In this document: positions 1-64,000 of the stretch, piece after piece | How the letters are laid out: every line of letters begins with the position of its first letter | Position numbering within the stretch: position 1 is the first letter of the stretch | Assembly (NCBI RefSeq): GCF_016903815.1 | Contig: NZ_CP069973.1 | Strand: one strand, 5' to 3' | Length of the DNA: 64,000 nucleotides | Source of the DNA: Escherichia coli | GTDB lineage: Bacteria > Pseudomonadota > Gammaproteobacteria > Enterobacterales > Enterobacteriaceae | Notes under the pieces: model-generated | Seen by the model: the letters and a program-made list of their open reading frames with translations, nothing else | Told to the model about the DNA's origin: nothing | Database searches by the model: none | Translations under genes and position numbers: made by a program

Positions 1-308
1 GTCTCATTATTTGTTGGAAAATCAGTAGCAACGCAATGGCCCAACAGAAAATAAAATCTGTGACAATAAAGGCATATAACCCGCGCAGAATAACGTATAG
101 CAAATTAAAAGTATAATTTTTATTTTGTATGTATTATCTTCAATACATTCACCAGACTTATTATCATTTCAGAAGAATTATTTGATTAAGGTTTTACTTA
201 AGGCGTAACAAATGATATTTATCGGCTAACTGAACTTCTCCTTTAGGATGCTTTCACTCCCCAAAATGGGGATGAAAAGGCAAATAAAATAACTAAAGGA
301 TTTATTCA

Positions 309-1442
309 ATGAAAAGCAAAGTACTGGCACTTTTAATTCCTGCCCTGCTCGCCGCAGGTGCTGCACATGCAGCCGAAGTTTATAATAAAGACGGCAACAA
401 ATTAGATCTGTATGGCAAAGTTGATGGCCTGCATTATTTTTCTGATAATTCAGCGAAAGATGGCGACCAGAGCTATGCGCGTCTGGGTTTTAAAGGCGAA
501 ACCCAAATTAACGATCAACTTACTGGCTACGGTCAATGGGAATACAATATTCAGGCAAACAACACTGAATCTTCAAAAAACCAGTCATGGACCCGTCTAG
601 CATTTGCCGGACTGAAATTTGCAGATTACGGTTCTTTCGATTACGGACGTAATTATGGCGTTATGTACGACATCGAAGGCTGGACCGATATGCTGCCTGA
701 ATTTGGCGGTGACTCTTATACCAATGCAGACAACTTTATGACTGGTCGAGCCAATGGCGTCGCGACTTATCGTAATACTGATTTCTTCGGTCTGGTAAAT
801 GGTCTGAACTTCGCGGTGCAGTATCAAGGTAACAACGAAGGTGCCAGTAATGGTCAGGAAGGCACCAACAACGGACGTGATGTTCGCCATGAAAACGGTG
901 ACGGCTGGGGTCTTTCCACAACATATGATTTAGGCATGGGCTTTAGCGCTGGTGCGGCATACACCTCTTCTGACCGCACCAATGACCAGGTTAACCATAC
1001 TGCGGCGGGTGGTGATAAAGCAGACGCGTGGACTGCTGGGCTAAAATACGATGCTAACAATATTTACCTGGCAACCATGTATTCAGAAACGCGTAATATG
1101 ACCCCGTTTGGCGACAGCGATTATGCTGTTGCAAACAAAACCCAGAACTTTGAAGTTACTGCACAGTACCAGTTTGATTTTGGTCTGCGTCCGGCAGTCT
1201 CTTTCCTGATGTCTAAAGGCCGTGACCTGCACGCTGCCGGTGGTGCAGACAACCCAGCAGGTGTTGATGATAAAGATCTGGTTAAATACGCCGATGTTGG
1301 CGCGACTTACTATTTCAACAAAAATATGTCCACCTACGTTGACTATAAAATCAACCTGTTGGATGAAGATGACAGCTTCTACGCTGCCAACGGCATCTCT
1401 ACCGATGATATTGTCGCTTTAGGTCTGGTTTATCAGTTCTAA
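309..1442 (+). CDS. ompN: Outer membrane porin OmpN (OmpC/OmpF family)
   Basis: 377-aa ORF with signal peptide [21 protein letters not shown], then [23 protein letters not shown] and C-terminal ...LVYQF typical of general porins; followed by a hairpin terminator. Confidence 0.85.
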
Positions 1443-1450
1443 ATCCTCCT

Positions 1451-1475
1451 GCCCGCTGTTATGGCGGGCTTTTTC
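1451..1475 (+). terminator. Rho-independent terminator after ompN
   Basis: gcccgc-tgttat-ggcgggc stem followed by ttttt. Confidence 0.6.
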
Positions 1476-1501
1476 TGCTTATTCTTCCTCCTTTGATCTA
1501 A

Positions 1502-2017
<516 letters not shown>

Positions 2018-2024
2018 CACTAAC

Positions 2025-2049
2025 GCCCGCACATTGCTGCGGGCTTTTT
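2025..2049 (+). terminator. Rho-independent terminator after uspF
   Basis: gcccgcacattgctgcgggc stem-loop followed by ttttt. Confidence 0.6.
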
Positions 2050-2506
2050 GATTCATTTCGCAAATGTGCTGACATTTTCCCCTCTAATCCGTACCATACA
2101 CGCCACAGTTTTTATATCAGATTTCTTATGCTGGGCGTTCCGGCATGACGCATACTCTTCTGATGCCATATAACGAATTGAGTCGCTTTTAAATGTCGCA
2201 AAATCAAGAAATTAGTAAGAAAGAACAATACAACCTGAACAAGTAAGGGCAAAAATCACAACTCTCTGACTCATAAGTATTTTACTTATTTTTCAATGTG
2301 TTAAATATCATCAGCGACAACAATAAGCTACGATAACCCACTCTTTTTTTGCCCCTTTTTTGCCCCTTTTGCAGCGCTTTGCCCCATTTTTGCCATCAAC
2401 AATTTTCCTCATCAAGTCATTTCAAAGCCTAATAGGTGCCCTACTTTTTTCCTCAGTACCACGTCGCCAGCAGGAAACAACCTAATCCCGGTTCGGATCT
2501 AAAATT

Positions 2507-2525
2507 GCTAATGATAATCATTTTC
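2507..2525. promoter_or_regulatory. Fur-box-like site upstream of sitA
   Basis: gctaatgataatcattttc closely resembles the Fur consensus GATAATGATAATCATTATC. Confidence 0.5.
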
Positions 2526-2547
2526 ATTTTGTATTGCTTATGCTATA

Positions 2548-2569
2548 AAACATAGCCGTTGCTATGTTT
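2548..2569. promoter_or_regulatory. MntR-box-like palindrome upstream of sitA
   Basis: Perfect inverted repeat aaacatagc-cgtt-gctatgttt immediately upstream of the sit start; matches the Mn-responsive MntR operator pattern. Confidence 0.55.
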
Positions 2570-2601
2570 GTTCTAATTTTGCTCACTATAGGTACTAAAT
2601 T

Positions 2602-3516
2602 ATGTACTCAATAAAAAAAGTAACCATGCTCTTGGGGTGCCTCGCCCTCACCTGCTCGATCGCATTTCAGGCGAGTGCAACTGAAAAATTCAAGGTCATT
2701 ACAACATTTACCATCATCGCAGATATGGCCAAAAACGTGGCTGGAGATGCTGCAGAAGTCTCATCCATAACCAAGCCCGGTGCAGAAATTCATGAGTATC
2801 AGCCTACCCCTGGCGATATTAAACGTGCGCAGGAGGCACAACTGATTCTCGCCAATGGTATGAATCTGGAATTGTGGTTCCAACGCTTTTACCAGCATCT
2901 TAATGGGGTTCCAGAAGTAATTGTCTCTTCGGGTGTGACGCCAGTAGGGATCACTGAAGGCCCCTATGAGGGCAAACCTAACCCCCATGCCTGGATGTCG
3001 CCAGATAATGCTCTGATTTACGTCGATAATATTCGTGATGCGTTGATAAAATACGATCCGGCAAATGCACAAACCTACCAACGTAATGCCGATACTTATA
3101 AAGCCAAGATTACCCAAACCCTTGCCCCCCTGCGTAAGCAGATTGCTGAACTCCCTGAGAATCAGCGATGGATGGTCACCAGTGAAGGGGCTTTTTCTTA
3201 TCTCGCACGCGATTTGGGGCTAAAAGAGCTTTATCTGTGGCCGATTAATGCCGATCAACAAGGCACGCCGCAGCAGGTACGTAAGGTTGTTGATATGGTG
3301 AAGAAAAATCATATCCCGGCAGTCTTTAGCGAGAGTACGATTTCCGATAAACCAGCGCGTCAGGTTGCGCGTGAAACCGGCGCGCACTACGGCGGTGTAC
3401 TCTATGTCGATTCCCTGAGCACAGAAAACGGCCCGGTACCTACGTATATCGACCTTCTGAAGGTTACTACCAGTACGCTGGTACAGGGAATTAAAGCCGG
3501 GAAAAGGGAGAAATAA
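2602..3516 (+). CDS. sitA: Mn/Fe ABC transporter periplasmic substrate-binding protein SitA
   Basis: 304-aa ORF with signal peptide and cluster A-1 metal-binding protein features; first gene of a 4-gene operon with overlapping stops and starts. Confidence 0.85.
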
Positions 3517-4343
3517 TGATGCAATCTGCGGGCATTGTCGTTAATGATGTTACTGTCACCTGGCGTAACGGGCACACAGCACTGCGCGATGCATCCTTCA
3601 CAGTACCAAGTGGATCTATTGCCGCTCTGGTTGGGGTAAACGGTTCCGGAAAATCGACGTTGTTTAAAGCGATTATGGGATTTGTGCGTCTGACCAGCGG
3701 AAAGATATCTGTTCTGGGTATTCCCACGCGACAGGCGCTACAGAAAAACCTGGTTGCCTACGTCCCTCAGTCAGAAGAGGTTGACTGGTCATTTCCTGTA
3801 CTAGTGGAAGATGTGGTGATGATGGGCCGCTATGGGCACATGGGTATGTTGCGTATAACCAAAAAGAGGGATCGTCAGATTGTCACCGATGCGCTGGAAC
3901 GTGTCGATATGGTGGATTTTCGCCATCGACAAATCGGCGAGCTTTCCGGTGGACAAAAGAAACGCGTCTTTCTGGCGAGAGCGATTGCACAGCAGGGTGA
4001 TGTGATCCTGCTGGATGAACCTTTTACCGGCGTTGATGTGAAAACCGAAGCGAAAATCATCAGCCTGTTGAGGGAGTTACGCGCGGAAGGCAAGACGATG
4101 CTTGTCTCAACGCACAATCTCGGCTCAGTCACGACATTTTGCGATTATACGGTCATGGTCAAAGGCACCGTCCTGGCAAGCGGGCCGACAGACACCACTT
4201 TTACAGCCGAGAACCTGGAGCTGGCTTTTAGCGGCGTACTGCGCCATGTCACACTTAACGCCTCGGAAGAAAGCATTATTACTGACGATGAACACCCTTT
4301 TGTGGCACATCGACCGTCAGCGGTGCAGAGGGAAGCAAGATGA
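3516..4343 (+). CDS. sitB: Mn/Fe ABC transporter ATP-binding protein SitB
   Basis: Walker [13 protein letters not shown] signature LSGGQKKR, Walker B ILLDEP. Confidence 0.85.
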
Positions 4344-5197
4344 ACGTGCTACTGGAACCCTTCAGCTATGAATATATGCTCAATGCGATGTGGGTCTCGG
4401 CGATGGTCGGCGGTCTCTGCGCTTTCCTGTCATGCTATCTGATGCTAAAAGGCTGGTCGCTGATTGGCGATGCGCTGTCGCACTCTATTGTCCCGGGTGT
4501 TGCGGGGGCATATATGCTGGGGCTTCCGTTTTCTCTGGGAGCCTTCTTTTCCGGCGGACTGGCAGCGGGCAGCATGCTGTTTCTTAACCAACGCACTCGC
4601 TTAAAAGAAGATGCCATCATCGGCCTGATCTTCTCCTCCTTTTTTGGCCTGGGGCTGTTTATGGTGTCATTGAACCCGACATCCGTGAACATTCAGACCA
4701 TCGTCCTAGGCAATATTCTGGCAATCGATCCGGCGGATATCCTGCAACTCACTATCATTGGCATTCTCTCGATCATCGTGCTTTTTTTCAAATGGAAAGA
4801 TCTTATGGTGACCTTTTTCGACGAGAATCACGCCCGTGCTATTGGATTGCATCCGGGCAGATTAAAAATCCTCTTCTTCACCCTGCTGTCGGTTTCGACC
4901 GTTGCGGCGCTGCAAACGGTTGGTGCCTTTCTGGTGATCTGTCTGGTGGTGACTCCCGGTGCAACAGCATGGTTGTTAACCGATCGTTTTCCCCGCCTGC
5001 TCATAATTGCTGTAACTATTGGCAGTGTAACCAGTTTCCTCGGCGCGTGGGTCAGTTACTTTCTGGACGGCGCGACAGGTGGAATCATCGTGGTGGCGCA
5101 GACACTGCTGTTTCTTTTAGCATTTGTATTTGCGCCCACCCATGGGCTTTTGGCAAATCGTCGGCGTGCGCATAAAGCGCTGGAGGATCGCTCATGA
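4340..5197 (+). CDS. sitC: Mn/Fe ABC transporter permease SitC
   Basis: 285-aa polytopic membrane protein, ABC-3 permease-like; 4-nt overlap with sitB. Confidence 0.85.
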
Positions 5198-6051
5198 TGG
5201 CATTATTACTGGAGCCACTGCAGTTCACCTTTATGAGTCACGCACTGCTGATTTCACTGGTAGTTTCCATACCCTGTGCGCTGCTGTCGGTCTTTCTGGT
5301 CCTGAAAGGTTGGGCACTGATGGGTGACGCGATGAGTCATGCGGTTTTTCCTGGCATCGTGCTTGCCTGGATTCTGGGGTTACCTCTGGCTACAGGGGCA
5401 TTTATCGCCGGAGTATTCTGCGCGGTGGCGACGGGATACCTGAAAGACAACAGCCGAATCAAGCAAGATACAGTGATGGGGATTGTTTTTTCTGGCATGT
5501 TTGCCGCAGGTCTGATCTTGTATATTGCAGTCAAACCAGACATACATCTTGACCATATTCTTTTCGGCGACATGCTCGGGGTAACCATCGGCGATATAAT
5601 CCAGACGATGATTATTGCCGGGCTGGTTACACTTGTTATTAGCGTAAAATGGCGGGATTTTTTGCTGTTCAGCTTTGATTATCAACAGGCGCAGGTAAGC
5701 GGTTTGCATACGCGATGGCTGCATTATGGGCTGCTGTGCATGGTTTCCCTGACCATTGTGGCGACGCTGAAAGCAGTAGGTATCATTCTCTCCATTTCTC
5801 TGCTCATTGCGCCTGGCGCCATTGCGGTACTCCTGACACAACGCTTTCATATTGCACTCCTACTGGCGACTGGCATATCGGTAATAGTCTCAATGACTGG
5901 TGTTTGGCTGTCCTTTTTTATCGACAGCGCACCAGCTCCGACGATTGTCGTCTTATTCGCGGTTGTGTTCATCATGACGTTTACCGTTATCAGTTTCAAC
6001 GCACGCACAAAGGGAAACGCTCATAGACAGGATCTGTTATCCCCCAATTAG
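5194..6051 (+). CDS. sitD: Mn/Fe ABC transporter permease SitD
   Basis: 285-aa membrane protein paralogous to SitC; 4-nt overlap with sitC. Confidence 0.85.
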   Translation: MMALLLEPLQFTFMSHALLISLVVSIPCALLSVFLVLKGWALMGDAMSHAVFPGIVLAWILGLPLATGAFIAGVFCAVATGYLKDNSRIKQDTVMGIVFSGMFAAGLILYIAVKPDIHLDHILFGDMLGVTIGDIIQTMIIAGLVTLVISVKWRDFLLFSFDYQQAQVSGLHTRWLHYGLLCMVSLTIVATLKAVGIILSISLLIAPGAIAVLLTQRFHIALLLATGISVIVSMTGVWLSFFIDSAPAPTIVVLFAVVFIMTFTVISFNARTKGNAHRQDLLSPN

Positions 6052-6523
6052 CACAACATCCGAGGGCAGCATTGTCCGCTAGTACACTGCAGTCCAGAAA
6101 GTCATGGGCGGACGTTGGGAGGAGGCGCTAATCCTTTCATACAAAAAATATGTAAAATCAATAACGGCTGTAAATCATTCAATACTCGCACTATCGGAAG
6201 TTCACCAGCCAGCCGCAGCACGTTCTTGCATACGACGTGTCTGCGGTTTCAACTTCACCAGTCCACCAATCACGATGGACAGTGCCAAGACAGCACTAGC
6301 AAAAACAGGAAATTAGCAGTCTCAGCAGAACACCGACCAGACGGTGAAGAAACAAAAAAGGATACGCAAAGGGGCCGCAGTTCCCGATTGATAAAAAAGC
6401 CAGCTTATGCGCTTTTTTTTCATGTATTATTAAGTATTGGTTAGCGTCTTTTTAATCAGAACTTTAAAGACAAGCCATTTGTAAGAAAACCGACAGATTC
6501 GGTTGACAAGCAGGAGTAATACT

Positions 6524-7318
6524 TTGGACATAAGAAAAGATTTGGAATCAGTAGCCCAATATATAAGTAGACTGTTATCGATAGGGTACGAATTTAGCCG
6601 TTTTGATAAAGACTGGGTCCATTTAAAAAATGAAGAGGATTTTCGTTTTATTTCAAGAATACCATTTGCAACACGGAATAAAGTGGAAGCAGTATATGCG
6701 GAAGGCAGAGATATGGCACTTTATATGTCTGATGAGTTACTATCCATTAATAGTGATTTCAGTAAATTTCCAACGTTGACAGCTATTATCGAAAGATTCA
6801 AGGACACTTGGGTTTATGGTAATTATGATTCGGAAGTGCCAAATATAGCTAAAAAAACATGCGAAGAAAATGCAGTTCAGCTTTGGTCTGTAGAACAGAT
6901 GTGTTCCTTATTCAAAAAGCAAGAACAACTATTAGCAGCAGTACGTATCACATTGCAGATGCTACAAGATAGTGACCTATACAAGATGGAGAATGGTTTA
7001 CCTCTTATGAAACAAGAAGCTAATATTCATGTCAGTGGAATTTCCGGTTCTAGTATCAATATACATTCTTCAGGTGCTACGGCAACTACTACGACAAATT
7101 ATAATGAGCCCACAATATTTAATGAAATGATTGAGGCAATAAAATCGAAAAACTTTGATGGCGCGACAGAATCACACCTTATAGATAATGTACAGGCACT
7201 GGCAGCCAGTCACCAAAGCGGCTGTTTTAAAGAAGCATATAAGGACTTTATTAATAATGTATCTGCACACATTACAGTATTTACTCCATTTCTTGCTGGC
7301 ATATCATCTTTACTATAA
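6524..7318 (+). CDS. Hypothetical protein (AT-rich cargo gene)
   Basis: ORF in clearly AT-rich DNA; probable TTG start at 6524 preceded by AGGAG, the track start at 6503 is also TTG; followed by hairpin gtgcccta-cca-tagggcac; no family recognised. Confidence 0.45.
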   Translation: MDIRKDLESVAQYISRLLSIGYEFSRFDKDWVHLKNEEDFRFISRIPFATRNKVEAVYAEGRDMALYMSDELLSINSDFSKFPTLTAIIERFKDTWVYGNYDSEVPNIAKKTCEENAVQLWSVEQMCSLFKKQEQLLAAVRITLQMLQDSDLYKMENGLPLMKQEANIHVSGISGSSINIHSSGATATTTTNYNEPTIFNEMIEAIKSKNFDGATESHLIDNVQALAASHQSGCFKEAYKDFINNVSAHITVFTPFLAGISSLL

Positions 7319-7863
7319 AATAAGTGACAGATACATTAATACATAACGAAAAATCTTTTTAGCTACTCATTCATATCAATAGTGCCCTACCATAGGGCAC
7401 ATTATTCGTGGAACTCGTTTATGACAAAAGAATTTTGATGGTCTGCCTGATGCAACAGATATAATTCTGGGAGTGTTGAGTAAGAGTATTCACCGGCGCT
7501 CAACACAAATGCCAGCAAGCACGAGAAAGAGCAGGTAAGCCTGAGTGTTCAGGAAATGTTTGAAAAGGCTAATATGTGGCTGGTTTCAGATTAAACGCCT
7601 TGAACCGTCATATTACTTAAGTACAATCCGCCTAGACTAGCAATCATTCAATAGTAGCACTATCGAGCGCTCGCCAGTCGAGCGCAATCATGCTCCTTGC
7701 ATACGGCGTGCAGCATATCACAAAACGATTACGCCATGACGGACTGCAGGCTACTCAATATCTGGCTCGATTAGCGTATTGGCATGATTTAACAGACCCC
7801 GGCGCTTATTCCCAGCAACCTGAAGCGGCACCTCTTCCTGTGTTGCGTTTACAACTCCCTTTT

Positions 7864-8172
7864 TCACCCACGATTAACCAACAGCCAGACCAGCAGACAA
7901 GCCACCACCGGCACAGAAAAATCCATCAGGCTTGCCACATCCCACACGCGCGGATCAAAACCACCCCACCACGGCATATTCATACGCTTGCCATGCCCGA
8001 ACATTTCAATCCAGCGATATTCTGCCTGGGTATGTTCACGAGCAATGAAGAACGTACAACCGGCTATCGCCCCGTAAGCCCAGTTTCCGGTAAAAAGACC
8101 AACCAGTACCTGCGCAGCCACAGCACAAAGTGCATGAAGGAAAGGTGTTATATCCATTTTCATCCTACCCAA
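7864..8172 (-). CDS. Small hydrophobic protein of unknown function
   Basis: 102-aa ORF with hydrophobic segments, on the same strand and directly downstream of the tail fiber genes; preferred over the overlapping plus-strand ORF 7690..8175. Confidence 0.4.
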   Translation of the reverse strand: MGRMKMDITPFLHALCAVAAQVLVGLFTGNWAYGAIAGCTFFIAREHTQAEYRWIEMFGHGKRMNMPWWGGFDPRVWDVASLMDFSVPVVACLLVWLLVNRG

Positions 8173-8199
8173 TAAAACGGGGCGCTCGGCCCCTTAATA

Positions 8200-9240
8200 T
8201 TATTTAGACGCAAGCGTCGCCTCAATTGCAGATAATCTTTGTTTTAATTCTGCATTTTCTTCTTCCAGTGCTGTTATTCTGTCGTCTGACTCTCTGGCTA
8301 CCTGAACAAGCAAGCCAGTAACACCAGAATAATCTACTGTGTAATAACGTTCACCTTCTTCACCTTCCGATCCGCTTGCACCGTCCTGATATTTCATTGC
8401 GGAACCTACAACTTCTGGGATTGCTTCCAGAGCTTCCTGTGCAATGACACCAGCATAGGGCATACCGTTTTCTTTAAGCGTGTATGTATAGCCGTTCATT
8501 TTACGGATGCGGTCGGTTGCATTATCGATCACCTGAATGTTGTCTTTCAGATCCCGGTCGGAATGCTGGTTAAATGCGGTGGCATGACATGCACCATTAA
8601 CGCTTAACATATAGGTGTTATCGGTATTTTTCTGCGCATAGAACATATAAGCGCCACCATCAACACCGACTTCATAAACAACAGGACGGCTGGAGTTGCC
8701 CCACAATTGAGCAGTAACACCAGCATAAGCGGTTCCCTGTGTGTTTAATGTCATGGTTGACCCATGATTGGCATATTTGATCTGTAATGTGTCGGTGTAA
8801 TCAAATTTAATAAGCGCGTTACTTCCACGCTTGCTGTATGACATAAGGCAGTTACCCATTTTGAGGTATCCGCTGTCACCGGGAAAAATCATCGTACCGC
8901 CATAAAGGTTGGTAAAGTCCCAGCAAATGTTTGTCCCGTTATCGTTCAGGTTAAGGCGCGCCATTGCGTTACCTGGACTGTCTATCCATTTTTTGAGGTA
9001 TAGTTCGCAATACGCATCCTCAACACCTGCCGTCCTGTGAGTTGAGCGGAGTTTTCTCCCAAATATAGCTCCGCTAGTTGGCAATACCTGCTGATACCAT
9101 GAAGCAGACCAGTCACCAACGATTTCATCTTTGCTGTCTACATATAATTTTGTTGCGTAGCTTCCTTGATCGTTTTTTAATTTGCTAACGTCGGATTTTA
9201 GCGTTTTGATGTCATCAGGAATTACTGTCGATGTAGCCAT
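8200..9240 (-). CDS. Tail fiber / receptor-binding protein with C-terminal intramolecular chaperone-like domain
   Basis: 346-aa ORF; C-terminus (NGYTYTLKENGMPYAGVIAQE...YYTVDYSGVTGLLVQ...ITALEEENAELKQRL) resembles the autoproteolytic chaperone domain of tail fibers and tailspikes. Confidence 0.55.
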   Translation of the reverse strand: MATSTVIPDDIKTLKSDVSKLKNDQGSYATKLYVDSKDEIVGDWSASWYQQVLPTSGAIFGRKLRSTHRTAGVEDAYCELYLKKWIDSPGNAMARLNLNDNGTNICWDFTNLYGGTMIFPGDSGYLKMGNCLMSYSKRGSNALIKFDYTDTLQIKYANHGSTMTLNTQGTAYAGVTAQLWGNSSRPVVYEVGVDGGAYMFYAQKNTDNTYMLSVNGACHATAFNQHSDRDLKDNIQVIDNATDRIRKMNGYTYTLKENGMPYAGVIAQEALEAIPEVVGSAMKYQDGASGSEGEEGERYYTVDYSGVTGLLVQVARESDDRITALEEENAELKQRLSAIEATLASK

Positions 9241-9249
9241 TTTTCTTCC

Positions 9250-9531
9250 TCACATCCAGCCACGAAGTTGATGCTCAACAGCAACCACGTATTCATCGAA
9301 TAATGACGATATTTGCGAATCATTAATGATGCGCACGTTTACAAAATATCCGTCTTCCTTAACACATACCGGTTCGCCATCTTCAGTCAGTTCTCCGGTT
9401 TCTTTGTACACGTTACCTATCACGTCAATAAGAATATCATCCTGCATCGACTCGTCATCATAATAGCCAATACTCTCCATAAAGGCCGAAAAGTCGGCCC
9501 TGTCGGCAAATTTGAGTGTTAAATCTTTCAT
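9250..9531 (-). CDS. Hypothetical acidic phage protein (possible tail fiber accessory)
   Basis: 93-aa acidic ORF between the two fiber genes; start overlaps the stop of the upstream stf-like gene. Confidence 0.4.
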   Translation of the reverse strand: MKDLTLKFADRADFSAFMESIGYYDDESMQDDILIDVIGNVYKETGELTEDGEPVCVKEDGYFVNVRIINDSQISSLFDEYVVAVEHQLRGWM

Positions 9532-11912
9532 TAGATTGACTCCCCCACCTGAGCATCAGTCAATGCCTTGTGCCATATTCTGAAATTCCTGACATGACCA
9601 AATAAATGACGTAACCCGGCTGTAGTCTGGCCTCCAATACGGATAATTGCGGTGTTCTGAATACAGGACCATGTGGTTTTTGTTTCGCTGGATATATGCC
9701 CGTTACTTACTGAGCACGTAGACTGCTCTGACTTTACACGCATCCCCATAACCATTTTTTCAAGCGATGCGTTTTCGTTTACCCGTCTGTTAGCTCCTCC
9801 AATATCGCAATAAGGAAATCCGTCGTAATCTGTTGAACGACCGAAGCCAAGAATAATAGCCGCTCCGGTTTGATGACCGCCGGTATCAAAAACACGTGGC
9901 GCTGCATTTGGCGTTTTATACCAGTTCTTATGTACCTCACAAAGAACCGTAAAAGGAAGATTATAAAGATTATTCTTAATTGGAACTGTAACTATATCGC
10001 TTGCGCGGGTCGCCGCCGTCGCTCCTGATATAATAAAAGATGATACACAAGGCCCATCTTCTACTTGTGGGGTGGCCAGATAAATATAGTCACCAGATAC
10101 GGTTGCCCCGCTCTGCTTAGGAGAATACTGTATCTGAGAGCCTATTTTTAACTCCCCATCAATTGCCTGAATTGTTGCCTCTGCAAAAATCCATCCGGTA
10201 GCTTCGTCCTTTCTGACTCTCGCTGTAATCCTTGAGGCAGCACCGCCTGTCATATTAATTTCAAGCGTTTGTGTATCAATATACGCATCACCAAGAAAAG
10301 TTGTTGCGCTACCGTCATATTTATCAAACCGGATACGCAACCTTACCTGCAGTTCTGTTTTAAAACGACATGAGGTTGTCACGTGTTTATTATCGCCTGA
10401 GACATCAACTGACTTTGTTGCAGCAATTGATGCCATATTAATGGCTGAGGTTTGCCCAATCAGAGAATCGTTGCAGACAAACTTTCCATAGGTAAAACCA
10501 AAATTATCCGTCCCTGTTTCGGGCACATCCATATTTGACGATCGCCCCCAACTGGCAGGGCTTTCCGAATTGAGCATGTAGTTTGTTCTTTGCCCCTCAA
10601 TAAGCAGGCCATCACGTTCAAATCGTGGCTCGTCAATGGCAGCCTCTGTCAGCACACCAGATTTGTTAATATAGGTTGCTTTCGATGCACGTTTAAACTT
10701 AACAACCTTGTCGCCAGGCATCGTTATTTCATCATCACCAATAACAATTTTTTTATATGATGGCGAAAAGCCCGTAATCATATCCAGCGAATCGTTAAAT
10801 GGTATCCACACATCAGGCAGCGGCTGTAAGACATATTTATACGGCTCCGCAGCCTGGCTTGCGTACTCTCTGGCTGCATCTTCGCTTGCTTTAGCTGCCG
10901 TCTGGCTTGCTGCCGATGCTTTCGCTGAGTTCGCAGCCGCTGTTTCGCTCACCTTTGCGTTGGTTTCACTGGTTTTTGCTGCTTTTTGACTGTTAGCTGA
11001 TGCAGTGGCAGAAGCAGCCGCCGCGCTTGCAGAACTGGCTGCGGCACTCTCGCTTTGGGCCGCTGCATCCTGACTGCTTTTCGCCGCAGTTTCACTGGCT
11101 TTGGCATTCGTTTCGCTGGTCTTCGCTGCCGTCTGGCTGGACTTTGCGTTAGTTTCACTCGTCTTCGCAGCTTTCTGGCTGTTAGCCGCAGCAGTTGCTG
11201 ATCCAGCTGCTGAAGTCGCAGAACCGGCTGCCGCGCTCTCGCTTTCAGCTGCTGCAGCCTGGCTGTTTTTTGCCGCAGTTTCACTGGCTTTGGCATTCGT
11301 TTCGCTGGTTTTCGCTGCCGTCTGGCTGGACTTTGCGTTGGTTTCGCTCGTCTTTGCGGCTGTCTCACTGTTTTTCGCGTTGGTTTCTGATTTTTTGGCT
11401 GCTGTCGCAGAGTTTGCCGATGCAGTCTTTGAGGTCGCTGCCGCCTGTGCACTATTAGCTGCATTCGTTTCTGAGGTTTTCGCCGCGTTCTTCGATGATG
11501 CCGCTGCAGTTTCGGATTTCTTTGCCGCCGCTGCGCTCTGAGAGGCGGCTTCGGCGTTGCGTGCCACTTCTTCCACCATTGCCTCAAAACGACGCAATGC
11601 CTCCGGCATGACATCCTCTTCCGTCATGGCACCGAGAAAATCATTCAGCGTACCTGGTCTGGAGCCTTCATAGACGGTAATGGTCCCGGCATGTGAAGGC
11701 GGAAAACCTTCAACCAGCAGGATGACGCTGTACTGGCCATGCTCAACATCCATGCTGTAACGCCCGGCTTCATCCGGATTTTCAGAGGCCACCGTGTTCA
11801 CCAGTACCGTGGTGCTGTTACGCTTTGCCTTCAGTTGAATAGTGCAGTTCTGTATTGGTTTTCCCGCACAATCTTTCAGCACACCTGAGATTTTTACTGC
11901 TGCCATATCCAC
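9531..11912 (-). CDS. stf: Side tail fiber protein (lambda Stf-like N-terminus, repetitive central region)
   Basis: 793-aa ORF; N-terminus MDMAAVKISGVLKDCAGKPIQNCTIQLKAK... like lambdoid Stf; central Ala/Ser/Thr-rich degenerate repeats (AAKTSETNAKSS...). Confidence 0.8.
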   Translation of the reverse strand: MDMAAVKISGVLKDCAGKPIQNCTIQLKAKRNSTTVLVNTVASENPDEAGRYSMDVEHGQYSVILLVEGFPPSHAGTITVYEGSRPGTLNDFLGAMTEEDVMPEALRRFEAMVEEVARNAEAASQSAAAAKKSETAAASSKNAAKTSETNAANSAQAAATSKTASANSATAAKKSETNAKNSETAAKTSETNAKSSQTAAKTSETNAKASETAAKNSQAAAAESESAAAGSATSAAGSATAAANSQKAAKTSETNAKSSQTAAKTSETNAKASETAAKSSQDAAAQSESAAASSASAAAASATASANSQKAAKTSETNAKVSETAAANSAKASAASQTAAKASEDAAREYASQAAEPYKYVLQPLPDVWIPFNDSLDMITGFSPSYKKIVIGDDEITMPGDKVVKFKRASKATYINKSGVLTEAAIDEPRFERDGLLIEGQRTNYMLNSESPASWGRSSNMDVPETGTDNFGFTYGKFVCNDSLIGQTSAINMASIAATKSVDVSGDNKHVTTSCRFKTELQVRLRIRFDKYDGSATTFLGDAYIDTQTLEINMTGGAASRITARVRKDEATGWIFAEATIQAIDGELKIGSQIQYSPKQSGATVSGDYIYLATPQVEDGPCVSSFIISGATAATRASDIVTVPIKNNLYNLPFTVLCEVHKNWYKTPNAAPRVFDTGGHQTGAAIILGFGRSTDYDGFPYCDIGGANRRVNENASLEKMVMGMRVKSEQSTCSVSNGHISSETKTTWSCIQNTAIIRIGGQTTAGLRHLFGHVRNFRIWHKALTDAQVGESI
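10850..11560. repeat. Degenerate tandem coding repeats inside stf
   Basis: Repeated gcagcc/gctgcc-rich units encoding AAKTSETNAK-type repeats; they generate spurious ORFs on the opposite strand. Confidence 0.6.
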
Positions 11913-11970
11913 TCCACAAAAAAGCCCGCCTGAACCGGCGGGCTGTCATAACACTGTGTTACCTGGCTAA

Positions 11971-12570
11971 TCAGAATTTATAACCGACACCCACGATGAA
12001 ACCGTCAGTGCGCCAGTCACCACTGCCGGAGCCTTCATAAGCAATATCAATGGCCACGGATTCGGTCGGGTTAAACTGCACGCCAGCCCCCCACGCCAGA
12101 GACGTGTTGCTGTGGCGACCGTCATCACTTCCGGTCAGCACATCGTGCGTTTTCCCCTTGCTGTCAGTTACGCGGAGATAATCCCCGGAAAAAGTTGAAA
12201 CACGGCTGTAAGCCACACCTGCCATCGCATAAGCACTGAACCATTCATTCACGCGTACAGACGGCCCCGCCATCATGCTGAACCAGCGGTTACGCACTGA
12301 ATCTTCATGCCAGCGGGTATCGCTGTAATGCGTTTTTTGCTCATCTTTGGCATTGGCATAACTGAATGACGTCACCAGCCCCAGCGTGTCCGTAAATTCA
12401 TAACGGTATTTCACGTTAATGCCCTTCAGGTCATCGTTGCCGGGCATATCAGTATGGGTCTGAAGATACCCGGCGCTTAGTGTGGACTGATGCTCTGCTG
12501 CGCTCGCTGGCGTACCAGCGGCGACCAGCCAGACTACTGTGGACAGAATAACAGCACATAATTTACGCAT
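11971..12570 (-). CDS. lom: Outer membrane protein Lom (Ail/Lom family)
   Basis: 199-aa ORF with signal peptide, beta-barrel pattern and C-terminal ...GVGYKF; position after J as in lambda. Confidence 0.85.
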   Translation of the reverse strand: MRKLCAVILSTVVWLVAAGTPASAAEHQSTLSAGYLQTHTDMPGNDDLKGINVKYRYEFTDTLGLVTSFSYANAKDEQKTHYSDTRWHEDSVRNRWFSMMAGPSVRVNEWFSAYAMAGVAYSRVSTFSGDYLRVTDSKGKTHDVLTGSDDGRHSNTSLAWGAGVQFNPTESVAIDIAYEGSGSGDWRTDGFIVGVGYKF

Positions 12571-12637
12571 AATTACCTCTCGCTTTTCTGCAATAAAAAA
12601 GGCGCCATTTCTGGCGCCCGTATCTGGGTTATAAAAT

Positions 12638-15600
12638 TCAGCTAATCGTGATGCCTGCAGTGGCTTTCTTCATCACAACAACCAGCAAATCGCTGATACT
12701 TGCTGTGGGATACCAGCCATTTACCCACCATGCTGATACAGAAAACTCCAGTGTCATTACGCCACTGCCTGCAGGCATATCAATAACACCCGTGTAAATC
12801 AGAGTATTATCCAGAGCCGTTCGGTTATAAATTTCAGCCCCGTTTTTCTTCACTATCAGGCGGCATGACGAATAAGTATCGCTATTCTCCCGTTCATGTC
12901 TGGCACCGCTGAAAGCCACCGCTGGAATAACAATTTGCCGGTCAAACGGCTGATCGTCATAAACCCTGACGGTAATGGTCCCTGATGGCCACCGCTCCGG
13001 TGCACGGGAGTCCCGGGGGAAAGCTTTGCCCACTGTTTTAACGAGATCGCCTTCAATCTGGTTCGCGGACAGTTTTCCCAGAACCCGACAGTTCTCGTTA
13101 ATCGTGACGTTGTTGAGCGTCCCGGAGTTCGCATTCACGCTACCGCTGATATCGGCATTTTTCGCCGTCAGTCGCCCGTCCGGTGTCAGGGAAAATGCCG
13201 GAGGATTACCGCCGCTGGTAATGGTGGGAGCCGTCAGATATTTCAGGAACACTTCATTCATGAATATCTGATCGCCCTGACCAACAAACATCGGCTTTGT
13301 GTTGCCATTCGCAGGATTAATCATCGCAATCCTGTCCGCCGCCAGCAGCACCTGACTCTGCATGCCGTCGGGGGTGTTCTCAATACCGGCACCGATACCC
13401 GCAATATAAAGGCGTCCGTCCTGCATCTGCTGCAGCTTCACTGCCCACATGCTGTTCAGGTTATTATTTGTATCAACCTGAACCTTCTGTATCTGCTGGA
13501 TCGCTGCACTCTGGTCTTCCAGTTTCTTATTGACGGTCTGCGTGATTTCATTGCTGACATCCGTAATGGACGTCCTGATTTCAGCCAGGTCAGGCGCAAG
13601 CTGACCGTTATCAATCTGCGTCCACAGCTCCTGAGCCAGATGGGTTTTCCCTATCTCGCCTTTGAAAAAATCCAGATAGCCGGATGCATCATCACTCGGC
13701 TGACCAACAGCCTCCACGAATGCCGATTTGCCAACGGTGTTCACACTGCGAACGTAAAAATAATAATCATGGCCCGGTTTGATATTGATACTGGCGGCTA
13801 TCCAGTACAGCCCCGTGCCAAGATAGCTGGCTGTGGTTTCAACCTGCCTGATATCGGTAATCCGCTTTTCCGAGAACCAGAACTCAAACTGTACCGTCGG
13901 GTCATAAACGGCAAGATGCGGCGTGGCGGTTATCTGAAAATACCCCGGCGTCAGCTCAATCCGCGACGGTGCTACCGGTGCGGCAATCCGGAACGATACC
14001 GACGCCGGATCGCCCTGCTGTCCCCACGCATTTACCGCCCGGACTGTCAGCGTGTACCGCCCCAGCGCCAGTTGCGTGAAGCGGTATGTGGTTTCCGTCG
14101 TCCGGGCCGTGCTGACCAGCCGCTCACTGCCGTCATCCGCTGCCACGGTCAGGCGAAGCAGGAAGCTCACGCCCTTCACCACCTTCGGCGTGTCCCAGCG
14201 CGCCAGCACCTGATATTCCCCGCTGTCTGCGGTGACTTCGGCGGTCAGGTGCTGCACCGCTGGCGGCGTGACACCATTCACCGTGCCGCTCTGGTCGCCG
14301 TCAAAGTGCGCCCCGTTATCCACGATGGCTTCTTTTTCCGGTACATGCTGCACGGCAGTGATGGCATACGTGCCGTCATCGTTCTCACGGATACTCACAC
14401 AGCGGAACAGGCGCTGGCGCAGCGTCGGCAGCTTCAGCCCCCACACACTGTATTCTGCAACGCCGTCAGGAACCCGGTTCACTTTCACCTTAAGTCCGTC
14501 GGTGACGGACTGAACCTCCACGCTGACCGGATTACCACTTCCGTCAACCAGGCTTATCAGCGTGGTACCGGAGGATGGCAGCGTGATTTCACGGTCGAGC
14601 GTCAGCGTCCGGGTCTGGCTGTTCACCGCCAGCACGCGACCACCGGTGCTGATACCGGCATAGTCATCATCACAGATTTCAATGACATCGCCCGGTACAT
14701 GGCGAAGCCCTTCGGCACCCACGCTGAAGTCCACGGTCTGCGTTTCCAGCAGTTCCGTTTTAATCAGCCACAGCCCGGCGCGGTGCGCCTGCCCCCGGCT
14801 GGTACAGCCAAAGGCATCCATCTTCGTGACGTTACGACCGTAACGGAGAATGGCCTGCGTATCTTCAACAAGCTCTGTCGCCGTCTCCCAGCCGTTATCC
14901 GGGTCAATCCAGTTCACCTCAACGGCATTATGGCGGTCCTTCAGGGCGCTGAAGCTGTAGCGGAACGGCGCGCCATCATCCGGCATCACCACATTACTGT
15001 GGTTATAGGTCCACACCTTATCCGACGGTCGGTCCTGCACGAACGTCAGCGTCTGCCCGTTCCATACCAGCATACAGCGCATCGCCGAACAGAAATCACT
15101 GAGCACATCCCACGCCTTGCGCTGTGTGGTCAGGTACGCATTACAGGTGATGCGCGGCTCCGTGCCGCCAAAGCCGTCCGGCACTGACTGGTCGCAGTAC
15201 TGGCCGATGACATACAGCGCCCATTTGTCCACATCCGCCGCACCAAGACGTTTCCCCATGCCGTAGCGTGGATGGGTCAGCATATCCCACAGACACCAGG
15301 CCATGTTATTGCTGTATGCTGGCTTAAACGTTCCGTCCCAGATACCGCTGTATTGCCGAGTCTGCGGGTTATAGTTCGATGGCACCTGCAGAATGCGCCC
15401 GCGAAGATGATAATTACGGCTCACCTGCTGGCTGCCGAACTGTTCCGAGTCCACCTGCACGCCGACCAGTGCCGTGTTCGGGTAGCACTGTTTCACATCG
15501 ATGATTTCAGTGTATGACGACCAGAGCGTTTTGTTCTGCAGCTGGTCTGTGGTGCTGTCCGGCGTCATCCTGCGCATCCGGATATTAAACGGGCGCGGCG

Positions 15601-16117
15601 GCAGGTTATCCACCACAACCGAGGCCAGATACTGTGAAGTGGTTTTACCCTTAATGGTGATGTCTTTTTCCGTCACCCAGCCACCGTTACGTTGTATCTG
15701 AACCAGCAGGCGGACTTCCGATGGATTCCTGTCCCCCTTTGAGGTGGTTTCCACCAGTGCCTGCACGCCGAAAGTAAAACGCAGACGGTCAATGTTTGCC
15801 GACGTGATGGTCCGGGTTATCGGCGTGTCATATTTCACTTCTGTACCGAGCACCGTCTCGGAGCCGGAGGATTCAAATCCCTCCGGCGGTGTCTGCTCCT
15901 GCTCACCGGCCCGGAACACCACCGTGACGCCGGATATATTGGTATTCCCCTCACTGTCCAGCACCGGCGTACTGTTCAGCAGCACGCTTTTTAATCCATC
16001 CACCGGACCTTCAACCGGCCCTTCGCTGATGGCATCGATCACACTCAGCAGCTGCGTGGACTTCAGGTTGTCCTTCGCTTCGCGCGGGGTATGCCCCTTA
16101 CTGCTGCCTTTACCCAT
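12638..16117 (-). CDS. J: Tail tip host specificity protein J
   Basis: 1159-aa ORF collinear with lambda gpJ, following I. Confidence 0.9.
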
Positions 16118-16177
16118 TCGTCATGCTCCATAAACGATAAAACCGCCCGGAGGCGGTTTCACATAAAACATTTTGCA

Positions 16178-16819
16178 TCAGCGACCAATCACCACAACCT
16201 GACCACCATCCCCTTCGTCTGCCGTGCTGATCTCCTGAGAAACCACGCGTGACCCCACGCGCATTTCACCGTACAGAACCGGCAGAACATTGCCCTGGGC
16301 AACCATGTTATCCAGTGAAGAAAAATAGGTGTTCTGTTTGCCGTTATCCGTTGTCTGTGTGCGGGGAGTTCTGGGTTTAGGGGCCAGCATCTGTGCAACA
16401 CCGCCAAGCGTCATACTGGCACCGAGAGAAAACAGCAGATTACTCGCCATAATTCCTACCCCCGGCATCCATATAGCAACCGCCATAACAGCCGCCCCCA
16501 GCACAGCCTGAAACACACCGCCACTTTTGGCTCCTGCCAGACGCGGCACGATATGGATCACGGCACCATTTTCCAGCGGCTCATTAAGACGGGCAGACAA
16601 TTCGGTTTCACCTGCATCACGCCCGGCAATGCGTACCTGGTACCAGCCGTCGCTCAGTTTCTGACGAAATGCCGGGATCTGCATGGCCAGCGCCCGGATG
16701 GCTTCGGCCCCCGTTTTCACTCGAAGGTCGATGCGGCGGCCAAATCGTTGTAAATCCCCGTAAAGGCAGATGCGTGCCATGCCCGGTGACGCCAGAGGGA
16801 GTGTGTGCGTCGCTGCCAT
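16178..16819 (-). CDS. I: Tail assembly protein I
   Basis: 213-aa ORF, lambda gpI-like, overlapping K as in lambda. Confidence 0.85.
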   Translation of the reverse strand: MAATHTLPLASPGMARICLYGDLQRFGRRIDLRVKTGAEAIRALAMQIPAFRQKLSDGWYQVRIAGRDAGETELSARLNEPLENGAVIHIVPRLAGAKSGGVFQAVLGAAVMAVAIWMPGVGIMASNLLFSLGASMTLGGVAQMLAPKPRTPRTQTTDNGKQNTYFSSLDNMVAQGNVLPVLYGEMRVGSRVVSQEISTADEGDGGQVVVIGR

Positions 16820-17460
16820 TTGTCGGTGTACCTCTCTCGTTTGCTCAGTTGTTCAGGAATATGGTGCAGCAGCTCGCTGTCACCACAGTAAATGGCGGCA
16901 TGATTCGGCACCGATGAACCAAAACAGCACAGCAGCACATCGCCCGGCTGCGCCGCTGACAGCGGCACCTGATACAGCCCTGCGGCCTCCAGATTATCCA
17001 GATAGAGATTCTGACCGTTACGCCACCAGTCATCCTCACGATGAAAATCCGGCATCTCAATCCCCGCCAGATGGTAAGCATCCCGGAACAGCGTGTAACA
17101 GTCCGTCACCCCGTGCTCAAAGAGCCGCCCGGTGAGATGCGGCACACAGCGGAATTTATGAATCGCCCCCCGGCAGACCAGCCACCACGGCAAATCACTC
17201 TGCACCTGCAACCGCCGGTCGGCCTCACTCAGCCAGGGCAGACCACCGGGATGGCTGTGCACCAGCGCCACAATCTCACCCTGCATTTCTGCCCGCAGCC
17301 AGTCCTCCGGCGACATCCGGAAATACGCCTCCGGCTCACCGGAGATATTTACGCAGGGAAGATATCTGTCTCCCTCCGGCGTTCTCACCACAAAGCCGCA
17401 CGACTCCGCTGGCGCACATCGCCGGGCGTGCGCCAGAATCGCTGATTCTGTCTCTGTCAT
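16717..17460 (-). CDS. K: Tail assembly protein K (NlpC/P60 and JAB-like)
   Basis: MTETESAILAHARRCAPAESCGFV... with HSHP motif; lambda gpK-like. Confidence 0.85.
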   Translation of the reverse strand: MTETESAILAHARRCAPAESCGFVVRTPEGDRYLPCVNISGEPEAYFRMSPEDWLRAEMQGEIVALVHSHPGGLPWLSEADRRLQVQSDLPWWLVCRGAIHKFRCVPHLTGRLFEHGVTDCYTLFRDAYHLAGIEMPDFHREDDWWRNGQNLYLDNLEAAGLYQVPLSAAQPGDVLLCCFGSSVPNHAAIYCGDSELLHHIPEQLSKRERYTDKWQRRTHSLWRHRAWHASAFTGIYNDLAAASTFE

Positions 17461-17465
17461 GGGAT

Positions 17466-18164
17466 TTACTGCGAAAGTTTGTTAATGGAAAGGAAGCCGC
17501 CAAAGTTGCCGACGTTATTGCGAAACTTACAGCCACTCAGGCATTTGCTGCATTTATCCTTCGTGATATCGGTTGTCGGCTGGTCATATTCATCCGCGAC
17601 AGCCGGACCGTGATAACCGCACTCATCACCGCGATAGGTCCAGGTGCAGGTGTTGGCCAGCATGATACGTCCCGGAAAAACAGCGCCATCCGTTTCCGTC
17701 GGCGTGGACAGTACAAAGGAGGCACTGACCGCGCTCAGTTCGCTGCACTGCTCGATGCGCCAGCGGCTGATCACCTCCTGCTCCGGATCGGCGTCGCTGT
17801 TTCCGTTGACGAAGTTCACCGCATCCAGAAAACGGGCATAAACCTTACGCCTGACCACCGTTCCGCCGACCAGACTCTGCAGGTCTTCCGCCATCCCGGT
17901 GACCATACCGTACAGGTTAGAAACCGTCAGCGTGGGGCGCGTACTGGTACCTTTGCCATTCAGTTCGAAACCACTCCCCTGAATGGGATACGCCTGATAC
18001 TGTCGCCCCTGCCAGGTGACCGGCTCACCTTTTTCGTTCTGCTCATTACAGAAAAAATAACGTTCTCCACCAACCTCTGTCAGATCGATTTCCCAGAGCA
18101 CCACGCAGGCAGACTGCTCCGCACGGGTGCATTCATTCAGTGTTTCCTGTCGGATATCCTGCAT
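17466..18164 (-). CDS. L: Minor tail protein L
   Basis: 232-aa ORF, lambda gpL-like, with Cys cluster near the C-terminus. Confidence 0.9.
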   Translation of the reverse strand: MQDIRQETLNECTRAEQSACVVLWEIDLTEVGGERYFFCNEQNEKGEPVTWQGRQYQAYPIQGSGFELNGKGTSTRPTLTVSNLYGMVTGMAEDLQSLVGGTVVRRKVYARFLDAVNFVNGNSDADPEQEVISRWRIEQCSELSAVSASFVLSTPTETDGAVFPGRIMLANTCTWTYRGDECGYHGPAVADEYDQPTTDITKDKCSKCLSGCKFRNNVGNFGGFLSINKLSQ

Positions 18165-18493
18165 CAGTTCACCACCTGTTCAAACTCTGCGCTGAACTCA
18201 ACACGCAGCATACTGACCCGCGACGACCATTTTGCGCAGGTCACCTTTATCTGCCGCCACTCATAAGGCGGCGTCCACAGAAAGGCTTTCCAGCCCCCGT
18301 GCTCTTCCAGAAACGACTCCAGTACCGTGGCCTCCTCACGGGGGACAGAAAGCGTCACGCTGTACGTTTTCAGGTTGGCATTCAGCCCGGCAGGCGCTCG
18401 CTGGGAATAGCCATCACCAAAGCGCACCTTTCTTACAGAAGGGGCCGAAGCCACATCCATACCGGGTTTCACTTTCCAGCGGAAGGTTTTCAT
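18164..18493 (-). CDS. M: Minor tail protein M
   Basis: 109-aa ORF, lambda gpM-like, between H and L. Confidence 0.9.
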   Translation of the reverse strand: MKTFRWKVKPGMDVASAPSVRKVRFGDGYSQRAPAGLNANLKTYSVTLSVPREEATVLESFLEEHGGWKAFLWTPPYEWRQIKVTCAKWSSRVSMLRVEFSAEFEQVVN

Positions 18494-21051
18494 CGTCCAC
18501 CTCCGGAGAACAGGCCACCATCACGCATCTGTGTCTGAATTTCATCACGGGCACCCTTGCGGGCCATGTCATACACTGCCTTCATCATCTGTGGACCTGG
18601 CAGACCATTCGTACCGTCGTTCTGAATCACCACGTGATTGTTCTGATTAAAATTAATGCCTTCAGCCCGCCGCATCTGCGCCGGACTTCCGGCACCGCCC
18701 ACATAACCACCTTCCGCATAGCCCCGCATCAGGCGGTACAGGTTGCCGACACCAATCCGGCTGGTTGCCTCCTTCGTGAAGACAAATTCACCACGGTGAA
18801 CAATCCCCGCTGGCTCATATTTGCCGCCGGTTCCCGTAAATCCCCCGGTCGCAAAATGGAATTTCGCCGCAGCGGCCTGAATGGCTGTACCGCCTGACGC
18901 GGATGCTCCACCACTGGCAGCACCGCCAATGGCGCTGCCGATACTCCCGACAATCCCCACCATTGCCTGCTTAAGCAGAATTTCTGTCATCATGGACAGC
19001 ACGGAACGGGTGAAGCTGCGCCAGTTCTGCTCACTGCCGGTCAGCATCGCCGCCATATTCTGTGCAATACCATCAAAGGTCTGCGTGGCTGCACTTTTAA
19101 CCTGCGACATACTGTCCGTGGCGCTCTCTTCCCACTCACTCCAGCCGGACTTCAGGCCTGCCATCCAGTTCCCGCGAAGCTGGTCTTCAGCCGCCCAGGT
19201 CTTTTTCTGCTCTGACATGACGTTATTCAGCGCCAGCGGATTATCGCCATACTGTTCCTTCAGGCGCTGTTCCGTGGCTTCCCGTTCTGCCTGCCGGTCA
19301 GTCAGCCCCCGGCTTTTCGCATCAATGGCGGCCCGTTTTGCCCGTTGCTGCTGTGCGAATTTATCCGCCTGCTGCGCCAGCGCGTTCAGGCGCTCCTGAT
19401 ACGTAACCTTGTCGCCAAGTGCAGCCAGCTGGCGTTTGTACTCCAGCGTCTCATCTTTATGCGCCAGCAGGGATTTCTCCTGTGCAGACAGCTGGCGACG
19501 TTGCGCCGCCTCCTCCAGTACCGCGAACTGACTCTCCGCCTTCCACAAATCCCGGCGCTGCTGGCTGATTTTCTCATTTGCTCCGGCATGCTTCTCCAGC
19601 GTCCGGAGTTCAGCCTGAAGCGTCAGCAGGGCAGCATGAGCATTGTCTTCCTGACGATCGCCCGCAGACACCTTCACGCCGGACTGTTTCGGCTTTTTCA
19701 GCGTCGCTTCATAATCCTTTTTCGCCGCCGCCATCAGCGTGTTGTAATCTGCCTGCAGAATTTTCCCGTCCTTCAGTGCCTTATTCAGTTCTTCCTGACG
19801 GGCGGTATATTTCTCCAGCGGCGTCTGCAGCCGTTCGTAAGCCTTCTGCGCCTCTTCGGTATATTTCAGCCGTGACGCTTCGGTATCGCTCTGCTGCTGC
19901 GCATTTTTGTCCTGTTGAGTCTGCTGCTCAGCCTTCTTTCGGGCGGCTTCAAGCGCAAGACGGGCCTTTTCACGATCATCCCAGTAACGCGCCCGCGCTT
20001 CATCGTTAACAAAATAATCATCCTTGCGCAGATTCCAGATGTCGTCTGCTTTCTTAAACGCAGCCTCTGCCTTAATCAGCATCTCCTGCGCGGTATCAGG
20101 ACGACCAATATCCAGCACCGCATCCCACATGGATTTGAATGCCCGTGCAGTCCTGTCTGCCCAGGTCTCCAGCGTGCCCATGTTCTCTTTCAGGCGGCGG
20201 GTCTGGTCATCAAACCCTTTCGTTGCGGCCTCGTTCGCTGCCTGCAATGCCCCGGCCTCATCGCCGGAACGCTGCAACTGAGCAACATACGCAATCTGCT
20301 CCGCCGTCACGTTATGGAACTGGCGCGCCATCGCCGTCAGCCCCGACGTCGGGTCTGTGGTCAGCTTCCCGAAGGCTTCAGCGACCTTGTCCACCTCCAC
20401 GCCGGATGCAGAGGAGAAACGCGCCACACTCTGGCTGATGGACGCAATCTGAGCCTCACCGCTTACTCCCGCCTTAACCAGTGCGCTGAGTGACTCGCTG
20501 GTCTGGTTAAACGTCAGCCCTGCCGCCTGCCCGGCTCTGGACAGGACCAGCATACGATCTGCCGTCAGACCCGACTGATTGCCGGAAAGGACCAGCGTTT
20601 TGTTGAAATCGGACAGGGTTGAGTTGCCCTGATACCAGGCATACGCCAGCGCACCGGTCGCCACCGCCAGCGAGGTGGCCCCGACCATCGGCAGGGTGAT
20701 CGCACCGGCAAGCCCCCGGAACATGGGGATCATCCCGCCGAAGGAGTCCTTCACCTGCCCCCCCTGTTGCAGCAGGATCAGCCACGGACTTTGCCCGCCT
20801 GCAAGCTGCGTGGCCACGTCGGTGAACTGTGCAGGCAGCATACGCATGGCGGCTTTATACTGCCCGACGGAAATCCCCGCTTTCTGTGCAGCCAGCGCCT
20901 GTCGGCTCAGCGACTGTTCAACGACTGCCGCTGTTTTTTTCGCATCACTTTCCGTACCGGAAAAATGACGCCTGACTCTGGCCATCTGCTCGTCAAATCT
21001 GGCCGCATCCAGACTTAAATCAACGACCAGATCGCCTACCGGTTCAGCCAT
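18490..21051 (-). CDS. H: Tail tape measure protein H
   Basis: 853-aa ORF, same length as lambda gpH; coiled-coil rich with a Gly-rich segment. Confidence 0.9.
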   Translation of the reverse strand: MAEPVGDLVVDLSLDAARFDEQMARVRRHFSGTESDAKKTAAVVEQSLSRQALAAQKAGISVGQYKAAMRMLPAQFTDVATQLAGGQSPWLILLQQGGQVKDSFGGMIPMFRGLAGAITLPMVGATSLAVATGALAYAWYQGNSTLSDFNKTLVLSGNQSGLTADRMLVLSRAGQAAGLTFNQTSESLSALVKAGVSGEAQIASISQSVARFSSASGVEVDKVAEAFGKLTTDPTSGLTAMARQFHNVTAEQIAYVAQLQRSGDEAGALQAANEAATKGFDDQTRRLKENMGTLETWADRTARAFKSMWDAVLDIGRPDTAQEMLIKAEAAFKKADDIWNLRKDDYFVNDEARARYWDDREKARLALEAARKKAEQQTQQDKNAQQQSDTEASRLKYTEEAQKAYERLQTPLEKYTARQEELNKALKDGKILQADYNTLMAAAKKDYEATLKKPKQSGVKVSAGDRQEDNAHAALLTLQAELRTLEKHAGANEKISQQRRDLWKAESQFAVLEEAAQRRQLSAQEKSLLAHKDETLEYKRQLAALGDKVTYQERLNALAQQADKFAQQQRAKRAAIDAKSRGLTDRQAEREATEQRLKEQYGDNPLALNNVMSEQKKTWAAEDQLRGNWMAGLKSGWSEWEESATDSMSQVKSAATQTFDGIAQNMAAMLTGSEQNWRSFTRSVLSMMTEILLKQAMVGIVGSIGSAIGGAASGGASASGGTAIQAAAAKFHFATGGFTGTGGKYEPAGIVHRGEFVFTKEATSRIGVGNLYRLMRGYAEGGYVGGAGSPAQMRRAEGINFNQNNHVVIQNDGTNGLPGPQMMKAVYDMARKGARDEIQTQMRDGGLFSGGGR

Positions 21052-21478
21052 ACCGGACTCCTCCTGCGATCCCTTCTGATACTGTCATCAGCATTACGTC
21101 ATCCTCCGTCATGTCCGCCACATCCGGGGAAGCGGGGATAACTTCATTCCCGTCCGGGCCAAAGCGGACACCTCCGGCAAGCCCTGCCGCTTTCTGCATC
21201 AGCACATCATCTTCAGGCTCTTCGTCAGCCTCACGCCGGTTCAGCAGACTGAAATCCAGCGGATGCATATCCGGATCGCTGAAAAACAGGCTGAGCACGG
21301 TGTACGTCAGCCCGGAAAAGTGCATATCCAGCAGAACATCATGAAAATAATGGGTACTGTAAAAGCGGTGCCAGTCGGCATACTCCGTGGATGACATCCC
21401 GGCAAGCATGGCACGCCAGTCGGGTCGCCCCATCTCACGCGCCAGTTTCAGGGCAAAACTCAGCTCACCGTCGAACAC
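21044..21478 (-). CDS. T: Tail assembly chaperone T-frame (expressed as G-T fusion by -1 frameshift)
   Basis: ORF in the -1 frame relative to G, overlapping the G 3' end where the GGGAAAG slippery heptamer lies. Confidence 0.75.
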   Translation of the reverse strand: MFDGELSFALKLAREMGRPDWRAMLAGMSSTEYADWHRFYSTHYFHDVLLDMHFSGLTYTVLSLFFSDPDMHPLDFSLLNRREADEEPEDDVLMQKAAGLAGGVRFGPDGNEVIPASPDVADMTEDDVMLMTVSEGIAGGVRYG

Positions 21479-21882
21479 TTTCCCGCAGAAACAGGCTCTG
21501 CGGGCCCGGCGTCCTCTGTCTGTTCAGGGGCATTATTCACCACAAACTCATACATACCAGACAGCCGGTACACCACGTTTTCAGCATGAGAAATTGCCTC
21601 CGTGGGCCAGGTGGTAAGCACTTCCTGCTCAATCTGTTTAACGGCTTCATTCATGGACGGCATCTGCGTCTTCTGCGGATGGTTATGCCACAGGGACATC
21701 GCCACCAGAAACGCGCCGGTTCTGATGGCGTCTTCCACAGTAAACTTCCGGTTGCTGTCTGACTCCGCCTGTTCTGCCTGCCGTTTCATCAGGGCGAGAT
21801 GCTCAATGCGCTGCAGGGCTGACAGTTCAGAAAGCGTGACGGTCACACCGTTATGTTCAAATGATTCGGTTTTCAGGAACAT
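21460..21882 (-). CDS. G: Tail assembly chaperone G
   Basis: 140-aa ORF MFLKTESFEHNGVTVTLSELSALQRIEHLAL..., lambda gpG-like. Confidence 0.9.
   Translation of the reverse strand: MFLKTESFEHNGVTVTLSELSALQRIEHLALMKRQAEQAESDSNRKFTVEDAIRTGAFLVAMSLWHNHPQKTQMPSMNEAVKQIEQEVLTTWPTEAISHAENVVYRLSGMYEFVVNNAPEQTEDAGPAEPVSAGKCSTVS
21476..21482 (-). other. Programmed -1 ribosomal frameshift slippery site GGGAAAG (G to G-T)
   Basis: Minus-strand GGGAAAG a few codons before the G stop, exactly as in lambda G/GT. Confidence 0.75.
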
Positions 21883-21897
21883 CGCTGACTCTCCGGA

Positions 21898-22638
21898 TTA
21901 ACTGGCGGTGACGGTAATTTCTGCAACCGCAGCAAACTCACCATTACCGGATACAACCGGAATGTTGACCTTGCCTGCAGCAACGCCGTTCACGGTGATG
22001 GTCATACCACTGACCGACACGGTGGCTTTTGTTTTATCCGCAGACACCGCACGAAAGCTCTTGTCGGTTACGCCCTCCGGCTGGAAGGCCACGGTCAGCG
22101 TGGTGCTCTGCCCTTTCACCACCGAGGTGCTGGCAGGCGTCACGGTCATGCCGGTTGCCGCTGTTACCGTGCTGCGATCTTCTGCCATCGACGGACGTCC
22201 CACATTGGTGACTTTCACCGTGCGGGTGATCACTTCCTTCGCCGTCACCGCCTTACCGATACTGCTGACCCAGCCACGGAACACATCGACCGTGCCGTTC
22301 GGGAAGCGGATTTTATAGGCACGGGTATCGCCTTCATTAAACCACGCCAGCAGCGCCTGCTGCCCCTGCTCTCCGGGCATCCACGCCAGCGTGAAGCTGG
22401 TATCTCCGGCAGATTTCTGCCCCTGCCCGGTCGCAGTCCAGTCTGCATCTTCATCATCGAGATAGCTGTCGTCATAGGACTCAGCGGTCAGTTCGCCGGG
22501 CGTCAGGTCTTTAACTTTTGCCAGACGCGACCAGTCAACGTCTGAAAGCGGATTCGCATAAGGGTCACCGCTCCCCTTATAAACCCACAGTGTGGTCCCG
22601 GCACCTTTCACCGGCATTGTTGGATTTGGTACAGGCAT
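21898..22638 (-). CDS. V: Major tail protein V
   Basis: [22 protein letters not shown]... with C-terminal Ig-like domain; start taken at the internal Met matching lambda gpV. Confidence 0.9.
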
Positions 22639-22645
22639 AGCGTCC

Positions 22646-23041
22646 TCACATTTCATAGGTAATGACATAAGTCAGATCGGCTGAACTCCACAGGCCCGCA
22701 TCATCGTCGCGCCGGTAGTCATAGCCACTGGCCACCATACTGGTGATCAAATCTGACAGTGCCGGGATATCGCTCATCACCGGATAAATCCGGGACTCCA
22801 TCCACGAATCCAGCTCTGAATCCGGCACCTGAGCAGGCAGGAAAACTTCAATATGCAGCTCCGCCTGCCAGGTATCGCTGTCCAGCTCTTCGCCCGTGTA
22901 TTCAGCGCCGGTGAGATAAACGGCAATTGCCGGAAAATCCGCCTCATCAAAAACAGCGGGGCGACCATCAAAAAGCGTCGCCCCGGTGTCATGCTTCTCC
23001 AGTGCATCCAGTACGGCTGCACGGAGTTCAGTATGTTTCAT
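22646..23041 (-). CDS. U: Tail terminator protein U
   Basis: 131-aa ORF, lambda gpU-like. Confidence 0.9.
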
Positions 23042-23616
23042 CGCTTTATTACCATTCTCAGTTGATGCTGCAGCGCATAGCCCAGCTCTTTCGGAAGACG
23101 TTCACGCCGTATCCGTTCAATATTCTGTTTAAACGCCGTGGTAAGCGGCACCGCCATCGGGATTTTCACCACATCAATGGGGTAACGGTTTTTCCCGGCC
23201 ACACGCTGCATGACATGCCACCGCCCATTTTTCAGTTGCTGAATAAACGCGCCGGGAATACGACGGTTACCCACCACAAGCACGCTGCCGCCACCTTTCA
23301 GGGATGAACGCTGCCCCTTTTTACGACGCCTGCGGCGGGACAGGACAACCCGCGCATTACCCAGCTTGATTACGGGCAAATCCCCCCGGTTAACTTTGAT
23401 TCTGGCCTGCGGGTTTTTGACCGTGGCCCTTTTCAGCCTGGCCCTTTCCTTTACCAGTTTCCGGCGTACCTTTGTCTCACGGGCAACCTGTGACGCCGAC
23501 TGCGATATCGCGGATGAAGCAACGCGGTTAATGGCCATTGCGGCGGCACCGGGCACCGCCGTTTTGCTGATACGGCTGAGGTTTTCAACGGCCTGCTCAA
23601 GACCTTTTATGGCCAT
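23038..23616 (-). CDS. Z: Tail completion protein Z
   Basis: 192-aa ORF, lambda gpZ-like. Confidence 0.9.
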   Translation of the reverse strand: MAIKGLEQAVENLSRISKTAVPGAAAMAINRVASSAISQSASQVARETKVRRKLVKERARLKRATVKNPQARIKVNRGDLPVIKLGNARVVLSRRRRRKKGQRSSLKGGGSVLVVGNRRIPGAFIQQLKNGRWHVMQRVAGKNRYPIDVVKIPMAVPLTTAFKQNIERIRRERLPKELGYALQHQLRMVIKR

Positions 23617-23627
23617 ACATCCCCCTT

Positions 23628-23981
23628 TCAGCGGCGACGGTTAACGGCAGGCGGCACGCCCCGTCCAAGCCAGAGATGACAGCTTCCGCCATCATCCGGC
23701 GAAACCCGATCTACCCAGAAATTTTCCTCACCGATGGTCAGCGTGTCTCCACGCCGCAGCTGCCGCACCTCATCAGTCCGGACAAACAGGGACGGGCTGG
23801 AGCCTTCAACGCGCACGCCCTGTCCGGCATAGCTGATATTTTCAGGGTCATCAAAAACACCACGTATCACCGCACCGGACTGCTCACCGGATGTAATGGT
23901 GGCTGACGTTCCCATGTACCCGCGTATCGTTTCATCGGCGCGGGCAATGGCAGCATCGAACAGGTTATCGAAATCAGCCAC
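23628..23981 (-). CDS. FII: Head-tail joining protein FII
   Basis: 117-aa ORF, lambda gpFII-like. Confidence 0.9.
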   Translation of the reverse strand: MADFDNLFDAAIARADETIRGYMGTSATITSGEQSGAVIRGVFDDPENISYAGQGVRVEGSSPSLFVRTDEVRQLRRGDTLTIGEENFWVDRVSPDDGGSCHLWLGRGVPPAVNRRR

Positions 23982-23992
23982 AGCGCCTCCCG

Positions 23993-24391
23993 TTATTGCA
24001 TTCTGGCCAGGCCGCGCTCTGTCATTTCGGCTGCCACACCGGCAGAGACACGAAACGCCGTTCCCGGCAGCACAAATGCCACAGCCTCATCCCGCGTGGC
24101 GTGAAGTGCATCAGTATGCAGCTTCACCAGTGCCACGACCGTGACCAGTTCAGACGTATCCAGAATCACGGTATCCGGCTGCGCTGATCCCACCTCATTT
24201 TCATGTCCGGTCAGCACATTTTCCCGGCTGAGAGGGGTGTCCTGACCGGCAGTTTCATCCGTGTCATCAAGCTCCTCTTCCAGCTCTGCCACACGGAGCG
24301 CCAGTTCTTCTTTCGTCCCCGTCAGGCTGACATCACGGTTCAGTTGTTCACCCAGCGAGCGGAGACGGGCAATCAGTTCATCTTTCGTCAT
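23993..24391 (-). CDS. FI: DNA packaging protein FI
   Basis: MTKDELIARLRSLGEQLNRDVSLTG..., lambda gpFI-like; start taken at the internal Met. Confidence 0.85.
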   Translation of the reverse strand: MTKDELIARLRSLGEQLNRDVSLTGTKEELALRVAELEEELDDTDETAGQDTPLSRENVLTGHENEVGSAQPDTVILDTSELVTVVALVKLHTDALHATRDEAVAFVLPGTAFRVSAGVAAEMTERGLARMQ

Positions 24392-24432
24392 GGACTCCTC
24401 CACAGAGAAACAATGGCCCCGAAGGGCCATGA

Positions 24433-25458
24433 TTACGCCAGTTGTACGGACACGAACTCATCAGGGTCAGCCAGCAGCATCAGCGGTGCTGACTGAATCA
24501 TGGTGAACTCACGCGCCGGATCGCCGGTGGTCACCCAGTTTTTCGGGTAACGGGCAGAGGCGTTAATGCCTTCGCGCTGTGCGTCCGCATCCTGAATGCA
24601 GCCATAGGTGCGCAGACCGCGTGCCTGAGTGTTCCCCAGCACCATCGTGTTGTCCGGCAGGAAGTTCTTTTTGACGCCGTTTTCCACGTACTGTCCGGAA
24701 TACACGACGATGGCCACATCGCCATACATCCCCTTATAGGACACCGCTTTACCTAGGTCTTTCACCGCTGTCTCCAGCTCGGAATGAGAGCCGCGACGAG
24801 TATCCAGCTTCTCCTTGACGGCTTTGAAGGAACGGAACAGCGCCCAGCCTTTCGGATCGAACACGATGATATTCACCACACCGCTGGCGTTCAGCGCGTA
24901 GGCTTCGATATCGTCGGTCGGGTCATACGTGGACTTGTCACGCTTGCTCCACTCCGTGCCGCCGGACTGCGTGATGTTATTCTCCTCACTGCGGCCCATA
25001 TCCACCTCAACCGGATCGAAGGCTTCACCGGTCATGGTGTATTTGCCCTTAAGCACGGCAGAAACTGCCTGCATCTCTTCGACCTGAGCAATGGCCAGCT
25101 CTTCGTCACGCATGTTCTGCATGATGATGCGACGGCGGCGGTAAGCCGGGTCCGCCAGATTCTGCGGATCTTCATCCGGCAGGCGACGCAGGGTCATCTG
25201 CGGATTCACTTCATGCTTCGGCTTGACATATCCCGGCGTAAATTCAGAGGTGGAGCCGCCACGGGAACGGATAACCTCACCGGAAACAATCGGCGAAACG
25301 TACAGCGCCATGTTTACCAGTCCCGGAATTTGTGAGAGATAGACTTTCTCCGTAGTGAAGGGATAGCTCTCACGGAAAAAGAGACGCAGAAACAGCGGAT
25401 CAAACTTAAATTTCTGCTCATTTGCCGCCAGCAGCTGGGCGGTTGTGTACATCGACAT
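24433..25458 (-). CDS. E: Major capsid protein E
   Basis: 341-aa ORF, same length as lambda gpE. Confidence 0.9.
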   Translation of the reverse strand: MSMYTTAQLLAANEQKFKFDPLFLRLFFRESYPFTTEKVYLSQIPGLVNMALYVSPIVSGEVIRSRGGSTSEFTPGYVKPKHEVNPQMTLRRLPDEDPQNLADPAYRRRRIIMQNMRDEELAIAQVEEMQAVSAVLKGKYTMTGEAFDPVEVDMGRSEENNITQSGGTEWSKRDKSTYDPTDDIEAYALNASGVVNIIVFDPKGWALFRSFKAVKEKLDTRRGSHSELETAVKDLGKAVSYKGMYGDVAIVVYSGQYVENGVKKNFLPDNTMVLGNTQARGLRTYGCIQDADAQREGINASARYPKNWVTTGDPAREFTMIQSAPLMLLADPDEFVSVQLA

Positions 25459-25512
25459 AAAAAAATCCCGTAAAAAAGCCGCACAGGCGGCCTTTAGTGA
25501 TGAAGGGTAAAG

Positions 25513-25845
25513 TTAAACGATGCTGATTGCCGTTCCGGCAAACGCGGTCCGTTTTTTCGTCTCGTCGCTGGCAGCCTCCGGCCAGAGCACATCCTCATAA
25601 CGGAACGAGCCGGACTTGTAGAACGTCAGTGTGGTGCTGGTCTGGTCAGCAGCAACTGCAAGAATGCCAACGGCAGCACCGTCGGTGGTGCCATCCCACG
25701 CAACCAGCTTACGGGTGGAGGTGTCCAGCATCAGCGGGGTCATTGCAGGCGCTTTCGCACTCAATCCGCCGGGCGCGGTTGCGGTATGAGCCGGGTCACT
25801 GTTGCCCAGCGGCTGGTAATGGGTAAAGGTTTCTTTGCTCGTCAT
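25513..25845 (-). CDS. D: Head decoration protein D
   Basis: [27 protein letters not shown]..., lambda gpD-like. Confidence 0.9.
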
Positions 25846-25854
25846 AAACATCCC

Positions 25855-27154
25855 TTACACTGGTGTGTTCAGCAAATCGTTAACGGCATCAGATGCCGGG
25901 TTACCTGCAGCCAGCGGTGCCGGTGCCCCCTGCATCAGACGATCCAGCGCAGTGTCACTGCGCGTCTGTGCACTCTGTGGTGCTGCGGCCAGAATACGGC
26001 GGGCCGTTTCCACGGTCATACCAGGGGTTTCGGCCAGCACGCATGCCTGTTCTTCGCGTCCGTGAGCCTCCTCACAGTTGAGGATCCCCATAATGCGACT
26101 GTTTTCTGCCGCAACCGCTGCGGTGATCTGCGCGTTCACGTCCGGCTGCGCAGCGCTGGCGTTCTCGCCCTCCGTCGCTTGCACCACGCCAGTAACGTCA
26201 GCCTGCGAAGCAGTGGCTGAAACAGTTGTTGATTGAGTCTCTTTGGTCATTCGCCCTCCTGAGAGACGGGATTTACGTGCATCCAGTGCATCACGCATGA
26301 CGGTGATCGCATCGGTACTGTTCACAAGTTCATCAGCCAGTCCGGCATCAATGGCCTCCTGACCGCTGTACACTGCAGCCTCGGTATCCAGCACAGCCTG
26401 CACGTACAGGCCGGTATATGCCGACACCTTCTGTGCAAACATCCGGCGGGTTGCATCCATCCGGGACTGCAGTGTTTCCCGGACATCATCCGGTAGATGG
26501 CTGTAGGGGTTGCCATCCACCTTATGGCTGCCGCTGTAAATCAGCGTGATTTCCACGCCCTGTTTCTCCAGCGCAGCACCGTAATTACTGTGAGCCATCA
26601 TGACGCCGATGGAGCCTGTCCGGGCGGTCTGCGTGACCAGACGCCGGGAGGCGGCGCTGGCAAGCAGCTGACCTGCACTGCAGTTCATGTCGTTGGCCAG
26701 CGCCCATACCGGTTTTATGTCTCGCACACGGGCGATGATGTCAGCACAGTCAAATGCTCCCGCCACCATCCCGCCCGGTGTGTCCATATCCAGCAGAATG
26801 CCGTCCACCATCGGATCGCTGGCAGCCTGTTGCAGACGGGCGATAATGCCGTTGTAACCGGTCATTCCCGAATACGGCTGCAGCGCCCGCGTCCGGCTGA
26901 CCAGCGTACCGGACACCGGCAGCACGGCGATGCCGTTCATGACCTGATAACTGCGGGCCTGTCGTGGTCCGTCATCATCACCGGATAACGCCAGCGCCGC
27001 GGGTGCCTCTCCGGCAATCAGGCTGTCGCCGGATACTGCATCCGTCAGGCGGCTGATCCCAAGCTGGCCTGCAAGCGCACAAAAGAAAACCCGCGCATAG
27101 GCGGGTTCAAGCATCAGCGGCTCATTAAAAGCCATGCTGGCAATATGCGGGAGA

Positions 27155-27174
<20 letters not shown>
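25855..27174 (-). CDS. C: Capsid assembly protease C (with nested scaffold Nu3 frame)
   Basis: ClpP/SppA-like serine protease; probable GTG start at 27174 giving lambda-like N-terminus TAELRNLPHIASMAF; overlaps the B 3' end by about 20 nt as in lambda. Confidence 0.8.
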
Positions 27175-30855
<3,681 letters not shown>

Positions 30856-30881
<26 letters not shown>

Positions 30882-31401
30882 TCAGCAACCCCGGTATCAG
30901 TTCATCCAGCGCGGCTGCTTTGTTCATGGCTTTGATGATATCCCGTTTCAGGAAATCAACATGTCGGTTTTCCAGTTCCGGAAAACGCCGCTGCACCGAC
31001 AGGGGGATCCCGTCGAGAATACTGGCAATTTCACCTGCGATCCGCGACAGCACGAAAGTACAGAATGCGGTTTCCACCACTTCAGCGGAGTCTCTGGCAT
31101 TTTTCAGCTCCTGTGCGTCGGCCTGTGCACGCGTAAGTCGGTGGCGTTCGTACTCAATAGTCCCTGGCTGGAGATCTGTCTCGCTGGCCTGCCGCAGTTC
31201 TTCAACTTCCCGGCGCAGCTTTTCGTTCTCAATTTCAGCATCCCTTTCGGCATACCATTTTATAACGGCGGCAGAGTCATAAAGCACCTCATTACCCTTG
31301 CCACCGCCTCGCAGAACGGGCATTCCCTGTTCCTGCCAGTTCTGAATGGTACGGATACTCGCACCGAAAATGTCAGCCAGCTGCTTTTTGTTGACTTCCA
31401 T
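30856..31401 (-). CDS. nu1: Terminase small subunit Nu1
   Basis: MEVNKKQLADIFGASIRTIQNWQEQGMPV..., 181 aa, winged-helix DNA-binding; adjacent to cos. Confidence 0.9.
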
Positions 31402-31578
31402 TGTTCATTCCACGGCCAAAAACAGAGAAAGGAAACGACAGAGGCCCAAAAGTTCGTTTTCAGCACCTGTCGTTTCCTTTCTTTTCAGGGGGTATTTTAA
31501 ATAAAAACATTAAGTTACGACGAAGAAGAACGGAAACGCCTTAAACCGGAAAATTTTCATAAATAGCGAAAACCCGCG

Positions 31579-31590
31579 AGGTCGCCGCCC
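31579..31590 (-). other. cosN 12-nt cohesive end (GGGCGGCGACCT on the minus strand) within the cos region of about 31420..31650
   Basis: Plus strand reads aggtcgccgccc; flanking sequence matches the lambda left and right ends in reverse complement (recalled from the lambda sequence). Confidence 0.8.
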
Positions 31591-31789
31591 CGTAACCTGT
31601 CGGATCACCGGAAAGGACCCGTAAAGTGATAATGATTATCATCTACATATCACAACGTGCGTGGAGGCCATCAAACCACGTCAAATAATCAATTATGACG
31701 CAGGTATCGTATTAATTGATCTGCATCAACTTAACGTAAAAACAACTTCAGACAATACAAATCAGCGACACTGAATACGGGGCAACCTC

Positions 31790-32023
31790 ATGTCAACGAA
31801 GAACAGAACCCGCAGAACAACAACCCGCAACATCCGCTTTCCTAACCAAATGATTGAACAAATTAACATCGCTCTTGAGCAAAAAGGGTCCGGGAATTTC
31901 TCAGCCTGGGTCATTGAAGCCTGCCGCCGGAGACTGTGCTCAGAAAAAAGAGTTTCTTCTGAAGCAAACAAAGAAAAGAGTGACATTACTGAATTGCTCA
32001 GAAAACAGGTCAGACCAGATTGA
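31790..32023 (+). CDS. ynfO: Small basic prophage protein, YnfO-like
   Basis: 77-aa ORF between cos and ydfO, the position of Qin ynfO; family assignment from memory. Confidence 0.55.
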   Translation: MSTKNRTRRTTTRNIRFPNQMIEQINIALEQKGSGNFSAWVIEACRRRLCSEKRVSSEANKEKSDITELLRKQVRPD

Positions 32024-32065
32024 AGCAATTTAGATAATCGTGCAGACTACGCCCCCTCATATCAC

Positions 32066-32491
32066 ATGGAAGGTTTATCTATGGATCAGGTAGTCATTTT
32101 TAAACAAATATTTGATAAAGTTCGAAACGATTTAAACTATCAATGGTTTTATTCTGAGCTAAAACGTCACAATGTCTCACATTACATTTACTATTTAGCC
32201 ACAGAGAATGTTCATATTGTATTAAAAAATGATAATACAGTGTTATTAAAGGGCCTAAAAAACATTGTGTCTGTCAAATTTTCAAAGGATAGGCATCTTA
32301 TAGAAACGACCTCTAATAAGCTGAAATCCAGAGAGATCACATTTCAGGAATACAGAAGAAACCTTGCTAAAGCAGGAGTTTTTCGGTGGGTTACAAATAT
32401 CCACGAACAAAAAAGATATTACTATACCTTTGATAATTCATTACTATTTACTGAAAGCATCCAGAAAACTACACAGATCTTACCACGCTAA
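32066..32491 (+). CDS. ydfO: DUF1398-family protein YdfO-like
   Basis: 141-aa ORF in the position of Qin ydfO. Confidence 0.65.
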
Positions 32492-32642
32492 ACCATAACG
32501 TCCGGCTTCTCTCACTCCTGAGCCGGACTGCATTGGTTTAATAAAAACCATCAACAATTGTGATTTAGATATTCGGAACCATTCAAATATAACAAAACCC
32601 CGTAAAAACGAGGTTTATGGATAAATTTTATTATTGAATACA

Positions 32643-32819
32643 TCAGATTAAATTAATCTTGACATCATAGCTTTCAAGACCCGTCATTTTTTCCCGTGCG
32701 GTAAACTGAATACTGGTAACTTCTTTCCCGGTCTTTTTCTTAAGTTCAATAATTTTTTTTGTTATATATTCAGAAATATCTGCTTCTGCTTTTGTTTTTA
32801 AGTTTTCAATATTCATCAT
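32643..32819 (-). CDS. gnsB: GnsA/GnsB-family small protein
   Basis: 58-aa minus-strand ORF not in the track: MMNIENLKTKAEADISEYITKKIIELKKKTGKEVTSIQFTAREKMTGLESYDVKINLI, matching GnsB (...FTAREKMTGLESYDVKI...). Confidence 0.7.
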   Translation of the reverse strand: MMNIENLKTKAEADISEYITKKIIELKKKTGKEVTSIQFTAREKMTGLESYDVKINLI

Positions 32820-32987
32820 TTCCTCTTTTAGTCTGTTATGACTTTCCAGTTACACAGTAAGTCGATTATATGGTGCAAACGTGTAAAAGATAAGATGAAA
32901 CATCGCAATAATCAACATACGATAGTCTAAATTTTACACAAACAGACAAAGAGAATTTTCCTGAATTATCAATGCAATAGCATCAAA

Positions 32988-33218
32988 TCAACTCAAGAGC
33001 CTTATTGCTGCTTCCAGAATTTCTTCTGAAGTAACATGTCGATCCGCGGCTACATAAATGACTTTATGATCTCCGGTCAGAGATGGAAACCCTGCGGCCA
33101 TTACAGTAAGGTGTGTTTTTTCGCCATTTGGATATTCACGCATGATGGTGTTAACTCCAGTCATCGCTGGCACTACCACTGCTGGTTCAGAGTTAAAAAA
33201 AACTATGATTTTTTTCAT
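32988..33218 (-). CDS. Hypothetical small protein (YnfN-position)
   Basis: ORF between gnsB and cspI; start taken at MKKIIVFF; no family recognised. Confidence 0.4.
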   Translation of the reverse strand: MKKIIVFFNSEPAVVVPAMTGVNTIMREYPNGEKTHLTVMAAGFPSLTGDHKVIYVAADRHVTSEEILEAAIRLLS

Positions 33219-33489
33219 GATGTTACCGTAGTATGTGAGTATCCATCGAATAGACACCAAGCAAAAAAGCTCCCGAAGGAGCCTTCATTTTCACTTTTTT
33301 AAATCCAACGACAGACGGCTGGCATTTAAGTATTGTGAAATATTATCAAATGTAATCATCATTGATTTACAAAAGATACATTTTGCCCCGAAAGGATTCA
33401 TGTCAGAAACATCAAAAGATGATGTTCTATACTGGGAACCATGACAACACGGGCATCTAAAGTGAATATGGTTTGTAATATTGTCTACC

Positions 33490-33702
33490 TCAAAGCGCCA
33501 CTACATGAACAGCGGCAGGACCTTTAGGTCCGTTCTCAATACCAAATTCAACTTCCTGATTCTCAGTTAATGTTTTGAAATCGTTGCTCTGAATTGCTGA
33601 GAAATGGACAAACACATCTTTGCTGCCATCTTTCGGCGTGATGAAACCAAAACCTTTTTCAGGGTTAAACCATTTCACTAAACCAGTCATTTTGTTAGAC
33701 AT
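33490..33702 (-). CDS. cspI: Cold shock protein CspI-like
   Basis: [23 protein letters not shown]... with RNP1 and RNP2 motifs. Confidence 0.85.
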
Positions 33703-34064
33703 AATTATTACCTTTTGAAGAAATTAGCCCTTGGGCAGAATGGTCCGAAAAAAAATATCAGAGAGAAAAACCAACAAGGAAATCTCAAGAGGTACAAATA
33801 ATAAAATTATAACAATGACTGCTTCAGATAAATTTGTAACAAACCAGAACACCATTAACGCATGATTAACCACCCATAGCAAGGATTACTTTTGTAAAGA
33901 AAAACACAGCAATGAAAGAATAGCTTTATTTATTAATAAAACGTGTCATTCTGATTAAGACCTTTTATCTTACCCTTAAGATTTCAGGAATTTTGGCTCA
34001 TGGAAGAGTCCTTTTTATTTAAATTTTACATTCCGCGATGTAAATGTTCCGATTTAATATTACC

Positions 34065-35088
<1,024 letters not shown>

Positions 35089-35092
<4 letters not shown>

Positions 35093-35400
35093 AGATATTT
35101 ATGATGAGGACGCTCGTGCTTATTGGCAGGATTTTCAATCTTAAAGGAGTACTGATGCTGCAGATAAGACTCAACTTTTTCTGACAATTTTTCTGCTACT
35201 TCCAGGAAGACTTGCCGGACGCTCCTTCTGGCTGCTGCCTCATAAAACTCCAGCGCAGCTCCTTCAACACGGTCCATGGCGACATCCAGGTCAAAAATTT
35301 CACCGTCAAAGCGTTCTTTGTCCTGTAAGGCTACAGTTACCGTAACTTTATTCTCAAAATTACGGACTCCTTTCACAACCAGTTCATAGTCTTGAGTCAT
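35089..35400 (-). CDS. ydfR: DUF1327-family prophage protein YdfR-like
   Basis: 103-aa ORF between holin and endolysin, as in Qin. Confidence 0.65.
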
Positions 35401-35404
35401 TGGA

Positions 35405-35620
35405 TTACTCTCCTCTCGCAGCCTTACGCCTGTCTTCTTTAATCTTGAAATAAAGATTTGTCAGATACGTCAGCAGGCCAAAAACCAGGCTACCCAGCAC
35501 ACCGATTGCAGCCCACTGTGACGGAGTTACTTTATCGAGTAACTGCAATGCCCAGAAACCAGCATTACCCGCCGATGTGCCATAGGCAACACCTGTTGTT
35601 AACTTATCCATTGATTTCAT
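35405..35620 (-). CDS. essQ: Pinholin (phage 21 S-like) with dual-start motif
   Basis: [28 protein letters not shown]...; two TM segments; the Met-Lys-Ser-Met start resembles a holin/antiholin dual start. Confidence 0.8.
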
Positions 35621-35836
35621 ATCCTCACCCCGATGTACACGGATGGTGCAATATGTTTGAAAAGATCGGAGTCTACGGGGTAGTTTTGACAGCACACGTT
35701 GTTCTCAACGGCGCTAAAAAAACATACACATTAAAAATGTGGGTAATTATTTTGAAAGAAAGTCATATATAAAATAATAATACGAGAAATGTTTTCATAT
35801 TTAGTGTACTGTATACGGCCATTTATACAGGAAAAG

Positions 35837-36010
35837 CCTATGTCAGAACGTAAAAACTCAAAATCACGCCGTAATTATCTCGTTAAATGTTCCTGCCCAA
35901 ACTGCACCCAAGAGTCAGAACACAGTTTTTCAAGAGTACAAAAAGGTGCCCTTTTGATCTGCCCTCATTGCAACAAAGTATTCCAGACAAATCTTAAAGC
36001 TGTAGCCTGA
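35837..36010 (+). CDS. Hypothetical small zinc-ribbon protein
   Basis: 57-aa ORF with CxxC...CxxC (CPNC...CPHC), Lys/Arg-rich N-terminus; weak RBS. Confidence 0.35.
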   Translation, partial: PMSERKNSKSRRNYLVKCSCPNCTQESEHSFSRVQKGALLICPHCNKVFQTNLKAVA

Positions 36011-36119
36011 TTGATTTTATTAGTAACAAGTATTTTTTATATTTTAATAATATATTTAAAGCAGATAAATAAATATCCTCCGGCATAGCCGGAGGTTTTT
36101 CAAATGCGCCTATAAGGCT

Positions 36120-36810
36120 CTCTTACCAGCCGCGCCCTAACAGGCGCACACGATCTGACATTTGCATCCAACTTCGTTACTTACGGCCCGTAAACGGGCT
36201 GCCCGGATAGGGAATCGATAACTGCTCTCCCATTTTATCCTCTTCAAGCTGGTGCTTTATGTAATCCTGTATCTTCGCCGTGTTCTTACCCACTGTATCG
36301 ACGTAGTACCCTCTGCACCAGAACTCCCTGTTCCTGTATTTGAATTTCAAATCACCAAACTGCTCGTAAAGCATCAGACTGCTTTTCCCTTTCAGATATC
36401 CCATAAACCCGGATACGCTCATTTTGGGCGGGATCTCCACAAGCATATGGATATGATCTGCACAGCATTCAGCTTCCAGAATCCGTACGCTTTTCCACTC
36501 ACACAGCTTTCTCAAAATACTGCCTATTGCTCTACGCTTCTCTCTGTAGAACACCTGTCTTCGGTATTTTGGCGCAAAAACTATGTGATATTTACAGTTC
36601 CATCGGGTGTGCGCTAAGCTCTTTTCGTTCCCCATTGGGACCCCCTTTTGATTTCTTGTTTGACACTTGCAGTTGCCAGACCGCAAGGTGTTTTAACAAA
36701 TCAAAAGGGGTTTTAATAACTGGCTCAAAGCTGAAAGCTTTCCGGAACCCCCAGCCTAGCTGGGGGTTTTCTGTGCACAATAAAAAACCCGCCTGAGCGG
36801 GTTTGAGATT
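36120..36810 (-). mobile_element. IS200-like insertion sequence (approximate bounds)
   Basis: 152-aa Y1 transposase with hairpins upstream (acccccagcctagctgggggtttt, aacccgcctgagcgggttt); about 0.7 kb, typical of IS200. Confidence 0.55.
36177..36635 (-). CDS. tnpA: IS200/IS605-family transposase TnpA (Y1 HUH)
   Basis: MGNEKSLAHTRWNCKYHIVFAPKYRRQ...HIHMLVEIPPK...; HUH motif (HIHML) and catalytic Tyr region. Confidence 0.85.
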   Translation of the reverse strand: MGNEKSLAHTRWNCKYHIVFAPKYRRQVFYREKRRAIGSILRKLCEWKSVRILEAECCADHIHMLVEIPPKMSVSGFMGYLKGKSSLMLYEQFGDLKFKYRNREFWCRGYYVDTVGKNTAKIQDYIKHQLEEDKMGEQLSIPYPGSPFTGRK

Positions 36811-37085
36811 GTGGTGCTTTTTGTGGGAGTCATCCACTTACGCACTTTGTTTTGCCATGCCAGCAGTTAGCTTCTGCTGTAAAACTATTCATGCAGCAAA
36901 CCTGCACTTCACCACAATGGTTAGCATACTTTTCCTGATTAAGATTTTGCCAAATATGCTAGCCATTGTTTCATGTATTGGACCTCCTTACTTTTTATTA
37001 AAGAGATCCAATATTCACTACTCTGTCCGTATCTCTACTCAGGCATCAGCCTTCTTCGTTATCGTATACAGACGAGCGATGAATT

Positions 37086-37301
37086 TTAATCAGTAATGAT
37101 GACATTTGCTGCTGCAGGACCTTTAGCACCACTCTCTATAGAGAAGGTAACCTTTTGACCTTCAAATAAGGTTCGATAATTATCATTCTGAATCGCAGAA
37201 AAATGCACAAACACATCTTTACTACCATCAACAGGAGAAATAAAGCCGAAACCTTTATCAGCGTTAAACCATTTTACTAAACCAGTCATTTTATTTGACA
37301 T
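37086..37301 (-). CDS. cspB: Cold shock protein CspB-like
   Basis: [23 protein letters not shown]..., 71 aa. Confidence 0.85.
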
Positions 37302-37601
37302 TCTACATTCCTTAACTTGAGCCTTTCGGCATAAATGGTTTGCATAACAGAAACGACTTCGTACTTAATTGGAGAGACTCAAAGAAGGAATAAGTGAATA
37401 ACACCTGAAATGAGAACTGCTTTAGTAAACTACTTCGTATATCGTCTGTTCTTCAAACCGACGCAATCATTAACGCATAGTTGAACATATGAAGCAATGT
37501 TTATTTTAGACATCCAGCCATCTTCAACCCCATCAAAAAACTATAGCTTTCTTCAGGAACGTGTGTATAGTGCGCCAAGTTATCAGTATTAAGGAATTTT
37601 T

Positions 37602-37814
37602 TTGTCCCGTAAAATGACAGGAATTGTCAAAACCTTTGACGGCAAAAGCGGCAAGGGTCTTATCACCCCATCCGATGGTCGTATCGATGTCCAGCTTCAT
37701 GTTTCAGCGCTCAATCTCCGCGATGCAGAAGAAATTACCACCGGATTACGCGTGGAATTTTGCCGGATAAATGGTCTGCGTGGCCCTTCAGCTGCCAATG
37801 TTTACCTTTCATGA
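37602..37814 (+). CDS. cspF: Cold shock-like protein CspF-like
   Basis: [23 protein letters not shown]..., 70 aa. Confidence 0.8.
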
Positions 37815-38235
37815 GCTATATTAAAGCTTTAATTTCAGGCCCCATCGGATCACACATGGAGAGTTTTTATGAATAACCCCGTCTGTCTTGATGACTGGTT
37901 GATTGGCTTTAAAAGCTTATGCTGTACTTTGGCCGTAATAGCTCTGCTAATAATATAATAAGCAGACTCATTGTGTTTAGGGACATTGTACTGGAAGAAA
38001 ACATTTTAAACATCAGGCAAATAACCAAGTCACCAGCTAAATAATAAGTTAACAGACATGAGTCCCGGGATGAGATTCAACATTACCATTGCCCCATTTA
38101 AAGCACAAAACCCGCTCATCAGCGGGTTTTCTACTTTTTCTTAACGTCGGGTATACAAAGCCCATCGTTGAAAAAATTTTATCCATATTTTTTGAAAAAT
38201 GCAAACATCATGTCGCCATCTTCAGCAAAAATCAT

Positions 38236-38988
38236 TTATCTCGTCACCTTCCTCAATTGCGCTTCCGCGTATGCTTCTTCCTGCCAGCACTTTGTTACCA
38301 GTTTACCAATGACGTCCGCATACCCCTTATACCACTGATAATCGGTCAGGTCTGGTACCAGCTTCTGGACATGACGTCGTGCCAGCGTGGTCGGTAAACG
38401 ACTAAACCGGTTTCCATTACAACGCCCACAAATCTTATATACCGGTACGCCATGAAACCGGGTTCTTTTTTCATCCAGAACAATCCCTTTACCCTTACAC
38501 CCTCTGCACGCTGTGCTGGCTTCGCCCTTACCATGGCAATGCTGACATAGTTCCTTCACCCATTCTTCCTTGATTACAGATTCCCCGCGTCTGTAGTGTT
38601 TCACCACTTCGCGCAATACATTATAAAATCCCGTACCTGAACAATGCTCACAGCGAGCCTTACTTGCCGCAGACCTGGAGTAATCAGCAAAGGCAAAACT
38701 CACGAGGTAAGGAATAATCTGTAACCGGATTTCTTCACTCAATTTGTTCAATGTCGGGTTATCCAGTGCCATCGCGTAATTTAGCAGGCCTTCAATCGCA
38801 AACTGAGGGTCCTGAACACCAACTTTTGCCAGAAATAAGGCCAACCCAAGTGGTGCTTTCGACTGCACCATCCCCTGCGCTGCCATTACATCCGTAATTG
38901 TTAAACAACCGGTGCCTGTCGCTGGAGCGTCATCGCTCAATTTTGGAGATTTTGGGGAGTAATATTTTGGTAAGGCTTCAAGGTTCAT
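38236..38988 (-). CDS. quuQ: Late gene antiterminator Q (zinc-binding)
   Basis: MNLEALPKYYSPK... with CxxC pairs (CEHCSGTG, CQHCHGKG, CRGCKGKG); positioned upstream of the lysis cassette. Confidence 0.8.
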   Translation of the reverse strand: MNLEALPKYYSPKSPKLSDDAPATGTGCLTITDVMAAQGMVQSKAPLGLALFLAKVGVQDPQFAIEGLLNYAMALDNPTLNKLSEEIRLQIIPYLVSFAFADYSRSAASKARCEHCSGTGFYNVLREVVKHYRRGESVIKEEWVKELCQHCHGKGEASTACRGCKGKGIVLDEKRTRFHGVPVYKICGRCNGNRFSRLPTTLARRHVQKLVPDLTDYQWYKGYADVIGKLVTKCWQEEAYAEAQLRKVTR

Positions 38989-39001
38989 GCTCGTTCTCCA
39001 C

Positions 39002-40090
39002 TTACGCCAGTACGCCAATTGTCAGCGCGCGATCGATAAAACGAAATATCAGCTCCAGTTGGGAGCCATACTTATCTTCAAATGCCACTGTATCCGTATG
39101 CAGCTCGTTGTGATGCTTTCTGCACAAAGGCAACACAAAGAGATCATGTGCTTTTGTTCCCATTCCGCCCTGCCCGTGACCAATCAGATGATGCGGATCG
39201 TCGGCTGGCATACCGCAGCAAGCACACGGCTGTGTCTTAACCCAACGTGTGTATTTCTCCTTAACCCAGCGGCGACGTTTAGGCAGCTTCATGAAAGATT
39301 CCGGAGACTCTGGATCAACGGTGATGCTTACCACCGTCTTTTCCTGTGGTGATTTTTGTTGCTGGTGGGCGTAAGGCAACGGTGCAAGATTTTTTGTGCG
39401 TTGTTTCAATATGCTGGTGGCGGTCTGCTCTCCCGGTACGATGTCGCTTTCGCGGTACACCGAGCAGATTTTTTCCGCTGGTAATCCCAGCGAACGACGC
39501 GATACAGCCTCAGGTAGTGCATCCACCACCTGATTGCAGACCGCCCACCAGGATAATTCAGCCAAAGATAATTCCCGCTCCTGCGTACCGCTTATTGCGT
39601 GACGGATGACGTCAATCACCCATGCTGTCAGATTTTGTTGAGCAAGCAGCTCCAGTGATTCCGATGTCTGGTCACGCAGTTGGTTGTCGCAGTGCCAGCA
39701 CAACACCATTGCGCCGGTACCATAACGGTGAATGACTGTTTCAGTGTGATGGTAATCGCCATTAGGCCACTGGCAGGATGTAACATGACGTAATAGCCAG
39801 TCGGACAATGCGCCAACGCCGCCAGCAGCACGAATCACCCGTTCGTTACTAAAAAACGGCAGCAATGTTTTGTCTTCCGCCAGCGGCTGGCGAACGGCAG
39901 GAACGACTCCGGATGGCAGATTACGCATGCTTTTTGGTTCCGGTTCCACCAGCACTCGAGGATTATGAAATATCTGTATGGATTCACGGCCCGGCTTAAG
40001 GACCACCAGCCCAAGCTCAGGCACCAGAACAGGTCTAAGTAATACCCGCACGTTACCTCCAGATCCGTTGCTGGAAAGTGCGGGACGCAC
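39002..40090 (-). CDS. ydfU: DUF968-family prophage protein YdfU-like
   Basis: 362-aa ORF with C-terminal Cys/His motifs (PCACCG...HHLIGHG...CRKHH), Qin ydfU position. Confidence 0.7.
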   Translation of the reverse strand: MRPALSSNGSGGNVRVLLRPVLVPELGLVVLKPGRESIQIFHNPRVLVEPEPKSMRNLPSGVVPAVRQPLAEDKTLLPFFSNERVIRAAGGVGALSDWLLRHVTSCQWPNGDYHHTETVIHRYGTGAMVLCWHCDNQLRDQTSESLELLAQQNLTAWVIDVIRHAISGTQERELSLAELSWWAVCNQVVDALPEAVSRRSLGLPAEKICSVYRESDIVPGEQTATSILKQRTKNLAPLPYAHQQQKSPQEKTVVSITVDPESPESFMKLPKRRRWVKEKYTRWVKTQPCACCGMPADDPHHLIGHGQGGMGTKAHDLFVLPLCRKHHNELHTDTVAFEDKYGSQLELIFRFIDRALTIGVLA

Positions 40091-40331
40091 GTGGTGGGCG
40101 TTCGGAATAAGGCAGCCTGACAGAGATTATCCAGTGCCGATAGTCGAGACTGAGAGCTTTCTTAACCTCGAACCCGCGCCTGCGGTAAGAATGAATCAGC
40201 CATTCGGCCTGTTCTGCAGTGCATGGAGGGTGCTGGAACCATTCAGACTTGAATGCGTGAGAATACCGCCCGTGCGTGCAGGCAAGAACGGGCGAATTAT
40301 CAGAATTGTAATATTTTGCGTTGCGTGCCAT
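40053..40331 (-). CDS. rem: Small prophage protein Rem-like
   Basis: 92-aa ORF downstream of the hok/rel cluster and upstream of ydfU. Confidence 0.5.
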   Translation of the reverse strand: MARNAKYYNSDNSPVLACTHGRYSHAFKSEWFQHPPCTAEQAEWLIHSYRRRGFEVKKALSLDYRHWIISVRLPYSERPPRASRTFQQRIWR

Positions 40332-40397
40332 CGGTTTTCTCCGGTGGCACGGTGTTACTCAGCGGGAGTTCAGCCCCGCGCAAGATTGTAGATGAGT

Positions 40398-40649
40398 TTA
40401 TTCTCCTGAAAAAGCAGAAAAGCCAGCTTTTATTCCGATCTCTTTCAATGCCTGTAATGAAGTGACAAACTCACCTTCGCGCAAGATAAATCCGTCCGTG
40501 ACCCGAGCATCCACAAAATTAATTAACGCAGCCCCATTCTTTCGCAAACACATAATGCGGTAATGACTAACAAGATTTCCATTTTCAACGCACACAGCAT
40601 AGAGGCCATCTTCACAAAAAATTTTACGCAGTTCTTCGATGTTCATCAT
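40398..40649 (-). CDS. Hypothetical small protein
   Basis: 83-aa ORF between hokD and rem; no family recognised. Confidence 0.4.
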   Translation of the reverse strand: MMNIEELRKIFCEDGLYAVCVENGNLVSHYRIMCLRKNGAALINFVDARVTDGFILREGEFVTSLQALKEIGIKAGFSAFSGE

Positions 40650-40865
40650 CAGAATCCTTCCGGATAATTAGCTCTCCCCTTTAAGGGACCATCCCTCTTA
40701 TCCCTGCGCGCTACTTAAGTATTTTTGATTCTATTCCGGCACCGTCCAGAACTTCAAACGCGTTGAAAATAAAAACAAAAACCCGCCGAAGCGGGTTAAG
40801 TGCGGGTGCGTTGAGGATGCCTGCCACATCAGAGGTGGCGAGGGATTTCTCCCCCGCCGGGTCTC

Positions 40866-41021
40866 TTACTCCTCAGGTTCGTAAGCTGTGAAGACAGCGA
40901 CCTCCGTCTGGCCGGTTCGGATTCGTACCTCGCAGAGGTCTTTCCTCGTTACCAGTGCCGTCACTATGACGGTTAAACAGATGACGATCAGGGCGATTAA
41001 CATCGCCTTTTGCTGCTTCAT
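40866..41021 (-). CDS. hokD: Hok-family toxin HokD (RelF)
   Basis: Minus-strand translation MKQQKAMLIALIVICLTVIVTALVTRKDLCEVRIRTGQTEVAVFTAYEPEE (51 aa), not in the ORF track. Confidence 0.85.
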   Translation of the reverse strand: MKQQKAMLIALIVICLTVIVTALVTRKDLCEVRIRTGQTEVAVFTAYEPEE

Positions 41022-41092
41022 AGCCTGCTTCTCCTGTCAACGCAAAGCAGAAGTGTCACCTTCGGTGCGAAACAGAGATGTCATGCTTTGGT

Positions 41093-41380
41093 TCAGAGAA
41101 TGCGTTTGACCGCCTCGCTATATACTTCCGAGCGTTCTCTTTTCCCAACAGAAATCACGAAAACGACAACTTTCTCGTCTATAACCTGGTATACAAGGCG
41201 ATAGCCTGAAGACCGGAGCTTAATCTTGTAACAATCAGGCATACCACGGAGCTTGTTTGCTTCAATCCGGGGTGACTCAAGTACTTCAACCAGCTTCTTT
41301 TTCAACTGTTCACGTACCGTCGAGCCCAGCTTTCGCCATTCCTTTAGTGCCCGCTCGTCAAAATCCAGAAAATACGCCAT
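41093..41380 (-). CDS. relE: mRNA interferase toxin RelE
   Basis: MAYFLDFDERALKEWRKLGSTVREQLKKKLVEVLE..., 95 aa. Confidence 0.9.
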   Translation of the reverse strand: MAYFLDFDERALKEWRKLGSTVREQLKKKLVEVLESPRIEANKLRGMPDCYKIKLRSSGYRLVYQVIDEKVVVFVISVGKRERSEVYSEAVKRIL

Positions 41381-41619
41381 CAGAGTTCATCCAGCGTCAC
41401 ACGTACTGGCTTAGGATTACGAAGCCGTTCTTTCACTATCTCCACAAGTTCAGCATCTTCATCACTCAGGAGTGTCTGTTTGAACGGCAAGCGTTCATTG
41501 TCAGCGATATACTCGAGCATGAGACGAAGCGCTTCAGAAGGAGTTACACCCATTTTTTCAAGCGCGGCGTAAGAACGCGCTTTAAGTTCATCGTCAATAC
41601 GCAGGTTAATGCTACCCAT
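41380..41619 (-). CDS. relB: Antitoxin RelB
   Basis: MGSINLRIDDELKARSYAALEKMGVTPSEALRL..., 79 aa; 1-nt overlap with relE. Confidence 0.9.
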   Translation of the reverse strand: MGSINLRIDDELKARSYAALEKMGVTPSEALRLMLEYIADNERLPFKQTLLSDEDAELVEIVKERLRNPKPVRVTLDEL

Positions 41620-41643
41620 GTCTTACACCTCTTGTAATTACAA

Positions 41644-41949
41644 ATGTCATTACAAGTATCGCACTACAACATGCTTAGGGCAAGTCACGAAGGAAGTCAG
41701 AAAGTAGTCGTAAGAACGGTGATCACTGTCCGCTTTGTGCCAGGAGCAGCCATTGCTAAGTCCATCCTGTATTGTGCAGGTCAGCTCGTTTTTAAAGAGT
41801 CCGGCCATCATCTTACTGGTACAGACACCATATACTTTGTGACGGTCAGGCTACATATGCACAACTCAACTTATTCATCTATTTTTTGCTTTAGCATGTC
41901 AGTGTTGCTTTCTCGTCGGCGGGTGAGCGGTGACCTGACCTGTCGATAA
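41644..41949 (+). CDS. ydfV: Hypothetical protein, YdfV-position
   Basis: 101-aa ORF between relB and flxA; positional assignment only. Confidence 0.4.
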   Translation: MSLQVSHYNMLRASHEGSQKVVVRTVITVRFVPGAAIAKSILYCAGQLVFKESGHHLTGTDTIYFVTVRLHMHNSTYSSIFCFSMSVLLSRRRVSGDLTCR

Positions 41950-42151
41950 AGGAACGTAACACGTTTTATGCAACACCCGCATGCGGCAGAAAATTATTGC
42001 CGAACGTTTACCCCTGTCAACAAGCTTTACTTTCTGAGGCGCGCCAGCCCGCGAGGAAAACAATCTGAACATCAAACAATTAATGACACAAGAAATACGA
42101 TTAAAGATTTTTTTGTGCATGCCGATAGTGCTTTTTTAAAAGGAGAAATCT

Positions 42152-42484
42152 ATGTCTGTCACAATTCAGGGAAATACCTCAACCGTTATTTCAAACAACT
42201 CCGCCCCGGAAGGAACATCAGAAATAGCCAAAATCACAAGACAAATTCAGGTGCTGACTGAAAAGCTTGGGAAAATCTCATCGGAAGAGGGGATGACGAC
42301 ACAGCAGAAAAAAGAAATGGCTGCATTGGTACAGAAGCAAATTGAAAGCCTCTGGGCTCAACTGGAGCAGTTGTTAAGGCAGCAGGCAGAGAAAAAGAAT
42401 GAAGACGCGACAGTTCAGCCTGATAAAAAAGAAGAGAAAAAAGACGATACAAATACCGCTGGCACCATTGATATTTACGTCTAA
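42152..42484 (+). CDS. flxA: FlxA-like protein
   Basis: 110-aa ORF MSVTIQGNTSTVISNNSAPEGTSEIAKITRQIQVLTEKL... Confidence 0.8.
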   Translation: MSVTIQGNTSTVISNNSAPEGTSEIAKITRQIQVLTEKLGKISSEEGMTTQQKKEMAALVQKQIESLWAQLEQLLRQQAEKKNEDATVQPDKKEEKKDDTNTAGTIDIYV

Positions 42485-42879
42485 GTGACAGCCGTATTGT
42501 GGCCCTCATCGGGCCACTTTTCGCCATCAGCCTTTTCTTTAAAGACATATTATCTTTGTATCATTTCTGATAGTTAACATTACAAGATATAAGTAATGGA
42601 CGCACTCCCAATTAGTCTATTTAAATCGCCACGAGTTTAACTGACAACCCATGATCAATTATGAATTGCAACTATTTCTGTAGTCACTTTTGTGGGGACA
42701 GTCCACAAAACTGCCAACTTCCGCTTCTTGCTCTTAGCGGACATTAGCATAGGCTATTTACCATAACGCCTCATTACGCGCACCGCCCAGACTGACTCAG
42801 CGCGTTTCTGGCATATCCCCGGTAAAACAAGTAACAAACCACCCGAAAATGAACACCAGAAACGCGACTTAAGAATCTA

Positions 42880-44300
42880 CCCTATGAATGGATATGCACT
42901 CAACCGAATCGATCTTGGTTTCAATCTTTTTTATCGGGATCAGGCTTCTTTTTAGGTAACTTCGGGGGCTTAACTTGCTGATGACTTTGCGTTCGGCGCG
43001 TAAGCCAGGGATGGTCAGCTTTAGGTTTAACATAGTATTTTGAGCGTAAATCAATACGGGCATTATCCACTCGTTCATGGACACTCTTTTCATCATCCAG
43101 TGGTATAGGCTCCGGGCCATCAACATACTTTTCCCAGCCCAGCGCTTTCCCGTCATACAGAACGTTAATTTCACCGTCAAAGTTCTCGCATACAGTAACA
43201 ACCGAATGCCTAAGTCGATATCCCCGGCCCTCACTGCGTACCTGAAACGCACTGCTTTTGTACTGGAAAGTGAGATTTTTAGACAGAACGCGCTTCGCCT
43301 GTAGGCTGAAGATATAACCCAGTTCCTCTTCAGAATGGTGCACATCAAGATGAGCATTATCAGTAGTACGAGGCGACGTAGCGAACCGGTTGTTATAGGC
43401 TTCAATAAAGGTCGGCAACCATGCATTTGCTGTTTCAATATCACTGATATTCTGAAGCCGCATTTCTTTGACCAGCCTGTCCTGTAGTGTCTGATTGGCG
43501 CGCTCTACCCGCCCTTTTGCCTGCGGGCTGTTGGCATGGATTGGCTCGATGCCCAGTGTCTTTATCGCACGAGTGAACTGGGTCAGCTCACCTTCCCGCT
43601 CTGGGTTATTTACCCTGAATATACTGTGTCTATCAGAGTAGAGAGCGAGCGGTACGCCATGATCATTAAGGTAACCCCGGAGGGTTTCCATGTAAGCCCG
43701 GGTTGTTTCAGCAGGCACAAAACGCAACGCCATCAACGCACTGGTGGCATCATCAATGAAAACGATCAGTGTACATCTGGGGCCTCGATTTTCAAACCAG
43801 TCATGAGGTGAGCCATCAATCTGGATCAGTTCACCGTAAGATGGTCGTCGCATGCGGCGTTGATATATACGGGCAATTTTACGACGGCGTTCACGCCATA
43901 ACCCCTCTTCTATCATCCACTTTCTGAGAGTTTCAACGGATAAAGATAAACCGTGTATCTCGCGCAATTTTTCGCACGCAAACGTAGGTCCAAAATCAGC
44001 GTAACGGCCTTTGAGGAGTGAAATTACTGTTGCTCTGAATTCAGTAGAAAAGGAATTATTAGGACGCTTTCCACGTCGGTGGGAAACCAGACCAGAAGGC
44101 CCTTCATTTCTATACCGTTGCACCAGACGTTTAACCTGCCGAATAGAAATGCCAATGCGTGCCGCAGCTTGTTCCTGAATAATCTGAAGTCGGTGGAGTT
44201 CCTTATGACTCATCGTAACAGTCTCTTTGATCATGAAAAATCCCCCAGAGAATTGTCTGGGGACATTTTAGAATGGTTCAAAGGGGACATTACAGCTTGG
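42880..44300 (-). mobile_element. IS element with rve-type DDE transposase (IS481-family-like; ends not resolved)
   Basis: Single long transposase ORF; terminal inverted repeats could not be defined by eye. Confidence 0.4.
42921..44213 (-). CDS. DDE transposase, HTH plus integrase-core (rve) domain
   Basis: MSHKELHRLQIIQEQ... N-terminal HTH, central DDE-like core, Lys/Pro-rich tail. Confidence 0.75.
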   Translation of the reverse strand: MSHKELHRLQIIQEQAAARIGISIRQVKRLVQRYRNEGPSGLVSHRRGKRPNNSFSTEFRATVISLLKGRYADFGPTFACEKLREIHGLSLSVETLRKWMIEEGLWRERRRKIARIYQRRMRRPSYGELIQIDGSPHDWFENRGPRCTLIVFIDDATSALMALRFVPAETTRAYMETLRGYLNDHGVPLALYSDRHSIFRVNNPEREGELTQFTRAIKTLGIEPIHANSPQAKGRVERANQTLQDRLVKEMRLQNISDIETANAWLPTFIEAYNNRFATSPRTTDNAHLDVHHSEEELGYIFSLQAKRVLSKNLTFQYKSSAFQVRSEGRGYRLRHSVVTVCENFDGEINVLYDGKALGWEKYVDGPEPIPLDDEKSVHERVDNARIDLRSKYYVKPKADHPWLTRRTQSHQQVKPPKLPKKKPDPDKKD

Positions 44301-44717
44301 TGTTAACAATAGCCTGCTTCTCCGTGCCTTTCGGCACGTAAGAGGCTAACCTACATGTGTCTAGCATGAAATTGGCCTCAGATTAATGTTAAGCGTCTTG
44401 CAGGACGCGTAATGTTAACTGGGGCTTTTCTCTATCTGCCTTTGGTGTTCGTGCCCGAGGCAGATAGCCTCAAGCACCCGCCGTGATTCTACAAAAACAT
44501 TACCCACCTTTCCAGCAATTCACAACAACTCCATGCAAATAGTAAGTAGAATAATAAGTTATTAGTATTAGCAATTTACTTAGTTTCTAATTTGTGCCAA
44601 TGATTTTCATTTTTGCATGAAAAATACCTTAACATTTTATATTTACTTACTATTTGTAAGCCCCATCAGTTCTTTCTGATGGCGGCTGGTATTTCAGTTC
44701 CAGATATAGTATATGCT

Positions 44718-45746
44718 TTACGCCTTAATAGGGTTAATCACATTTCCGCTATCCGTACCATAGTATTTTTTTGTAGTCATGCCTTGTTTATAATAATCAT
44801 TTAACAGTTTGAGAAAGTTTCTTCCTTGCCTCTCATCTTCTATGACTAATTTACCATGCTCATTGGTCTTAAACTCTTCGTTCTGAAACATTTTTAGCAC
44901 ATCATTCATAGCTTGAACATCATTCTTTTCCAGAACCGTATGGTTACCTTTCTCAGCGATATGAGTGAGAATTTTTCTCAGTGATGGCTTATGAAGAATA
45001 GCTTGTTCAATAACATCTAAACCTTCAATAAGATCAAGTTCTTTAATTGTATTTAATGTTTTTTGTGCAGCTTCTGTAAACTCAACCTCCAAGCCTACAA
45101 TAGCCTCAAAACTTTTCTTATGAAATACATAAAATTGATCTTTTATATAAATACAATCGATTTTGTCATCAAAATTGACTGCGCTGCCATCAAATGATCT
45201 TAACTCTTTATCTGTTTTATCAAACAAAGCGAATACGCGCTGAGTCATATTTTGTGGTTCATTTGTTGTGACTTTCCCCCTGCTGATTTTTCGGAAAGAA
45301 TAAGTGACGTCAGCCCCCTTTTGGACTTTAATACAATAGGCCCACAAATCATTCTGAACCTCAGCAAGAGAGGTAAGTACAACTGGTTTATCATTCTTTA
45401 TATCGTTATTAATAACTTTTGAAAACGATATCGCGTTATTCATAGCATAGGCATAAATTTTATTATCAATATCATCATCAATAACAGTATGCTTTTTCAT
45501 CACAATATCATCTTTCGAAGCATGAGAAATAATCTGGTTTGATAAAGTATACTTAAAAAATTTAGCAATATCTGGAGCGATTGGAGCTTTAATGATTTTA
45601 AAATCGAATTTATCAACAACTCTTGCGGTTCTACTCATACCCGCTTTAAGATGTCTAGTAATGAAATACAACGATATTTTCGCCGCATCATCATCCTTAA
45701 GTTGCTCAGCATACTCTAATAATTCTTCAAGCTTTAACATTTTCAT
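44718..45746 (-). CDS. Soluble partner protein of candidate defense operon (KwaB-like by architecture, unverified)
   Basis: 342-aa Lys/Asp-rich AT-rich ORF; start overlaps the stop of the upstream membrane-protein gene (ATGA). Confidence 0.5.
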   Translation of the reverse strand: MKMLKLEELLEYAEQLKDDDAAKISLYFITRHLKAGMSRTARVVDKFDFKIIKAPIAPDIAKFFKYTLSNQIISHASKDDIVMKKHTVIDDDIDNKIYAYAMNNAISFSKVINNDIKNDKPVVLTSLAEVQNDLWAYCIKVQKGADVTYSFRKISRGKVTTNEPQNMTQRVFALFDKTDKELRSFDGSAVNFDDKIDCIYIKDQFYVFHKKSFEAIVGLEVEFTEAAQKTLNTIKELDLIEGLDVIEQAILHKPSLRKILTHIAEKGNHTVLEKNDVQAMNDVLKMFQNEEFKTNEHGKLVIEDERQGRNFLKLLNDYYKQGMTTKKYYGTDSGNVINPIKA

Positions 45747-46357
45747 TCCTTATGGGATTCAGCATAAAAAAGTTTTGGGCCCACGTCCTCAACATCAAGA
45801 AGATCATCTTCCTCCAAATACTTTGATTTAGTCAAAACCATACCAGTGCGTTTTTTGTCGCTTTCTAAATCCAAATATGTAACTTGATATAAAGTATAAT
45901 TAATACTTATTGTAGGATTTATAAGTATCATGCTTGAATTAATATATATTAAAGCCGTTACCGTTAACAATATTGCTATAGGTATAACATTAGTTAAAGT
46001 GGATAGATCCTGAAATACAAACGGAATTATATATGTAAAAAGATAGCTTATTGATTCATTGTTTTTATTTTCAATATCTATAACTCTTACAGTTCTACCA
46101 CTAGTGGCGCATCGACGTTTTATATTTTTTAAAAAAATTGTTAATCCTACAATACCAAATAATGATAATACACCAATGACACTGACCGCGCCAAAGTATT
46201 TAAAGAAAATAGTTAATGATTCAACACTTATACCTTTCCAATTTAAATAGCTTCTATAAGTATACAATTGCACAAAACACATGATAAAGAATAGGGGAAG
46301 GTATGACACTATAAATAGCGAAACTCTAGCACCTAAATGTAGTTTATTTACTCTCAT
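45743..46357 (-). CDS. Four-helix membrane protein of candidate defense operon (KwaA-like by architecture, unverified)
   Basis: 204-aa ORF with four hydrophobic stretches (about residues 12-32, 55-76, 103-115, 124-140) and an acidic C-terminal tail. Confidence 0.5.
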   Translation of the reverse strand: MRVNKLHLGARVSLFIVSYLPLFFIMCFVQLYTYRSYLNWKGISVESLTIFFKYFGAVSVIGVLSLFGIVGLTIFLKNIKRRCATSGRTVRVIDIENKNNESISYLFTYIIPFVFQDLSTLTNVIPIAILLTVTALIYINSSMILINPTISINYTLYQVTYLDLESDKKRTGMVLTKSKYLEEDDLLDVEDVGPKLFYAESHKE

Positions 46358-46565
46358 AACTACCCCACAGCCTACACGTCTAGTATTTTATGTTATTTCG
46401 AATAATTATGCATCAGATTACCATCCTACAATTGTGCATAAAACGAGCATTTTGCTGATTTTTCTGCGGATGCCTGAGACAGACAACCTCAAGCACCCGC
46501 AGCAATTTTACTTAACTCCCGCTACCTCGCCAATATGAAATCAATAAGAAAGGTGCTCCATAAAA

Positions 46566-47252
46566 TCACTCCTTCTCTTCTTTATCGTAGTGGAGTTGAC
46601 CAATTTTGATAAGAGGGCGTCCCTGAGATTTGCGGTGTAGATTGGTATCGCGCAGAGAATACACACAGCCACAATATTCCTGCTGATAGAATTTTTCGCG
46701 CTTGCTGATTTCAATCATGCGGGACGAGCCGCCCTGCTTGCGCCAGTTATAATCCCAGTACACCATGCCCGGATAATGCGCGACGGCTCGCCGCCCACAG
46801 TCGTTAACCTGCTGCATATTTTTCCAGCGTGAAATGCCCAGTGAACTGCTGATCACACTGAAACCATTTTCAGCAGCGTACAGCGCTGTCCGCTCAAAAC
46901 GCATGTCAAAACACATGGTACAACGGATCCCCCTCTCGGGCTCCCATTCCATTCCTTTGGCACGTTCAAACCAGTTGTCTGTGTCGTAATCAGCATCAAT
47001 AAATGGCACGCCGTGTTGTTCAGCAAAGCGAATATTCTCATCCTTACGAATTAAATACTCTTTCTGAGGATGAATGTTCGGGTTGTAGAAAAAGATGGTA
47101 TAGTCGATTCTCGAGGCCTGAAGTGCCTCCATCACTTCACCGGAACATGGAGCACAGCAAGAGTGCAGTAGTAGTTTGTTTGCCCCGTTTGGGAGCTCCA
47201 ATTTAGGCCGTTTGAAATCAGCAATAGTCATAAATATTTTTATTGGGGTCAT
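46566..47252 (-). CDS. DUF208 / QueH-like protein (putative epoxyqueuosine reductase family)
   Basis: [11 protein letters not shown] and FFYNPNIHP motifs plus additional Cys (CTMC, CGC) as recalled for the QueH/DUF208 family. Confidence 0.6.
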
Positions 47253-47433
47253 AAAAATAGCACAGAGTGTGGCATCAGAGCAGGGCTATCGGGAATAGAT
47301 GTCTAAATCTGGTAATATCTGCTTTTGACGCATAGCAGACAACCACGCTAGCTCAATCCTGTGCCGTGAAAATGTCAATTCACATCTGAACTAATGCTCT
47401 TTAATCTAGTTACGTCTATAAATAACGAAAATT

Positions 47434-47832
47434 TCACTGATAAAATGCCAGTATGCGCTGCATAACTTCGCTCTTCCGGCACTCACAGCAAATTATGTTT
47501 TGGTGCCTGTCATAACGACGTATTTCTCCGTCAGGTAATGACCAGATAAGGTCCGGATCAACCACAGATGTTTTCTTCACCTTTGCCCTCGAGAGTTTTT
47601 TGCGGGCGTTTTGCCAGTCCTTACGAGCCTGTTCAGACGGGAATAACCCGTAGCCAGAGTTATATACATCACCACTGGCAACCAGCTCTCTGGCGAGAAC
47701 GCTCATCAGATATCTTGTCGCACCTGTCTTGGCTTCCAGTTGCCGTAACGTCTCGCGCCCACTCCGGCGTACTAGCTCAACAACCTGCCCCTTGATTTTT
47801 TCCCGCTCTTCTTGTGTAAAAACTTTTGCCAC
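47434..47832 (-). CDS. Hypothetical prophage protein
   Basis: 132-aa basic ORF downstream of the replication initiator, with a CCEC motif; no family recognised. Confidence 0.4.
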   Translation of the reverse strand: MAKVFTQEEREKIKGQVVELVRRSGRETLRQLEAKTGATRYLMSVLARELVASGDVYNSGYGLFPSEQARKDWQNARKKLSRAKVKKTSVVDPDLIWSLPDGEIRRYDRHQNIICCECRKSEVMQRILAFYQ

Positions 47833-47872
47833 AAGTCCCCCTTAAAATTACCTCATGACCTGAAATCAAAAC

Positions 47873-48838
47873 TTATCCTCTGAAACCAGGCGGAATTTCT
47901 GTATCCGGTTCAGAAATATGATTAACACAACGCTGTACAGGTGAACGCCCCAGGCGGATGACCAGTTCGTCCCATTTTTCGCGGAGCTTTGACGGGCTCA
48001 TGATGTTTTTTACCCAGAATGGATCCCGCTGTACCCGACCAAACATTTCACAAATTTGTCTGTGACTTCTGCCATCCAGCATCCGCATTGTGCGCACATC
48101 ATTGGCCCAGACAGTCCAGTTAGGCTCTTTTGGTCGCATGATCTCGCCATCATCACTGGCGGCCTGTTCGTAGAGACCCACGATCCGCCCCCATATCCAC
48201 TGCGCACACGCCAGATCCTCCTGGCTACCCCACTGGCGTTTTTTCGCACTAAACACAACTGCGCCAGGGTGCCGGATTAAAAAATCCTGTTCAGCCGTCT
48301 GCGGGTCCGGTTGCGAAGCTTCCGGACGAAAAGTGTTTTTATTCTCTGTAGTAATCTCTGTTGTATTCTCTGTAGGATCATCGGGCCATTTTGACCCGAT
48401 GACATTGGGTCGTTTTGAACCAATGGAGCGTTTCATTTTGACCTCTTCCATCGTGTCATTTTGACCTGATGGAGCGGCGCATTTTGAACCGATGGATTCG
48501 CTCAATTTGCCATCATCTAAAAGCTCGCTCCCATAGTTAATCGTGTAGAAATTGGTCATATCGCGCTTTGATTTATTGAGCTTTTCACAACGCAAAAGCC
48601 CCAGCGTTTTCAGACTTGCAAACGCGCGCTTTAACGTTGACTCTGACCAGAATGGGAACTGTTCCAGCCATTGTTCCGTTGTGTTGTAAATCCAGCGAAC
48701 ACCATCACATTCCATGCCGGAATTGGTATCTCTCAACCAGTAATGCAACTGCTGCAACACAATGGCTTCATTTAAGCCAATCTTCATCGCAAGCTGTGTG
48801 TTTATAACCAGTGGGCGTTCAGCAAAAAGAAGGCTCAT
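47873..48838 (-). CDS. Replication initiator (lambda O-like replisome organizer) containing ori iterons
   Basis: N-terminal replisome-organizer-like region; internal 23-bp iterons encode repeated SIGSK motifs; start uncertain (48892 or 48838). Confidence 0.65.
   Translation of the reverse strand: MSLLFAERPLVINTQLAMKIGLNEAIVLQQLHYWLRDTNSGMECDGVRWIYNTTEQWLEQFPFWSESTLKRAFASLKTLGLLRCEKLNKSKRDMTNFYTINYGSELLDDGKLSESIGSKCAAPSGQNDTMEEVKMKRSIGSKRPNVIGSKWPDDPTENTTEITTENKNTFRPEASQPDPQTAEQDFLIRHPGAVVFSAKKRQWGSQEDLACAQWIWGRIVGLYEQAASDDGEIMRPKEPNWTVWANDVRTMRMLDGRSHRQICEMFGRVQRDPFWVKNIMSPSKLREKWDELVIRLGRSPVQRCVNHISEPDTEIPPGFRG
48385..48500. repeat. Origin iterons: five direct repeats at 23-bp spacing
   Basis: Core (a/g)ttttga(c/a)c at 48388, 48412, 48435, 48458 and 48481, inside the initiator gene as in lambda ori. 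Confidence 0.65.
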
Positions 48839-49340
48839 AATTCCATCCAGCTTTTTGTTGGTATTGCTGTCGATACGCAAGCTTGAAAGCAATTGCTTTT
48901 TCTATAAGTTCGTCAGTTTCACGATCCACTACGGCAGGATCAGCAAAAAGCAGTCCGGACTCCACCACATCGCCATATTCTTTGTTTAACCCGGCGATCA
49001 TGCACGTGATGCTTTTTCCGTCAGTAATTTCACGATACAACCTGAAATCACTAATCCGGATAGCCTCCATAATCGCAGGCACTAGCGCCGTGAACTTTTC
49101 ACGCTTATCCCTGGTGTCGATAGCCTTCCAGCGTTCGAATATCTTCACTCGATTAACGCCAAGCGCTCGCTGATCAACCGCGCCACCTTCATCTGTGACA
49201 CGCTGAACATCGATGTTCGGGCGCTCTTTCAAAGCCCAGAATGCTTCAGTGATTAATATCGTCGCCTGCTCCTGTGTCATTCCTGGTCGACATATCCAGG
49301 CATCCAGAGCCTCACGAGCCTGTTCAGGAGTGATTTTCAT
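48819..49340 (-). CDS. Hypothetical early-region protein (YdaT-position)
   Basis: 173-aa ORF directly downstream of the cro-like dicC. Confidence 0.45.
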   Translation of the reverse strand: MKITPEQAREALDAWICRPGMTQEQATILITEAFWALKERPNIDVQRVTDEGGAVDQRALGVNRVKIFERWKAIDTRDKREKFTALVPAIMEAIRISDFRLYREITDGKSITCMIAGLNKEYGDVVESGLLFADPAVVDRETDELIEKAIAFKLAYRQQYQQKAGWNYEPSFC

Positions 49341-49554
49341 TGTTCAACCGCCCCGCCCGCTTCGTCTTACGATATTCATCATAAACTTTGGGATCATACT
49401 GAAGCTCCCCGCCAGATGCCTCCTGTAGACGCATCGCGCGACCTTCAGGAACCAGTATCCCCCAAGCAGCAACACTTGCCAGCCTCACTCCTGCGGCATT
49501 GGCAAGCTTTGTTTTGCTGCCAAAAAAAGTAATTGCGTCAACTTTAAGCATCAA
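49324..49554 (-). CDS. dicC: Cro-like repressor DicC
   Basis: 76-aa ORF ...FFGSKTKLANAAGVRLASVAAW...LVPEGRAMRLQEASGGELQYDPKVYDEY...; divergent from dicA. Confidence 0.85.
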   Translation of the reverse strand: MMLKVDAITFFGSKTKLANAAGVRLASVAAWGILVPEGRAMRLQEASGGELQYDPKVYDEYRKTKRAGRLNNENHS

Positions 49555-49563
49555 AGCCCCCTC

Positions 49564-49582
49564 TTGTTAGACTTTTCTAACA
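49564..49582. promoter_or_regulatory. Operator palindrome in the dicC-dicA divergent promoter region
   Basis: ttgttaga-cttt-tctaaca inverted repeat. Confidence 0.6.
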
Positions 49583-49631
49583 TTATTGTGCGCGGGATAC
49601 CTAAGTCAAGAAAAATTAGAATTACCTAACT

Positions 49632-50039
49632 ATGGATACAAGAACCCTGGGCCAGCGAGTTCTGGCGCGACGAAAAGAATTACGCTTAACACAACGAGAA
49701 GCCGCGCGCCTCGCTGGAGTTGCTCACGTCACAATTTCACAATGGGAAAGAGACGAAACCCAGCCAGTCGGAAAACGATTGTTTGCTTTAGCGGATGCTC
49801 TGAAGTGCTCACCTACATGGCTAATGTTTGGTGACGAAGACAAGGCACCAGTGCCTGCACAAGAACTTCATGTGGAAACAGAGCTAACTCCCAACCACAA
49901 AGAATTGATCGAATTATTCGATGCTCTTCCATCTTCCGAGCAGGAAGCCTTGCTGTCTGAAATGCGCGCAAGAGTAGAAAACTTCAACAAACTCTTCGAA
50001 GAAATGCTTAAAGCGCGTAAAAATAAATCAATAAAATAA
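49632..50039 (+). CDS. dicA: HTH-XRE repressor DicA
   Basis: 135-aa ORF ...LTQREAARLAGVAHVTISQWERDETQPVGKRLFALADALKCSPTWLMFGDED... Confidence 0.9.
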   Translation: MDTRTLGQRVLARRKELRLTQREAARLAGVAHVTISQWERDETQPVGKRLFALADALKCSPTWLMFGDEDKAPVPAQELHVETELTPNHKELIELFDALPSSEQEALLSEMRARVENFNKLFEEMLKARKNKSIK

Positions 50040-50074
50040 CATTCTTTTCAAGTGATTAGTTGCGTCCACCCTTT

Positions 50075-50128
50075 TTGTTAGATCAATCTAACAAAAAACA
50101 CTTGCCTCTCATGTTAGGTTATTCTAAA
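50075..50128. promoter_or_regulatory. Two operator-like palindromes at the dicB-operon promoter
   Basis: ttgttaga-tcaa-tctaacaa (50075..50094) and tgttag-gttat-tctaaa (50112..50128) between dicA and ydfA. Confidence 0.6.
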
Positions 50129-50207
50129 TTATTTTCCATCAAGACACCGCACGGTGTTCTCAGCAAACAGTTCCGCTACCCCGGCGTTAAGGGGAAATGA
50201 GGTCAGC

Positions 50208-50363
50208 ATGGATACTATCGATCTTGGCAACAACGAATCTCTGGTGTACGGCGTGTTTCCAAACCAGGACGGCACGTTCACCGCAATGACGTATACCAAA
50301 AGCAAAACGTTTAAAACCGAAAATGGTGCCCGTCGCTGGCTGGAAAGAAACTCAGGTGAGTGA
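50208..50363 (+). CDS. ydfA: Small prophage protein YdfA
   Basis: MDTIDLGNNESLVYGVFPNQDGTFTAMTYTKSKTFKTENGARRWLERNSGE (51 aa). Confidence 0.8.
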   Translation: MDTIDLGNNESLVYGVFPNQDGTFTAMTYTKSKTFKTENGARRWLERNSGE

Positions 50364-50364
50364 T

Positions 50365-50940
50365 ATGGATTTCGACACAATCATGGAAAAGGCTTACGAA
50401 GAATACTTCGAAGGCCTTGCCGAAGGCGAAGAAGCTCTCAGCTTCAGTGAGTTTAAACAGGCACTCAGAATAAGAATGTGCTCTCACAATGACGCGGAGC
50501 ACAAATATGAGAAGCAAAATCAGACCGCAGAAAATTTTGTTCTGGAACCCGGAGAAACGCTTTTCAAAATTCCCGTTACGTGCCCCATTTGCGGTTTTAC
50601 ATCAGAAGAACTTGACGACTCCTGTAACAATCAGGAAACAACCAAGTATGTCGAAGATGATACCGAGTGCGCACGAAGAACGATTATATCCACGAGTCCA
50701 AACTCCAGGACCAATAAATCTCACTTTGAGAGGGTGATTAATCCACTCCCCCAAACCAATAAAAAAGATGCCGGAGGACAAAAAACCCAATGGAACAACG
50801 GGATATCTGTCAAAAAAAGACGTTCCATTAAAGACAAACAACGCAGCGCCAACAACTGTAAGCGCTTTATACCAGTAATCAATTTTCATGTTCTTAAGCG
50901 GATTTATTGGTGGTTGCGACATTGCTTAATGAATCCTTAA
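50365..50940 (+). CDS. YdfB/YdfC-region protein, continuous 191-aa reading frame
   Basis: Starts MDFDTIMEKAYEEYFEGLAEGEE (YdfB-like); with zinc-ribbon-like CPICG and basic C-terminus. Confidence 0.5.
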   Translation: MDFDTIMEKAYEEYFEGLAEGEEALSFSEFKQALRIRMCSHNDAEHKYEKQNQTAENFVLEPGETLFKIPVTCPICGFTSEELDDSCNNQETTKYVEDDTECARRTIISTSPNSRTNKSHFERVINPLPQTNKKDAGGQKTQWNNGISVKKRRSIKDKQRSANNCKRFIPVINFHVLKRIYWWLRHCLMNP

Positions 50941-51198
50941 AACTGTGGTGATTTTAAGGATACCACCTCGCCTGACGTGGTTAAAAGCAGGCACACAACA
51001 CGAAAGCGCACGGCGAAGTTCGTCTCACTGTACGGTGTCGTTAAATTTAATTCGACCGTGCGCTTCCGGTTGTGGCAACCCGCGAAATGGCGCGGCGGTA
51101 AGTATGGCGGGGTTATTCCTTCCCCGTTGAGGACACCGAGTTGTCAGGTTGACCATACGCTTAAGTGACAACCCCGCTGCAACGCCCTCTGTTATCAA

Positions 51199-51256
51199 TT
51201 TTCTGGTGACGTTTGGCGGTATCAGTTTTACTCCGTGACTGCTCTGCCGCCGTTTT
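51199..51256 (+). ncRNA. dicF: DicF small regulatory RNA
   Basis: tttctggtgacgtttggcggtatcagttttactccgtgactgctctgccgcc followed by a T-run; matches the DicF sequence from memory. Confidence 0.8.
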
Positions 51257-51426
51257 TAAAGTGAATTTTGTGATGCGGTGAATGCGGCTAAGCGCACGCG
51301 GAACAGTTAAAACCAAAAACAGTGTTATGGGTGGATTCTCTGTATCCGGCGTTAATTGTTAACTGGTTAACGTCACCTGGAGGCACCAGGCACTGCATCA
51401 CAAAATTCATTGTTGAGGACGCGATA

Positions 51427-51615
51427 ATGAAAACGTTATTACCAAACGTTAATACGTCTGAAGGTTGTTTTGAAATTGGTGTCACTATCAGTAACCCTGT
51501 ATTTACTGAAGATGCCATTAACAAGAGAAAACAAGAACGGGAGCTATTAAATAAAATATGCATTGTTTCAATGCTGGCTCGTTTACGTCTGATGCCAAAA
51601 GGATGTGCACAATGA
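51427..51615 (+). CDS. dicB: Cell division inhibitor DicB
   Basis: MKTLLPNVNTSEGCFEIGVTISNPVFTEDAINKRKQERELLNKICIVSMLARLRLMPKGCAQ (62 aa). Confidence 0.85.
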   Translation: MKTLLPNVNTSEGCFEIGVTISNPVFTEDAINKRKQERELLNKICIVSMLARLRLMPKGCAQ

Positions 51616-51803
51616 ATTCAGCATTTGCGCTTGTTCTGACAGTTTTTCTTGTTTCCGGAGAGCCAGTTGATATTGCAGTCAGTGTTCACAGGACAATGCA
51701 GGAGTGTATGACTGCAGCAACCGAACAGAAAATTCCCGGTAACTGTTACCCGGTCGATAAAGTTATTCACCAGTATAATATCGAAATCCCGGCAGGTCTT
51801 TAA
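51612..51803 (+). CDS. ydfD: Small prophage protein YdfD
   Basis: MNSAFALVLTVFLVSGEPVDIAVSVHRTMQECM... (63 aa), overlapping the dicB stop. Confidence 0.8.
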   Translation: MNSAFALVLTVFLVSGEPVDIAVSVHRTMQECMTAATEQKIPGNCYPVDKVIHQYNIEIPAGL

Positions 51804-51896
51804 AACAGTTCCGTAATAAATATCCGGTTTCATTCTTATATGCCAGCAATGGCAGGGATTTGTTCATCCTTAAATCTGTCATGAGGTTAAAACAAA

Positions 51897-54368
51897 ATGA
51901 GTAAAGTCTTTATTTGCGCCGCTATTCCTGACGAACTGGCAACAAGGGAAGAAGGCGCTGTGGCTGTAGCCACAGCCATTGAAGCTGGCGACGAACGCCG
52001 TGCTCGAGCAAAATTTCACTGGCAATTCCTGGAACATTATCCGGCTGCTCAGGACTGCGTTTATAAATTTATTGTCTGCGAGGATAAACCTGGCATACCC
52101 CGCCCTGCCCTCGATTCATGGGATGCTGAATATATGCAGGAAAACCGCTGGGATGAGGAGTCTGCTTCTTTTGTCCCGGTTGAGACTGAATCCGATCCGA
52201 TGAACGTCACTTTTGACAAGCTGGCCCCTGAAGTACAGAACGCTGTCATGGTTAAGTTCGACACATGTGAAAACATCACCGTTGATATGGTTATTAGCGC
52301 ACAGGAATTGTTGCAGGAAGACATGGCAACATTCGACGGACATATCGTTGAAGCGTTGATGAAAATGCCAGAAGTTAACGCCATGTATCCGGAGCTTAAG
52401 TTGCACGCCATTGGGTGGGTTAAGCATAAATGTATTCCTGGTGCTAAATGGCCCGAAATTCAGGCAGAGATGCGCATCTGGAAAAAACGTCGCGAAGGTG
52501 AACGCAAGGAAACCGGAAAATACACGTCTGTTGTTGATCTCGCCCGCGCCAGAGCCAATCAACAGTACACTGAAAATTCAACAGGAAAAATCAGCCCGGT
52601 CATTGCTGCCATTCATCGCGAATACAAGCAGACATGGAAAACACTGGATGACGAACTGGCCTACGCTCTCTGGCCTGGTGATGTGGATGCCGGAAACATT
52701 GACGGCAGCATCCATCGCTGGGCAAAAAATGAAGTTATCGATAACGACCGCGAAGACTGGAAGCGTATCTCGGCATCAATGCGCAAACAGCCTGATGCCC
52801 TTCGCTACGACCGCCAAACTATTTTTGGCCTTGTCCGTGAACGTCCGATCGACATTCACAAAGATCCCGTAGCACTGAACAAATATATCTGCGAATACCT
52901 GACGACAAAGGGCGTGTTTGAGAATGAAGAAACAGACCTGGGCACTGTTGATGTTCTCCAGTCATCAGAAACACAAACTGATGCAGTGGAAACTGAGGTA
53001 TCTGATATCCCAAAAAATGAAACCGCGCCGGAAGCTGAACCATCTGTAGAGCGTGAGGGGCCGTTCTATTTCCTCTTCGCAGATAAGGACGGAGAAAAAT
53101 ACGGTCGCGCAAACAAACTTTCTGGTCTGGATAAGGCACTGGCTGCTGGCGCCACTGAAATCACAAAAGAAGAATATTTTGCCCGAAAAAATGGCACATA
53201 CACGGGCTTACCGCAAAATGTAGATACCGCTGAAGATTCAGAACAACCAGAGCCGATGAAAGTTACCGCTGACGAAGTAAACAACATTATGCAGGCAGCC
53301 AATATCATCCAGCCTGACGCCGATAAGTTGCTTGCTGCATCACGTGGTGAATTTGTTGAAGGGATTAGTGACCCGAATGATCCGAAATGGGTTAAGGGGA
53401 TCCAGACCCGCGATTCTGTGAACCAGAACCAGCATGAATCGGAACGGAACTACCAAAAAGCGGAACAAAACAGCCCAAATGCGTTACAAAACGAGCCAGA
53501 AACGAAACAGCCTGAATCAGTGGCGCAACAGGAAGTGGAAAAAGTCTGCACCGCCTGCGGTCAGACCGGCGGCGGCAACTGCCCTGATTGTGGCGCGGTA
53601 ATGGGCGACGCAACATACCAGGAAACATTCGATGAAGAGTATCAGGTTGAAGTTCAGGAAGATGATCCGGAGAAAATGGAAGGCGCTGAACATCCACACA
53701 AGGAGAACACTGGCGGCAATCAGCATCACGATAGCGATAATGAAACTGGCGAGACGGCAGATCACTCAATTAAGGTGAACGGTCATCACGAAATCACATC
53801 CACCAGCAGGACGTGTGACCATCTAATGATCGACCTTGAAACCATGGGAAAAAATCCTGATGCCCCGATCATCTCAATAGGTGCAATATTTTTCGATCCG
53901 CAAACCGGAGATATGGGACCGGAATTTAGTAAGACTATCGATCTGGAAACTGCTGGCGGAGTCATTGATCGGGACACCATTAAATGGTGGCTTAAGCAAT
54001 CACGCGAAGCGCAATCTGCCATTATGACCGATGAAATCCCGTTAGATGATGCACTGTTACAATTGCGGGAATTTATCGACGAAAACTCCGGTGAATTTTT
54101 TGTTCAGGTCTGGGGAAATGGAGCCAACTTCGACAACACGATTTTGCGCCGTTCATACGAACGGCAGGGGATCCCCTGCCCGTGGCGTTACTACAACGAT
54201 CGCGATGTACGCACAATCGTTGAGCTGGGGAAAGCCATAGACTTCGATGCCAGAACGGCTATTCAATTCGAAGGTGAGCGCCATAATGCACTTGATGACG
54301 CCCGTTACCAGGCAAAATACGTTTCAGTTATCTGGCAAAAACTGATCCCGAGTCAGGCTGATTCTTAA
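51897..54368 (+). CDS. Prophage exonuclease-family protein (YdfE-like N-terminus, DnaQ-like 3'-5' exonuclease C-terminal domain)
   Basis: 823-aa ORF; C-terminal DLETMG...[13 protein letters not shown] resembles the DEDDh exonuclease fold; acidic low-complexity middle region. Confidence 0.65.
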
Positions 54369-54440
54369 TGTTCAACTGTCGCCGGTTGTGACTGGTATTC
54401 TGCAACCGGCGCTCGTCTAATGTAAGAGATAAAGAAATCG

Positions 54441-54692
54441 ATGAGCGAAGTAATCATGATTGTCTCTCCCGGCAAATGGGTATCCGAAGAGCAGTTAATT
54501 GCGCTGAAAGGAATAAAAAAAGGTACGTTAAAAAAGGCCCGGGAAAAATCGTTTATGGAAGGAAGGGAATATAAGCATGTCGCTCATGACGGTATGCCAT
54601 GGGATAACAGTCCATGCTTTTACAACCTGGAAGAAATTGATCGCTGGATTGAGCGCCAGGCATCAGCAAGACCAAGACGTCATCTTACTTGA
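54441..54692 (+). CDS. Excisionase-like small DNA-binding protein
   Basis: 83-aa ORF immediately upstream of the integrase region; Xis-like character. Confidence 0.45.
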   Translation: MSEVIMIVSPGKWVSEEQLIALKGIKKGTLKKAREKSFMEGREYKHVAHDGMPWDNSPCFYNLEEIDRWIERQASARPRRHLT

Positions 54693-54792
54693 CTAAAAGC
54701 CACACTAACGTAACCGGCTCATTTAAACCGTCTGGTCTGTTTCCTCCGGCTCTACAAAAATAATGTCCATCATTTTTAATGGACACTATCGT

Positions 54793-55440
54793 ATGAAACA
54801 CCGGACCTGGATCACTGAAGCTTTACGTCTTCACTTTGAAGAACATTTACCCCGGGTTGTGGCCGGGCGTCGCCTGGGTGTACCAAAATCAACAGTTTGT
54901 AGTATGTTCGTGCGCTTTCGGAGAGCTGGCCTTTCGTGGCCTTTGCCCGCAGGCATGTCGGAGCAGGAACTTGATGCCTGCCTTTACGGACAATTTTCCA
55001 CGGTACCAGTCGTACGTCCTGAAAGCACCGTTATATCCGAAGCCCCCGTGGTAAAAAAACGTCCCCGGCGGCCCAACTTCCCTTATGAGTTTAAAATCGC
55101 CTTAGTGGAGCAGTCACTGCAGCCCGGAGCCTGTGTGGCGCAGATCGCCCGGGAAAACGGAATCAACGATAACCTGCTCTTCAACTGGCGCCATCAATAC
55201 CGGAAAGGTGGCCTGCTGCCTTCCGGAAAAAATATGCCGGCACTGCTTCCCGTGACGTTAACGCCGGAGCCGGATAATAAAATCCCGGCCCCCGCACAGG
55301 AACCAGAGCAGATAAATACACCGTCCGACAGTCTGTGTTGTGAGCTGGTTCTGCCGGCCGGAACTCTCAGGCTTAAAGGTAAACTGACGCCGGCGTTATT
55401 ACAGACACTTATCCGCGAAATAAAAGGGAGCAGCCACTGA
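54793..55440 (+). CDS. IS66-family accessory protein TnpA
   Basis: HTH-containing ORF with KRPRRPNFPYEFKIALVEQSL...; start uncertain (54763 or 54793). Confidence 0.7.
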   Translation: MKHRTWITEALRLHFEEHLPRVVAGRRLGVPKSTVCSMFVRFRRAGLSWPLPAGMSEQELDACLYGQFSTVPVVRPESTVISEAPVVKKRPRRPNFPYEFKIALVEQSLQPGACVAQIARENGINDNLLFNWRHQYRKGGLLPSGKNMPALLPVTLTPEPDNKIPAPAQEPEQINTPSDSLCCELVLPAGTLRLKGKLTPALLQTLIREIKGSSH

Positions 55441-55787
55441 TGATATCTCTCCCTGCAGGTTCGCGTATCTGGCTGGTTGCAGGTATCACCGATATGCGAA
55501 ATGGCTTTAACGGCCTGGCATCAAAAGTTCAGAACGTCCTGAAGGATGACCCGTTCTCCGGACACCTGTTCATCTTCCGCGGACGCCGGGGTGACCAGAT
55601 AAAAGTGTTGTGGGCTGACAGTGACGGACTGTGCCTCTTCACCAAACGCCTGGAGCGGGGCCGCTTCGTCTGGCCAGTCACCCGTGACGGCAAGGTGCAC
55701 CTTACTCCGGCTCAGTTATCCATGCTTCTTGAAGGTATCAACTGGAAGCACCCGAAACGAACGGAACGCGCTGGAATCCGCATATAA
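55440..55787 (+). CDS. IS66-family accessory protein TnpB
   Basis: 115-aa ORF MISLPAGSRIWLVAGITDMRNGFNGLA... Confidence 0.85.
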   Translation: MISLPAGSRIWLVAGITDMRNGFNGLASKVQNVLKDDPFSGHLFIFRGRRGDQIKVLWADSDGLCLFTKRLERGRFVWPVTRDGKVHLTPAQLSMLLEGINWKHPKRTERAGIRI

Positions 55788-55806
55788 CCCGTTGTAAAGT
55801 GAGGAT

Positions 55807-57378
55807 ATGGACACCTCACTTGCTCATGAGAACGCCCGCCTGCGGGCACTGTTGCAGACGCAACAGGACACCATCCGCCAGATGGCTGAATACAACCGCC
55901 TGCTCTCACAGCGGGTGGCGGCTTATGCTTCCGAAATCAACCGGCTGAAGGCGCTGGTTGCGAAACTGCAACGTATGCAGTTCGGTAAAAGCTCAGAAAA
56001 ACTTCGTGCAAAAACCGAACGGCAGATACAGGAAGCACAGGAGCGAATCAGCGCACTTCAGGAAGAAATGGCGGAAACGCTGGGTGAGCAATATGACCCG
56101 GTACTGCCATCCGCCCTGCGCCAGTCTTCAGCCCGTAAACCGTTACCGGCCTCACTTCCCCGTGAAACCCGGGTTATCCGGCCGGAAGAGGAATGCTGTC
56201 CTGCCTGTGGTGGTGAACTCAGTTCTCTGGGATGTGATGTGTCAGAGCAACTGGAGCTTATCAGCAGCGCCTTTAAGGTTATCGAAACACAACGTCCGAA
56301 ACAGGCCTGTTGCCGGTGCGACCATATCGTGCAGGCACCAGTACCTTCAAAACCCATTGCACGCAGTTATGCCGGAGCGGGGCTTCTGGCCCATGTTGTC
56401 ACCGGGAAATATGCAGACCATCTGCCGTTATACCGCCAGTCAGAAATATACCGTCGTCAGGGAGTGGAGCTGAGCCGTGCCACACTGGGGCGCTGGACAG
56501 GTGCTGTTGCTGAACTGCTGGAGCCGCTGTATGACGTCCTGCGCCAGTATGTGCTGATGCCCGGTAAAGTCCATGCTGATGATATCCCCGTCCCGGTCCA
56601 GGAGCCGGGCAGCGGTAAAACCCGGACAGCCCGGCTGTGGGTCTACGTCCGTGATGACCGTAACGCCGGTTCACAGATGCCCCCGGCGGTCTGGTTCGCG
56701 TACAGTCCGGACCGGAAAGGTATCCATCCACAAAATCACCTGGCCGGTTACAGCGGTGTGCTTCAGGCCGATGCTTACGGTGGTTACCGGGCGTTATACG
56801 AATCCGGCAGAATAACGGAAGCCGCGTGTATGGCTCATGCCCGGAGAAAAATCCACGATGTGCATGCAAGAGCGCCCACCTACATCACCACGGAAGCCCT
56901 GCAGCGTATCGGTGAACTGTATGCCATCGAGGCAGAGGTCCGGGGCTGTTCAGCAGAACAGCGTCTGGCGGCAAGAAAAGCCAGAGCCGCGCCACTGATG
57001 CAGTCACTGTATGACTGGATACAGCAACAGATGAAAACACTGTCGCGTCACTCAGATACGGCAAAAGCGTTCGCATACCTGCTGAAACAGTGGGATGCAC
57101 TGAACGTGTACTGCAGTAATGGCTGGGTGGAAATCGACAACAACATCGCAGAGAACGCCTTACGGGGAGTGGCCGTAGGCCGGAAAAACTGGATGTTCGC
57201 GGGTTCCAACAGCGGTGGTGAACATGCGGCGGTGTTGTACTCGCTGATCGGCACATGCCGTCTGAACAATGTGGAGCCAGAAAAGTGGCTGCGTTACGTC
57301 ATTGAACATATCCAGGACTGGCCGGCAAACCGGGTACGCGATCTGTTGCCCTGGAAAGTTGATCTGAGCTCTCAGTAA
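55807..57378 (+). CDS. IS66-family transposase TnpC
   Basis: 523-aa ORF with N-terminal leucine zipper, CxxC zinc-finger region and DDE core. Confidence 0.85.
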
Positions 57379-57433
57379 ATATCAATACGGTTCTGACGAG
57401 TCGCTTACACACTAACTAATGAGAGAAGTTGAA

Positions 57434-58714
57434 ATGAAATATCCGACAGGCGTGGAAAACCATGGAGGGAAATTACGTATCTGGTTTGTTTATAAAGGCG
57501 TAAGAGTCAGGGAAAACCTGGGGGTTCCTGACACAGCAAAAAACAGGCGCGTTGCAGGTGAGCTACGCGCCTCTGTTTGTTACGCAATAAAAACTGGTGT
57601 TTTCGACTATGCAAAACAGTTTCCCTCCTCACGCAATCTGGAAAAATTTGGTGAGACCCGACAAGATTTAACCATAAAAGAACTGGCTGAAAAATTTCTG
57701 GCACTGAAAGAAACTGAAGTCGCAAAAACATCACTCAACACATACCGTGCCGTCATCAAAAATATCCTGAGCATAATCGGTGAAAAAAATCTTGCCTCAT
57801 CGATTAATAAAGAAAAATTACTGGAGGTTCGTAAAGAGCTACTGACTGGATACCAGATCCCCAAAAGTAACTATATTGTTACACAACCAGGGAGATCGGC
57901 TGTAACTGTAAATAATTACATGACAAATCTTAACGCCGTGTTCCAGTTTGGTGTTGATAACGGTTACCTGGTAGATAACCCGTTTAAGGGGATCTCGCCA
58001 TTAAAGGAATCAAGAACCATTCCGGATCCTCTTTCGCGGGAGGAATTCATCCGTCTTATCGATGCGTGCAGAAATCAGCAAGCCAAAAATTTATGGTGTG
58101 TTTCTGTTTATACTGGCGTTCGCCCTGGTGAGCTGTGTGCACTTGGATGGGAGGACATAGATCTGAAAAATGGAACAATGATGATCAGGAGAAATTTAGC
58201 AAAAGACCGTTTCACGGTACCAAAAACACAGGCGGGAACCAATCGGGTCATTCATCTTATTAAGCCAGCAATCGACGCTCTCCGGAGTCAGATGACATTA
58301 ACGAGACTGAGCAAAGAGCATATCATTGATGTTCACCTCAGAGAGTATGGCAGAACAGAAAAACATAAATGCACCTTTGTTTTTCAACCTGAAGTGTCAG
58401 CGAGAGTAAAAAATTATGGTGACCATTTTACCGTTGACTCAATAAGGCAGATGTGGGACGCAGCGATAAAACGTGCCGGACTCCGCCATCGAAAATCATA
58501 TCAGTCGAGACATACTTATGCCTGCTGGTCGCTGACAGCTGGTGCTAACCCGGCATTTATAGCAAACCAGATGGGCCATGCAGATGCGCAAATGGTATTT
58601 CAGGTATACGGAAAATGGATGTCTGAAAACAATAATGCACAGGTAGCTTTGTTAAATACACAGTTAAGCGAGTTTGCCCCAACCATGCCCCATAACGAAG
58701 CAATGAAAAATTAA
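57434..58714 (+). CDS. intQ: Prophage tyrosine integrase
   Basis: MKYPTGVENHGGKLRIWFVYKGVRVRENLG... arm-binding N-terminus and C-terminal catalytic region (...HTYACW...); the IS66 element ends 25 bp upstream of the start. Confidence 0.8.
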   Translation: MKYPTGVENHGGKLRIWFVYKGVRVRENLGVPDTAKNRRVAGELRASVCYAIKTGVFDYAKQFPSSRNLEKFGETRQDLTIKELAEKFLALKETEVAKTSLNTYRAVIKNILSIIGEKNLASSINKEKLLEVRKELLTGYQIPKSNYIVTQPGRSAVTVNNYMTNLNAVFQFGVDNGYLVDNPFKGISPLKESRTIPDPLSREEFIRLIDACRNQQAKNLWCVSVYTGVRPGELCALGWEDIDLKNGTMMIRRNLAKDRFTVPKTQAGTNRVIHLIKPAIDALRSQMTLTRLSKEHIIDVHLREYGRTEKHKCTFVFQPEVSARVKNYGDHFTVDSIRQMWDAAIKRAGLRHRKSYQSRHTYACWSLTAGANPAFIANQMGHADAQMVFQVYGKWMSENNNAQVALLNTQLSEFAPTMPHNEAMKN

Positions 58715-58901
58715 TTTAATATTTATCAAATAGTTGACACGTATGACTCTTGAAATCCATAAATTCAAGCGCAGTGCCCAGCCATCCCGATACTGCTGCT
58801 TTCACCAAATCCTTAGTGCTTCTTTCGTGTTTTTCTATTGTCATAATGGTTATCTCTAAAAAAGAGGTAAGATGCGTACTACTTACTCGCCGTTATTGGT
58901 A

Positions 58902-59921
58902 TTATTCAGAAAAAGTGAGTAAGACTTTGCAGCAATGTTTTTGATCCTGTTCAAATAAACTAATGGCATCAGCAACATGCTGGAAATCAAACGTATGGGT
59001 AATTAATTTTTCTGGTTTAATTAACCCTTTACTTAACCAGTCGATAACGACCGGGAATTTATTTGCATTTAAGCGTGAAGAGAAAATAGAGAGTTCTTTT
59101 CCGGTAATTCCTTGCTGAATCACTTCAGACGGTTCACTGGAGAAGCCCATCAATACAATACGTGCCGCTGGAGAAGCCAGAGTTACGGCCTCTTTCAGGA
59201 TAGAAGGATGACAAGCCGCATCGATAATTAATGTCGGCTTTATGCCTTTTTCAGCGAAAATCTCGCCAAGCGGTGTCTGGCTGTTATTAATCGCCCAGTC
59301 AGCCCCGCTCTCTTTCGCTTTTTCCAGTCGTTCATCAATGCGATCGGCAACAATCACATTTTTAACGTTATAGACGCCTTTTAATACCTGAACGATCGTC
59401 AGGCCGATTGGACCGGCACCGTAAACCAGAACGGTATCATTTTCAGTCGGTTGACCATGACCGGTTACGTTCGCCGCAATGGTAAAAGGTTCGATCATCA
59501 CCGCATATTGATCGGCCACTGCTTCAGGAATTTTCCACGCATTTTTTGCCGGAACCACGGCATATTCACTGAAACCACCGTCAGCGTGCACACCTAATAC
59601 AGCCAGTGTTGTACAAACGTTCGGCTTACCTATAGAGCACGGATAGCAATGCCCACAGCTGACCACCGGATCGACAGCAACGCGTTCACCGACTCTGGCG
59701 CTTTCCACGCCTTCACCCACTGCATCAATGACGCCAAAAAATTCATGTCCAATGACGCGCGGATATTTCGCAAAAGGATTATGCCCACGATAAATATGGC
59801 TATCTGAACCACAAATTCCGGCAAGTTTCACTTTTACTCGTACTTCACCCGCTGACGGGGTAGGTATTTCGCGTTCGATAATTGCCAGTTGATTCGGTTT
59901 TTCAATTAAAATGCTTTTCAT
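58902..59921 (-). CDS. rspB: Starvation-sensing protein RspB (Zn-dependent alcohol dehydrogenase family)
   Basis: MKSILIEKPNQLAIIEREIPTP...GHEFFG...; overlaps the rspA stop. Confidence 0.85.
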   Translation of the reverse strand: MKSILIEKPNQLAIIEREIPTPSAGEVRVKVKLAGICGSDSHIYRGHNPFAKYPRVIGHEFFGVIDAVGEGVESARVGERVAVDPVVSCGHCYPCSIGKPNVCTTLAVLGVHADGGFSEYAVVPAKNAWKIPEAVADQYAVMIEPFTIAANVTGHGQPTENDTVLVYGAGPIGLTIVQVLKGVYNVKNVIVADRIDERLEKAKESGADWAINNSQTPLGEIFAEKGIKPTLIIDAACHPSILKEAVTLASPAARIVLMGFSSEPSEVIQQGITGKELSIFSSRLNANKFPVVIDWLSKGLIKPEKLITHTFDFQHVADAISLFEQDQKHCCKVLLTFSE

Positions 59922-59932
59922 TATCTTACTCC

Positions 59933-61147
59933 TTACCAGTTCCACAGCGTGCCATCTTCCAGACGTGCGACTGGCAGATAAGCAGGTTCATAGGGATATT
60001 TCGCCGCCAGCTTTTCATCGAATTCGATGCCAAGACCCGGTTTGTCTCCCGGATGCATATAGCCGTTATCGAAAGTCCAGTTGTGCGGGAAGACTTCGAG
60101 CATTTGTTCGGAATAACCCATGTATTCCTGGACACCGAAATTGGGGACCCACAGATCAAAGTGCAGCGCCGCAGCCATGCAGACTGGTGACAAATCGGAA
60201 GGACCGTGTGAGCCAGTACGTACCTGATACAGCGAAGCAAAATCGGCAATCCGGCGCATACCGGTAATGCCACCCGCGTGGGTCAGCGTAGTGCGGATAT
60301 AATCGATAAGTTGCTCTTCAATCAGTTGCTTGCAGTCCCAGATGCTGTTGAAGACTTCACCCACCGCGATGGGTGTGACGGTATGTTGGCGAATGAGACG
60401 GAAGCATTCCTGGTTTTCCGCAGGCGTCGGGTCTTCCATCCAGAACATGCGATAATCTTCAATGCTTTTACCAAAGCGCGCCGCTTCAATAGGCGTTAAG
60501 CGATGGTGCATGTCATGCAGCAAATGTTCATTAAAACCAAACTTGTTACGTACCGCGTCAAACAATTTCGGCATGAAATCGAGGTATTTCTCCGTCGACC
60601 ACAGCTGCTCTTCCGGCCACTGTCCTTTGGTTGCGGGTTCATAAGCCAGACCTTTGCCTTTCGACATGCCGTAGGTGGTTTTCATACCAGGGATTCCGCA
60701 CTGCACGCGGATGGCTTTGAATCCCAGCTCCTGATGACGGGCATAATCATCCAGAGCTTCATCAATACTGTGACCGGTGGTATGGCAATAAACCATCACC
60801 CCTTCACGAGACGCGCCGCCGAGTAACTGGTAAAGCGGCATGTTGGCAGCTTTGGCTTTAATATCCCACAGCGCCATATCAACCGCTGAAATGGCCGACA
60901 TCGTAACCGGACCGCGACGCCAGTAAGCACCTTTATAGAAAAACTGCCAGATATCTTCGATACGGTGCGCATCGCGACCAATAAGCTGCGGACAAAGGTG
61001 ATCCTGCAAATAAGAGGCCACGGAAAGCTCACGTCCATTGAGGGTGGCATCCCCAAGGCCCGTAATACCGTCCTCAGTGGTGATTTTTAATGTGACGAAA
61101 TTACGCCCCGGACAGGTAACAAAAACTTCAGCCTTTACGATCTTCAT
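59933..61147 (-). CDS. rspA: Starvation-sensing protein RspA (enolase superfamily, mannonate dehydratase-like)
   Basis: [40 protein letters not shown]... Confidence 0.85.
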
Positions 61148-61352
61148 GTTCGATTCCTTGCATCGCTTGTCGTGATGCATGAAATCTACGCAACTGAGCT
61201 ACTACCATACAAGTATAAAGATCAAAAAAAGCCGGAGTGATCACAAAAAAAGGCGTATATTTGCGCCGTGAATGGTTGACAAAAGATGAAATAGAATATC
61301 TTTTGTCAGCTGACACTTACTTGTATCTTATTGATAAAATGGATTTATGTCC

Positions 61353-61679
61353 TTACGCGCGCCCCCAGCCCGCAACAATGATCAACATGCCGCAAAGCGC
61401 AATCAACGCCCCCGTCCAGTCATAAAGACTCAGTTTCACGCCATCCACAACACGCAGCCAAATCAACGCCGTGCAGACATAAACGCCACCATAAGCCGCG
61501 TAAACACGCCCACTCGCCGCAGGATGCAACGTTAACAACCAGACAAACAGTGCCAGAGAAATCCCCGCCGGAAGCAACAGCCAGATACTGGCGTTTCGTT
61601 TTAACCACAACCAGGGCAGAAAGCATCCAATAATTTCACACAGCGCAGTAGCAAAAAATAGTAACGTTGTTTTAATCAT
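61353..61679 (-). CDS. ynfA: UPF0060 membrane protein YnfA
   Basis: Four-TM small membrane protein [27 protein letters not shown]... Confidence 0.8.
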
Positions 61680-61813
61680 CTTTGTCACTTATTGACATCA
61701 TGTATAGTTATAGGACGACATAATATCATCAATATAAACATCCTCCTGGTACGTTTTGCGTTCGCAGTGGATGGTGTAGAATCACCTTTAATCATTCATA
61801 CAGGGAATGAGTT

Positions 61814-62155
61814 ATGAAAATTACTCTCAGCAAACGAATTGGCCTGCTCGCTTTTCTGCTGCCTTGCGCAATGGCATTGAGCACAACTGTTCATGCCGAA
61901 ACTAACAAACTGGTGATTGAGTCTGGCGACAGTGCACAAAGCCGCCAGCACGCCGCTATGGAAAAAGAGCAATGGAATGACACGCGCAATCTGCGTCAGA
62001 AAGTGAATAAACGCACTGAAAAAGAGTGGGATAAAGCCGACGCCGCTTTTGATAACCGCGATAAATGTGAGCAAAGCGCCAACATCAATGCCTACTGGGA
62101 GCCAAATACTTTGCGCTGCCTGGACCGTCGAACTGGCCGCGTTATTACCCCCTAA
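61814..62155 (+). CDS. ynfB: Secreted protein YnfB (UPF0482)
   Basis: 113-aa ORF with signal peptide. Confidence 0.8.
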
Positions 62156-62189
62156 CCTGTTATTGATTTAAGGAATGTAAGGACACGTT

Positions 62190-62750
62190 ATGCCAAGCGC
62201 CCACAGTGTTAAGCTACGCCCGCTGGAGCGTGAAGATTTACGCTATGTACATCAACTCGACAATAACGCCAGTGTGATGCGTTACTGGTTTGAGGAACCC
62301 TACGAAGCCTTTGTTGAACTCTCTGATCTGTACGATAAGCATATTCACGATCAGAGCGAACGGCGCTTTGTGGTGGAATGTGACGGCGAAAAAGCCGGTC
62401 TGGTGGAGCTGGTGGAAATTAACCATGTTCATCGCCGCGCAGAATTTCAGATAATTATCTCCCCGGAATATCAGGGGAAAGGTCTGGCAACGCGTGCCGC
62501 AAAATTAGCAATGGACTATGGCTTCACCGTTCTTAATCTCTATAAGCTGTATCTGATCGTCGATAAAGAGAATGAAAAAGCGATTCACATTTACCGCAAG
62601 CTTGGCTTTACGGTTGAAGGTGAATTGATGCATGAGTTCTTTATTAATGGTCAATATCGGAATGCCATTCGCATGTGCATATTCCAGCATCAGTATCTGG
62701 CAGAGCACAAAACACCGGGTCAGACTCTCCTGAAGCCGACCGCACAATAG
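62190..62750 (+). CDS. speG: Spermidine N1-acetyltransferase SpeG
   Basis: 186-aa GNAT-fold [42 protein letters not shown]... Confidence 0.9.
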
Positions 62751-62752
62751 CA

Positions 62753-63463
62753 TTAATAATAATCGATAGTATTTTTGATGGTGTAAACCCGTTCGACGGC
62801 GGGTTTTACTCCTTCATCAACAATGATTAGCTGACAGTCCACCGGATTGGCGTGACTGTCATATTCACAGCTCTGTTTTACATTACCAACTCGTTGATTA
62901 TTCAGTAAAGTAACCGCTGTGTAATCTAATTTTTTGATCGGATCCGTTGATGGCGTAGCGCTAACAGATAATGTTTTGTCGTTACTTTTCGTGGTTTTAC
63001 CCAGCGGATAACCCTGATCATCATAGCGATATTCCATCTGCATCTGTTTGCTGCTGGCTTTAATCACAAAGCCATTATCATCGGTTTCCCAACTCACCCC
63101 TGCAGAAGGTAATTCTGCTAGCTGGCATTTTCCCTGCAAACGAACTCTTTTCTCCAGTGTCTGGGCATCACGGTAATAATTGGCGTCCAGTACCAGGGCA
63201 ACCACGGTATTATTTTCCAGATCCAGTAATTCGAGTGAATCAAAACAGCCTTCTTCCGACAAAGTCCCCGAAACACGTTTCGTCACTTCACCTTGCTCAT
63301 CCATTAATGTCTGAGTGAAATCTTTTACCGGACCACGCAGCGGATCAAAATCGAATTCATTAGAGAAACTGGCCATCTCAGGGGTAAATGAAAGTGTTAC
63401 CTCTGTGCGGTCACATCCTGTGAGGAATATCGCGAGTAAGCATGGCAGTAATTTGTATTTCAC
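62753..63463 (-). CDS. ynfC: Lipoprotein YnfC (UPF0257)
   Basis: Probable GTG start giving MKYKLLPCLLAIFLTGC lipobox; ORF-track start at 63499 is probably too far upstream. Confidence 0.75.
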   Translation of the reverse strand: MKYKLLPCLLAIFLTGCDRTEVTLSFTPEMASFSNEFDFDPLRGPVKDFTQTLMDEQGEVTKRVSGTLSEEGCFDSLELLDLENNTVVALVLDANYYRDAQTLEKRVRLQGKCQLAELPSAGVSWETDDNGFVIKASSKQMQMEYRYDDQGYPLGKTTKSNDKTLSVSATPSTDPIKKLDYTAVTLLNNQRVGNVKQSCEYDSHANPVDCQLIIVDEGVKPAVERVYTIKNTIDYY

Positions 63464-63567
63464 AACAGTCACCAGAGAGTAGAGATGATTCTCAATCATA
63501 GTAGCAAATACAGTACTTTACACGTTAAATGCTATGCTTAAAGAAGTTATCTTCGCGTAAGGAGCTT

Positions 63568-63876
63568 ATGATGAAACTCTCAACCTGCTGTGCCGCGCTT
63601 CTGCTCGCCCTCGCCTCACCCGCGGTACTCGCCGCGCCGGGATCCTGTGAGCGCATACAGAGCGATATATCACAGCGCATTATCAATAATGGCGTACCCG
63701 AAAGCAGCTTCACGTTAAGTATTGTACCCAATGACCAGGTTGATCAGCCTGATTCCCAGGTCGTCGGGCATTGCGCTAATGATACGCATAAAATTCTCTA
63801 CACCCGCACCACCAGCGGTAACGTCTCTGCTCCCGCGCAGTCTACCCAGGATGGCGCGCCTGCCGAACCGCAGTAA
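63568..63876 (+). CDS. ynfD: Secreted DUF1161 protein YnfD
   Basis: MMKLSTCCAALLLALASPAVLAAPGSCE... signal peptide; start taken at the internal Met. Confidence 0.75.
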   Translation: MMKLSTCCAALLLALASPAVLAAPGSCERIQSDISQRIINNGVPESSFTLSIVPNDQVDQPDSQVVGHCANDTHKILYTRTTSGNVSAPAQSTQDGAPAEPQ

Positions 63877-64000
63877 TACATTATCGACTGCACGCCGGAT
63901 ACGACACATCCGGCGATTTGAACATACAACATAATCCCACCTTATTACTCATACCCTTCTATTGATATGGATTAATAATTCTTAACCCAAAATAGGTAGA

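Follow-up and report, generated by a model that had tools for sequence, protein, structure and literature searches.

The prophage at the Qin locus of Escherichia coli carries a set of short direct repeats in the middle of one of its genes, and the question raised by this locus is whether these repeats form the replication origin of the prophage, serve as control sites, or belong only to the protein that they encode. The window analyzed here, a stretch of 64,000 nucleotides, is part of an E. coli chromosome, and its segment 47400-49600 recurs with 100% identity in several complete genomes from human isolates, e.g. strain 7/2 (NZ_CP023820). The RefSeq annotation of that strain places a lambdoid prophage at the Qin locus, beside rspB, and lists in it dicB, relBE, hokD, cold-shock genes, and lysis and packaging genes. 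Taken together, our data suggest that positions 48329-48519 are very probably the vegetative replication origin of this prophage, situated in the linker-coding middle of its initiator gene. Such an arrangement is an expected one and will not surprise a specialist in phage replication. The origin segment is present in 1886 of 5426 complete E. coli genomes (about 35%), where the gene that contains it is mostly labelled 'hypothetical protein', and we found no experimental work on this initiator family in the literature searched.

The gene lies in an operon on the minus strand that is ordered like an early-right operon. It starts with a pR-like promoter (49582..49609, minus strand; TTGACT, a 16-nt spacer and AATAAT), the sole promoter-like site in 47300-50100, followed by a DicC-like cro (49324-49554; NCBIfam DicC, E 1.9e-49), a YdaT/CII-like gene (48819-49340; PHROG 163 CII-like, 'toxin YdaT family protein' in RefSeq), the initiator gene (47873..48838; PHROG 391 'replication initiation O-like', E 3e-92) and, directly after it, a Ren-like/DUF977 gene (47434..47832; PHROG 142 Ren-like, E 4e-44; DUF977 in RefSeq), all on the minus strand. 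This last gene sits where lambda has P and is not a helicase loader. The promoter is located between cro and a DicA-like repressor gene (49632-50039) that diverges from the minus-strand operon, and it would drive cro, the ydaT-like gene, the initiator and the origin. The non-lambdoid replication regions Eru8 and Eru11 of Stx phages, in which YdaT is a neighbour of cI, have the same order of repressor, cro, YdaT-like gene and HTH replication protein (PMC8951638); the Eru types were set in that work by gene content only, the replication proteins were called uncharacterised and no origins were described. Regarding the initiator itself, an ATG at 48838 gives a protein of 321 aa (966 nt), phage HannyBb has this 966-nt CDS in its annotation, and the RefSeq entry is WP_000054487.1, a 'hypothetical protein'. 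A TTG at 48892 would extend the ORF to 339 aa, which is the length given in an earlier note on this DNA; the repeats do lie within this ORF, as that note had said, and the RefSeq and phage records favour the 321 aa from the ATG.

Iterons and an adjacent AT-rich segment

The motif RTTTTGAMC has exactly five matches in the 64-kb window, all on one strand, at 48388, 48412, 48435, 48458 and 48481, just where the earlier note had placed five direct repeats. These cores span 48388-48489 with a spacing of 23 or 24 bp. Their total is not above chance (5 against 3.5 expected) and it is the clustering alone that is significant, with none of 300 dinucleotide-preserving shuffles giving more than two matches within 110 bp and an expected number of five-match clusters of about 2e-10. 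Tandem Repeats Finder returned a period of 23 with 3.7 copies, which bears out the 23-bp periodicity that had been proposed, with one 24-bp step among the starts. Additionally, the units recovered by a repeat search are 23 nt long, are spaced by 24/46/23 and 23/23/23, and are internally dyad-symmetric, e.g. TCATCGGGCCA/TGACCCGATGA.

In coding orientation the units read CATCRGGTCAAAATGNCNCGATG, with a CAAAA core as a central A-tract within the dyad. Iteron 1 (48474..48496, TCCATCGGTTCAAAATGCGCCGC), iteron 2 (48451..48473, TCCATCAGGTCAAAATGACACGA), iteron 3 (48428..48450, TGGAAGAGGTCAAAATGAAACGC), iteron 4 (48405..48427, TCCATTGGTTCAAAACGACCCAA) and iteron 5 (48381..48403, GTCATCGGGTCAAAATGGCCCGA) follow one another on the minus strand. 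Iteron 4 contains the dyad CATTGGGTC/GAACCAATG (I8), and iteron 5, which adjoins the AT-rich element, has the best dyad of all (I2), with 11-nt arms that are 91% complementary; both form hairpins in single-strand folding. The count of five stands for the exact cores, and a sixth, degenerate copy in register extends the array: iteron 0 (48497..48519, minus strand, TAGATGATGGCAAATTGAGCGAA; GATGGCAAATTGAGC on the coding strand), the fourth member of repeat family D1, lies 23 bp upstream of iteron 1, at a position that holds a good iteron in phages mEp460_4F5 and Kp4882-3. The iterons occupy nt 320-458 and the 12-mers described below nt 464-499 of the 966-nt gene, in its linker-coding part, and the origin matched no RNA family in Rfam.

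The AT-rich, low-stability segment at 48329..48378 (minus strand) is the presumed DNA-unwinding element. It contains a shorter repeat that the earlier note had correctly seen and given as two copies, and which is in fact an array of three tandem 12-mers at 48340-48375 (TATTCTCTGTAG, TAATCTCTGTTG, TATTCTCTGTAG; on the coding strand TACAGAGAATAC AACAGAGATTAC TACAGAGAATAA, translated TENTTEITTEN). Its GC content is 35% (48320-48379), nearest-neighbour calculation makes it the least stable duplex in 47434-49554 for both 36 and 50 bp (z = 2.9-3.0), and it is unpaired in single-strand folding. Furthermore, it lies directly promoter-distal of the iterons, the position of the AT-rich unwinding tract of lambda (PMC7466680).

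This layout invites comparison with lambda ori, which has four iterons and an AT-rich tract within gene O, and with the six-iteron origins of the Stx phages 933W and P27. Shared with both are the location of the origin in the middle of the initiator gene and downstream of pR, an AT-rich tract on the promoter-distal side, and dyad-symmetric iterons of 18-19 bp around an A-tract that start every 20-24 bp; extra promoter-proximal iterons are shared with the Stx phages (PMC7466680), and a homologous C-terminal domain (34% identity) with lambda. The locus differs from lambda in its iteron (GGTCAAAATG here against TCCCTCAAAACGAGGGA), in its strict 23-bp spacing, in having a 12-mer tandem array as its AT-rich tract, in an N-terminal DNA-binding domain that is unrelated in sequence to that of lambda O, in the lack of a P gene after the initiator and in the presence of a DnaT-like tail. 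The likeness to lambda ori proposed earlier therefore extends to the layout, the dyads, the AT-rich tract and the C-terminal domain, and it stops at the N-terminal domain and the P gene. By its sequence, the locus would be a lambda-style origin-in-gene that falls outside the lambda O family in the strict sense, because the N-terminal domain is not homologous and there is no P gene.

Constraint on the repeats as DNA

Sequence diversity across the gene was analyzed in 46 distinct 966-nt alleles (from 80 IMG/VR loci, HannyBb and the window), which are closely related, with at least 97% identity in the N-terminal domain. In the regions coding for the N-terminal domain, the C-terminal domain and the tail, diversity at third codon positions was 0.14-0.20 and at positions 1 and 2 it was 0.004-0.03. 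Third-position diversity fell to 0.023 in the iteron zone and to 0.017 in the 12-mer zone, so that inside the origin zone it was 0.022 versus 0.154 outside (Mann-Whitney p = 6e-8), and only 12 of 64 third positions were polymorphic inside the zone versus 134 of 257 outside (Fisher p = 1e-6). The codon-position periodicity of diversity was lost within the zone, where diversity at positions 1 and 2 was not lowered. All these data show that the repeats are constrained as DNA and not as protein. Within the iteron zone the cores were no more conserved than the spacers (0.040 versus 0.029), and for this reason we make no claim of core-specific conservation; recombination or gene conversion could also be partly behind the low diversity of the origin zone.

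The codons around the 12-mers point in the same direction. Within 24 nt on each side of the searched 12-mer pattern, 84% of Glu codons were GAG, compared with 38% elsewhere in the same ORFs (p = 8e-18), and 83% of Thr codons were ACA or ACT, compared with 50% elsewhere (p = 8e-24). This bias points to a constraint at the DNA level, with the caveat that tandem duplication also copies codons.

These observations bear on two other explanations of the array. According to one of them the repeats would be a peptide feature only, a SIGSK-type motif in a flexible linker with no role as DNA, and there is something to be said for it, since three of the five units encode (S)IGSK and the 12-mers keep a single frame, TE(N/I)T, in 79 of 80 loci among the matches listed. 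The claim that the cores encode SIGSK-type motifs holds for those three units (IGSK) and fails for the other two, which give 'GQND' and 'EVKM'. As 23 is not a multiple of 3, the iteron is read in all three codon phases: the TCAAAA core begins at codon position 1, 3, 2, 1 and 1 in iterons 1 to 5 and is translated S-K, G-Q-N, V-K-M, S-K and S-K, respectively, so that one DNA unit yields three unrelated peptides and is therefore not a peptide repeat. For the iterons this already contradicts a purely peptide-level explanation, against which also stand the collapse of synonymous diversity described above and the occurrence of the same DNA motif in a Staphylococcus phage with a different codon usage; we consider it extremely improbable. 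A role as control sites (autoregulation, titration, handcuffing, incompatibility or exclusion of related phages), with the true origin located elsewhere, is almost as hard to sustain. Plasmid iteron arrays are reported to have control functions (PMC4980987), and ori-lambda copies placed ectopically are reported to inhibit related phages (PMC3349717; PMC4488673). Against this, there is no second cluster of the iteron motif elsewhere in the 64-kb window, the array lies directly beside the operon's least stable duplex, and its layout is that of the lambda, Stx-phage and RepA_N origins, which have been mapped experimentally in the order N-terminal domain, iterons, AT-rich tract and C-terminal domain (PMC7466680; PMC7145576). 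We thus rate control sites with a distant origin as very unlikely and favour an origin within the initiator gene.

A mosaic initiator and its relatives

Pfam and NCBIfam scans of the initiator gave no usable match, including none to Phage_rep_O (PF04492) and none to RepA_N (PF06970) at an independent E <= 10. Pfam matches to Slx4 and YLR146W-A were at chance level, and a weak PDB match to YteR was a chance local match. The N-terminal domain (aa 1-105; 48524..48838, minus strand), presumed to bind the iterons, was modelled with AlphaFold2 from an alignment supplied by its homologues, and the model of aa 1-111 is a winged helix with a pLDDT of 84. In this model the fold appears closest to those of plasmid RepA_N initiators and DnaD, and not to lambda O. 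In this regard, the initiators compared were the RepA proteins of pSK41 and pTZ2162 and the RepA of Vibrio PLE, together with the related N-terminal fold of DnaD/DnaB. The winged-helix fold of the RepA_N/DnaD type is shared with them, and so is the form of the iterons: RepA_N iterons have been described as semi-palindromic direct repeats with inverted repeats converging on a poly-A tract (PMC7145576), a description that fits the semi-palindromic units found here. The differences are the lack of a Pfam RepA_N sequence match, the phage/prophage context and the lambda-O-like C-terminal domain.

That C-terminal domain (about aa 190-300; 47939..48271, minus strand) was recognized by BLASTP, which aligned initiator aa 147-294 with lambda O 135-270 (34% identity over 148 aa, E 3e-27) and gave no alignment of the N-terminal 146 residues to lambda O. 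The last 20 residues (QRCVNHISEPDTEIPPGFRG; 47876..47935, minus strand) are nearly identical to the end of E. coli DnaT. A phmmer search against PDB chains aligned initiator residues 301-321 with DnaT 159/160-179 (E 2.6e-4 to 6.4e-4), in a match that includes the terminal IPPGFRG. The likeness is limited to this tail, as the rest of the initiator has no similarity to the N-terminal domain or the three-helix C-terminal domain of DnaT, and it explains why several phage records, including that of mEp460, carry the annotation 'Primosomal protein I'. No partner or function for DnaT residues 154-179 is established in PMC4132743 or PMC13377028. Judged by these similarities, the protein is predicted to be an origin-binding initiator and not a restart factor, and it is a mosaic, in which a winged helix of the RepA_N/DnaD type, with RepA_N-like iterons to match, is joined to a C-terminal domain like that of lambda O and a tail like that of DnaT.

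The homologues found with the N-terminal domain were mostly short or partial proteins without Pfam domains and spread as far as Brevibacillus; a profile search of viral contigs with the N-terminal-domain alignment returned only relatives at least 97% identical. Several phages combine the same N-terminal domain with other C-terminal domains and 5-6 copies of the motif, namely mEp460_4F5, Klebsiella Kp4882-3, Providencia PSTCR8lys and Erwinia PEp14, the last with the iteron variant GAGGGCAAATTGCCCTC. A 'DnaD domain protein' of Staphylococcus phage fPfSau02 has an N-terminal domain 47% identical to that of the initiator, and its gene carries three AGGTCAAAATGNCNCGA units at 23-bp spacing in a region of 85.5% identity by blastn. 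Homologous initiators without the repeats had been named in the earlier note as a finding that would speak against an origin, and all five of these homologues carry them. Unrelated N-terminal domains, as in a Stx1-phage O and in Bacillus phages BtCS33 and PM1, go with quite different repeats. Across phages, the sequence of the repeat thus co-varies with the N-terminal domain.

The 12-mers (ACAGAGAWTACW) have a different distribution, being almost identical beside the repeats of unrelated initiators in phages of Gram-negative and Gram-positive hosts. Searching viral contigs for the paired 12-mers gave at least 120 stretches, with 73 usable loci among the matches listed. Grouped by an identity of 45% or more across 70 aa or more, these 73 loci fall into at least 11 N-terminal-domain subfamilies, each with its own repeat, most at 23-bp spacing and directly upstream of the 12-mers, and among the matches listed these subfamilies are combined with many C-terminal-domain clusters. 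A GFRG-type tail (a pattern that takes in the variants HGFRGA and DGFRGA) is found in 32 of the 73 cassette loci among the matches listed, on more than one type of C-terminal domain, as in the window protein and Kp4882-3. Only one of these 32 tail-bearing loci has a DnaC-like neighbour gene, among the matches listed and by a Walker-A regular expression that is a crude detector; the tail-less relatives include ones followed by DnaC-like and DnaB-like genes, or by a lambda-P-like gene. The resulting anticorrelation of tail and loader (31 of 32), resting on so crude a loader detector, is indicative only and serves as a lead.

A wider reading, which we put forward tentatively and hold to be somewhat less probable than its alternatives taken together, is that these loci are versions of a portable origin cassette in phages of Proteobacteria and Firmicutes. 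Such a cassette would consist, in a set order, of one of numerous winged-helix N-terminal domains, 23-bp-phased iterons particular to that domain, almost invariant ACAGAGAWTACW 12-mers with the constant reading TE(N/I)T that act both as unwinding/loading site and as in-frame recombination joint, and swappable C-terminal domains, with one class of ends being a copy of the DnaT tail through which a loaderless initiator hijacks the host primosome or DnaC-DnaB. We found no description of this cassette in the literature searched, and a string search of the open-access literature gave none of the 12-mer element.

Proposed replication of the prophage and its significance

The mechanism that we propose starts with derepression, which would allow transcription from the pR-like promoter (about 49600, minus strand) and synthesis of the initiator. 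Its winged-helix domain, probably as dimers, would bind the five good iterons and the degenerate one and form an O-some-like complex, whereupon the adjacent 12-mer array would melt. The lambda-O-like C-terminal domain and the DnaT-like tail may then recruit the host helicase. As the phage has no loader of its own, we conjecture that the helicase would probably be obtained via the host DnaC-DnaB.

Two further explanations concern the role of the 12-mers and the activity of the origin. The 12-mers might be kept mainly as a patch of homology for the in-frame swapping of modules, N-terminal domain plus iterons on one side and C-terminal domain on the other, and not as an unwinding element. They do link many C-terminal-domain clusters with N-terminal domains of at least 11 subfamilies, they stay in a constant frame, and their copy number differs between alleles, being 3 or 5; duplex stability in the operon is also lowest at the 12-mers, at exactly the position of the AT-rich unwinding tract in lambda, and the codons flanking the pattern are biased towards ACAGAG, which argues for an unwinding element, although duplication of the unit could cause this bias as well. 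We give recombination as the main role of the 12-mers a minor but appreciable chance, and the unwinding and joint roles are compatible with each other. It is less probable, and in our view unlikely, that the origin looks intact and is nevertheless dead, being part of a decaying Qin-locus prophage with a loaderless initiator that cannot fire in the present strain. The Qin prophage of K-12 is defective, which favours this explanation, as do the lack of a P or DnaC-like gene and four IS elements in the prophage, annotated in RefSeq as IS1, IS200C, a partial ISNCY and ISCro1, an IS66-family element located between xis and int. With several IS insertions, the prophage may have lost its inducibility in the present strain, whether or not its origin is intact. 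Against decay, the initiator has a full-length ORF, and dozens of IMG/VR contigs encode an N-terminal domain identical to its own, and a dead origin would in any case concern activity in the present strain and not the identity of the element.

The lack of a loader is likewise seen in related phages. No lambda-P or DnaC-type loader gene was found downstream of the initiator in the window prophage, and none is annotated in HannyBb between the initiator and the Q-like antiterminator, where a Ren-like gene follows the initiator in the same gene order; the four gene products under the match are also the same in the records of mEp460_ev081 and PhiR42_1. Given the order in HannyBb and the products listed in the other two records, this 'initiator-solo' layout appears to be normal for the phage type. 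Gene and origin are collinear with these three deposited complete phage genomes, without frameshift and at about 96% identity. The earlier suggestion of an intact replication module is upheld in this respect, and it is qualified by the missing loader gene and the IS insertions of the prophage.

With regard to its significance, naming the origin and its initiator improves the annotation of this prophage, whose initiator gene is usually a 'hypothetical protein'. It also predicts where induction-driven amplification would start, beside a Kiwa defence system, a QueH-like gene and the RelBE and HokD toxin systems, and it provides a defined target for work on origin-based exclusion or incompatibility. 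The most interesting parts are the cross-phylum 12-mer cassette with its fixed 23-bp phasing and the copy of the DnaT tail. They offer two leads, namely that phages of Gram-positive and Gram-negative hosts have conserved 12-mers beside the repeats of initiators unrelated to one another, and that loaderless initiators carry a copy of the DnaT tail; if experiments confirm both, these could be of general relevance to the melting of phage origins and the capture of host helicases. Additionally, if the cassette reading is true, the DnaT-like tail of these initiators would suggest that the uncharacterised tail of DnaT itself serves to bind a partner.

Identity, integrity and cargo of the prophage

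The Qin-type identity of the prophage agrees with the presence of DicF RNA (window 51201-51252, plus strand) and of the sok antitoxin RNA (44308-44479, minus strand), both detected with Rfam, the latter with hokD nearby. Within the early-left operon, an 823-aa 'exonuclease' ORF (51897-54368, plus strand) is acidic and of low complexity over its N-terminal two thirds. According to coordinates carried over from the RefSeq annotation of an identical genome, the prophage contains IS1 (about 31932-32629), IS200C (about 36177-36635) and a partial ISNCY transposase (about 43191-44234), and the IS66-family element ISCro1 (about 54763-57378) lies between excisionase and integrase. These insertions interrupt the prophage, which may be defective, its replication module nonetheless appearing intact.

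Downstream of the replication genes, the prophage cargo includes a Kiwa anti-phage system (44718-46357, minus strand), composed of KwaA (45743-46357) and KwaB (44718-45746), both on the minus strand and assigned by PADLOC (E-values for the pair, 1e-101 and 5e-158); NCBIfam scores of both proteins were under the cutoff. Additionally, a gene named in RefSeq as a QueH-type epoxyqueuosine reductase (46566-47252, minus strand; PHROG 3217, unknown function), is flanked by the Ren-like gene and Kiwa; prophages of E. coli do not usually carry such cargo.

Both ends of the initiator gene

The ATG of the initiator (48838) lies ahead of the stop codon of the YdaT/CII-like gene (48819-48821), and the resulting 20-nt overlap (48819-48838) suggests that the two genes are translationally coupled. 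At the other end, the final 20 residues of the initiator form a DnaT-like tail, QRCVNHISEPDTEIPPGFRG (47876-47935, minus strand), which matches the C-terminus of host DnaT almost exactly. Comparable GFRG-type tails were found in 32 of the 73 related initiators among the matches listed, on more than one type of C-terminal domain. An adjoining loader gene was absent in 31 of these 32 by a crude detection, so that this pattern is indicative only.

The 12-mer array and a staphylococcal relative

The 12-mer ACAGAGAWTACW, which is repeated in tandem and translates as TE(N/I)T, is located at window 48340-48375 and also in the compared loci L007, L089, L090 and L092-L171. The N-terminal-domain subfamilies whose repeats it immediately follows are unrelated to one another, number at least 11 and belong to phages of both Gram-negative and Gram-positive hosts. 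The reading frame is constant in 79 of 80 loci; E. coli alleles carry either three or five copies. No description of this element was found in the literature searched. Furthermore, the 'DnaD domain protein' gene of Staphylococcus phage vB_SauS_fPfSau02 (L088; 1137-1892, minus strand) encodes an N-terminal domain 47% identical to that of the E. coli prophage initiator and carries the same iteron, AGGTCAAAATG, at 23-bp spacing. Because domain and iteron are thus shared, this comparison indicates that the protein domain and its DNA site are conserved as a pair across phyla.

Follow-up and report, generated by a model that had tools for sequence, protein, structure and literature searches.

The dicC–dicA locus analysed here very probably represents a Qin-family immunity (lysogeny-type) switch that controls the dicBF early-left operon, in an allelic form unlike that of Escherichia coli K-12. 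The features of a Qin-type switch are found together: divergent dicC and dicA genes with a short, P22 C2-like DicA, a P22 Cro-like DicC, an Oc-type inverted repeat over the -10 and start of dicC, a second promoter, located 3' of dicA and reading into ydfA...dicF-dicB, with related operators, DicF with an upstream RNase III hairpin, an intact dicB downstream of dicF, and the Rem antirepressor on the same prophage (Table 1). All coordinates refer to the window, i.e. the whole 64-kb stretch of DNA that was analysed. A P22/lambda-like bistable switch silencing dicBF is already textbook knowledge for K-12, and the dic switch described here changes nothing fundamental in that respect.

Table 1. Coordinates of the switch, its operators and promoters, the dicB operon and rem.
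Feature	Coordinates	Strand	Basis
rem, DicA antirepressor in K-12	40398..40649	-	83/83 identical to K-12 Rem; function from PMC10448788
dicC homologue, 75 aa, Cro-like regulator	49324..49551	-	Pfam P22_Cro; RefSeq annotation in strain 7/2
Immunity cassette	49447..50143	.	Pairwise alignment with K-12; first and last mismatch positions
Operator Oc (site 1), perfect 7-4-7 palindrome TGTTAGA-CTTT-TCTAACA	49565..49582	.	Pattern search
dicC promoter, predicted; -35 TTGACT (49609-49604), 16-nt spacer, -10 AATAAT (49587-49582)	49582..49609	-	Promoter scan, 10/12 matches
Fourth operator-like site, Oa homologue, AATTAGA-ATTA-CCTAACT (AATTAGAATTACCTAACT)	49614..49631	.	Match to core TTAG-N6-CTAA
dicA homologue, 135 aa, short P22 C2-type HTH repressor	49632..50039	+	Pfam HTH_3, 54.2 bits
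Distal dicB-promoter operator (site 2), perfect TGTTAGA-TCAA-TCTAACA	50076..50093	.	Pattern search
dicB-operon promoter, predicted dicBp homologue, TTGCCT (50102-50107)-17-TAAATT (50125-50130)	50102..50130	+	Sequence reading and K-12 homology
Proximal dicB-promoter operator (site 3), TGTTAGG-TTAT-TCTAAAT	50112..50129	.	11/14 positions, 3 mismatches
Conserved 5' leader of dicB-operon transcript	50143..50194	+	Folding of single leaders
ydfA (DUF1391)	50208..50363	+	100% identical to K-12 YdfA
ydfB remnant	50365..50466	+	K-12 identity stops at 50463; RefSeq pseudogene without C-terminus
Unannotated 106-aa membrane-protein gene, antisense to dicB operon	50602..50922	-	Full-length homologues
Long hairpin with RNase III site for the 190-nt DicF precursor	50994..51074	+	Cut predicted at ~51063 by homology
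DicF sRNA, 53 nt, followed by T-run	51200..51252	+	Rfam RF00039 match at 51201-51252, 72.5 bits (gathering score 48)
dicB, 62 aa	51427..51615	+	Pfam DicB, 136.8 bits; 62/62 identical to K-12 DicB
ydfD (DUF1482), annotated lysis protein in K-12	51612..51803	+	61/63 identical to K-12

A Qin-type prophage with an exchanged immunity cassette

The window consists of a lambdoid E. coli prophage of the Qin type that is almost complete; over 20.4 kb it differs from strain 7/2 of E. coli by one mismatch. The prophage occupies the same chromosomal locus as K-12 Qin, with rem, hokD, relBE, ydfV and flxA on one side and int and rspB on the other, and shares the gene order of the K-12 dic locus (dicC-dicA-ydfABC-dicF-dicB-ydfD; PMC3441716, PMC10448788). 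DicB, YdfA and Rem are 100% identical in both strains, DicF is one base off, and DicC is 86% identical to its K-12 counterpart, whereas DicA is only 57% identical. Within the switch, the pairwise alignment restricts the divergence from K-12 to the immunity cassette, of which the window carries another allele with other central operator bases. The cassette comprises the DicC N-terminus, Oc, Oa, the whole of dicA and the dicB-promoter operators to approximately +1, so that the swap consists of the DNA-reading parts together with their targets. The same immunity allele is present in about one tenth of complete E. coli genomes, including a BL21(DE3) derivative.

K-12 Qin is far less complete than this prophage. 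Only the latter retains, downstream of dicC, a YdaT-like gene and a DUF977 gene, as well as an integrase, an excisionase, an exonuclease of 823 aa, a Q-like antiterminator, lysis genes, and a full lambda-like head and tail set. This gene content would fit more than a domesticated controller of cell-division toxins: the switch might still govern lysis and lysogeny of a phage that can be induced, in which dicF and dicB would be accessories of the early-left region. DicA-type repressors also occur in phages induced by UV, such as Cronobacter phiES15. However, the prophage is interrupted by several IS elements (IS1, IS200, an ISNCY remnant, and IS66 between xis and int), some of its tail-fibre genes are pseudogenes, and no free phage with the window immunity allele was found in the phage collection, the best match being 89% over a prophage fragment. 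We consider control of an inducible phage unlikely; it is compatible with the operator assignment given below.

DicA and DicC are short, P22-like regulators

The DicC homologue scores 45.9 bits with Pfam P22_Cro (cut-off 30.2), matches P22 Cro in the PDB (1RZS, E 1e-6), and is the first gene of a leftward operon, followed by the ydaT-like gene and replication genes. The DicA homologue matches the N-terminal domain of P22 C2 (PDB 1ADR/2R1J, E 1e-18), the PDB matches spanning residues 1-71 only. The identification of dicC and dicA in the first-pass annotation is thus well founded, given the P22_Cro and HTH_3 domains and the identities to K-12. For the 135-aa DicA homologue Pfam gives HTH families only, with neither an S24 peptidase nor a C-terminal dimerisation domain among them. 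It does not have the S24 domain plus Ala-Gly cleavage site of an SOS-cleavable lambdoid repressor and, lacking the S24 domain, it is therefore not cleavable with the help of RecA.

Apart from these protein similarities, the locus shares with immC of Salmonella phage P22 (C2, Cro, OR, OL) the 18-bp inverted-repeat operators, the divergent repressor and cro genes, and a second operator set at the early-left promoter. It differs from immC in the missing C-terminal S24/oligomerisation domain of DicA, which in K-12 is controlled by an antirepressor (PMC10448788), in the half-site sequence, and in having two separated sites in contrast to three adjacent operators per promoter in P22. The lambda cI/Cro system (OR1-3, PRM, PR, OL, PL) is likewise a bistable repressor pair in which the repressor activates its own weak leaderless promoter, operators lie over the -10 and -35 of the lytic promoters, and the repressor gene reads in the direction of the early-left promoter. 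In contrast to lambda, the cro-type regulator of the dic locus resembles P22 Cro and not lambda Cro, induction is not SOS-driven, and the operators are arranged differently, with centre-to-centre spacings of 49 bp and 36 bp.

Gifsy-type repressors are also short and uncleaved, and a small antirepressor protein from another part of the prophage inactivates them (PMC10448788); in the window, rem lies approximately 9 kb from the switch on the same prophage. The Gifsy antirepressors, however, are LexA-controlled, whereas scanning the entire window for LexA boxes, with at most 3 mismatches allowed, yielded a single poor match at 7255 and none near rem or the switch. An SOS control of rem is hence unsupported.

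Four operator-like sites surround dicA

Three palindromes of the TGTTAGA-N4-TCTAACA type had been proposed in the first-pass annotation. Two of them, Oc and the distal dicB-promoter operator, are perfect; the third, the proximal operator, is imperfect, and a fourth operator-like site directly upstream of dicA had been missed. The sites share the 8-base core TTAG-N6-CTAA. Exactly four copies of it are present in the 64 kb (0.59 expected; none of 100 shuffles reached four), and a 563-bp stretch around dicA contains them all. The 12-base pattern TGTTAG-N6-CTAACA (up to 1 mismatch) is matched only by Oc and the distal operator (0.19 expected), and the two exact 14-base palindrome matches lie 511 bp apart. 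The proximal operator taken alone is not significant, as about two such 3-mismatch matches are expected per window, which would fit the palindromes being functionless A/T-rich symmetry arising by chance. For the palindromes as a group, this explanation was rejected on account of the clustering of the cores and the class-specific covariation described below, with fixed positions and class-specific half-site changes across the 16 alleles with mappable sites, and we regard it as next to impossible. The proximal operator was accepted despite its chance-level match because of its position and its conservation across alleles, and its imperfection is attributed to the right half doubling as the -10 hexamer.

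The final base of the dicC -10 and the predicted dicC start (~49575) fall within Oc. This operator is the positional homologue of K-12 Oc (TTGTTAGTCATAACTAACAA), with which it shares the outer half-sites TTGTTAG...CTAACA. K-12 Oc overlaps the dicC -10 and is bound by DicA in vivo, and a single A-to-C change in its CTAACA half-site abolishes DicA binding (PMC3441716); this half-site is kept in the window allele. The fourth site covers the putative dicA -10 (TAGAAT, 49617-49622) and reaches the dicA ATG. In K-12, no DicA binding to Oa and Om was detected in an in vivo assay (PMC3441716), and the fourth site may therefore not be a DicA site. The 80-bp dicC-dicA intergenic region contains only these two core sites, 49 bp apart centre to centre. 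Unlike K-12, the window allele has no recognizable Om-like middle site, and the three closely spaced sites between repressor and cro that make up a tripartite lambdoid operator were not found in it.

Downstream of dicA, the distal and proximal operators bracket the -35 of the predicted dicB-operon promoter; an A-tract lies 3' of the distal operator just upstream of the -35, and the proximal operator overlaps the spacer and, with its right half, forms the -10. Two sites likewise surround the -35/-10 of K-12 dicBp. The earlier proposal that sites 2 and 3 mark the expected dicB-operon promoter therefore appears correct. Even for K-12, the evidence for the DicA site at dicBp has been described as low and its location as unknown (PMC7567609), so that in either strain the downstream operators are placed by sequence logic. 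Our comparative operator map supports the location of the DicA sites at the dicB promoter.

The distal operator is the core of a perfect 26-bp palindrome (50073-50098) located 34 nt past the dicA stop codon, where it might instead be read as an RNA hairpin or terminator ending dicA transcription. No other terminator-like structure is present there, a GC-rich hairpin with T-run follows dicA in the alleles L004, L007, L008 and L050, and the palindrome arms exceed the 18-bp operator in several class-I alleles. On the other hand, the stem is A/T-rich and followed by AAAAAAC rather than a U-run, the terminator scan calls the palindrome on neither strand, the arm extension is not conserved (L006 has CTTTCCGTTAGA on the left), and Oc and the proximal site repeat its half-site, which co-varies with DicA. 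The scan found no intrinsic terminator between the dicA stop codon and the distal operator in the window allele, and the reading of the palindrome as a terminator was rejected as highly improbable. The lack of the hairpin and T-run after dicA, by which the window allele differs from K-12, nevertheless counts against our preferred explanation of the locus as an immunity switch, in that it leaves the exclusion of read-through from dicA into the dicB operon unaccounted for.

Operator sequences co-vary with the type of DicA

Seventeen distinct DicA alleles were compared, 16 of them with mappable sites. The allele of Cronobacter phiES15 (L008) was excluded from the class test as it misfits the 18-bp core pattern, its half-sites apparently being spaced differently. 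Among the 16 mappable alleles, the sites retain their layout. Oc lies 67-68 nt and the Oa-type site 15-18 nt before the dicA ATG in 16/17 alleles each, and the start-to-start spacing from the distal to the proximal operator is 35-36 bp in the 12 alleles in which the core scan found both. TTGNNN between the two operators and TAANNT in the proximal right half form the promoter layout in the listed alleles.

Position 2 of the operators is G in alleles with an 'LTQR' DicA (Oc 11/11, distal 10/10, proximal 10/10) and in none of the five 'LSQA(A/S)L' alleles, which carry C or T instead, as in CCTTAG; the association with the DicA helix-2 type reaches a Fisher p of 2-3e-4 at each site, with effectively two clades and shared ancestry uncorrected. 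The arms of Oc change symmetrically, position 17 being C in class I and G in class II, and the left half-site of the proximal operator co-varies with the DicA class in 15/15 alleles. A third intergenic site with one core mismatch is present at -42 in four of the five class-II alleles only. The analysis shows the sequence elements themselves, that they cluster non-randomly and are conserved, and that they co-vary with the type of DicA. The pattern suggests DicA specificity classes that differ at operator base pair 2/17, namely G:C (TGTTAG) versus C:G (CCTTAG). As the two classes do not differ in the recognition helix, specificity is likely determined by the beginning of DicA helix 2, Thr-Gln-Arg versus Ser-Gln-Ala. 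If true, the DicA proteins of the window and of K-12 would share a specificity class despite their identity of 57%, and might cross-repress. That DicA would bind the sites of the window allele and repress both promoters is supported indirectly, by the Oc binding and dicBp repression seen in K-12 and by this covariation.

Alternatively, the four sites could mainly be operators of the Cro-like DicC, with DicA using only Oc or a subset of them. DicC ChIP-seq peaks flank dicA on both sides in K-12, and their motif TT[ACT]G...C[GAT]AA equals the shared core (PMC11430063). The class-specific G at position 2 is never present in the fourth site, which is identical in the window and PPompW alleles, their DicC proteins being 92% but their DicA proteins only 66% identical, and the unbound Oa and Om of K-12 point in the same direction. 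Against this, the DicA helix-2 type is matched without exception by position 2 at Oc and at the two dicB-promoter sites, whereas DicC is nearly unchanged between the DicA classes, and in K-12 a dicA deletion induces dicBp 22-fold while a dicC deletion has no effect (PMC10448788). We consider a predominant use of the sites by DicC unlikely. Most likely, DicA and DicC share sites, as cI and Cro do, which is a refinement of the DicA operator assignment and not a true alternative to it.

Promoters and proposed mode of action of the switch

The predicted dicC promoter has the same position as in K-12, in which the dicC start site was mapped by 5'RACE (PMC3441716). The dicB-operon promoter is the positional counterpart of K-12 dicBp (TTGACC-17-TAATCT), with a predicted start at ~50137-50138; it has only 8/12 consensus matches and was not listed by the consensus scan. 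The dicA mRNA of K-12 is leaderless, with a leader of <10 nt (PMC4681348), and the window shares this near-leaderless geometry, with the dicA start predicted at 49629-49632. For the assignment of proteins to sites, the start sites and the physiological output we rely on K-12 work and homology.

We propose that DicA is a dimer of the 135-aa P22 C2-like HTH protein without self-cleavage domain, which would bind 18-20-bp inverted repeats of the TGTTAG-N6-CTAACA type. At Oc, it would block the dicC promoter, whose -10 and start are overlapped by this operator, and would stimulate the weak, nearly leaderless dicA promoter, as shown in K-12. Occupation of the distal and proximal operators, 36 bp apart, would exclude RNA polymerase from the dicB-operon promoter. 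Inactivation of DicA, whether by the Rem antirepressor or through its intrinsic instability, would allow DicC to be made, and DicC would bind the shared TTAG-N6-CTAA cores including the fourth site over the dicA -10 and start, thereby locking the switch in the 'on' state. The transcript of the dicB operon would then extend across ydfA, what remains of ydfB and the replaced cassette. It would be cut by RNase III in the long conserved hairpin and trimmed by RNase E to DicF, and it would also encode DicB and YdfD. DicF would block ftsZ translation, and DicB together with MinC would block formation of the FtsZ ring. In line with this model, DicA and DicC of K-12 form a bistable switch, in which DicA represses dicBp 22-fold and Rem derepresses it 165-fold (PMC10448788). 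The state of the switch would decide whether the carrier strain filaments or dies, as DicF and DicB stop cell division. DicB of K-12 is also protective against some phages.

The dicB operon: leader, DicF, dicB and a replaced cassette

The leader of the dicB-operon transcript consists of a first hairpin (50143-50158), the motif GTTCCGC (50170-50176) and a second hairpin (50179-50194). With a MAFFT alignment of the leaders as input, RNAalifold recovered no more than an alternative hairpin of 4 bp with a single compensatory change; as the leaders were misaligned, they were folded one by one. The leader was found in 16/16 cases examined, irrespective of the next gene. The stems vary in sequence with the hairpins being kept, for which the covariation evidence is modest. 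The leader of ~55 nt might serve in antitermination, like a nut or put signal, in stabilising the 5' end or in processing; no description of a cis-acting element of this kind was found in the literature cited here. In a search for a second copy, the leader motif GTTCCGCYANCC matched exactly only at 50170, without a nutR-like partner, and its three 1-mismatch matches are within chance and located in unrelated genes. DicA specificity classes read at base pair 2/17, a fourth site dedicated to DicC and a leader acting in cis as an RNA element go beyond the published K-12 picture; as a joint proposal we put them forward tentatively.

The first-pass annotation had described an intact dicF-dicB module following dicA within its span. 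DicF, the processing hairpin and dicB are indeed intact, and DicF falls within that span, but dicB (51427-51615) lies beyond its end at 51256, and the upstream operon does not have the K-12 arrangement. The processing hairpin (-35.6 kcal/mol, z -3.7) has the same stem as in K-12 with a different apical loop; in K-12, the 190-nt DicF species owes its 5' end to RNase III (PMC10448788). The only change in DicF relative to K-12 is C-to-G at 51252, adjoining the T-run. An Rfam scan by E-value of positions 47000-54000 returned only DicF and a sub-threshold STnc100-like match. No intrinsic terminator was found by the terminator scan on the + strand from the dicB promoter to dicF.

Between the promoter and dicF, a cassette from 50463 to ~50993 replaces the 3' end of K-12 ydfB and ydfC, so that ydfB is truncated and ydfC is absent. 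The K-12-like ydfA-ydfB-ydfC order is hence not found in the window; it is an accessory, non-defining feature of the family. Within the cassette lies the antisense gene for the 106-aa membrane protein, which has full-length homologues with 36-58% identity in Yersinia, Herminiimonas and Reinekea, matches nothing in Pfam, PHROG or PADLOC, and is left without annotation by RefSeq in most genomes. Such a gene, lying within the operon in antisense orientation, could disturb the transcription of dicF and dicB further downstream, which also counts against our explanation of the locus. On the + strand, ydfB continues into a 191-aa reading frame, whose sole match is phrog_35040 (205 positions, function unknown), almost end to end; this continuation is probably a shadow of the antisense gene.

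Operator sites of the dic switch

The first-pass annotation had described a DicA/DicC switch with three operator palindromes followed by an intact dicF-dicB module. This observation is confirmed, and its interpretation, corrections apart, is supported. The system is the known dic locus of Qin, the cryptic prophage of K-12, in a common alternative immunity allele and represents no new kind of system; the present analysis adds a four-site operator map, backed by covariation across alleles.

All three palindromes are present (see table), and site 2 is enclosed by a perfect 26-bp palindrome (50073-50098). Site 3 alone is not significant, since chance would give about two matches with three mismatches in each window. 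The 8-base core TTAG-N6-CTAA occurs exactly four times in the 64 kb (49567, 49616, 50078 and 50114) against an expectation of 0.59, and none of 100 shuffled sequences reached four. The count of three thus overlooked a fourth site, the Oa homologue, which covers the -10 and start of dicA.

Features of the dic region and its divergence from K-12
Feature	Position	Strand	Description
rem	40398-40649	-	83/83 identical to K-12 Rem
dicC homologue	49324-49551	-	75 aa; Pfam P22_Cro, PDB 1RZS
Site 1 (Oc, dicC promoter)	49565-49582		TGTTAGACTTTTCTAACA; perfect; sequence reading and pattern search
Fourth site (Oa homologue)	49614-49631		AATTAGAATTACCTAACT; contains core occurrence at 49616
dicA homologue	49632-50039	+	135 aa; HTH_3, no other domain (Pfam)
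Site 2 (distal dicB-promoter operator)	50076-50093		TGTTAGATCAATCTAACA; perfect; sequence reading and pattern search
Site 3 (proximal dicB-promoter operator)	50112-50129		TGTTAGGTTATTCTAAAT; three mismatches; sequence reading and pattern search
Leader hairpin 1	50143-50158	+	GACACC-GCAC-GGTGTT
Leader motif	50170	+	GTTCCGC
Leader hairpin 2	50179-50194	+	CCCC-GGCGTTAA-GGGG
106-aa ORF	50602-50922	-	predicted membrane protein; antisense in dicB operon, in cassette replacing ydfB' and ydfC
DicF	51201-51252	+	Rfam 72.5 bits, gathering score 48
dicB	51427-51615	+	intact
Window vs K-12	up to 49446		identical
Window vs K-12	49447-50143		divergent
Window vs K-12	50144-50462		identical save one base
Window vs K-12	50463 to about 50993		divergent
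Window vs K-12	from arms of long hairpin onward		similar or identical again

In vivo, DicA of K-12 occupies Oc and leaves Oa and Om unbound, repressing dicC and activating dicA (PMC3441716). The dicB-operon promoter is repressed 22-fold by DicA and derepressed 165-fold by its antirepressor Rem, and spontaneous switching requires DicC (PMC10448788); a Reg-Seq study lists the DicA site at dicB as of unknown location and low evidence (PMC7567609). ChIP-seq of DicC found binding to be strongest at the dicC promoter, inferred sites on both sides of dicA and gave the motif TT[ACT]G...C[GAT]AA, and induction of DicC lowered dicA 48- to 84-fold (PMC11430063). Oc and the two dicB-promoter sites would be used by DicA, and the shared cores by DicC, for which the fourth site is probably preferred.

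Promoters

The promoter scan placed a dicC promoter, TTGACT-16-AATAAT, at 49609-49582 on the minus strand, matching the position of its K-12 counterpart; there the start site is known from 5'RACE, and the -10 overlaps Oc (PMC3441716). In the window this -10 adjoins site 1 and overlaps its right end; the spacer of site 1 contains the predicted start (about 49575). Upstream of dicA a good -10 (TAGAAT, 49617-49622) lies nine bases from the ATG, with neither a -35 nor a Shine-Dalgarno sequence present; transcription of K-12 dicA requires DicA to occupy Oc (PMC3441716). Downstream of dicA, TTGCCT (50102-50107), a 17-nt spacer and TAAATT (50125-50130) align with TTGACC-17-TAATCT of K-12. With a score of only 8/12 this candidate was not listed by the scan, and we call it the putative dicB promoter by homology and conservation.

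Covariation of operators and DicA across alleles

DicA loci from annotated phages, genomes and IMG/VR were reduced to 17 distinct alleles, the window counted, and their core sites were located automatically. The layout is shared by 16 of them, with one palindrome starting 67-68 nt and a second site 15-18 nt ahead of the dicA ATG. Downstream, both sites were detected by the scan in 12 alleles, and there their starts are 35-36 bp apart, with a TTGNNN hexamer between the two sites and the sequence TAANNT in the right half of the proximal one. Because this half doubles as the -10, in no allele is the proximal operator perfectly symmetric.

The alleles fall into two classes. Helix 2 of DicA starts with Leu-Thr-Gln-Arg in class I (11 alleles including the window and K-12; TGTTAG...CTAACA) and with Leu-Ser-Gln-Ala-Ala-Leu in class II (five alleles including PPompW of O157; CCTTAG...CTAAGG at Oc), a Klebsiella phage variant of the latter having Ser-Ala-Leu instead of Ala-Ala-Leu. 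Position 2 of the operator is G throughout class I (Oc 11/11, distal 10/10, proximal 10/10) and C or T in class II (G in 0/5), an association with a Fisher p of 2-3e-4 per site when the shared ancestry of the alleles is ignored. At Oc the change is symmetric and affects both arms. Since the recognition helix AHVTISQWER is common to both classes, we infer from these sequences that the discriminating contact is made by the start of helix 2 or by the N-terminal arm.

The fourth site carries G at position 2 in neither class, and its sequence is identical in the window and PPompW alleles, whose DicC proteins are 92% and DicA proteins 66% identical. A third, middle operator-like site, TCGTAGAGAAACCTAAGT, lies about 42 nt before the dicA ATG in four of the five class II alleles (L004, L061, L062 and L071), where the conserved CCTAAGTCAA also holds the dicC -35; the core-site scan found it absent from class I, the window included.

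Mosaic structure of the locus

The window was compared base by base with K-12 (see table). The first divergent block contains the N-terminus of DicC with its HTH, the intergenic operators, the whole of dicA, and the downstream operators and promoter to about +1, as expected of a swapped lambdoid "immunity region". Among 5426 complete E. coli genomes, about 565 carry the window allele (at least 80% identity), including a BL21(DE3) derivative, and some 667 more carry alleles with about 69% identity.

Residues 1-71 of the DicA homologue align to the N-terminal domain of the P22 C2 repressor (PDB 1ADR, 2R1J; E 1e-18). The protein is 57% and the DicC homologue 86% identical to its K-12 counterpart; YdfA (51/51) and DicB (62/62) are unchanged and YdfD differs at two residues (61/63). 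Rem is likewise unchanged while its presumed target DicA is so divergent. The C-terminal half of DicA, which is conserved, may be what Rem recognises, or Rem may have no action on the window allele. No LexA box was found near rem.

The dicB-operon transcript

DicF follows dicA, as had been annotated, and differs from K-12 by one base (C-to-G at 51252, adjoining the T-run); dicB is indeed intact but lies beyond the end assigned to the module (51256). The terminator scan detected no plus-strand terminator between the dicB promoter and dicF. In a long hairpin at 50994-51074 the stem is conserved with K-12 and the apical loop differs. RNase III generates the 5' end of the 190-nt DicF precursor in K-12 (PMC10448788), and this end maps by homology to the 3' arm of the hairpin (about 51063). 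Since the stem is kept and holds the precursor end, the DicF maturation signals, like dicB, are intact. The dicF-dicB spacer, almost identical to K-12, gave a below-threshold STnc100 match (51250-51459, plus strand; Rfam 34.5 bits, gathering score 47, E 9e-5).

The operon transcript begins with a conserved 5' leader (50143-50194, plus strand) of two hairpins and the motif GTTCCGC, without a second copy in the window. Such a leader, motif included, follows the DicA-controlled promoter in 16/16 leaders whatever the next gene, including those of Klebsiella and Cronobacter phages. The stem sequences vary but the hairpins are retained, and the formal evidence for covariation is modest. The leader might act as a nut/put-like signal, a stabiliser or a processing signal.

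A hairpin and T-run terminator after dicA, present in the K-12, PPompW, Klebsiella and Cronobacter alleles, is absent between the dicA stop and the distal operator (50040-50075) of the window allele. From ydfA to the long hairpin the window is unlike K-12, ydfB being cut short at 50463 and ydfC absent. The 106-aa ORF in the replacing cassette has full-length homologues in Yersinia, Herminiimonas and Reinekea (36-58% identity) and is therefore a real gene. It lacks RefSeq annotation in most genomes and matched no known family in Pfam, PHROG or PADLOC. An inverted repeat with 9-bp arms (50934-50960) would sequester its Shine-Dalgarno sequence.

The surrounding prophage

The 2.4 kb at 49300-51700 match many E. 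coli chromosomes at 100% identity, and the window differs from strain 7/2 (NZ_CP023820) by one base across 20.4 kb. The RefSeq annotation of that strain, from which the gene order was taken, shows a lambdoid prophage of about 50 kb at the same locus as Qin and far more complete. Tail, head and terminase genes are followed by lysis genes, cspB/cspI, the Q-like ydfT, rem, hokD, relBE, ydfV, flxA, a Kiwa pair, QueH, a DUF977 gene, a 322-aa hypothetical protein and a YdaT-like gene. Then come dicC, dicA, ydfA, ydfB', dicB and ydfD, an exonuclease gene, xis, an IS66 element and int, which adjoins chromosomal rspB.

The IS66-family element (tnpA, tnpB and ISCro1 transposase; about 54763-57378) lies between the excisionase and integrase genes and, together with IS1, IS200 and ISNCY remnants, may impair prophage excision. 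Between the ISNCY remnant and QueH the prophage carries the complete Kiwa anti-phage defence pair (44721-46357, minus strand; PADLOC 523.6 bits for KwaB and 336.6 bits for KwaA). A sok antitoxin RNA (44308-44479, minus strand; Rfam 105.6 bits) in a stretch that has no hok gene in the RefSeq annotation suggests an unannotated second hok/sok module in addition to hokD (about 40866-41021). Two cspA-type thermoregulator leaders and one STnc490 sRNA match (33463-33848, 36645-36768 and 37070-37462, minus strand) sit in the cold-shock cargo, adjoining cspI, cspB and IS200.

Follow-up and report, generated by a model that had tools for sequence, protein, structure and literature searches.

The locus and its genes

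The window analysed here is a stretch of 64,000 nucleotides of the Escherichia coli contig NZ_CP069973.1 (assembly GCF_016903815.1). The gene under study belongs to a Qin-like lambdoid prophage which, unlike the Qin prophage of K-12, has a full lambda-like set of head and tail genes. The gene order starts with a Cro-like gene, which is read from the other strand, and continues with a DicA-like repressor gene, ydfA, a truncated ydfB and the small RNA DicF; dicB, ydfD, the exonuclease gene, xis, an inserted element of the IS66 family, and int follow. The dicA-ydfA-DicF-dicB-ydfD operon has the exonuclease gene as its last large gene, which begins 645 nt downstream of DicF. The region from dicA to int is the early-left operon, which is the site of the recombination genes in lambdoid phages, and in the Rac prophage recE and recT occupy the same relative position in its lambdoid early-left operon. 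Promoter and terminator scans yielded nothing above the shuffled background. The following features were located:

49632 to 50039, plus strand: DicA-like repressor gene, the first of the operon region
51201 to 51252, plus strand: DicF small RNA, 5' of the exonuclease gene and within its transcription unit (Rfam RF00039, 72.5 bits, E=1.5e-14)
51427 to 51803, plus strand: dicB and ydfD, directly upstream of the exonuclease gene
51883 to 51886, plus strand: ribosome-binding site GAGG, 10 nt 5' of the ATG, as read from the sequence
51897 to 54368, plus strand: coding sequence of 823 amino acids (intact YdfE) with an ATG start, RefSeq WP_000048363.1, 'exonuclease'
54441 to 54692, plus strand: excisionase gene (xis), directly downstream of the exonuclease gene

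The initial annotation had described the gene as a single uninterrupted open reading frame and its K-12 counterpart, ydfE, as truncated by an insertion sequence. Both statements proved to be correct. The 823 codons run without interruption from the ATG at position 51897 to 54368 on the plus strand, whereas a megablast search matched K-12 ydfE to query nucleotides 1–767 only, with 99.9% identity, and in K-12 an IS2 fragment comes next. The K-12 gene is annotated as an 'exonuclease' pseudogene with a missing C-terminus, and 3' of this stump lie a partial IS2 transposase gene, a truncated integrase gene, and then rspB. The chromosomal site is the same for the two genes, with dicB-ydfD upstream and int-rspB downstream, and with the same locus and a near-identical sequence the window gene is the orthologue of K-12 ydfE. 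In K-12 everything past codon 255 is absent, including the nuclease domain, while the window copy is complete. The Pfam families YdfE_N (PF27430) and YdfE_C (PF27432) were taken from precomputed assignments on cluster representatives which are 99–100% identical to the first 470 residues of the window protein. Residues 1–222 correspond to the K-12 YdfE fragment and, judged from the names of these families, probably also to YdfE_N and YdfE_C.

The gene is already known. It has an annotation and entries in PHROG and Pfam, it is extremely frequent, and a published supplementary table lists it. The same 2472 nt occur with 100% identity in NZ_CP023820.1 of E. coli 7/2 (megablast), where the reading frame is annotated as coding sequence WP_000048363.1, 'exonuclease', and the PHROG family 2082, also labelled 'exonuclease', is matched over the full length of the 823 amino acids. 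In a gene list of strain UTI89 the intact ydfE gene is called exoO. In the literature searched ydfE came up in two ways only, as a pseudogene within the dicB transcription unit and as 'exoO' in the UTI89 list. The finding itself is real and the core interpretation of the initial annotation is right, the gene being an ordinary one.

The C-terminal exonuclease domain

The C-terminal part of the protein, its last 190 residues, carries one DnaQ-like domain with a strong profile match:

53820 to 54335, plus strand: DEDDh 3'-5' exonuclease domain, amino acids 642–813 (Pfam Rv2179c-like; T4 DexA-like)

The motifs quoted in the initial annotation were found as IDLETMG at residues 645–651 and HNALDD at residues 796–801, and the DEDDh-like 3'-5' exonuclease proposed there is borne out, with all five DEDDh residues present. 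A profile search had been named beforehand as the test which could refute this assignment. It detected the exonuclease domain with the Pfam family PF16473 (Rv2179c-like) at residues 642–813 with E=3.1e-67 and 226.1 bits against a cut-off of 27, covering model positions 2–177 of 177, and with a weak match to PF00929 (RNase_T). In an alignment of the domain with T4 DexA and five stand-alone homologues from phages of Escherichia, Vibrio, Pseudomonas, and Bacillus the residues D646, E648, D746, H796, and D801 were invariant, and they align with the catalytic residues D7, E9, D119, H186, and D191 of DexA (PMC12153337). The domain is thus predicted to be a catalytically complete DEDDh exonuclease, and the enzyme class is secure. 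In a two-metal mechanism of the DEDDh type the metals would be bound by D646, E648, D746, and D801, with H796 as the general base.

T4 DexA belongs to the same DEDDh 3'-5' exonuclease family and shares about 25% identity with the window domain. It is a stand-alone protein of 227 amino acids with extra loops, whereas the window domain forms the C-terminus of a protein of 823. DexA S87 aligns with a proline of the window domain. Among solved structures a search with the single sequence retrieved only the two T4 DexA entries 8KEL and 8KEN (E=1.9e-6). The structure of Rv2179c was not retrieved from the PDB sequences at E<=0.01, even with a profile. As the family holds both the DNA enzyme DexA and the RNA enzyme Rv2179c, the substrate cannot be fixed from sequence alone.

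The N-terminal scaffold and its likeness to RecE

Two thirds of the protein consist of a RecE-related scaffold which had been overlooked in the initial annotation. The following parts were distinguished:

51897 to 52562, plus strand: N-terminal module, amino acids 1–222, consisting of an alpha/beta part (1–100) and a helical part (105–222)
52629 to 52916, plus strand: helical domain, amino acids 245–340, common with RecE amino acids ~278–345 (AlphaFold2, BLASTP, partial match to PRK09709, dN/dS 0.06–0.12)
53049 to 53201, plus strand: small beta-hairpin/helix domain, amino acids 385–435, with a GPFYF...GRANK motif (AlphaFold2, motif scan)
53313 to 53771, plus strand: linker region, amino acids 473–625, very like amino acids 453–591 of K-12 RecE (67% identity over RecE 454–591, module BLAST)
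53343 to 53369, plus strand: RGEFVEGIS motif, amino acids 483–491, which recurs in family members irrespective of their C-terminal module
53547 to 53591, plus strand: zinc-ribbon-like motif CxxC-x7-CxxC, amino acids 551–565, also found in RecE amino acids 517–531

An AlphaFold2 model of residues 1–472, calculated with 32 diverse sequences as input, yielded four domains of high confidence (pLDDT >90) with disordered linkers between them: an alpha/beta domain (residues 1–100), two helical domains (105–222 and 245–340), and the small beta-hairpin/helix domain (385–435). The latter is found in many relatives and is absent from K-12 RecE according to the motif scan. BLASTP aligned residues 262–625 with residues 278–591 of K-12 RecE (E=6e-61, 39% identity overall), and megablast matches to recE were obtained at query nucleotides 1423–1867. 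The homology ends just before the RecE nuclease domain (PF12684/DUF3799, RecE residues 615–850 by Pfam), and the linker looks like a recombination joint for the exchange of modules. The first 630 residues are best described as a predicted non-catalytic scaffold, of which residues 246–625 are, by alignment, homologous to RecE. Recent recombination rather than a common function may account for the high identity between the linker and RecE.

The helical domain, the RGEFV(D/E)GIS motif, the zinc ribbon, and an acidic linker are common to the window protein and RecE of the Rac prophage. The PD-(D/E)XK 5'-3' nuclease of RecE (PF12684), in contrast, is absent from the window protein, which has a nuclease family of opposite polarity instead. 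Likewise, the N-terminal RecE domain PF06630 (Exonuc_VIII) is unrelated to the first ~245 residues of the window protein, where a Pfam search gave no PF06630 match at E<=1; this domain is present in K-12 RecE, in the DEDDh-bearing representative P0141, and in P0237. The NCBIfam RecE model NF007259 aligned residues 246–625 with model positions 271–602 of 877 at 277 bits, compared to an equivalog cut-off of 1269. In its score, in the lack of PF12684 and PF06630, and in the lack of an adjacent recT the window protein differs from a RecE equivalog. A BL21 match named 'exonuclease VIII' to query nucleotides 1–495 was considered as a fusion of the YdfE N-terminus with RecE and was rejected, being just a pseudogene remnant of 498 nt.

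A family with exchangeable modules

Residues 1–640 were searched exhaustively with HMMER against 1.84 billion cluster representatives, and 247 relatives were found at E<=0.001, while a word-indexed search with residues 1–470 retrieved near-identical E. coli proteins only. The modules were then compared by BLAST with the 50%-identity cluster representatives found by HMMER. Two kinds of N-terminus occur among the relatives, the YdfE type of the window protein and the RecE type (PF06630). These are accompanied by at least four C-terminal modules. Two are nucleases, the RecE PD-(D/E)XK enzyme and the DEDDh exonuclease, and the others are a domain with the Rad52 fold and one of unknown kind. One of the four has no Pfam match and bears the PHROG label 'exonuclease' (phrog_7838/2489), and the fourth, the unknown one, corresponds to phrog_26058. 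For the Rad52-like relatives neither a single-sequence nor a profile search of the PDB sequences gave a match, and the Pfam family Rad52_Rad22 matched with just E=0.013; the Rad52 fold was settled by fold comparison.

Every pairing of a YdfE-type or RecE-type N-terminus with a RecE nuclease or a DEDDh domain was found among the representatives. For example, WP_000102136.1 from E. coli AR_0114 has a RecE N-terminus with 59% identity over RecE residues 50–591, followed by a C-terminal DEDDh domain which is 99% identical to that of the window protein. The partner gene tracks the C-terminal module: a RecT gene is the next gene to a YdfE-type protein with the RecE nuclease, and in the DEDDh forms inspected excisionase and/or integrase genes are directly next.

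Homologues in phages

Of 749 phage records holding the domain, 17 have a full-length homologue. The one in the isolated temperate phage HannyBb is 98.8% identical and lies in the same gene order, and the isolated temperate phage Evi has one with 84% identity. About 730 further phage records contain only the domain of ~180 amino acids. Stand-alone Rv2179c-like exonucleases of the phages mEpX2, Flotzy, and phiKp_30 share 54–59% identity with residues 634–823 and are located in the early-left operon; at 180–190 amino acids they lack the scaffold, in contrast to the 823 amino acids of the window protein. In mEpX2 the gene belongs to a recombination module with the order erf-ssb-exo-abc2, which places the stand-alone exonuclease between ssb and an anti-RecBCD gene. 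The neighbours of stand-alone homologues in other phages were uninformative.

Prevalence and selection

By megablast 4799 of 5426 complete E. coli genomes contain the gene at least in part, and 3536 contain at least 80% of it, at a median of two places per genome. The ratio dN/dS between the window gene and the alleles of O157:H7 and of the more distant strain A36 was 0.22–0.25 overall. It was 0.06–0.12 in the folded N-terminal domains for both alleles, 0.17 in the exonuclease domain compared to the A36 allele, and 0.3–0.4 in the linkers. Purifying selection thus acts on the intact ydfE gene, and because of the low dN/dS the open reading frame is not a chance reading frame. A decaying pseudogene was also considered and was rejected on prevalence and dN/dS. 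Synonymous divergence from O157 was 0.016 in the nuclease domain and 0.22 at the N-terminus; with its divergence differing in this way from segment to segment, the gene itself is therefore a recombination mosaic. Tandem repeats were found neither in the gene nor in its surroundings.

Proposed function and alternatives

On balance it is likely that intact YdfE is a DexA-like 3'-5' exonuclease on a RecE-family scaffold which is made from the early-left operon and acts on DNA 3' ends in phage recombination or repair. As the gene is distal in a DicA-repressed operon (ydfA-DicF-dicB-ydfD-exo-xis-int), production is expected upon derepression of the prophage. The scaffold comprises the YdfE-type N-terminus, the helical domain, the small beta domain, and the disordered acidic linker with the RGEFVEGIS motif and the zinc ribbon, and in RecE it carries the PD-(D/E)XK 5'-3' nuclease. 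Like DexA in T4, the nuclease may trim DNA 3' ends while the phage recombines, repairs, or replicates its DNA, and the scaffold may bring it to the DNA ends or to the partner used by RecE and the annealase-fused relatives. No informative structural relative of the scaffold was found, which makes this targeting role a conjecture. The protein is placed in DNA recombination and end processing mainly because one scaffold is found joined to nucleases of either polarity, 5'-3' or 3'-5', or to an annealase-like domain. We infer from this architecture and from the genetic context a role in recombination with DNA as the substrate.

Several observations count against a recombination role. A 3'-5' exonuclease cannot produce the 3' tails which are needed by single-strand-annealing recombination. 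Neither recT nor bet nor erf lies between the exonuclease gene and xis, the annotation of the whole window prophage contains no annealase gene, and at five other loci with the DEDDh form no annealase lies between the gene and the next excisionase or integrase gene. Neither biochemical nor genetic data on intact YdfE were found in the literature searched, which is likewise counted against the main reading. A more tentative suggestion is that the DEDDh version serves an annealase-independent, 3'-end-directed pathway, be it recombination, repair, or exclusion, whose partner might be recognised via the shared scaffold and motif.

A different role is suggested by work on DexA, the structure of which has been solved and the bacterial homologues of which have been proposed, under the name 'HREX', as a defence against phages with 5hmC-DNA (Kang et al., NAR 2025, PMC12153337). 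One stand-alone E. coli protein, EcD (HAK9828821.1), was tested in that study: E. coli with its gene on a plasmid was protected from T4, and the protein digests T4 DNA; WP_000048363.1, which is identical to the window protein, was listed in Table S3 of bacterial DexA homologues but not studied (PMC12153337). By analogy intact YdfE would be an anti-phage nuclease of the prophage digesting the incoming modified-cytosine DNA of T-even phages. Both EcD and the window protein are E. coli DexA homologues and the catalytic site of the latter is intact, a Kiwa defence pair is present in the same prophage, and DicB from the same operon is reported in a preprint to protect E. coli from phage infection (10.1101/708461). 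The details of the protein and its location fit less well. EcD is small and stands alone, and its ends as derived from the primers (MIDTET... and ...TIPETY) differ from the window domain. A 20-mer from the EcD reverse primer had a single match in genome contigs, in an Acetatifactor metagenome-assembled genome without a related open reading frame. The DexA residues tied to 5hmC recognition are W152 and D169, and D90 is the aspartate that forms the tetramer (PMC12153337). The residues by which that study accounts for 5hmC recognition and for the dimer state do not recur in the window protein: W152 aligns with a tyrosine (Y766), D169 falls into an unalignable loop, and D90, which is lost in EcD, is retained as D718. 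Furthermore, the operon is headed by a DicA-type repressor gene rather than the gene being in a constitutive moron position, isolated temperate phages keep the gene at the place of phage recombination genes, and no PADLOC defence-system model matches the protein. A defence function of this kind is considered unlikely.

The names given to the family point to RNA instead. The Pfam family is named for the 3'-5' exoribonuclease Rv2179c of M. tuberculosis, many RefSeq copies are named '3'-5' exoribonuclease', as PGAP often names such proteins, and this counts against DNA as the substrate; together with the DicF small RNA 645 nt upstream in the same operon it would be consistent with an enzyme trimming RNA 3' ends, for instance in the maturation or turnover of DicF or host transcripts after induction. 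The RefSeq names, however, were transferred from the family name and not from tests, and among solved structures the closest in sequence is that of a DNA exonuclease, Rv2179c not being retrieved at E<=0.01. In addition the domain replaces a DNA nuclease on the RecE scaffold, and the stand-alone homologue of mEpX2 has ssb and an anti-RecBCD gene as its neighbours, so that an exoribonuclease appears quite unlikely. An anti-defence role was also suggested in the initial annotation. Lambdoid phages carry counter-defence genes in their early-left operons, a circumstantial argument for a factor which destroys nucleic acids of host immunity, such as the msDNA of retrons, or signals made of linear oligonucleotides. 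Scans of PHROG, Pfam, and NCBIfam gave no match to known anti-defence proteins, and the only published claim for a relative is the opposite one, defence (PMC12153337), which leaves an anti-defence factor very improbable. Neither the label 'HREX defence' nor the name 'exoribonuclease' should be transferred to intact YdfE without a test.

Significance

Intact ydfE is one of the most widespread prophage genes of E. coli, often with several copies per genome, and the reason why it was never studied is that only a stump is left in the laboratory strain K-12. The RecE N-terminal region has no known function, and full-length RecE improves linear-linear recombination (2023 review, PMC11611040). This unexplained region of 600 residues in RecE, the workhorse of recombineering, is revealed by the comparison as a reusable scaffold. 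On this view temperate phages of enterobacteria equip one scaffold with a nuclease of either polarity, 5'-3' or 3'-5', or with a Rad52-fold annealase, and the DEDDh version is the one present in most E. coli and missing from K-12. The combinatorial use of the RecE/YdfE scaffold is the most interesting outcome of the analysis, as it makes the function of the RecE N-terminal region approachable by experiment, with the binders of the shared domains and of the motif as a handle.

Linker motif of the intact YdfE protein

A short sequence motif, which takes the form RGE[FY][VI][ED]GIS or the variant G.GKFSIDGL, is found among the intact YdfE and its relatives sharing the YdfE/RecE-type scaffold. It is located in a disordered linker directly ahead of the C-terminal module, irrespective of the type of module which follows, and may serve as a docking motif for some partner.

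53343-53369, linker motif of intact YdfE (amino acids 483-491)

Prophage organization

A full complement of lambda-like head, tail and lysis genes, into which copies of IS1 and IS200 have come, is retained in the Qin-like prophage (5700-58700), and no annealase gene (RecT, Bet or Erf) is annotated across it. In the interval from 50363 to 51200 the prophage differs from K-12 in that ydfC is missing and ydfB is truncated. The K-12 arrangement is replaced by an open reading frame which is also present in the temperate phage HannyBb, where it is annotated as hypothetical protein. Further downstream, an inserted IS66-family element with a GC content of 55-58% separates the excisionase and integrase genes, and int has probably been cut off from the operon by this insertion.

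50323-50940, plus strand, 205-amino acid open reading frame
54763-57378, plus strand, IS66-family element (tnpA, tnpB, ISCro1-type transposase)

Accessory genes

An island of 32% GC within the prophage houses a complete Kiwa anti-phage pair. The early-right genes include one for a QueH-like epoxyqueuosine reductase, which is unusual prophage cargo and could be linked to 7-deazaguanine metabolism. A sok antitoxin RNA is flanked by a partial ISNCY transposase gene on one side and kwaB on the other. The hokD gene of the existing annotation is roughly 3.3 kb away, and the RNA may represent a second, unannotated hok/sok locus.

40866-41021, hokD (existing annotation)
44308-44479, minus strand, sok antitoxin RNA (Rfam, 105.6 bits)
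44718-46357, minus strand, Kiwa pair (PADLOC)
44718-45740, minus strand, KwaB (PADLOC, E=5e-158)
45743-46357, minus strand, KwaA (PADLOC, E=1.3e-101)
46566-47231, minus strand, QueH-like epoxyqueuosine reductase gene

Follow-up and report, generated by a model that had tools for sequence, protein, structure and literature searches.

ISCro1 between xis and int of a Qin-related Escherichia coli prophage that also bears the marks of an inter-prophage inversion

The window, i.e. the whole 64-kb stretch of Escherichia coli DNA analysed here (contig NZ_CP069973.1), carries a prophage in which the putative excisionase gene xis and the integrase gene int are separated by a complete insertion sequence (Table 1). 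Both genes belong to a series, dicB-ydfD-exonuclease-xis-int, that lies on one strand throughout, and the prophage also holds, as cargo, sitABCD and a Kiwa-like defence gene. Window positions 30873-43105 are 99.8-99.97% identical to K-12 Qin, the order int-rspB-rspA is that of K-12, and alignment with K-12 identifies int as the full-length counterpart of the pseudogene intQ; by these comparisons, the prophage is a full-length relative of E. coli Qin. The predicted integrase has an Arm-DNA-bind_2 domain at residues 4-67 (Pfam, E 1.3e-23) and a Phage_integrase domain at residues 201-392 (E 7.8e-18). Because the arm-binding domain begins at residue 4, the ATG at 57434 can be taken as the true start of int, with which the PGAP start agrees; the right end of the insertion sequence lies 25 nt upstream of this codon, while the target site begins 9 bp past the xis stop codon.

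Table 1. Features of the window that bear on the insertion and on the two ends of the prophage
Feature	Position	Strand	Description
ttcC, displaced 5' fragment of ttcA, Rac-type attachment flank	2193..2243, approximate (mapped from K-12)	+	adjoins uspF
Tail-gene segment, minor tail L to gpJ, lom, tail-fibre N-terminus	10617..18186	-	likely inversion crossover zone
xis	54441..54692	+	83-aa putative excisionase; Pfam DUF1233, E 1.9e-31; PGAP 'excisionase family protein' WP_000005552.1
Target-site duplication, left copy ACACTAAC	54702..54709		empty site has one copy
ISCro1 (IS66 family), complete	54710..57408	+	2699 bp; 100%-identical full-length copies in other replicons
IRL GTAACCGGCTCATTTAAACCGT	54710..54731	+	left terminal inverted repeat
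tnpA	54763..55440	+	225-aa accessory protein; HTH_Tnp_1 at residues 102-159 (Pfam); N-terminal extension
tnpB	55440..55787	+	115-aa IS66 accessory protein
tnpC	55807..57378	+	523-aa IS66-family transposase; PGAP WP_029392005.1
IRR	57387..57408	-	right terminal inverted repeat; reverse complement = GTAAGCGACTCGTCAGAACCGT
Target-site duplication, right copy ACACTAAC	57409..57416		perfect 8-bp match to left copy
int	57434..58714	+	intact 426-aa tyrosine integrase; WP_021523105.1
Qin-type attachment core GAAATCCATAA	58752..58762	+	int-proximal prophage end, adjoins rspB

The three genes of the element are closely packed on one strand in the order tnpA-tnpB-tnpC, with the start codon of tnpB overlapping the stop codon of tnpA in an ATGA motif. 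All three products score above the curated NCBIfam cut-offs: TnpA reaches 295.8 bits against IS66_access_TnpA (cut-off 150), TnpB 128.9 bits against IS66_TnpB (cut-off 50), and TnpC 476.6 bits against transpos_IS66 (cut-off 180). The GC content of the element is 55%, against 43-48% in its flanks. IS66 elements typically terminate in imperfect inverted repeats of about 20-30 bp that start with GTAA(G/C)CG, and the ends of the element in the window follow this pattern, with 22-nt repeats placed at its exact ends, of which 16 positions out of 22 match (GTAACCGGCTCATTTAAACCGT versus GTAAGCGACTCGTCAGAACCGT).

The name of the element is derived from 100%-identical copies on E. coli chromosomes and plasmids, which RefSeq labels 'IS66-like element ISCro1 family', and from its length of 2699 bp; on this basis, the element is ISCro1. 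It shares with ISCro1 its length, the 8-bp duplication and the tnpA-tnpB-tnpC layout, and no difference is detectable in RefSeq naming or length, so that only the insertion site is particular to the window. ISCro1 is widespread in E. coli chromosomes and in F and IncHI1 plasmids, and a near-full-length copy of the element was found in about 1490 genomes. First noted in Citrobacter rodentium ICC168, as the most expanded insertion sequence of that strain (PMC3072379), ISCro1 has been described as a 2699-bp element with an 8-bp duplication (PMC12115866); the copy at the afa locus was given as 2,824 bp (PMC8764528), as opposed to 2699 bp both in the window and in PMC12115866. Four further copies, retrieved with their flanks, have the same first and last bases as the element in the window, and are bordered by different 8-bp duplications in three cases and by a 9-bp duplication in the fourth. 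The intact reading frames and ends of this copy, together with the many identical copies at varied sites, suggest that it is probably active. The preliminary description of this DNA, made from its letters alone, had recognised a three-gene, 2699-bp IS66-family element with imperfect terminal inverted repeats, lying between an excisionase-like gene and int at 25 bp from the int start; all of this is borne out, and the family assignment is sharpened to ISCro1.

The same description had read the 8-mers that flank the element as a target duplication. The number of copies of ACACTAAC says little by itself, as the window contains a third one (three occurrences in 64 kb, with approximately one expected; three were reached in 11 of 100 shuffles). 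What is decisive is position: full-length, 100%-identical copies elsewhere, on chromosomes and plasmids of unrelated context, fix the boundaries of the element, and both copies of ACACTAAC abut these independently fixed ends. Furthermore, an 800-bp query in which the two flanks were joined through a single ACACTAAC matched many E. coli genomes at 100% identity in one aligned piece, and 2485 genomes hold the uninterrupted junction over at least 80% of the query. Related prophages thus show this junction with the 8-mer once and with no duplication. In the IS-free strain 50579417, the spacer from xis to int measures 34 bp; the Xis and Int accessions (WP_000005552.1 and WP_021523105.1) are the same there as in the IS-bearing strain 7/2. 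An account in which the element would be ancestral to the xis-int junction and the flanking 8-mers a coincidence could appeal to the third occurrence of ACACTAAC and to the shuffles, yet it is refuted by the exact single-copy empty site, by the excess of uninterrupted junctions (2485 genomes against 75 with the element), and by the own, different 8-bp duplications of three of the four other copies, which leave it a negligible probability.

The identical insertion, with identical flanks, is annotated by RefSeq in 75 complete genomes, and the 30 listed among these are all 100% identical to the window over 3601 bp. One IS-bearing isolate, KY1497, belongs to ST405 (PMC7035895). Another, strain 7/2 (NZ_CP023820.1), differs from the window by three mismatches and, structurally, by an extra IS1 near window position 32650. 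Inherited within this group of genomes, the insertion is an ordinary and already known one, of a named insertion sequence in annotated genomes, and the question that it raises is that of its effect on the recombination module that it divides.

The native spacer between xis and int, 34 bp long and without a terminator, implies that int would have no promoter of its own, and that transcription would have to enter through xis. It is therefore structurally supported that any int promoter should lie in or upstream of xis, and would now be 2.7 kb farther off. The insertion sequence has the orientation of int, and no intrinsic terminator was predicted on the + strand between positions 54200 and 57555; with the packing of its reading frames, these features make read-through into int plausible. 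In addition, the ribosome-binding region and start codon of int were left untouched by an insertion 25 nt upstream. A sigma-70 consensus scan of both strands between 54200 and 57700 returned no match, as against 2.8 by chance; this crude consensus test also missed the tnpA promoter and is blind to activator-dependent promoters, and its empty result neither places an int promoter within xis nor reveals an outward one at the right end of the element. In ST131, ISCro1 situated 440 bp upstream of afaA was associated with a fall of approximately 2.5 log2 in the afaA transcript, and promoter-lacZ activity was also lowered (PMC8764528); this sole experimental case found of expression next to ISCro1 is compared here regardless of the orientation of the insertion sequence there. 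Taken together, these observations suggest that Int is probably supplied in smaller amounts, and no longer in step with xis or with prophage induction, although its production need not have ceased. This effect, in its direction as well as its size, is inferred.

The two ends of the prophage provide a separate line of evidence regarding excision. On the left, ompN-uspF is followed by ttcC, a flank that in K-12 marks the right end of Rac and that is reversed here (window 201-2395 corresponds to K-12 1437000-1434806 in reverse, with 99% identity). At the int-proximal end lies GAAATCCATAA, the 11-mer that bounds K-12 Qin as a direct repeat; a second exact copy was not found in the window, where the three copies with one mismatch, deep in the prophage, are at chance level. 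A search for att repeats, in the form of 11-mers common to the int-proximal end and the leftmost 12 kb, yielded just a chance match, and it is from this failure that the two ends were recognised as being of different types. The ancestral backbone has the terminus between uspF and rspB, which lie about 200 kb from each other. Strain 7/2 contains the reciprocal product, some 200-250 kb away, in the order ttcA-intR-xisR-recT-recE, tail genes, pinQ-ydfK-ynfT-ydfJ', with the partner Qin-type core at ydfJ' in inverted orientation. The 7.6-kb tail segment of the window prophage is 98.6% identical, in inverted orientation, to that of this partner (blastn, window versus 7/2 1560001-1610000), and gpJ and Lom have identical protein accessions in both prophages. 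The window prophage is, as these alignments indicate, a chimera generated by an inversion of approximately 250 kb between a ttcA-site and a ydfJ-site prophage. Given att sites in inverted orientation, a tyrosine recombinase such as Int flips the segment between them and does not excise it. Because the ends of the prophage are mismatched, Rac-type on the left and Qin-type on the right, its Int would be unable to release it in one piece, whether ISCro1 is present or absent.

Both states of this inversion are encountered among close relatives. Four IS-bearing genomes were compared, all of them complete assemblies in which both types of junction are self-consistent, an assembly error across the 7.6-kb repeat being possible in any single genome: 7/2 and KY1497 are inverted, while AR_0006 and B20105 are not, and resemble K-12 in that ydfJ' and a core in direct repeat occupy the left end. 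Matched attL and attR direct-repeat cores are present in the latter two genomes and lacking in the window. Strain 50579417, which lacks the element, is chimeric in the same manner as the window prophage, from which it could be supposed that the inversion simply predated the insertion sequence; this order of events was dropped in view of the two IS-bearing genomes that are un-inverted. The presence of both states among IS-bearing genomes points to an inversion that is recurrent or reversible, the insertion sequence having been carried through at least one flip. It would follow that ISCro1 is relevant to excision solely in the un-inverted state, where the att cores match.

The explanation that is held here with high confidence is that ISCro1 transposed into the xis-int spacer of a relative of Qin, and that the prophage is also a reciprocal inversion chimera. 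In this scheme, ISCro1 jumped into the 34-bp spacer and generated its usual 8-bp duplication. Placed at the end of the putative early-left transcription unit (dicB-exo-xis-int), and without the space for a private promoter, int would since have been separated from all native promoters by 2.7 kb of foreign, translated sequence, and uncoupled from xis. The most likely result would be a reduced and deregulated supply of Int, with residual read-through from the genes of the insertion sequence, a clean knock-out being less likely. Independently of these events, homologous recombination across the 7.6-kb inverted repeat, in which the partner was a ttcA-site (Rac-type) prophage beyond the terminus at a distance of about 250 kb, would have produced the inverted state. 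In this state, each end of the prophage corresponds to a different integrase, and the most that Int and Xis could do is to invert the stretch from one core to the other.

Two other accounts of what the insertion does to the module differ from this explanation in opposite directions. In the stronger one, which was also that of the preliminary description, the insertion sequence immobilises the prophage: severed from its promoter, int would no longer be expressed, Int synthesis would be abolished, and the prophage would be defective for excision, or domesticated. The short native spacer, with its lack of an independent int promoter, and the lowered downstream transcription in the afaA case (PMC8764528) are consistent with this possibility; moreover, in AR_0006 and B20105, whose direct-repeat cores are matched, the insertion sequence would be the obvious lesion, and the same xis-int module was lost from K-12 Qin by an IS2-associated deletion. 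Nevertheless, the ends of the window prophage are mismatched irrespective of ISCro1, and the IS-free strain 50579417 is equally chimeric; in addition, int is whole, matches the allele without the element exactly, and lies downstream of a co-oriented element with no predicted terminator on the + strand, where read-through is plausible. Immobilisation by the insertion sequence is consequently considered unlikely, and the claim that ISCro1 by itself makes the prophage excision-defective is not upheld; in the window, such a defect would be redundant with the mismatched ends.

In the weaker account, ISCro1 would be neutral for Int, with transcripts from the early-left operon, the tnpA promoter, or both crossing the element, and with a module that works wherever att sites are matched. 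The shared orientation, the overlapping or closely spaced translated reading frames and the terminator-free + strand between 54200 and 57555 would permit such transcription; the translation start region of int is unaltered, and the 30 genomes listed as carrying the insertion, identical as they are over 3601 bp, contain no decayed int. However, the addition of 2.7 kb of transcript usually reduces distal expression, downstream expression fell in the one experimental case of ISCro1 that was found (PMC8764528), and a recent date of insertion could by itself account for the undecayed int. Neutrality is rather unlikely on balance; the reading preferred here, that of a reduced and deregulated Int supply in a prophage whose ends are determined by the inversion, lies between the two.

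A further and decidedly improbable variant is that the insertion sequence has rewired the module, such that int is expressed constitutively by read-through from tnpABC and is uncoupled from xis. If this were true, the presence of Int without Xis would bias the system against excision and favour retention of the prophage with its sitABCD and Kiwa-like cargo, and Int could even help to flip the terminus segment of approximately 250 kb through the inverted Qin-type att cores. In that case, the insertion sequence would have turned a module for excision into one for stabilisation or inversion, and this IS-driven switch would have become fixed in a multidrug-resistant clone including ST405.

The preferred explanation, namely insertion into the spacer in addition to the inversion, can be placed alongside three known systems. 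K-12 Qin, which carries the intQ pseudogene, IS2E and ydfE, is of the same lineage and occupies the same site by rspB, and its recombination module has also been struck by an insertion sequence. K-12 retains an IS2 remnant where the 3' end of the exonuclease gene, xis in full and the ~120 bp at the start of int have been irreversibly deleted, whereas the window prophage has a simple insertion of ISCro1, with the duplication intact and with xis and int whole; unlike K-12 Qin, it also retains a full set of head and tail genes. Phage lambda, whose int is expressed either together with xis, from pL, or by itself, from pI, a CII-dependent promoter inside xis, offers a second point of reference. As in lambda, the early-left operon ends with xis and then int, both on one strand, next to the att site; the Xis of the window prophage differs in being of the DUF1233 type and not a lambda Xis, and the CII-type motif TTGC-N6-TTGC was not found between 54001 and 54710. 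Finally, in E. coli O157 and other lineages, large inversions that span the terminus arise by recombination between oppositely oriented lambdoid prophages. The lineage of the window resembles these cases in its 7.6-kb inverted repeat, its reciprocal chimeras and the occurrence of both orientations among close relatives, and differs from them in that the partners are a ttcA-site, Rac-type prophage and a ydfJ-site, Qin-type prophage, one of which carries ISCro1 in its xis-int spacer.

Insertions within prophage recombination modules are a familiar route of decay, of which K-12 Qin is itself an example. The value added by the present case lies in the flip-flopping inversion between prophages that, beside the insertion sequence, decides whether the prophage can be excised, and it carries a lesson for annotation, in that a judgement on excision ability made from the int region alone can be misleading. 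The ISCro1 insertion shared by these genomes should, in addition, serve as a handy clonal marker for the lineage.

The exo-xis-int module into which ISCro1 has inserted has also been altered in K-12 Qin, where it has been lost by an IS2E-associated deletion that leaves behind the pseudogenes ydfE, insD7, and intQ. This deletion is a separate IS strike, on a module and in a prophage lineage that K-12 shares with the window. The K-12 counterpart of the gene for the 823-aa 'exonuclease' is the truncated ydfE, and DNA likeness of this gene to K-12 recE is limited to two short stretches (window 53321-53763; 84-90% identity). In some genomes, the RefSeq label for the product is 3'-5' exoribonuclease domain protein.

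Prophage features and the comparison with K-12
Feature	Window position	Location or counterpart
sitABCD, iron/manganese transporter genes	~2602-6051	flanked by ttcC and the tail-fibre genes, just inside the Rac-type end
IS200C copy	36074-36778 (tnpA 36177-36635)	between ynfU and cspB
Truncated ISNCY transposase; Kiwa KwaB-like anti-phage gene and adjacent hypothetical gene; queH-like gene	43191-47231	
823-aa 'exonuclease'	51897-54368	upstream of xis
exo-xis-int comparison	52664-57554	K-12 NC_000913.3 1650843-1651548 (L004, the K-12 locus, 24844-25549)

The TnpA protein of ISCro1 carries an N-terminal extension of approximately 100 aa (window 54763-55060) ahead of its HTH_Tnp_1 domain; residues 25-57 give a second, weak HTH signal. 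Residues 13-206 are spanned by the NCBIfam model IS66_access_TnpA, and the extension is therefore typical of the subgroup to which this TnpA belongs; the ATG at 54793 may be the true start codon of tnpA. The usual target duplication is of 8 bp, but one ISCro1 copy, at locus L015 (NZ_CP067399.1 1296861-1300159), is bordered by a duplication of 9 bp (ATGAAAATC). ISCro1 at the afa locus has been reported as being 2,824 bp in length (mBio, PMC8764528), as opposed to 2699 bp both in the window and in PMC12115866.

The sitABCD genes appear to be prophage cargo; next to come are a hypothetical gene and a dinI-like gene with a frameshift. The truncated ISNCY transposase and the genes listed with it occupy the position of ydfX-dicC in K-12 Qin, an arrangement that resembles a defence or cargo island within the immunity/replication region. 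K-12 Qin, in addition, is uninterrupted at the ynfU-cspB point where the window harbors IS200C.

The window prophage makes up half of a reciprocal chimera, as seen from window 201-2395 and 10617-18186 together with loci L005 and L008 of strain 7/2. The chimera arises from an inversion of ~250 kb across the terminus, between the Rac-type prophage at the ttcA site and the Qin-type prophage at the ydfJ site, and it is the second of these window regions, an inverted repeat with 98.6% identity over 7.6 kb, that mediates it. Both orientations of the inversion are found in close relatives that have the ISCro1 insertion in common.

Between ydfO and gnsB, strain 7/2 has an IS1 that is absent from the window (site ~32644-32653), which makes the source of the window closely related to 7/2 but not 7/2 itself. 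At this site two window-7/2 alignment blocks overlap by 10 bp, which is consistent with an IS1 target duplication.
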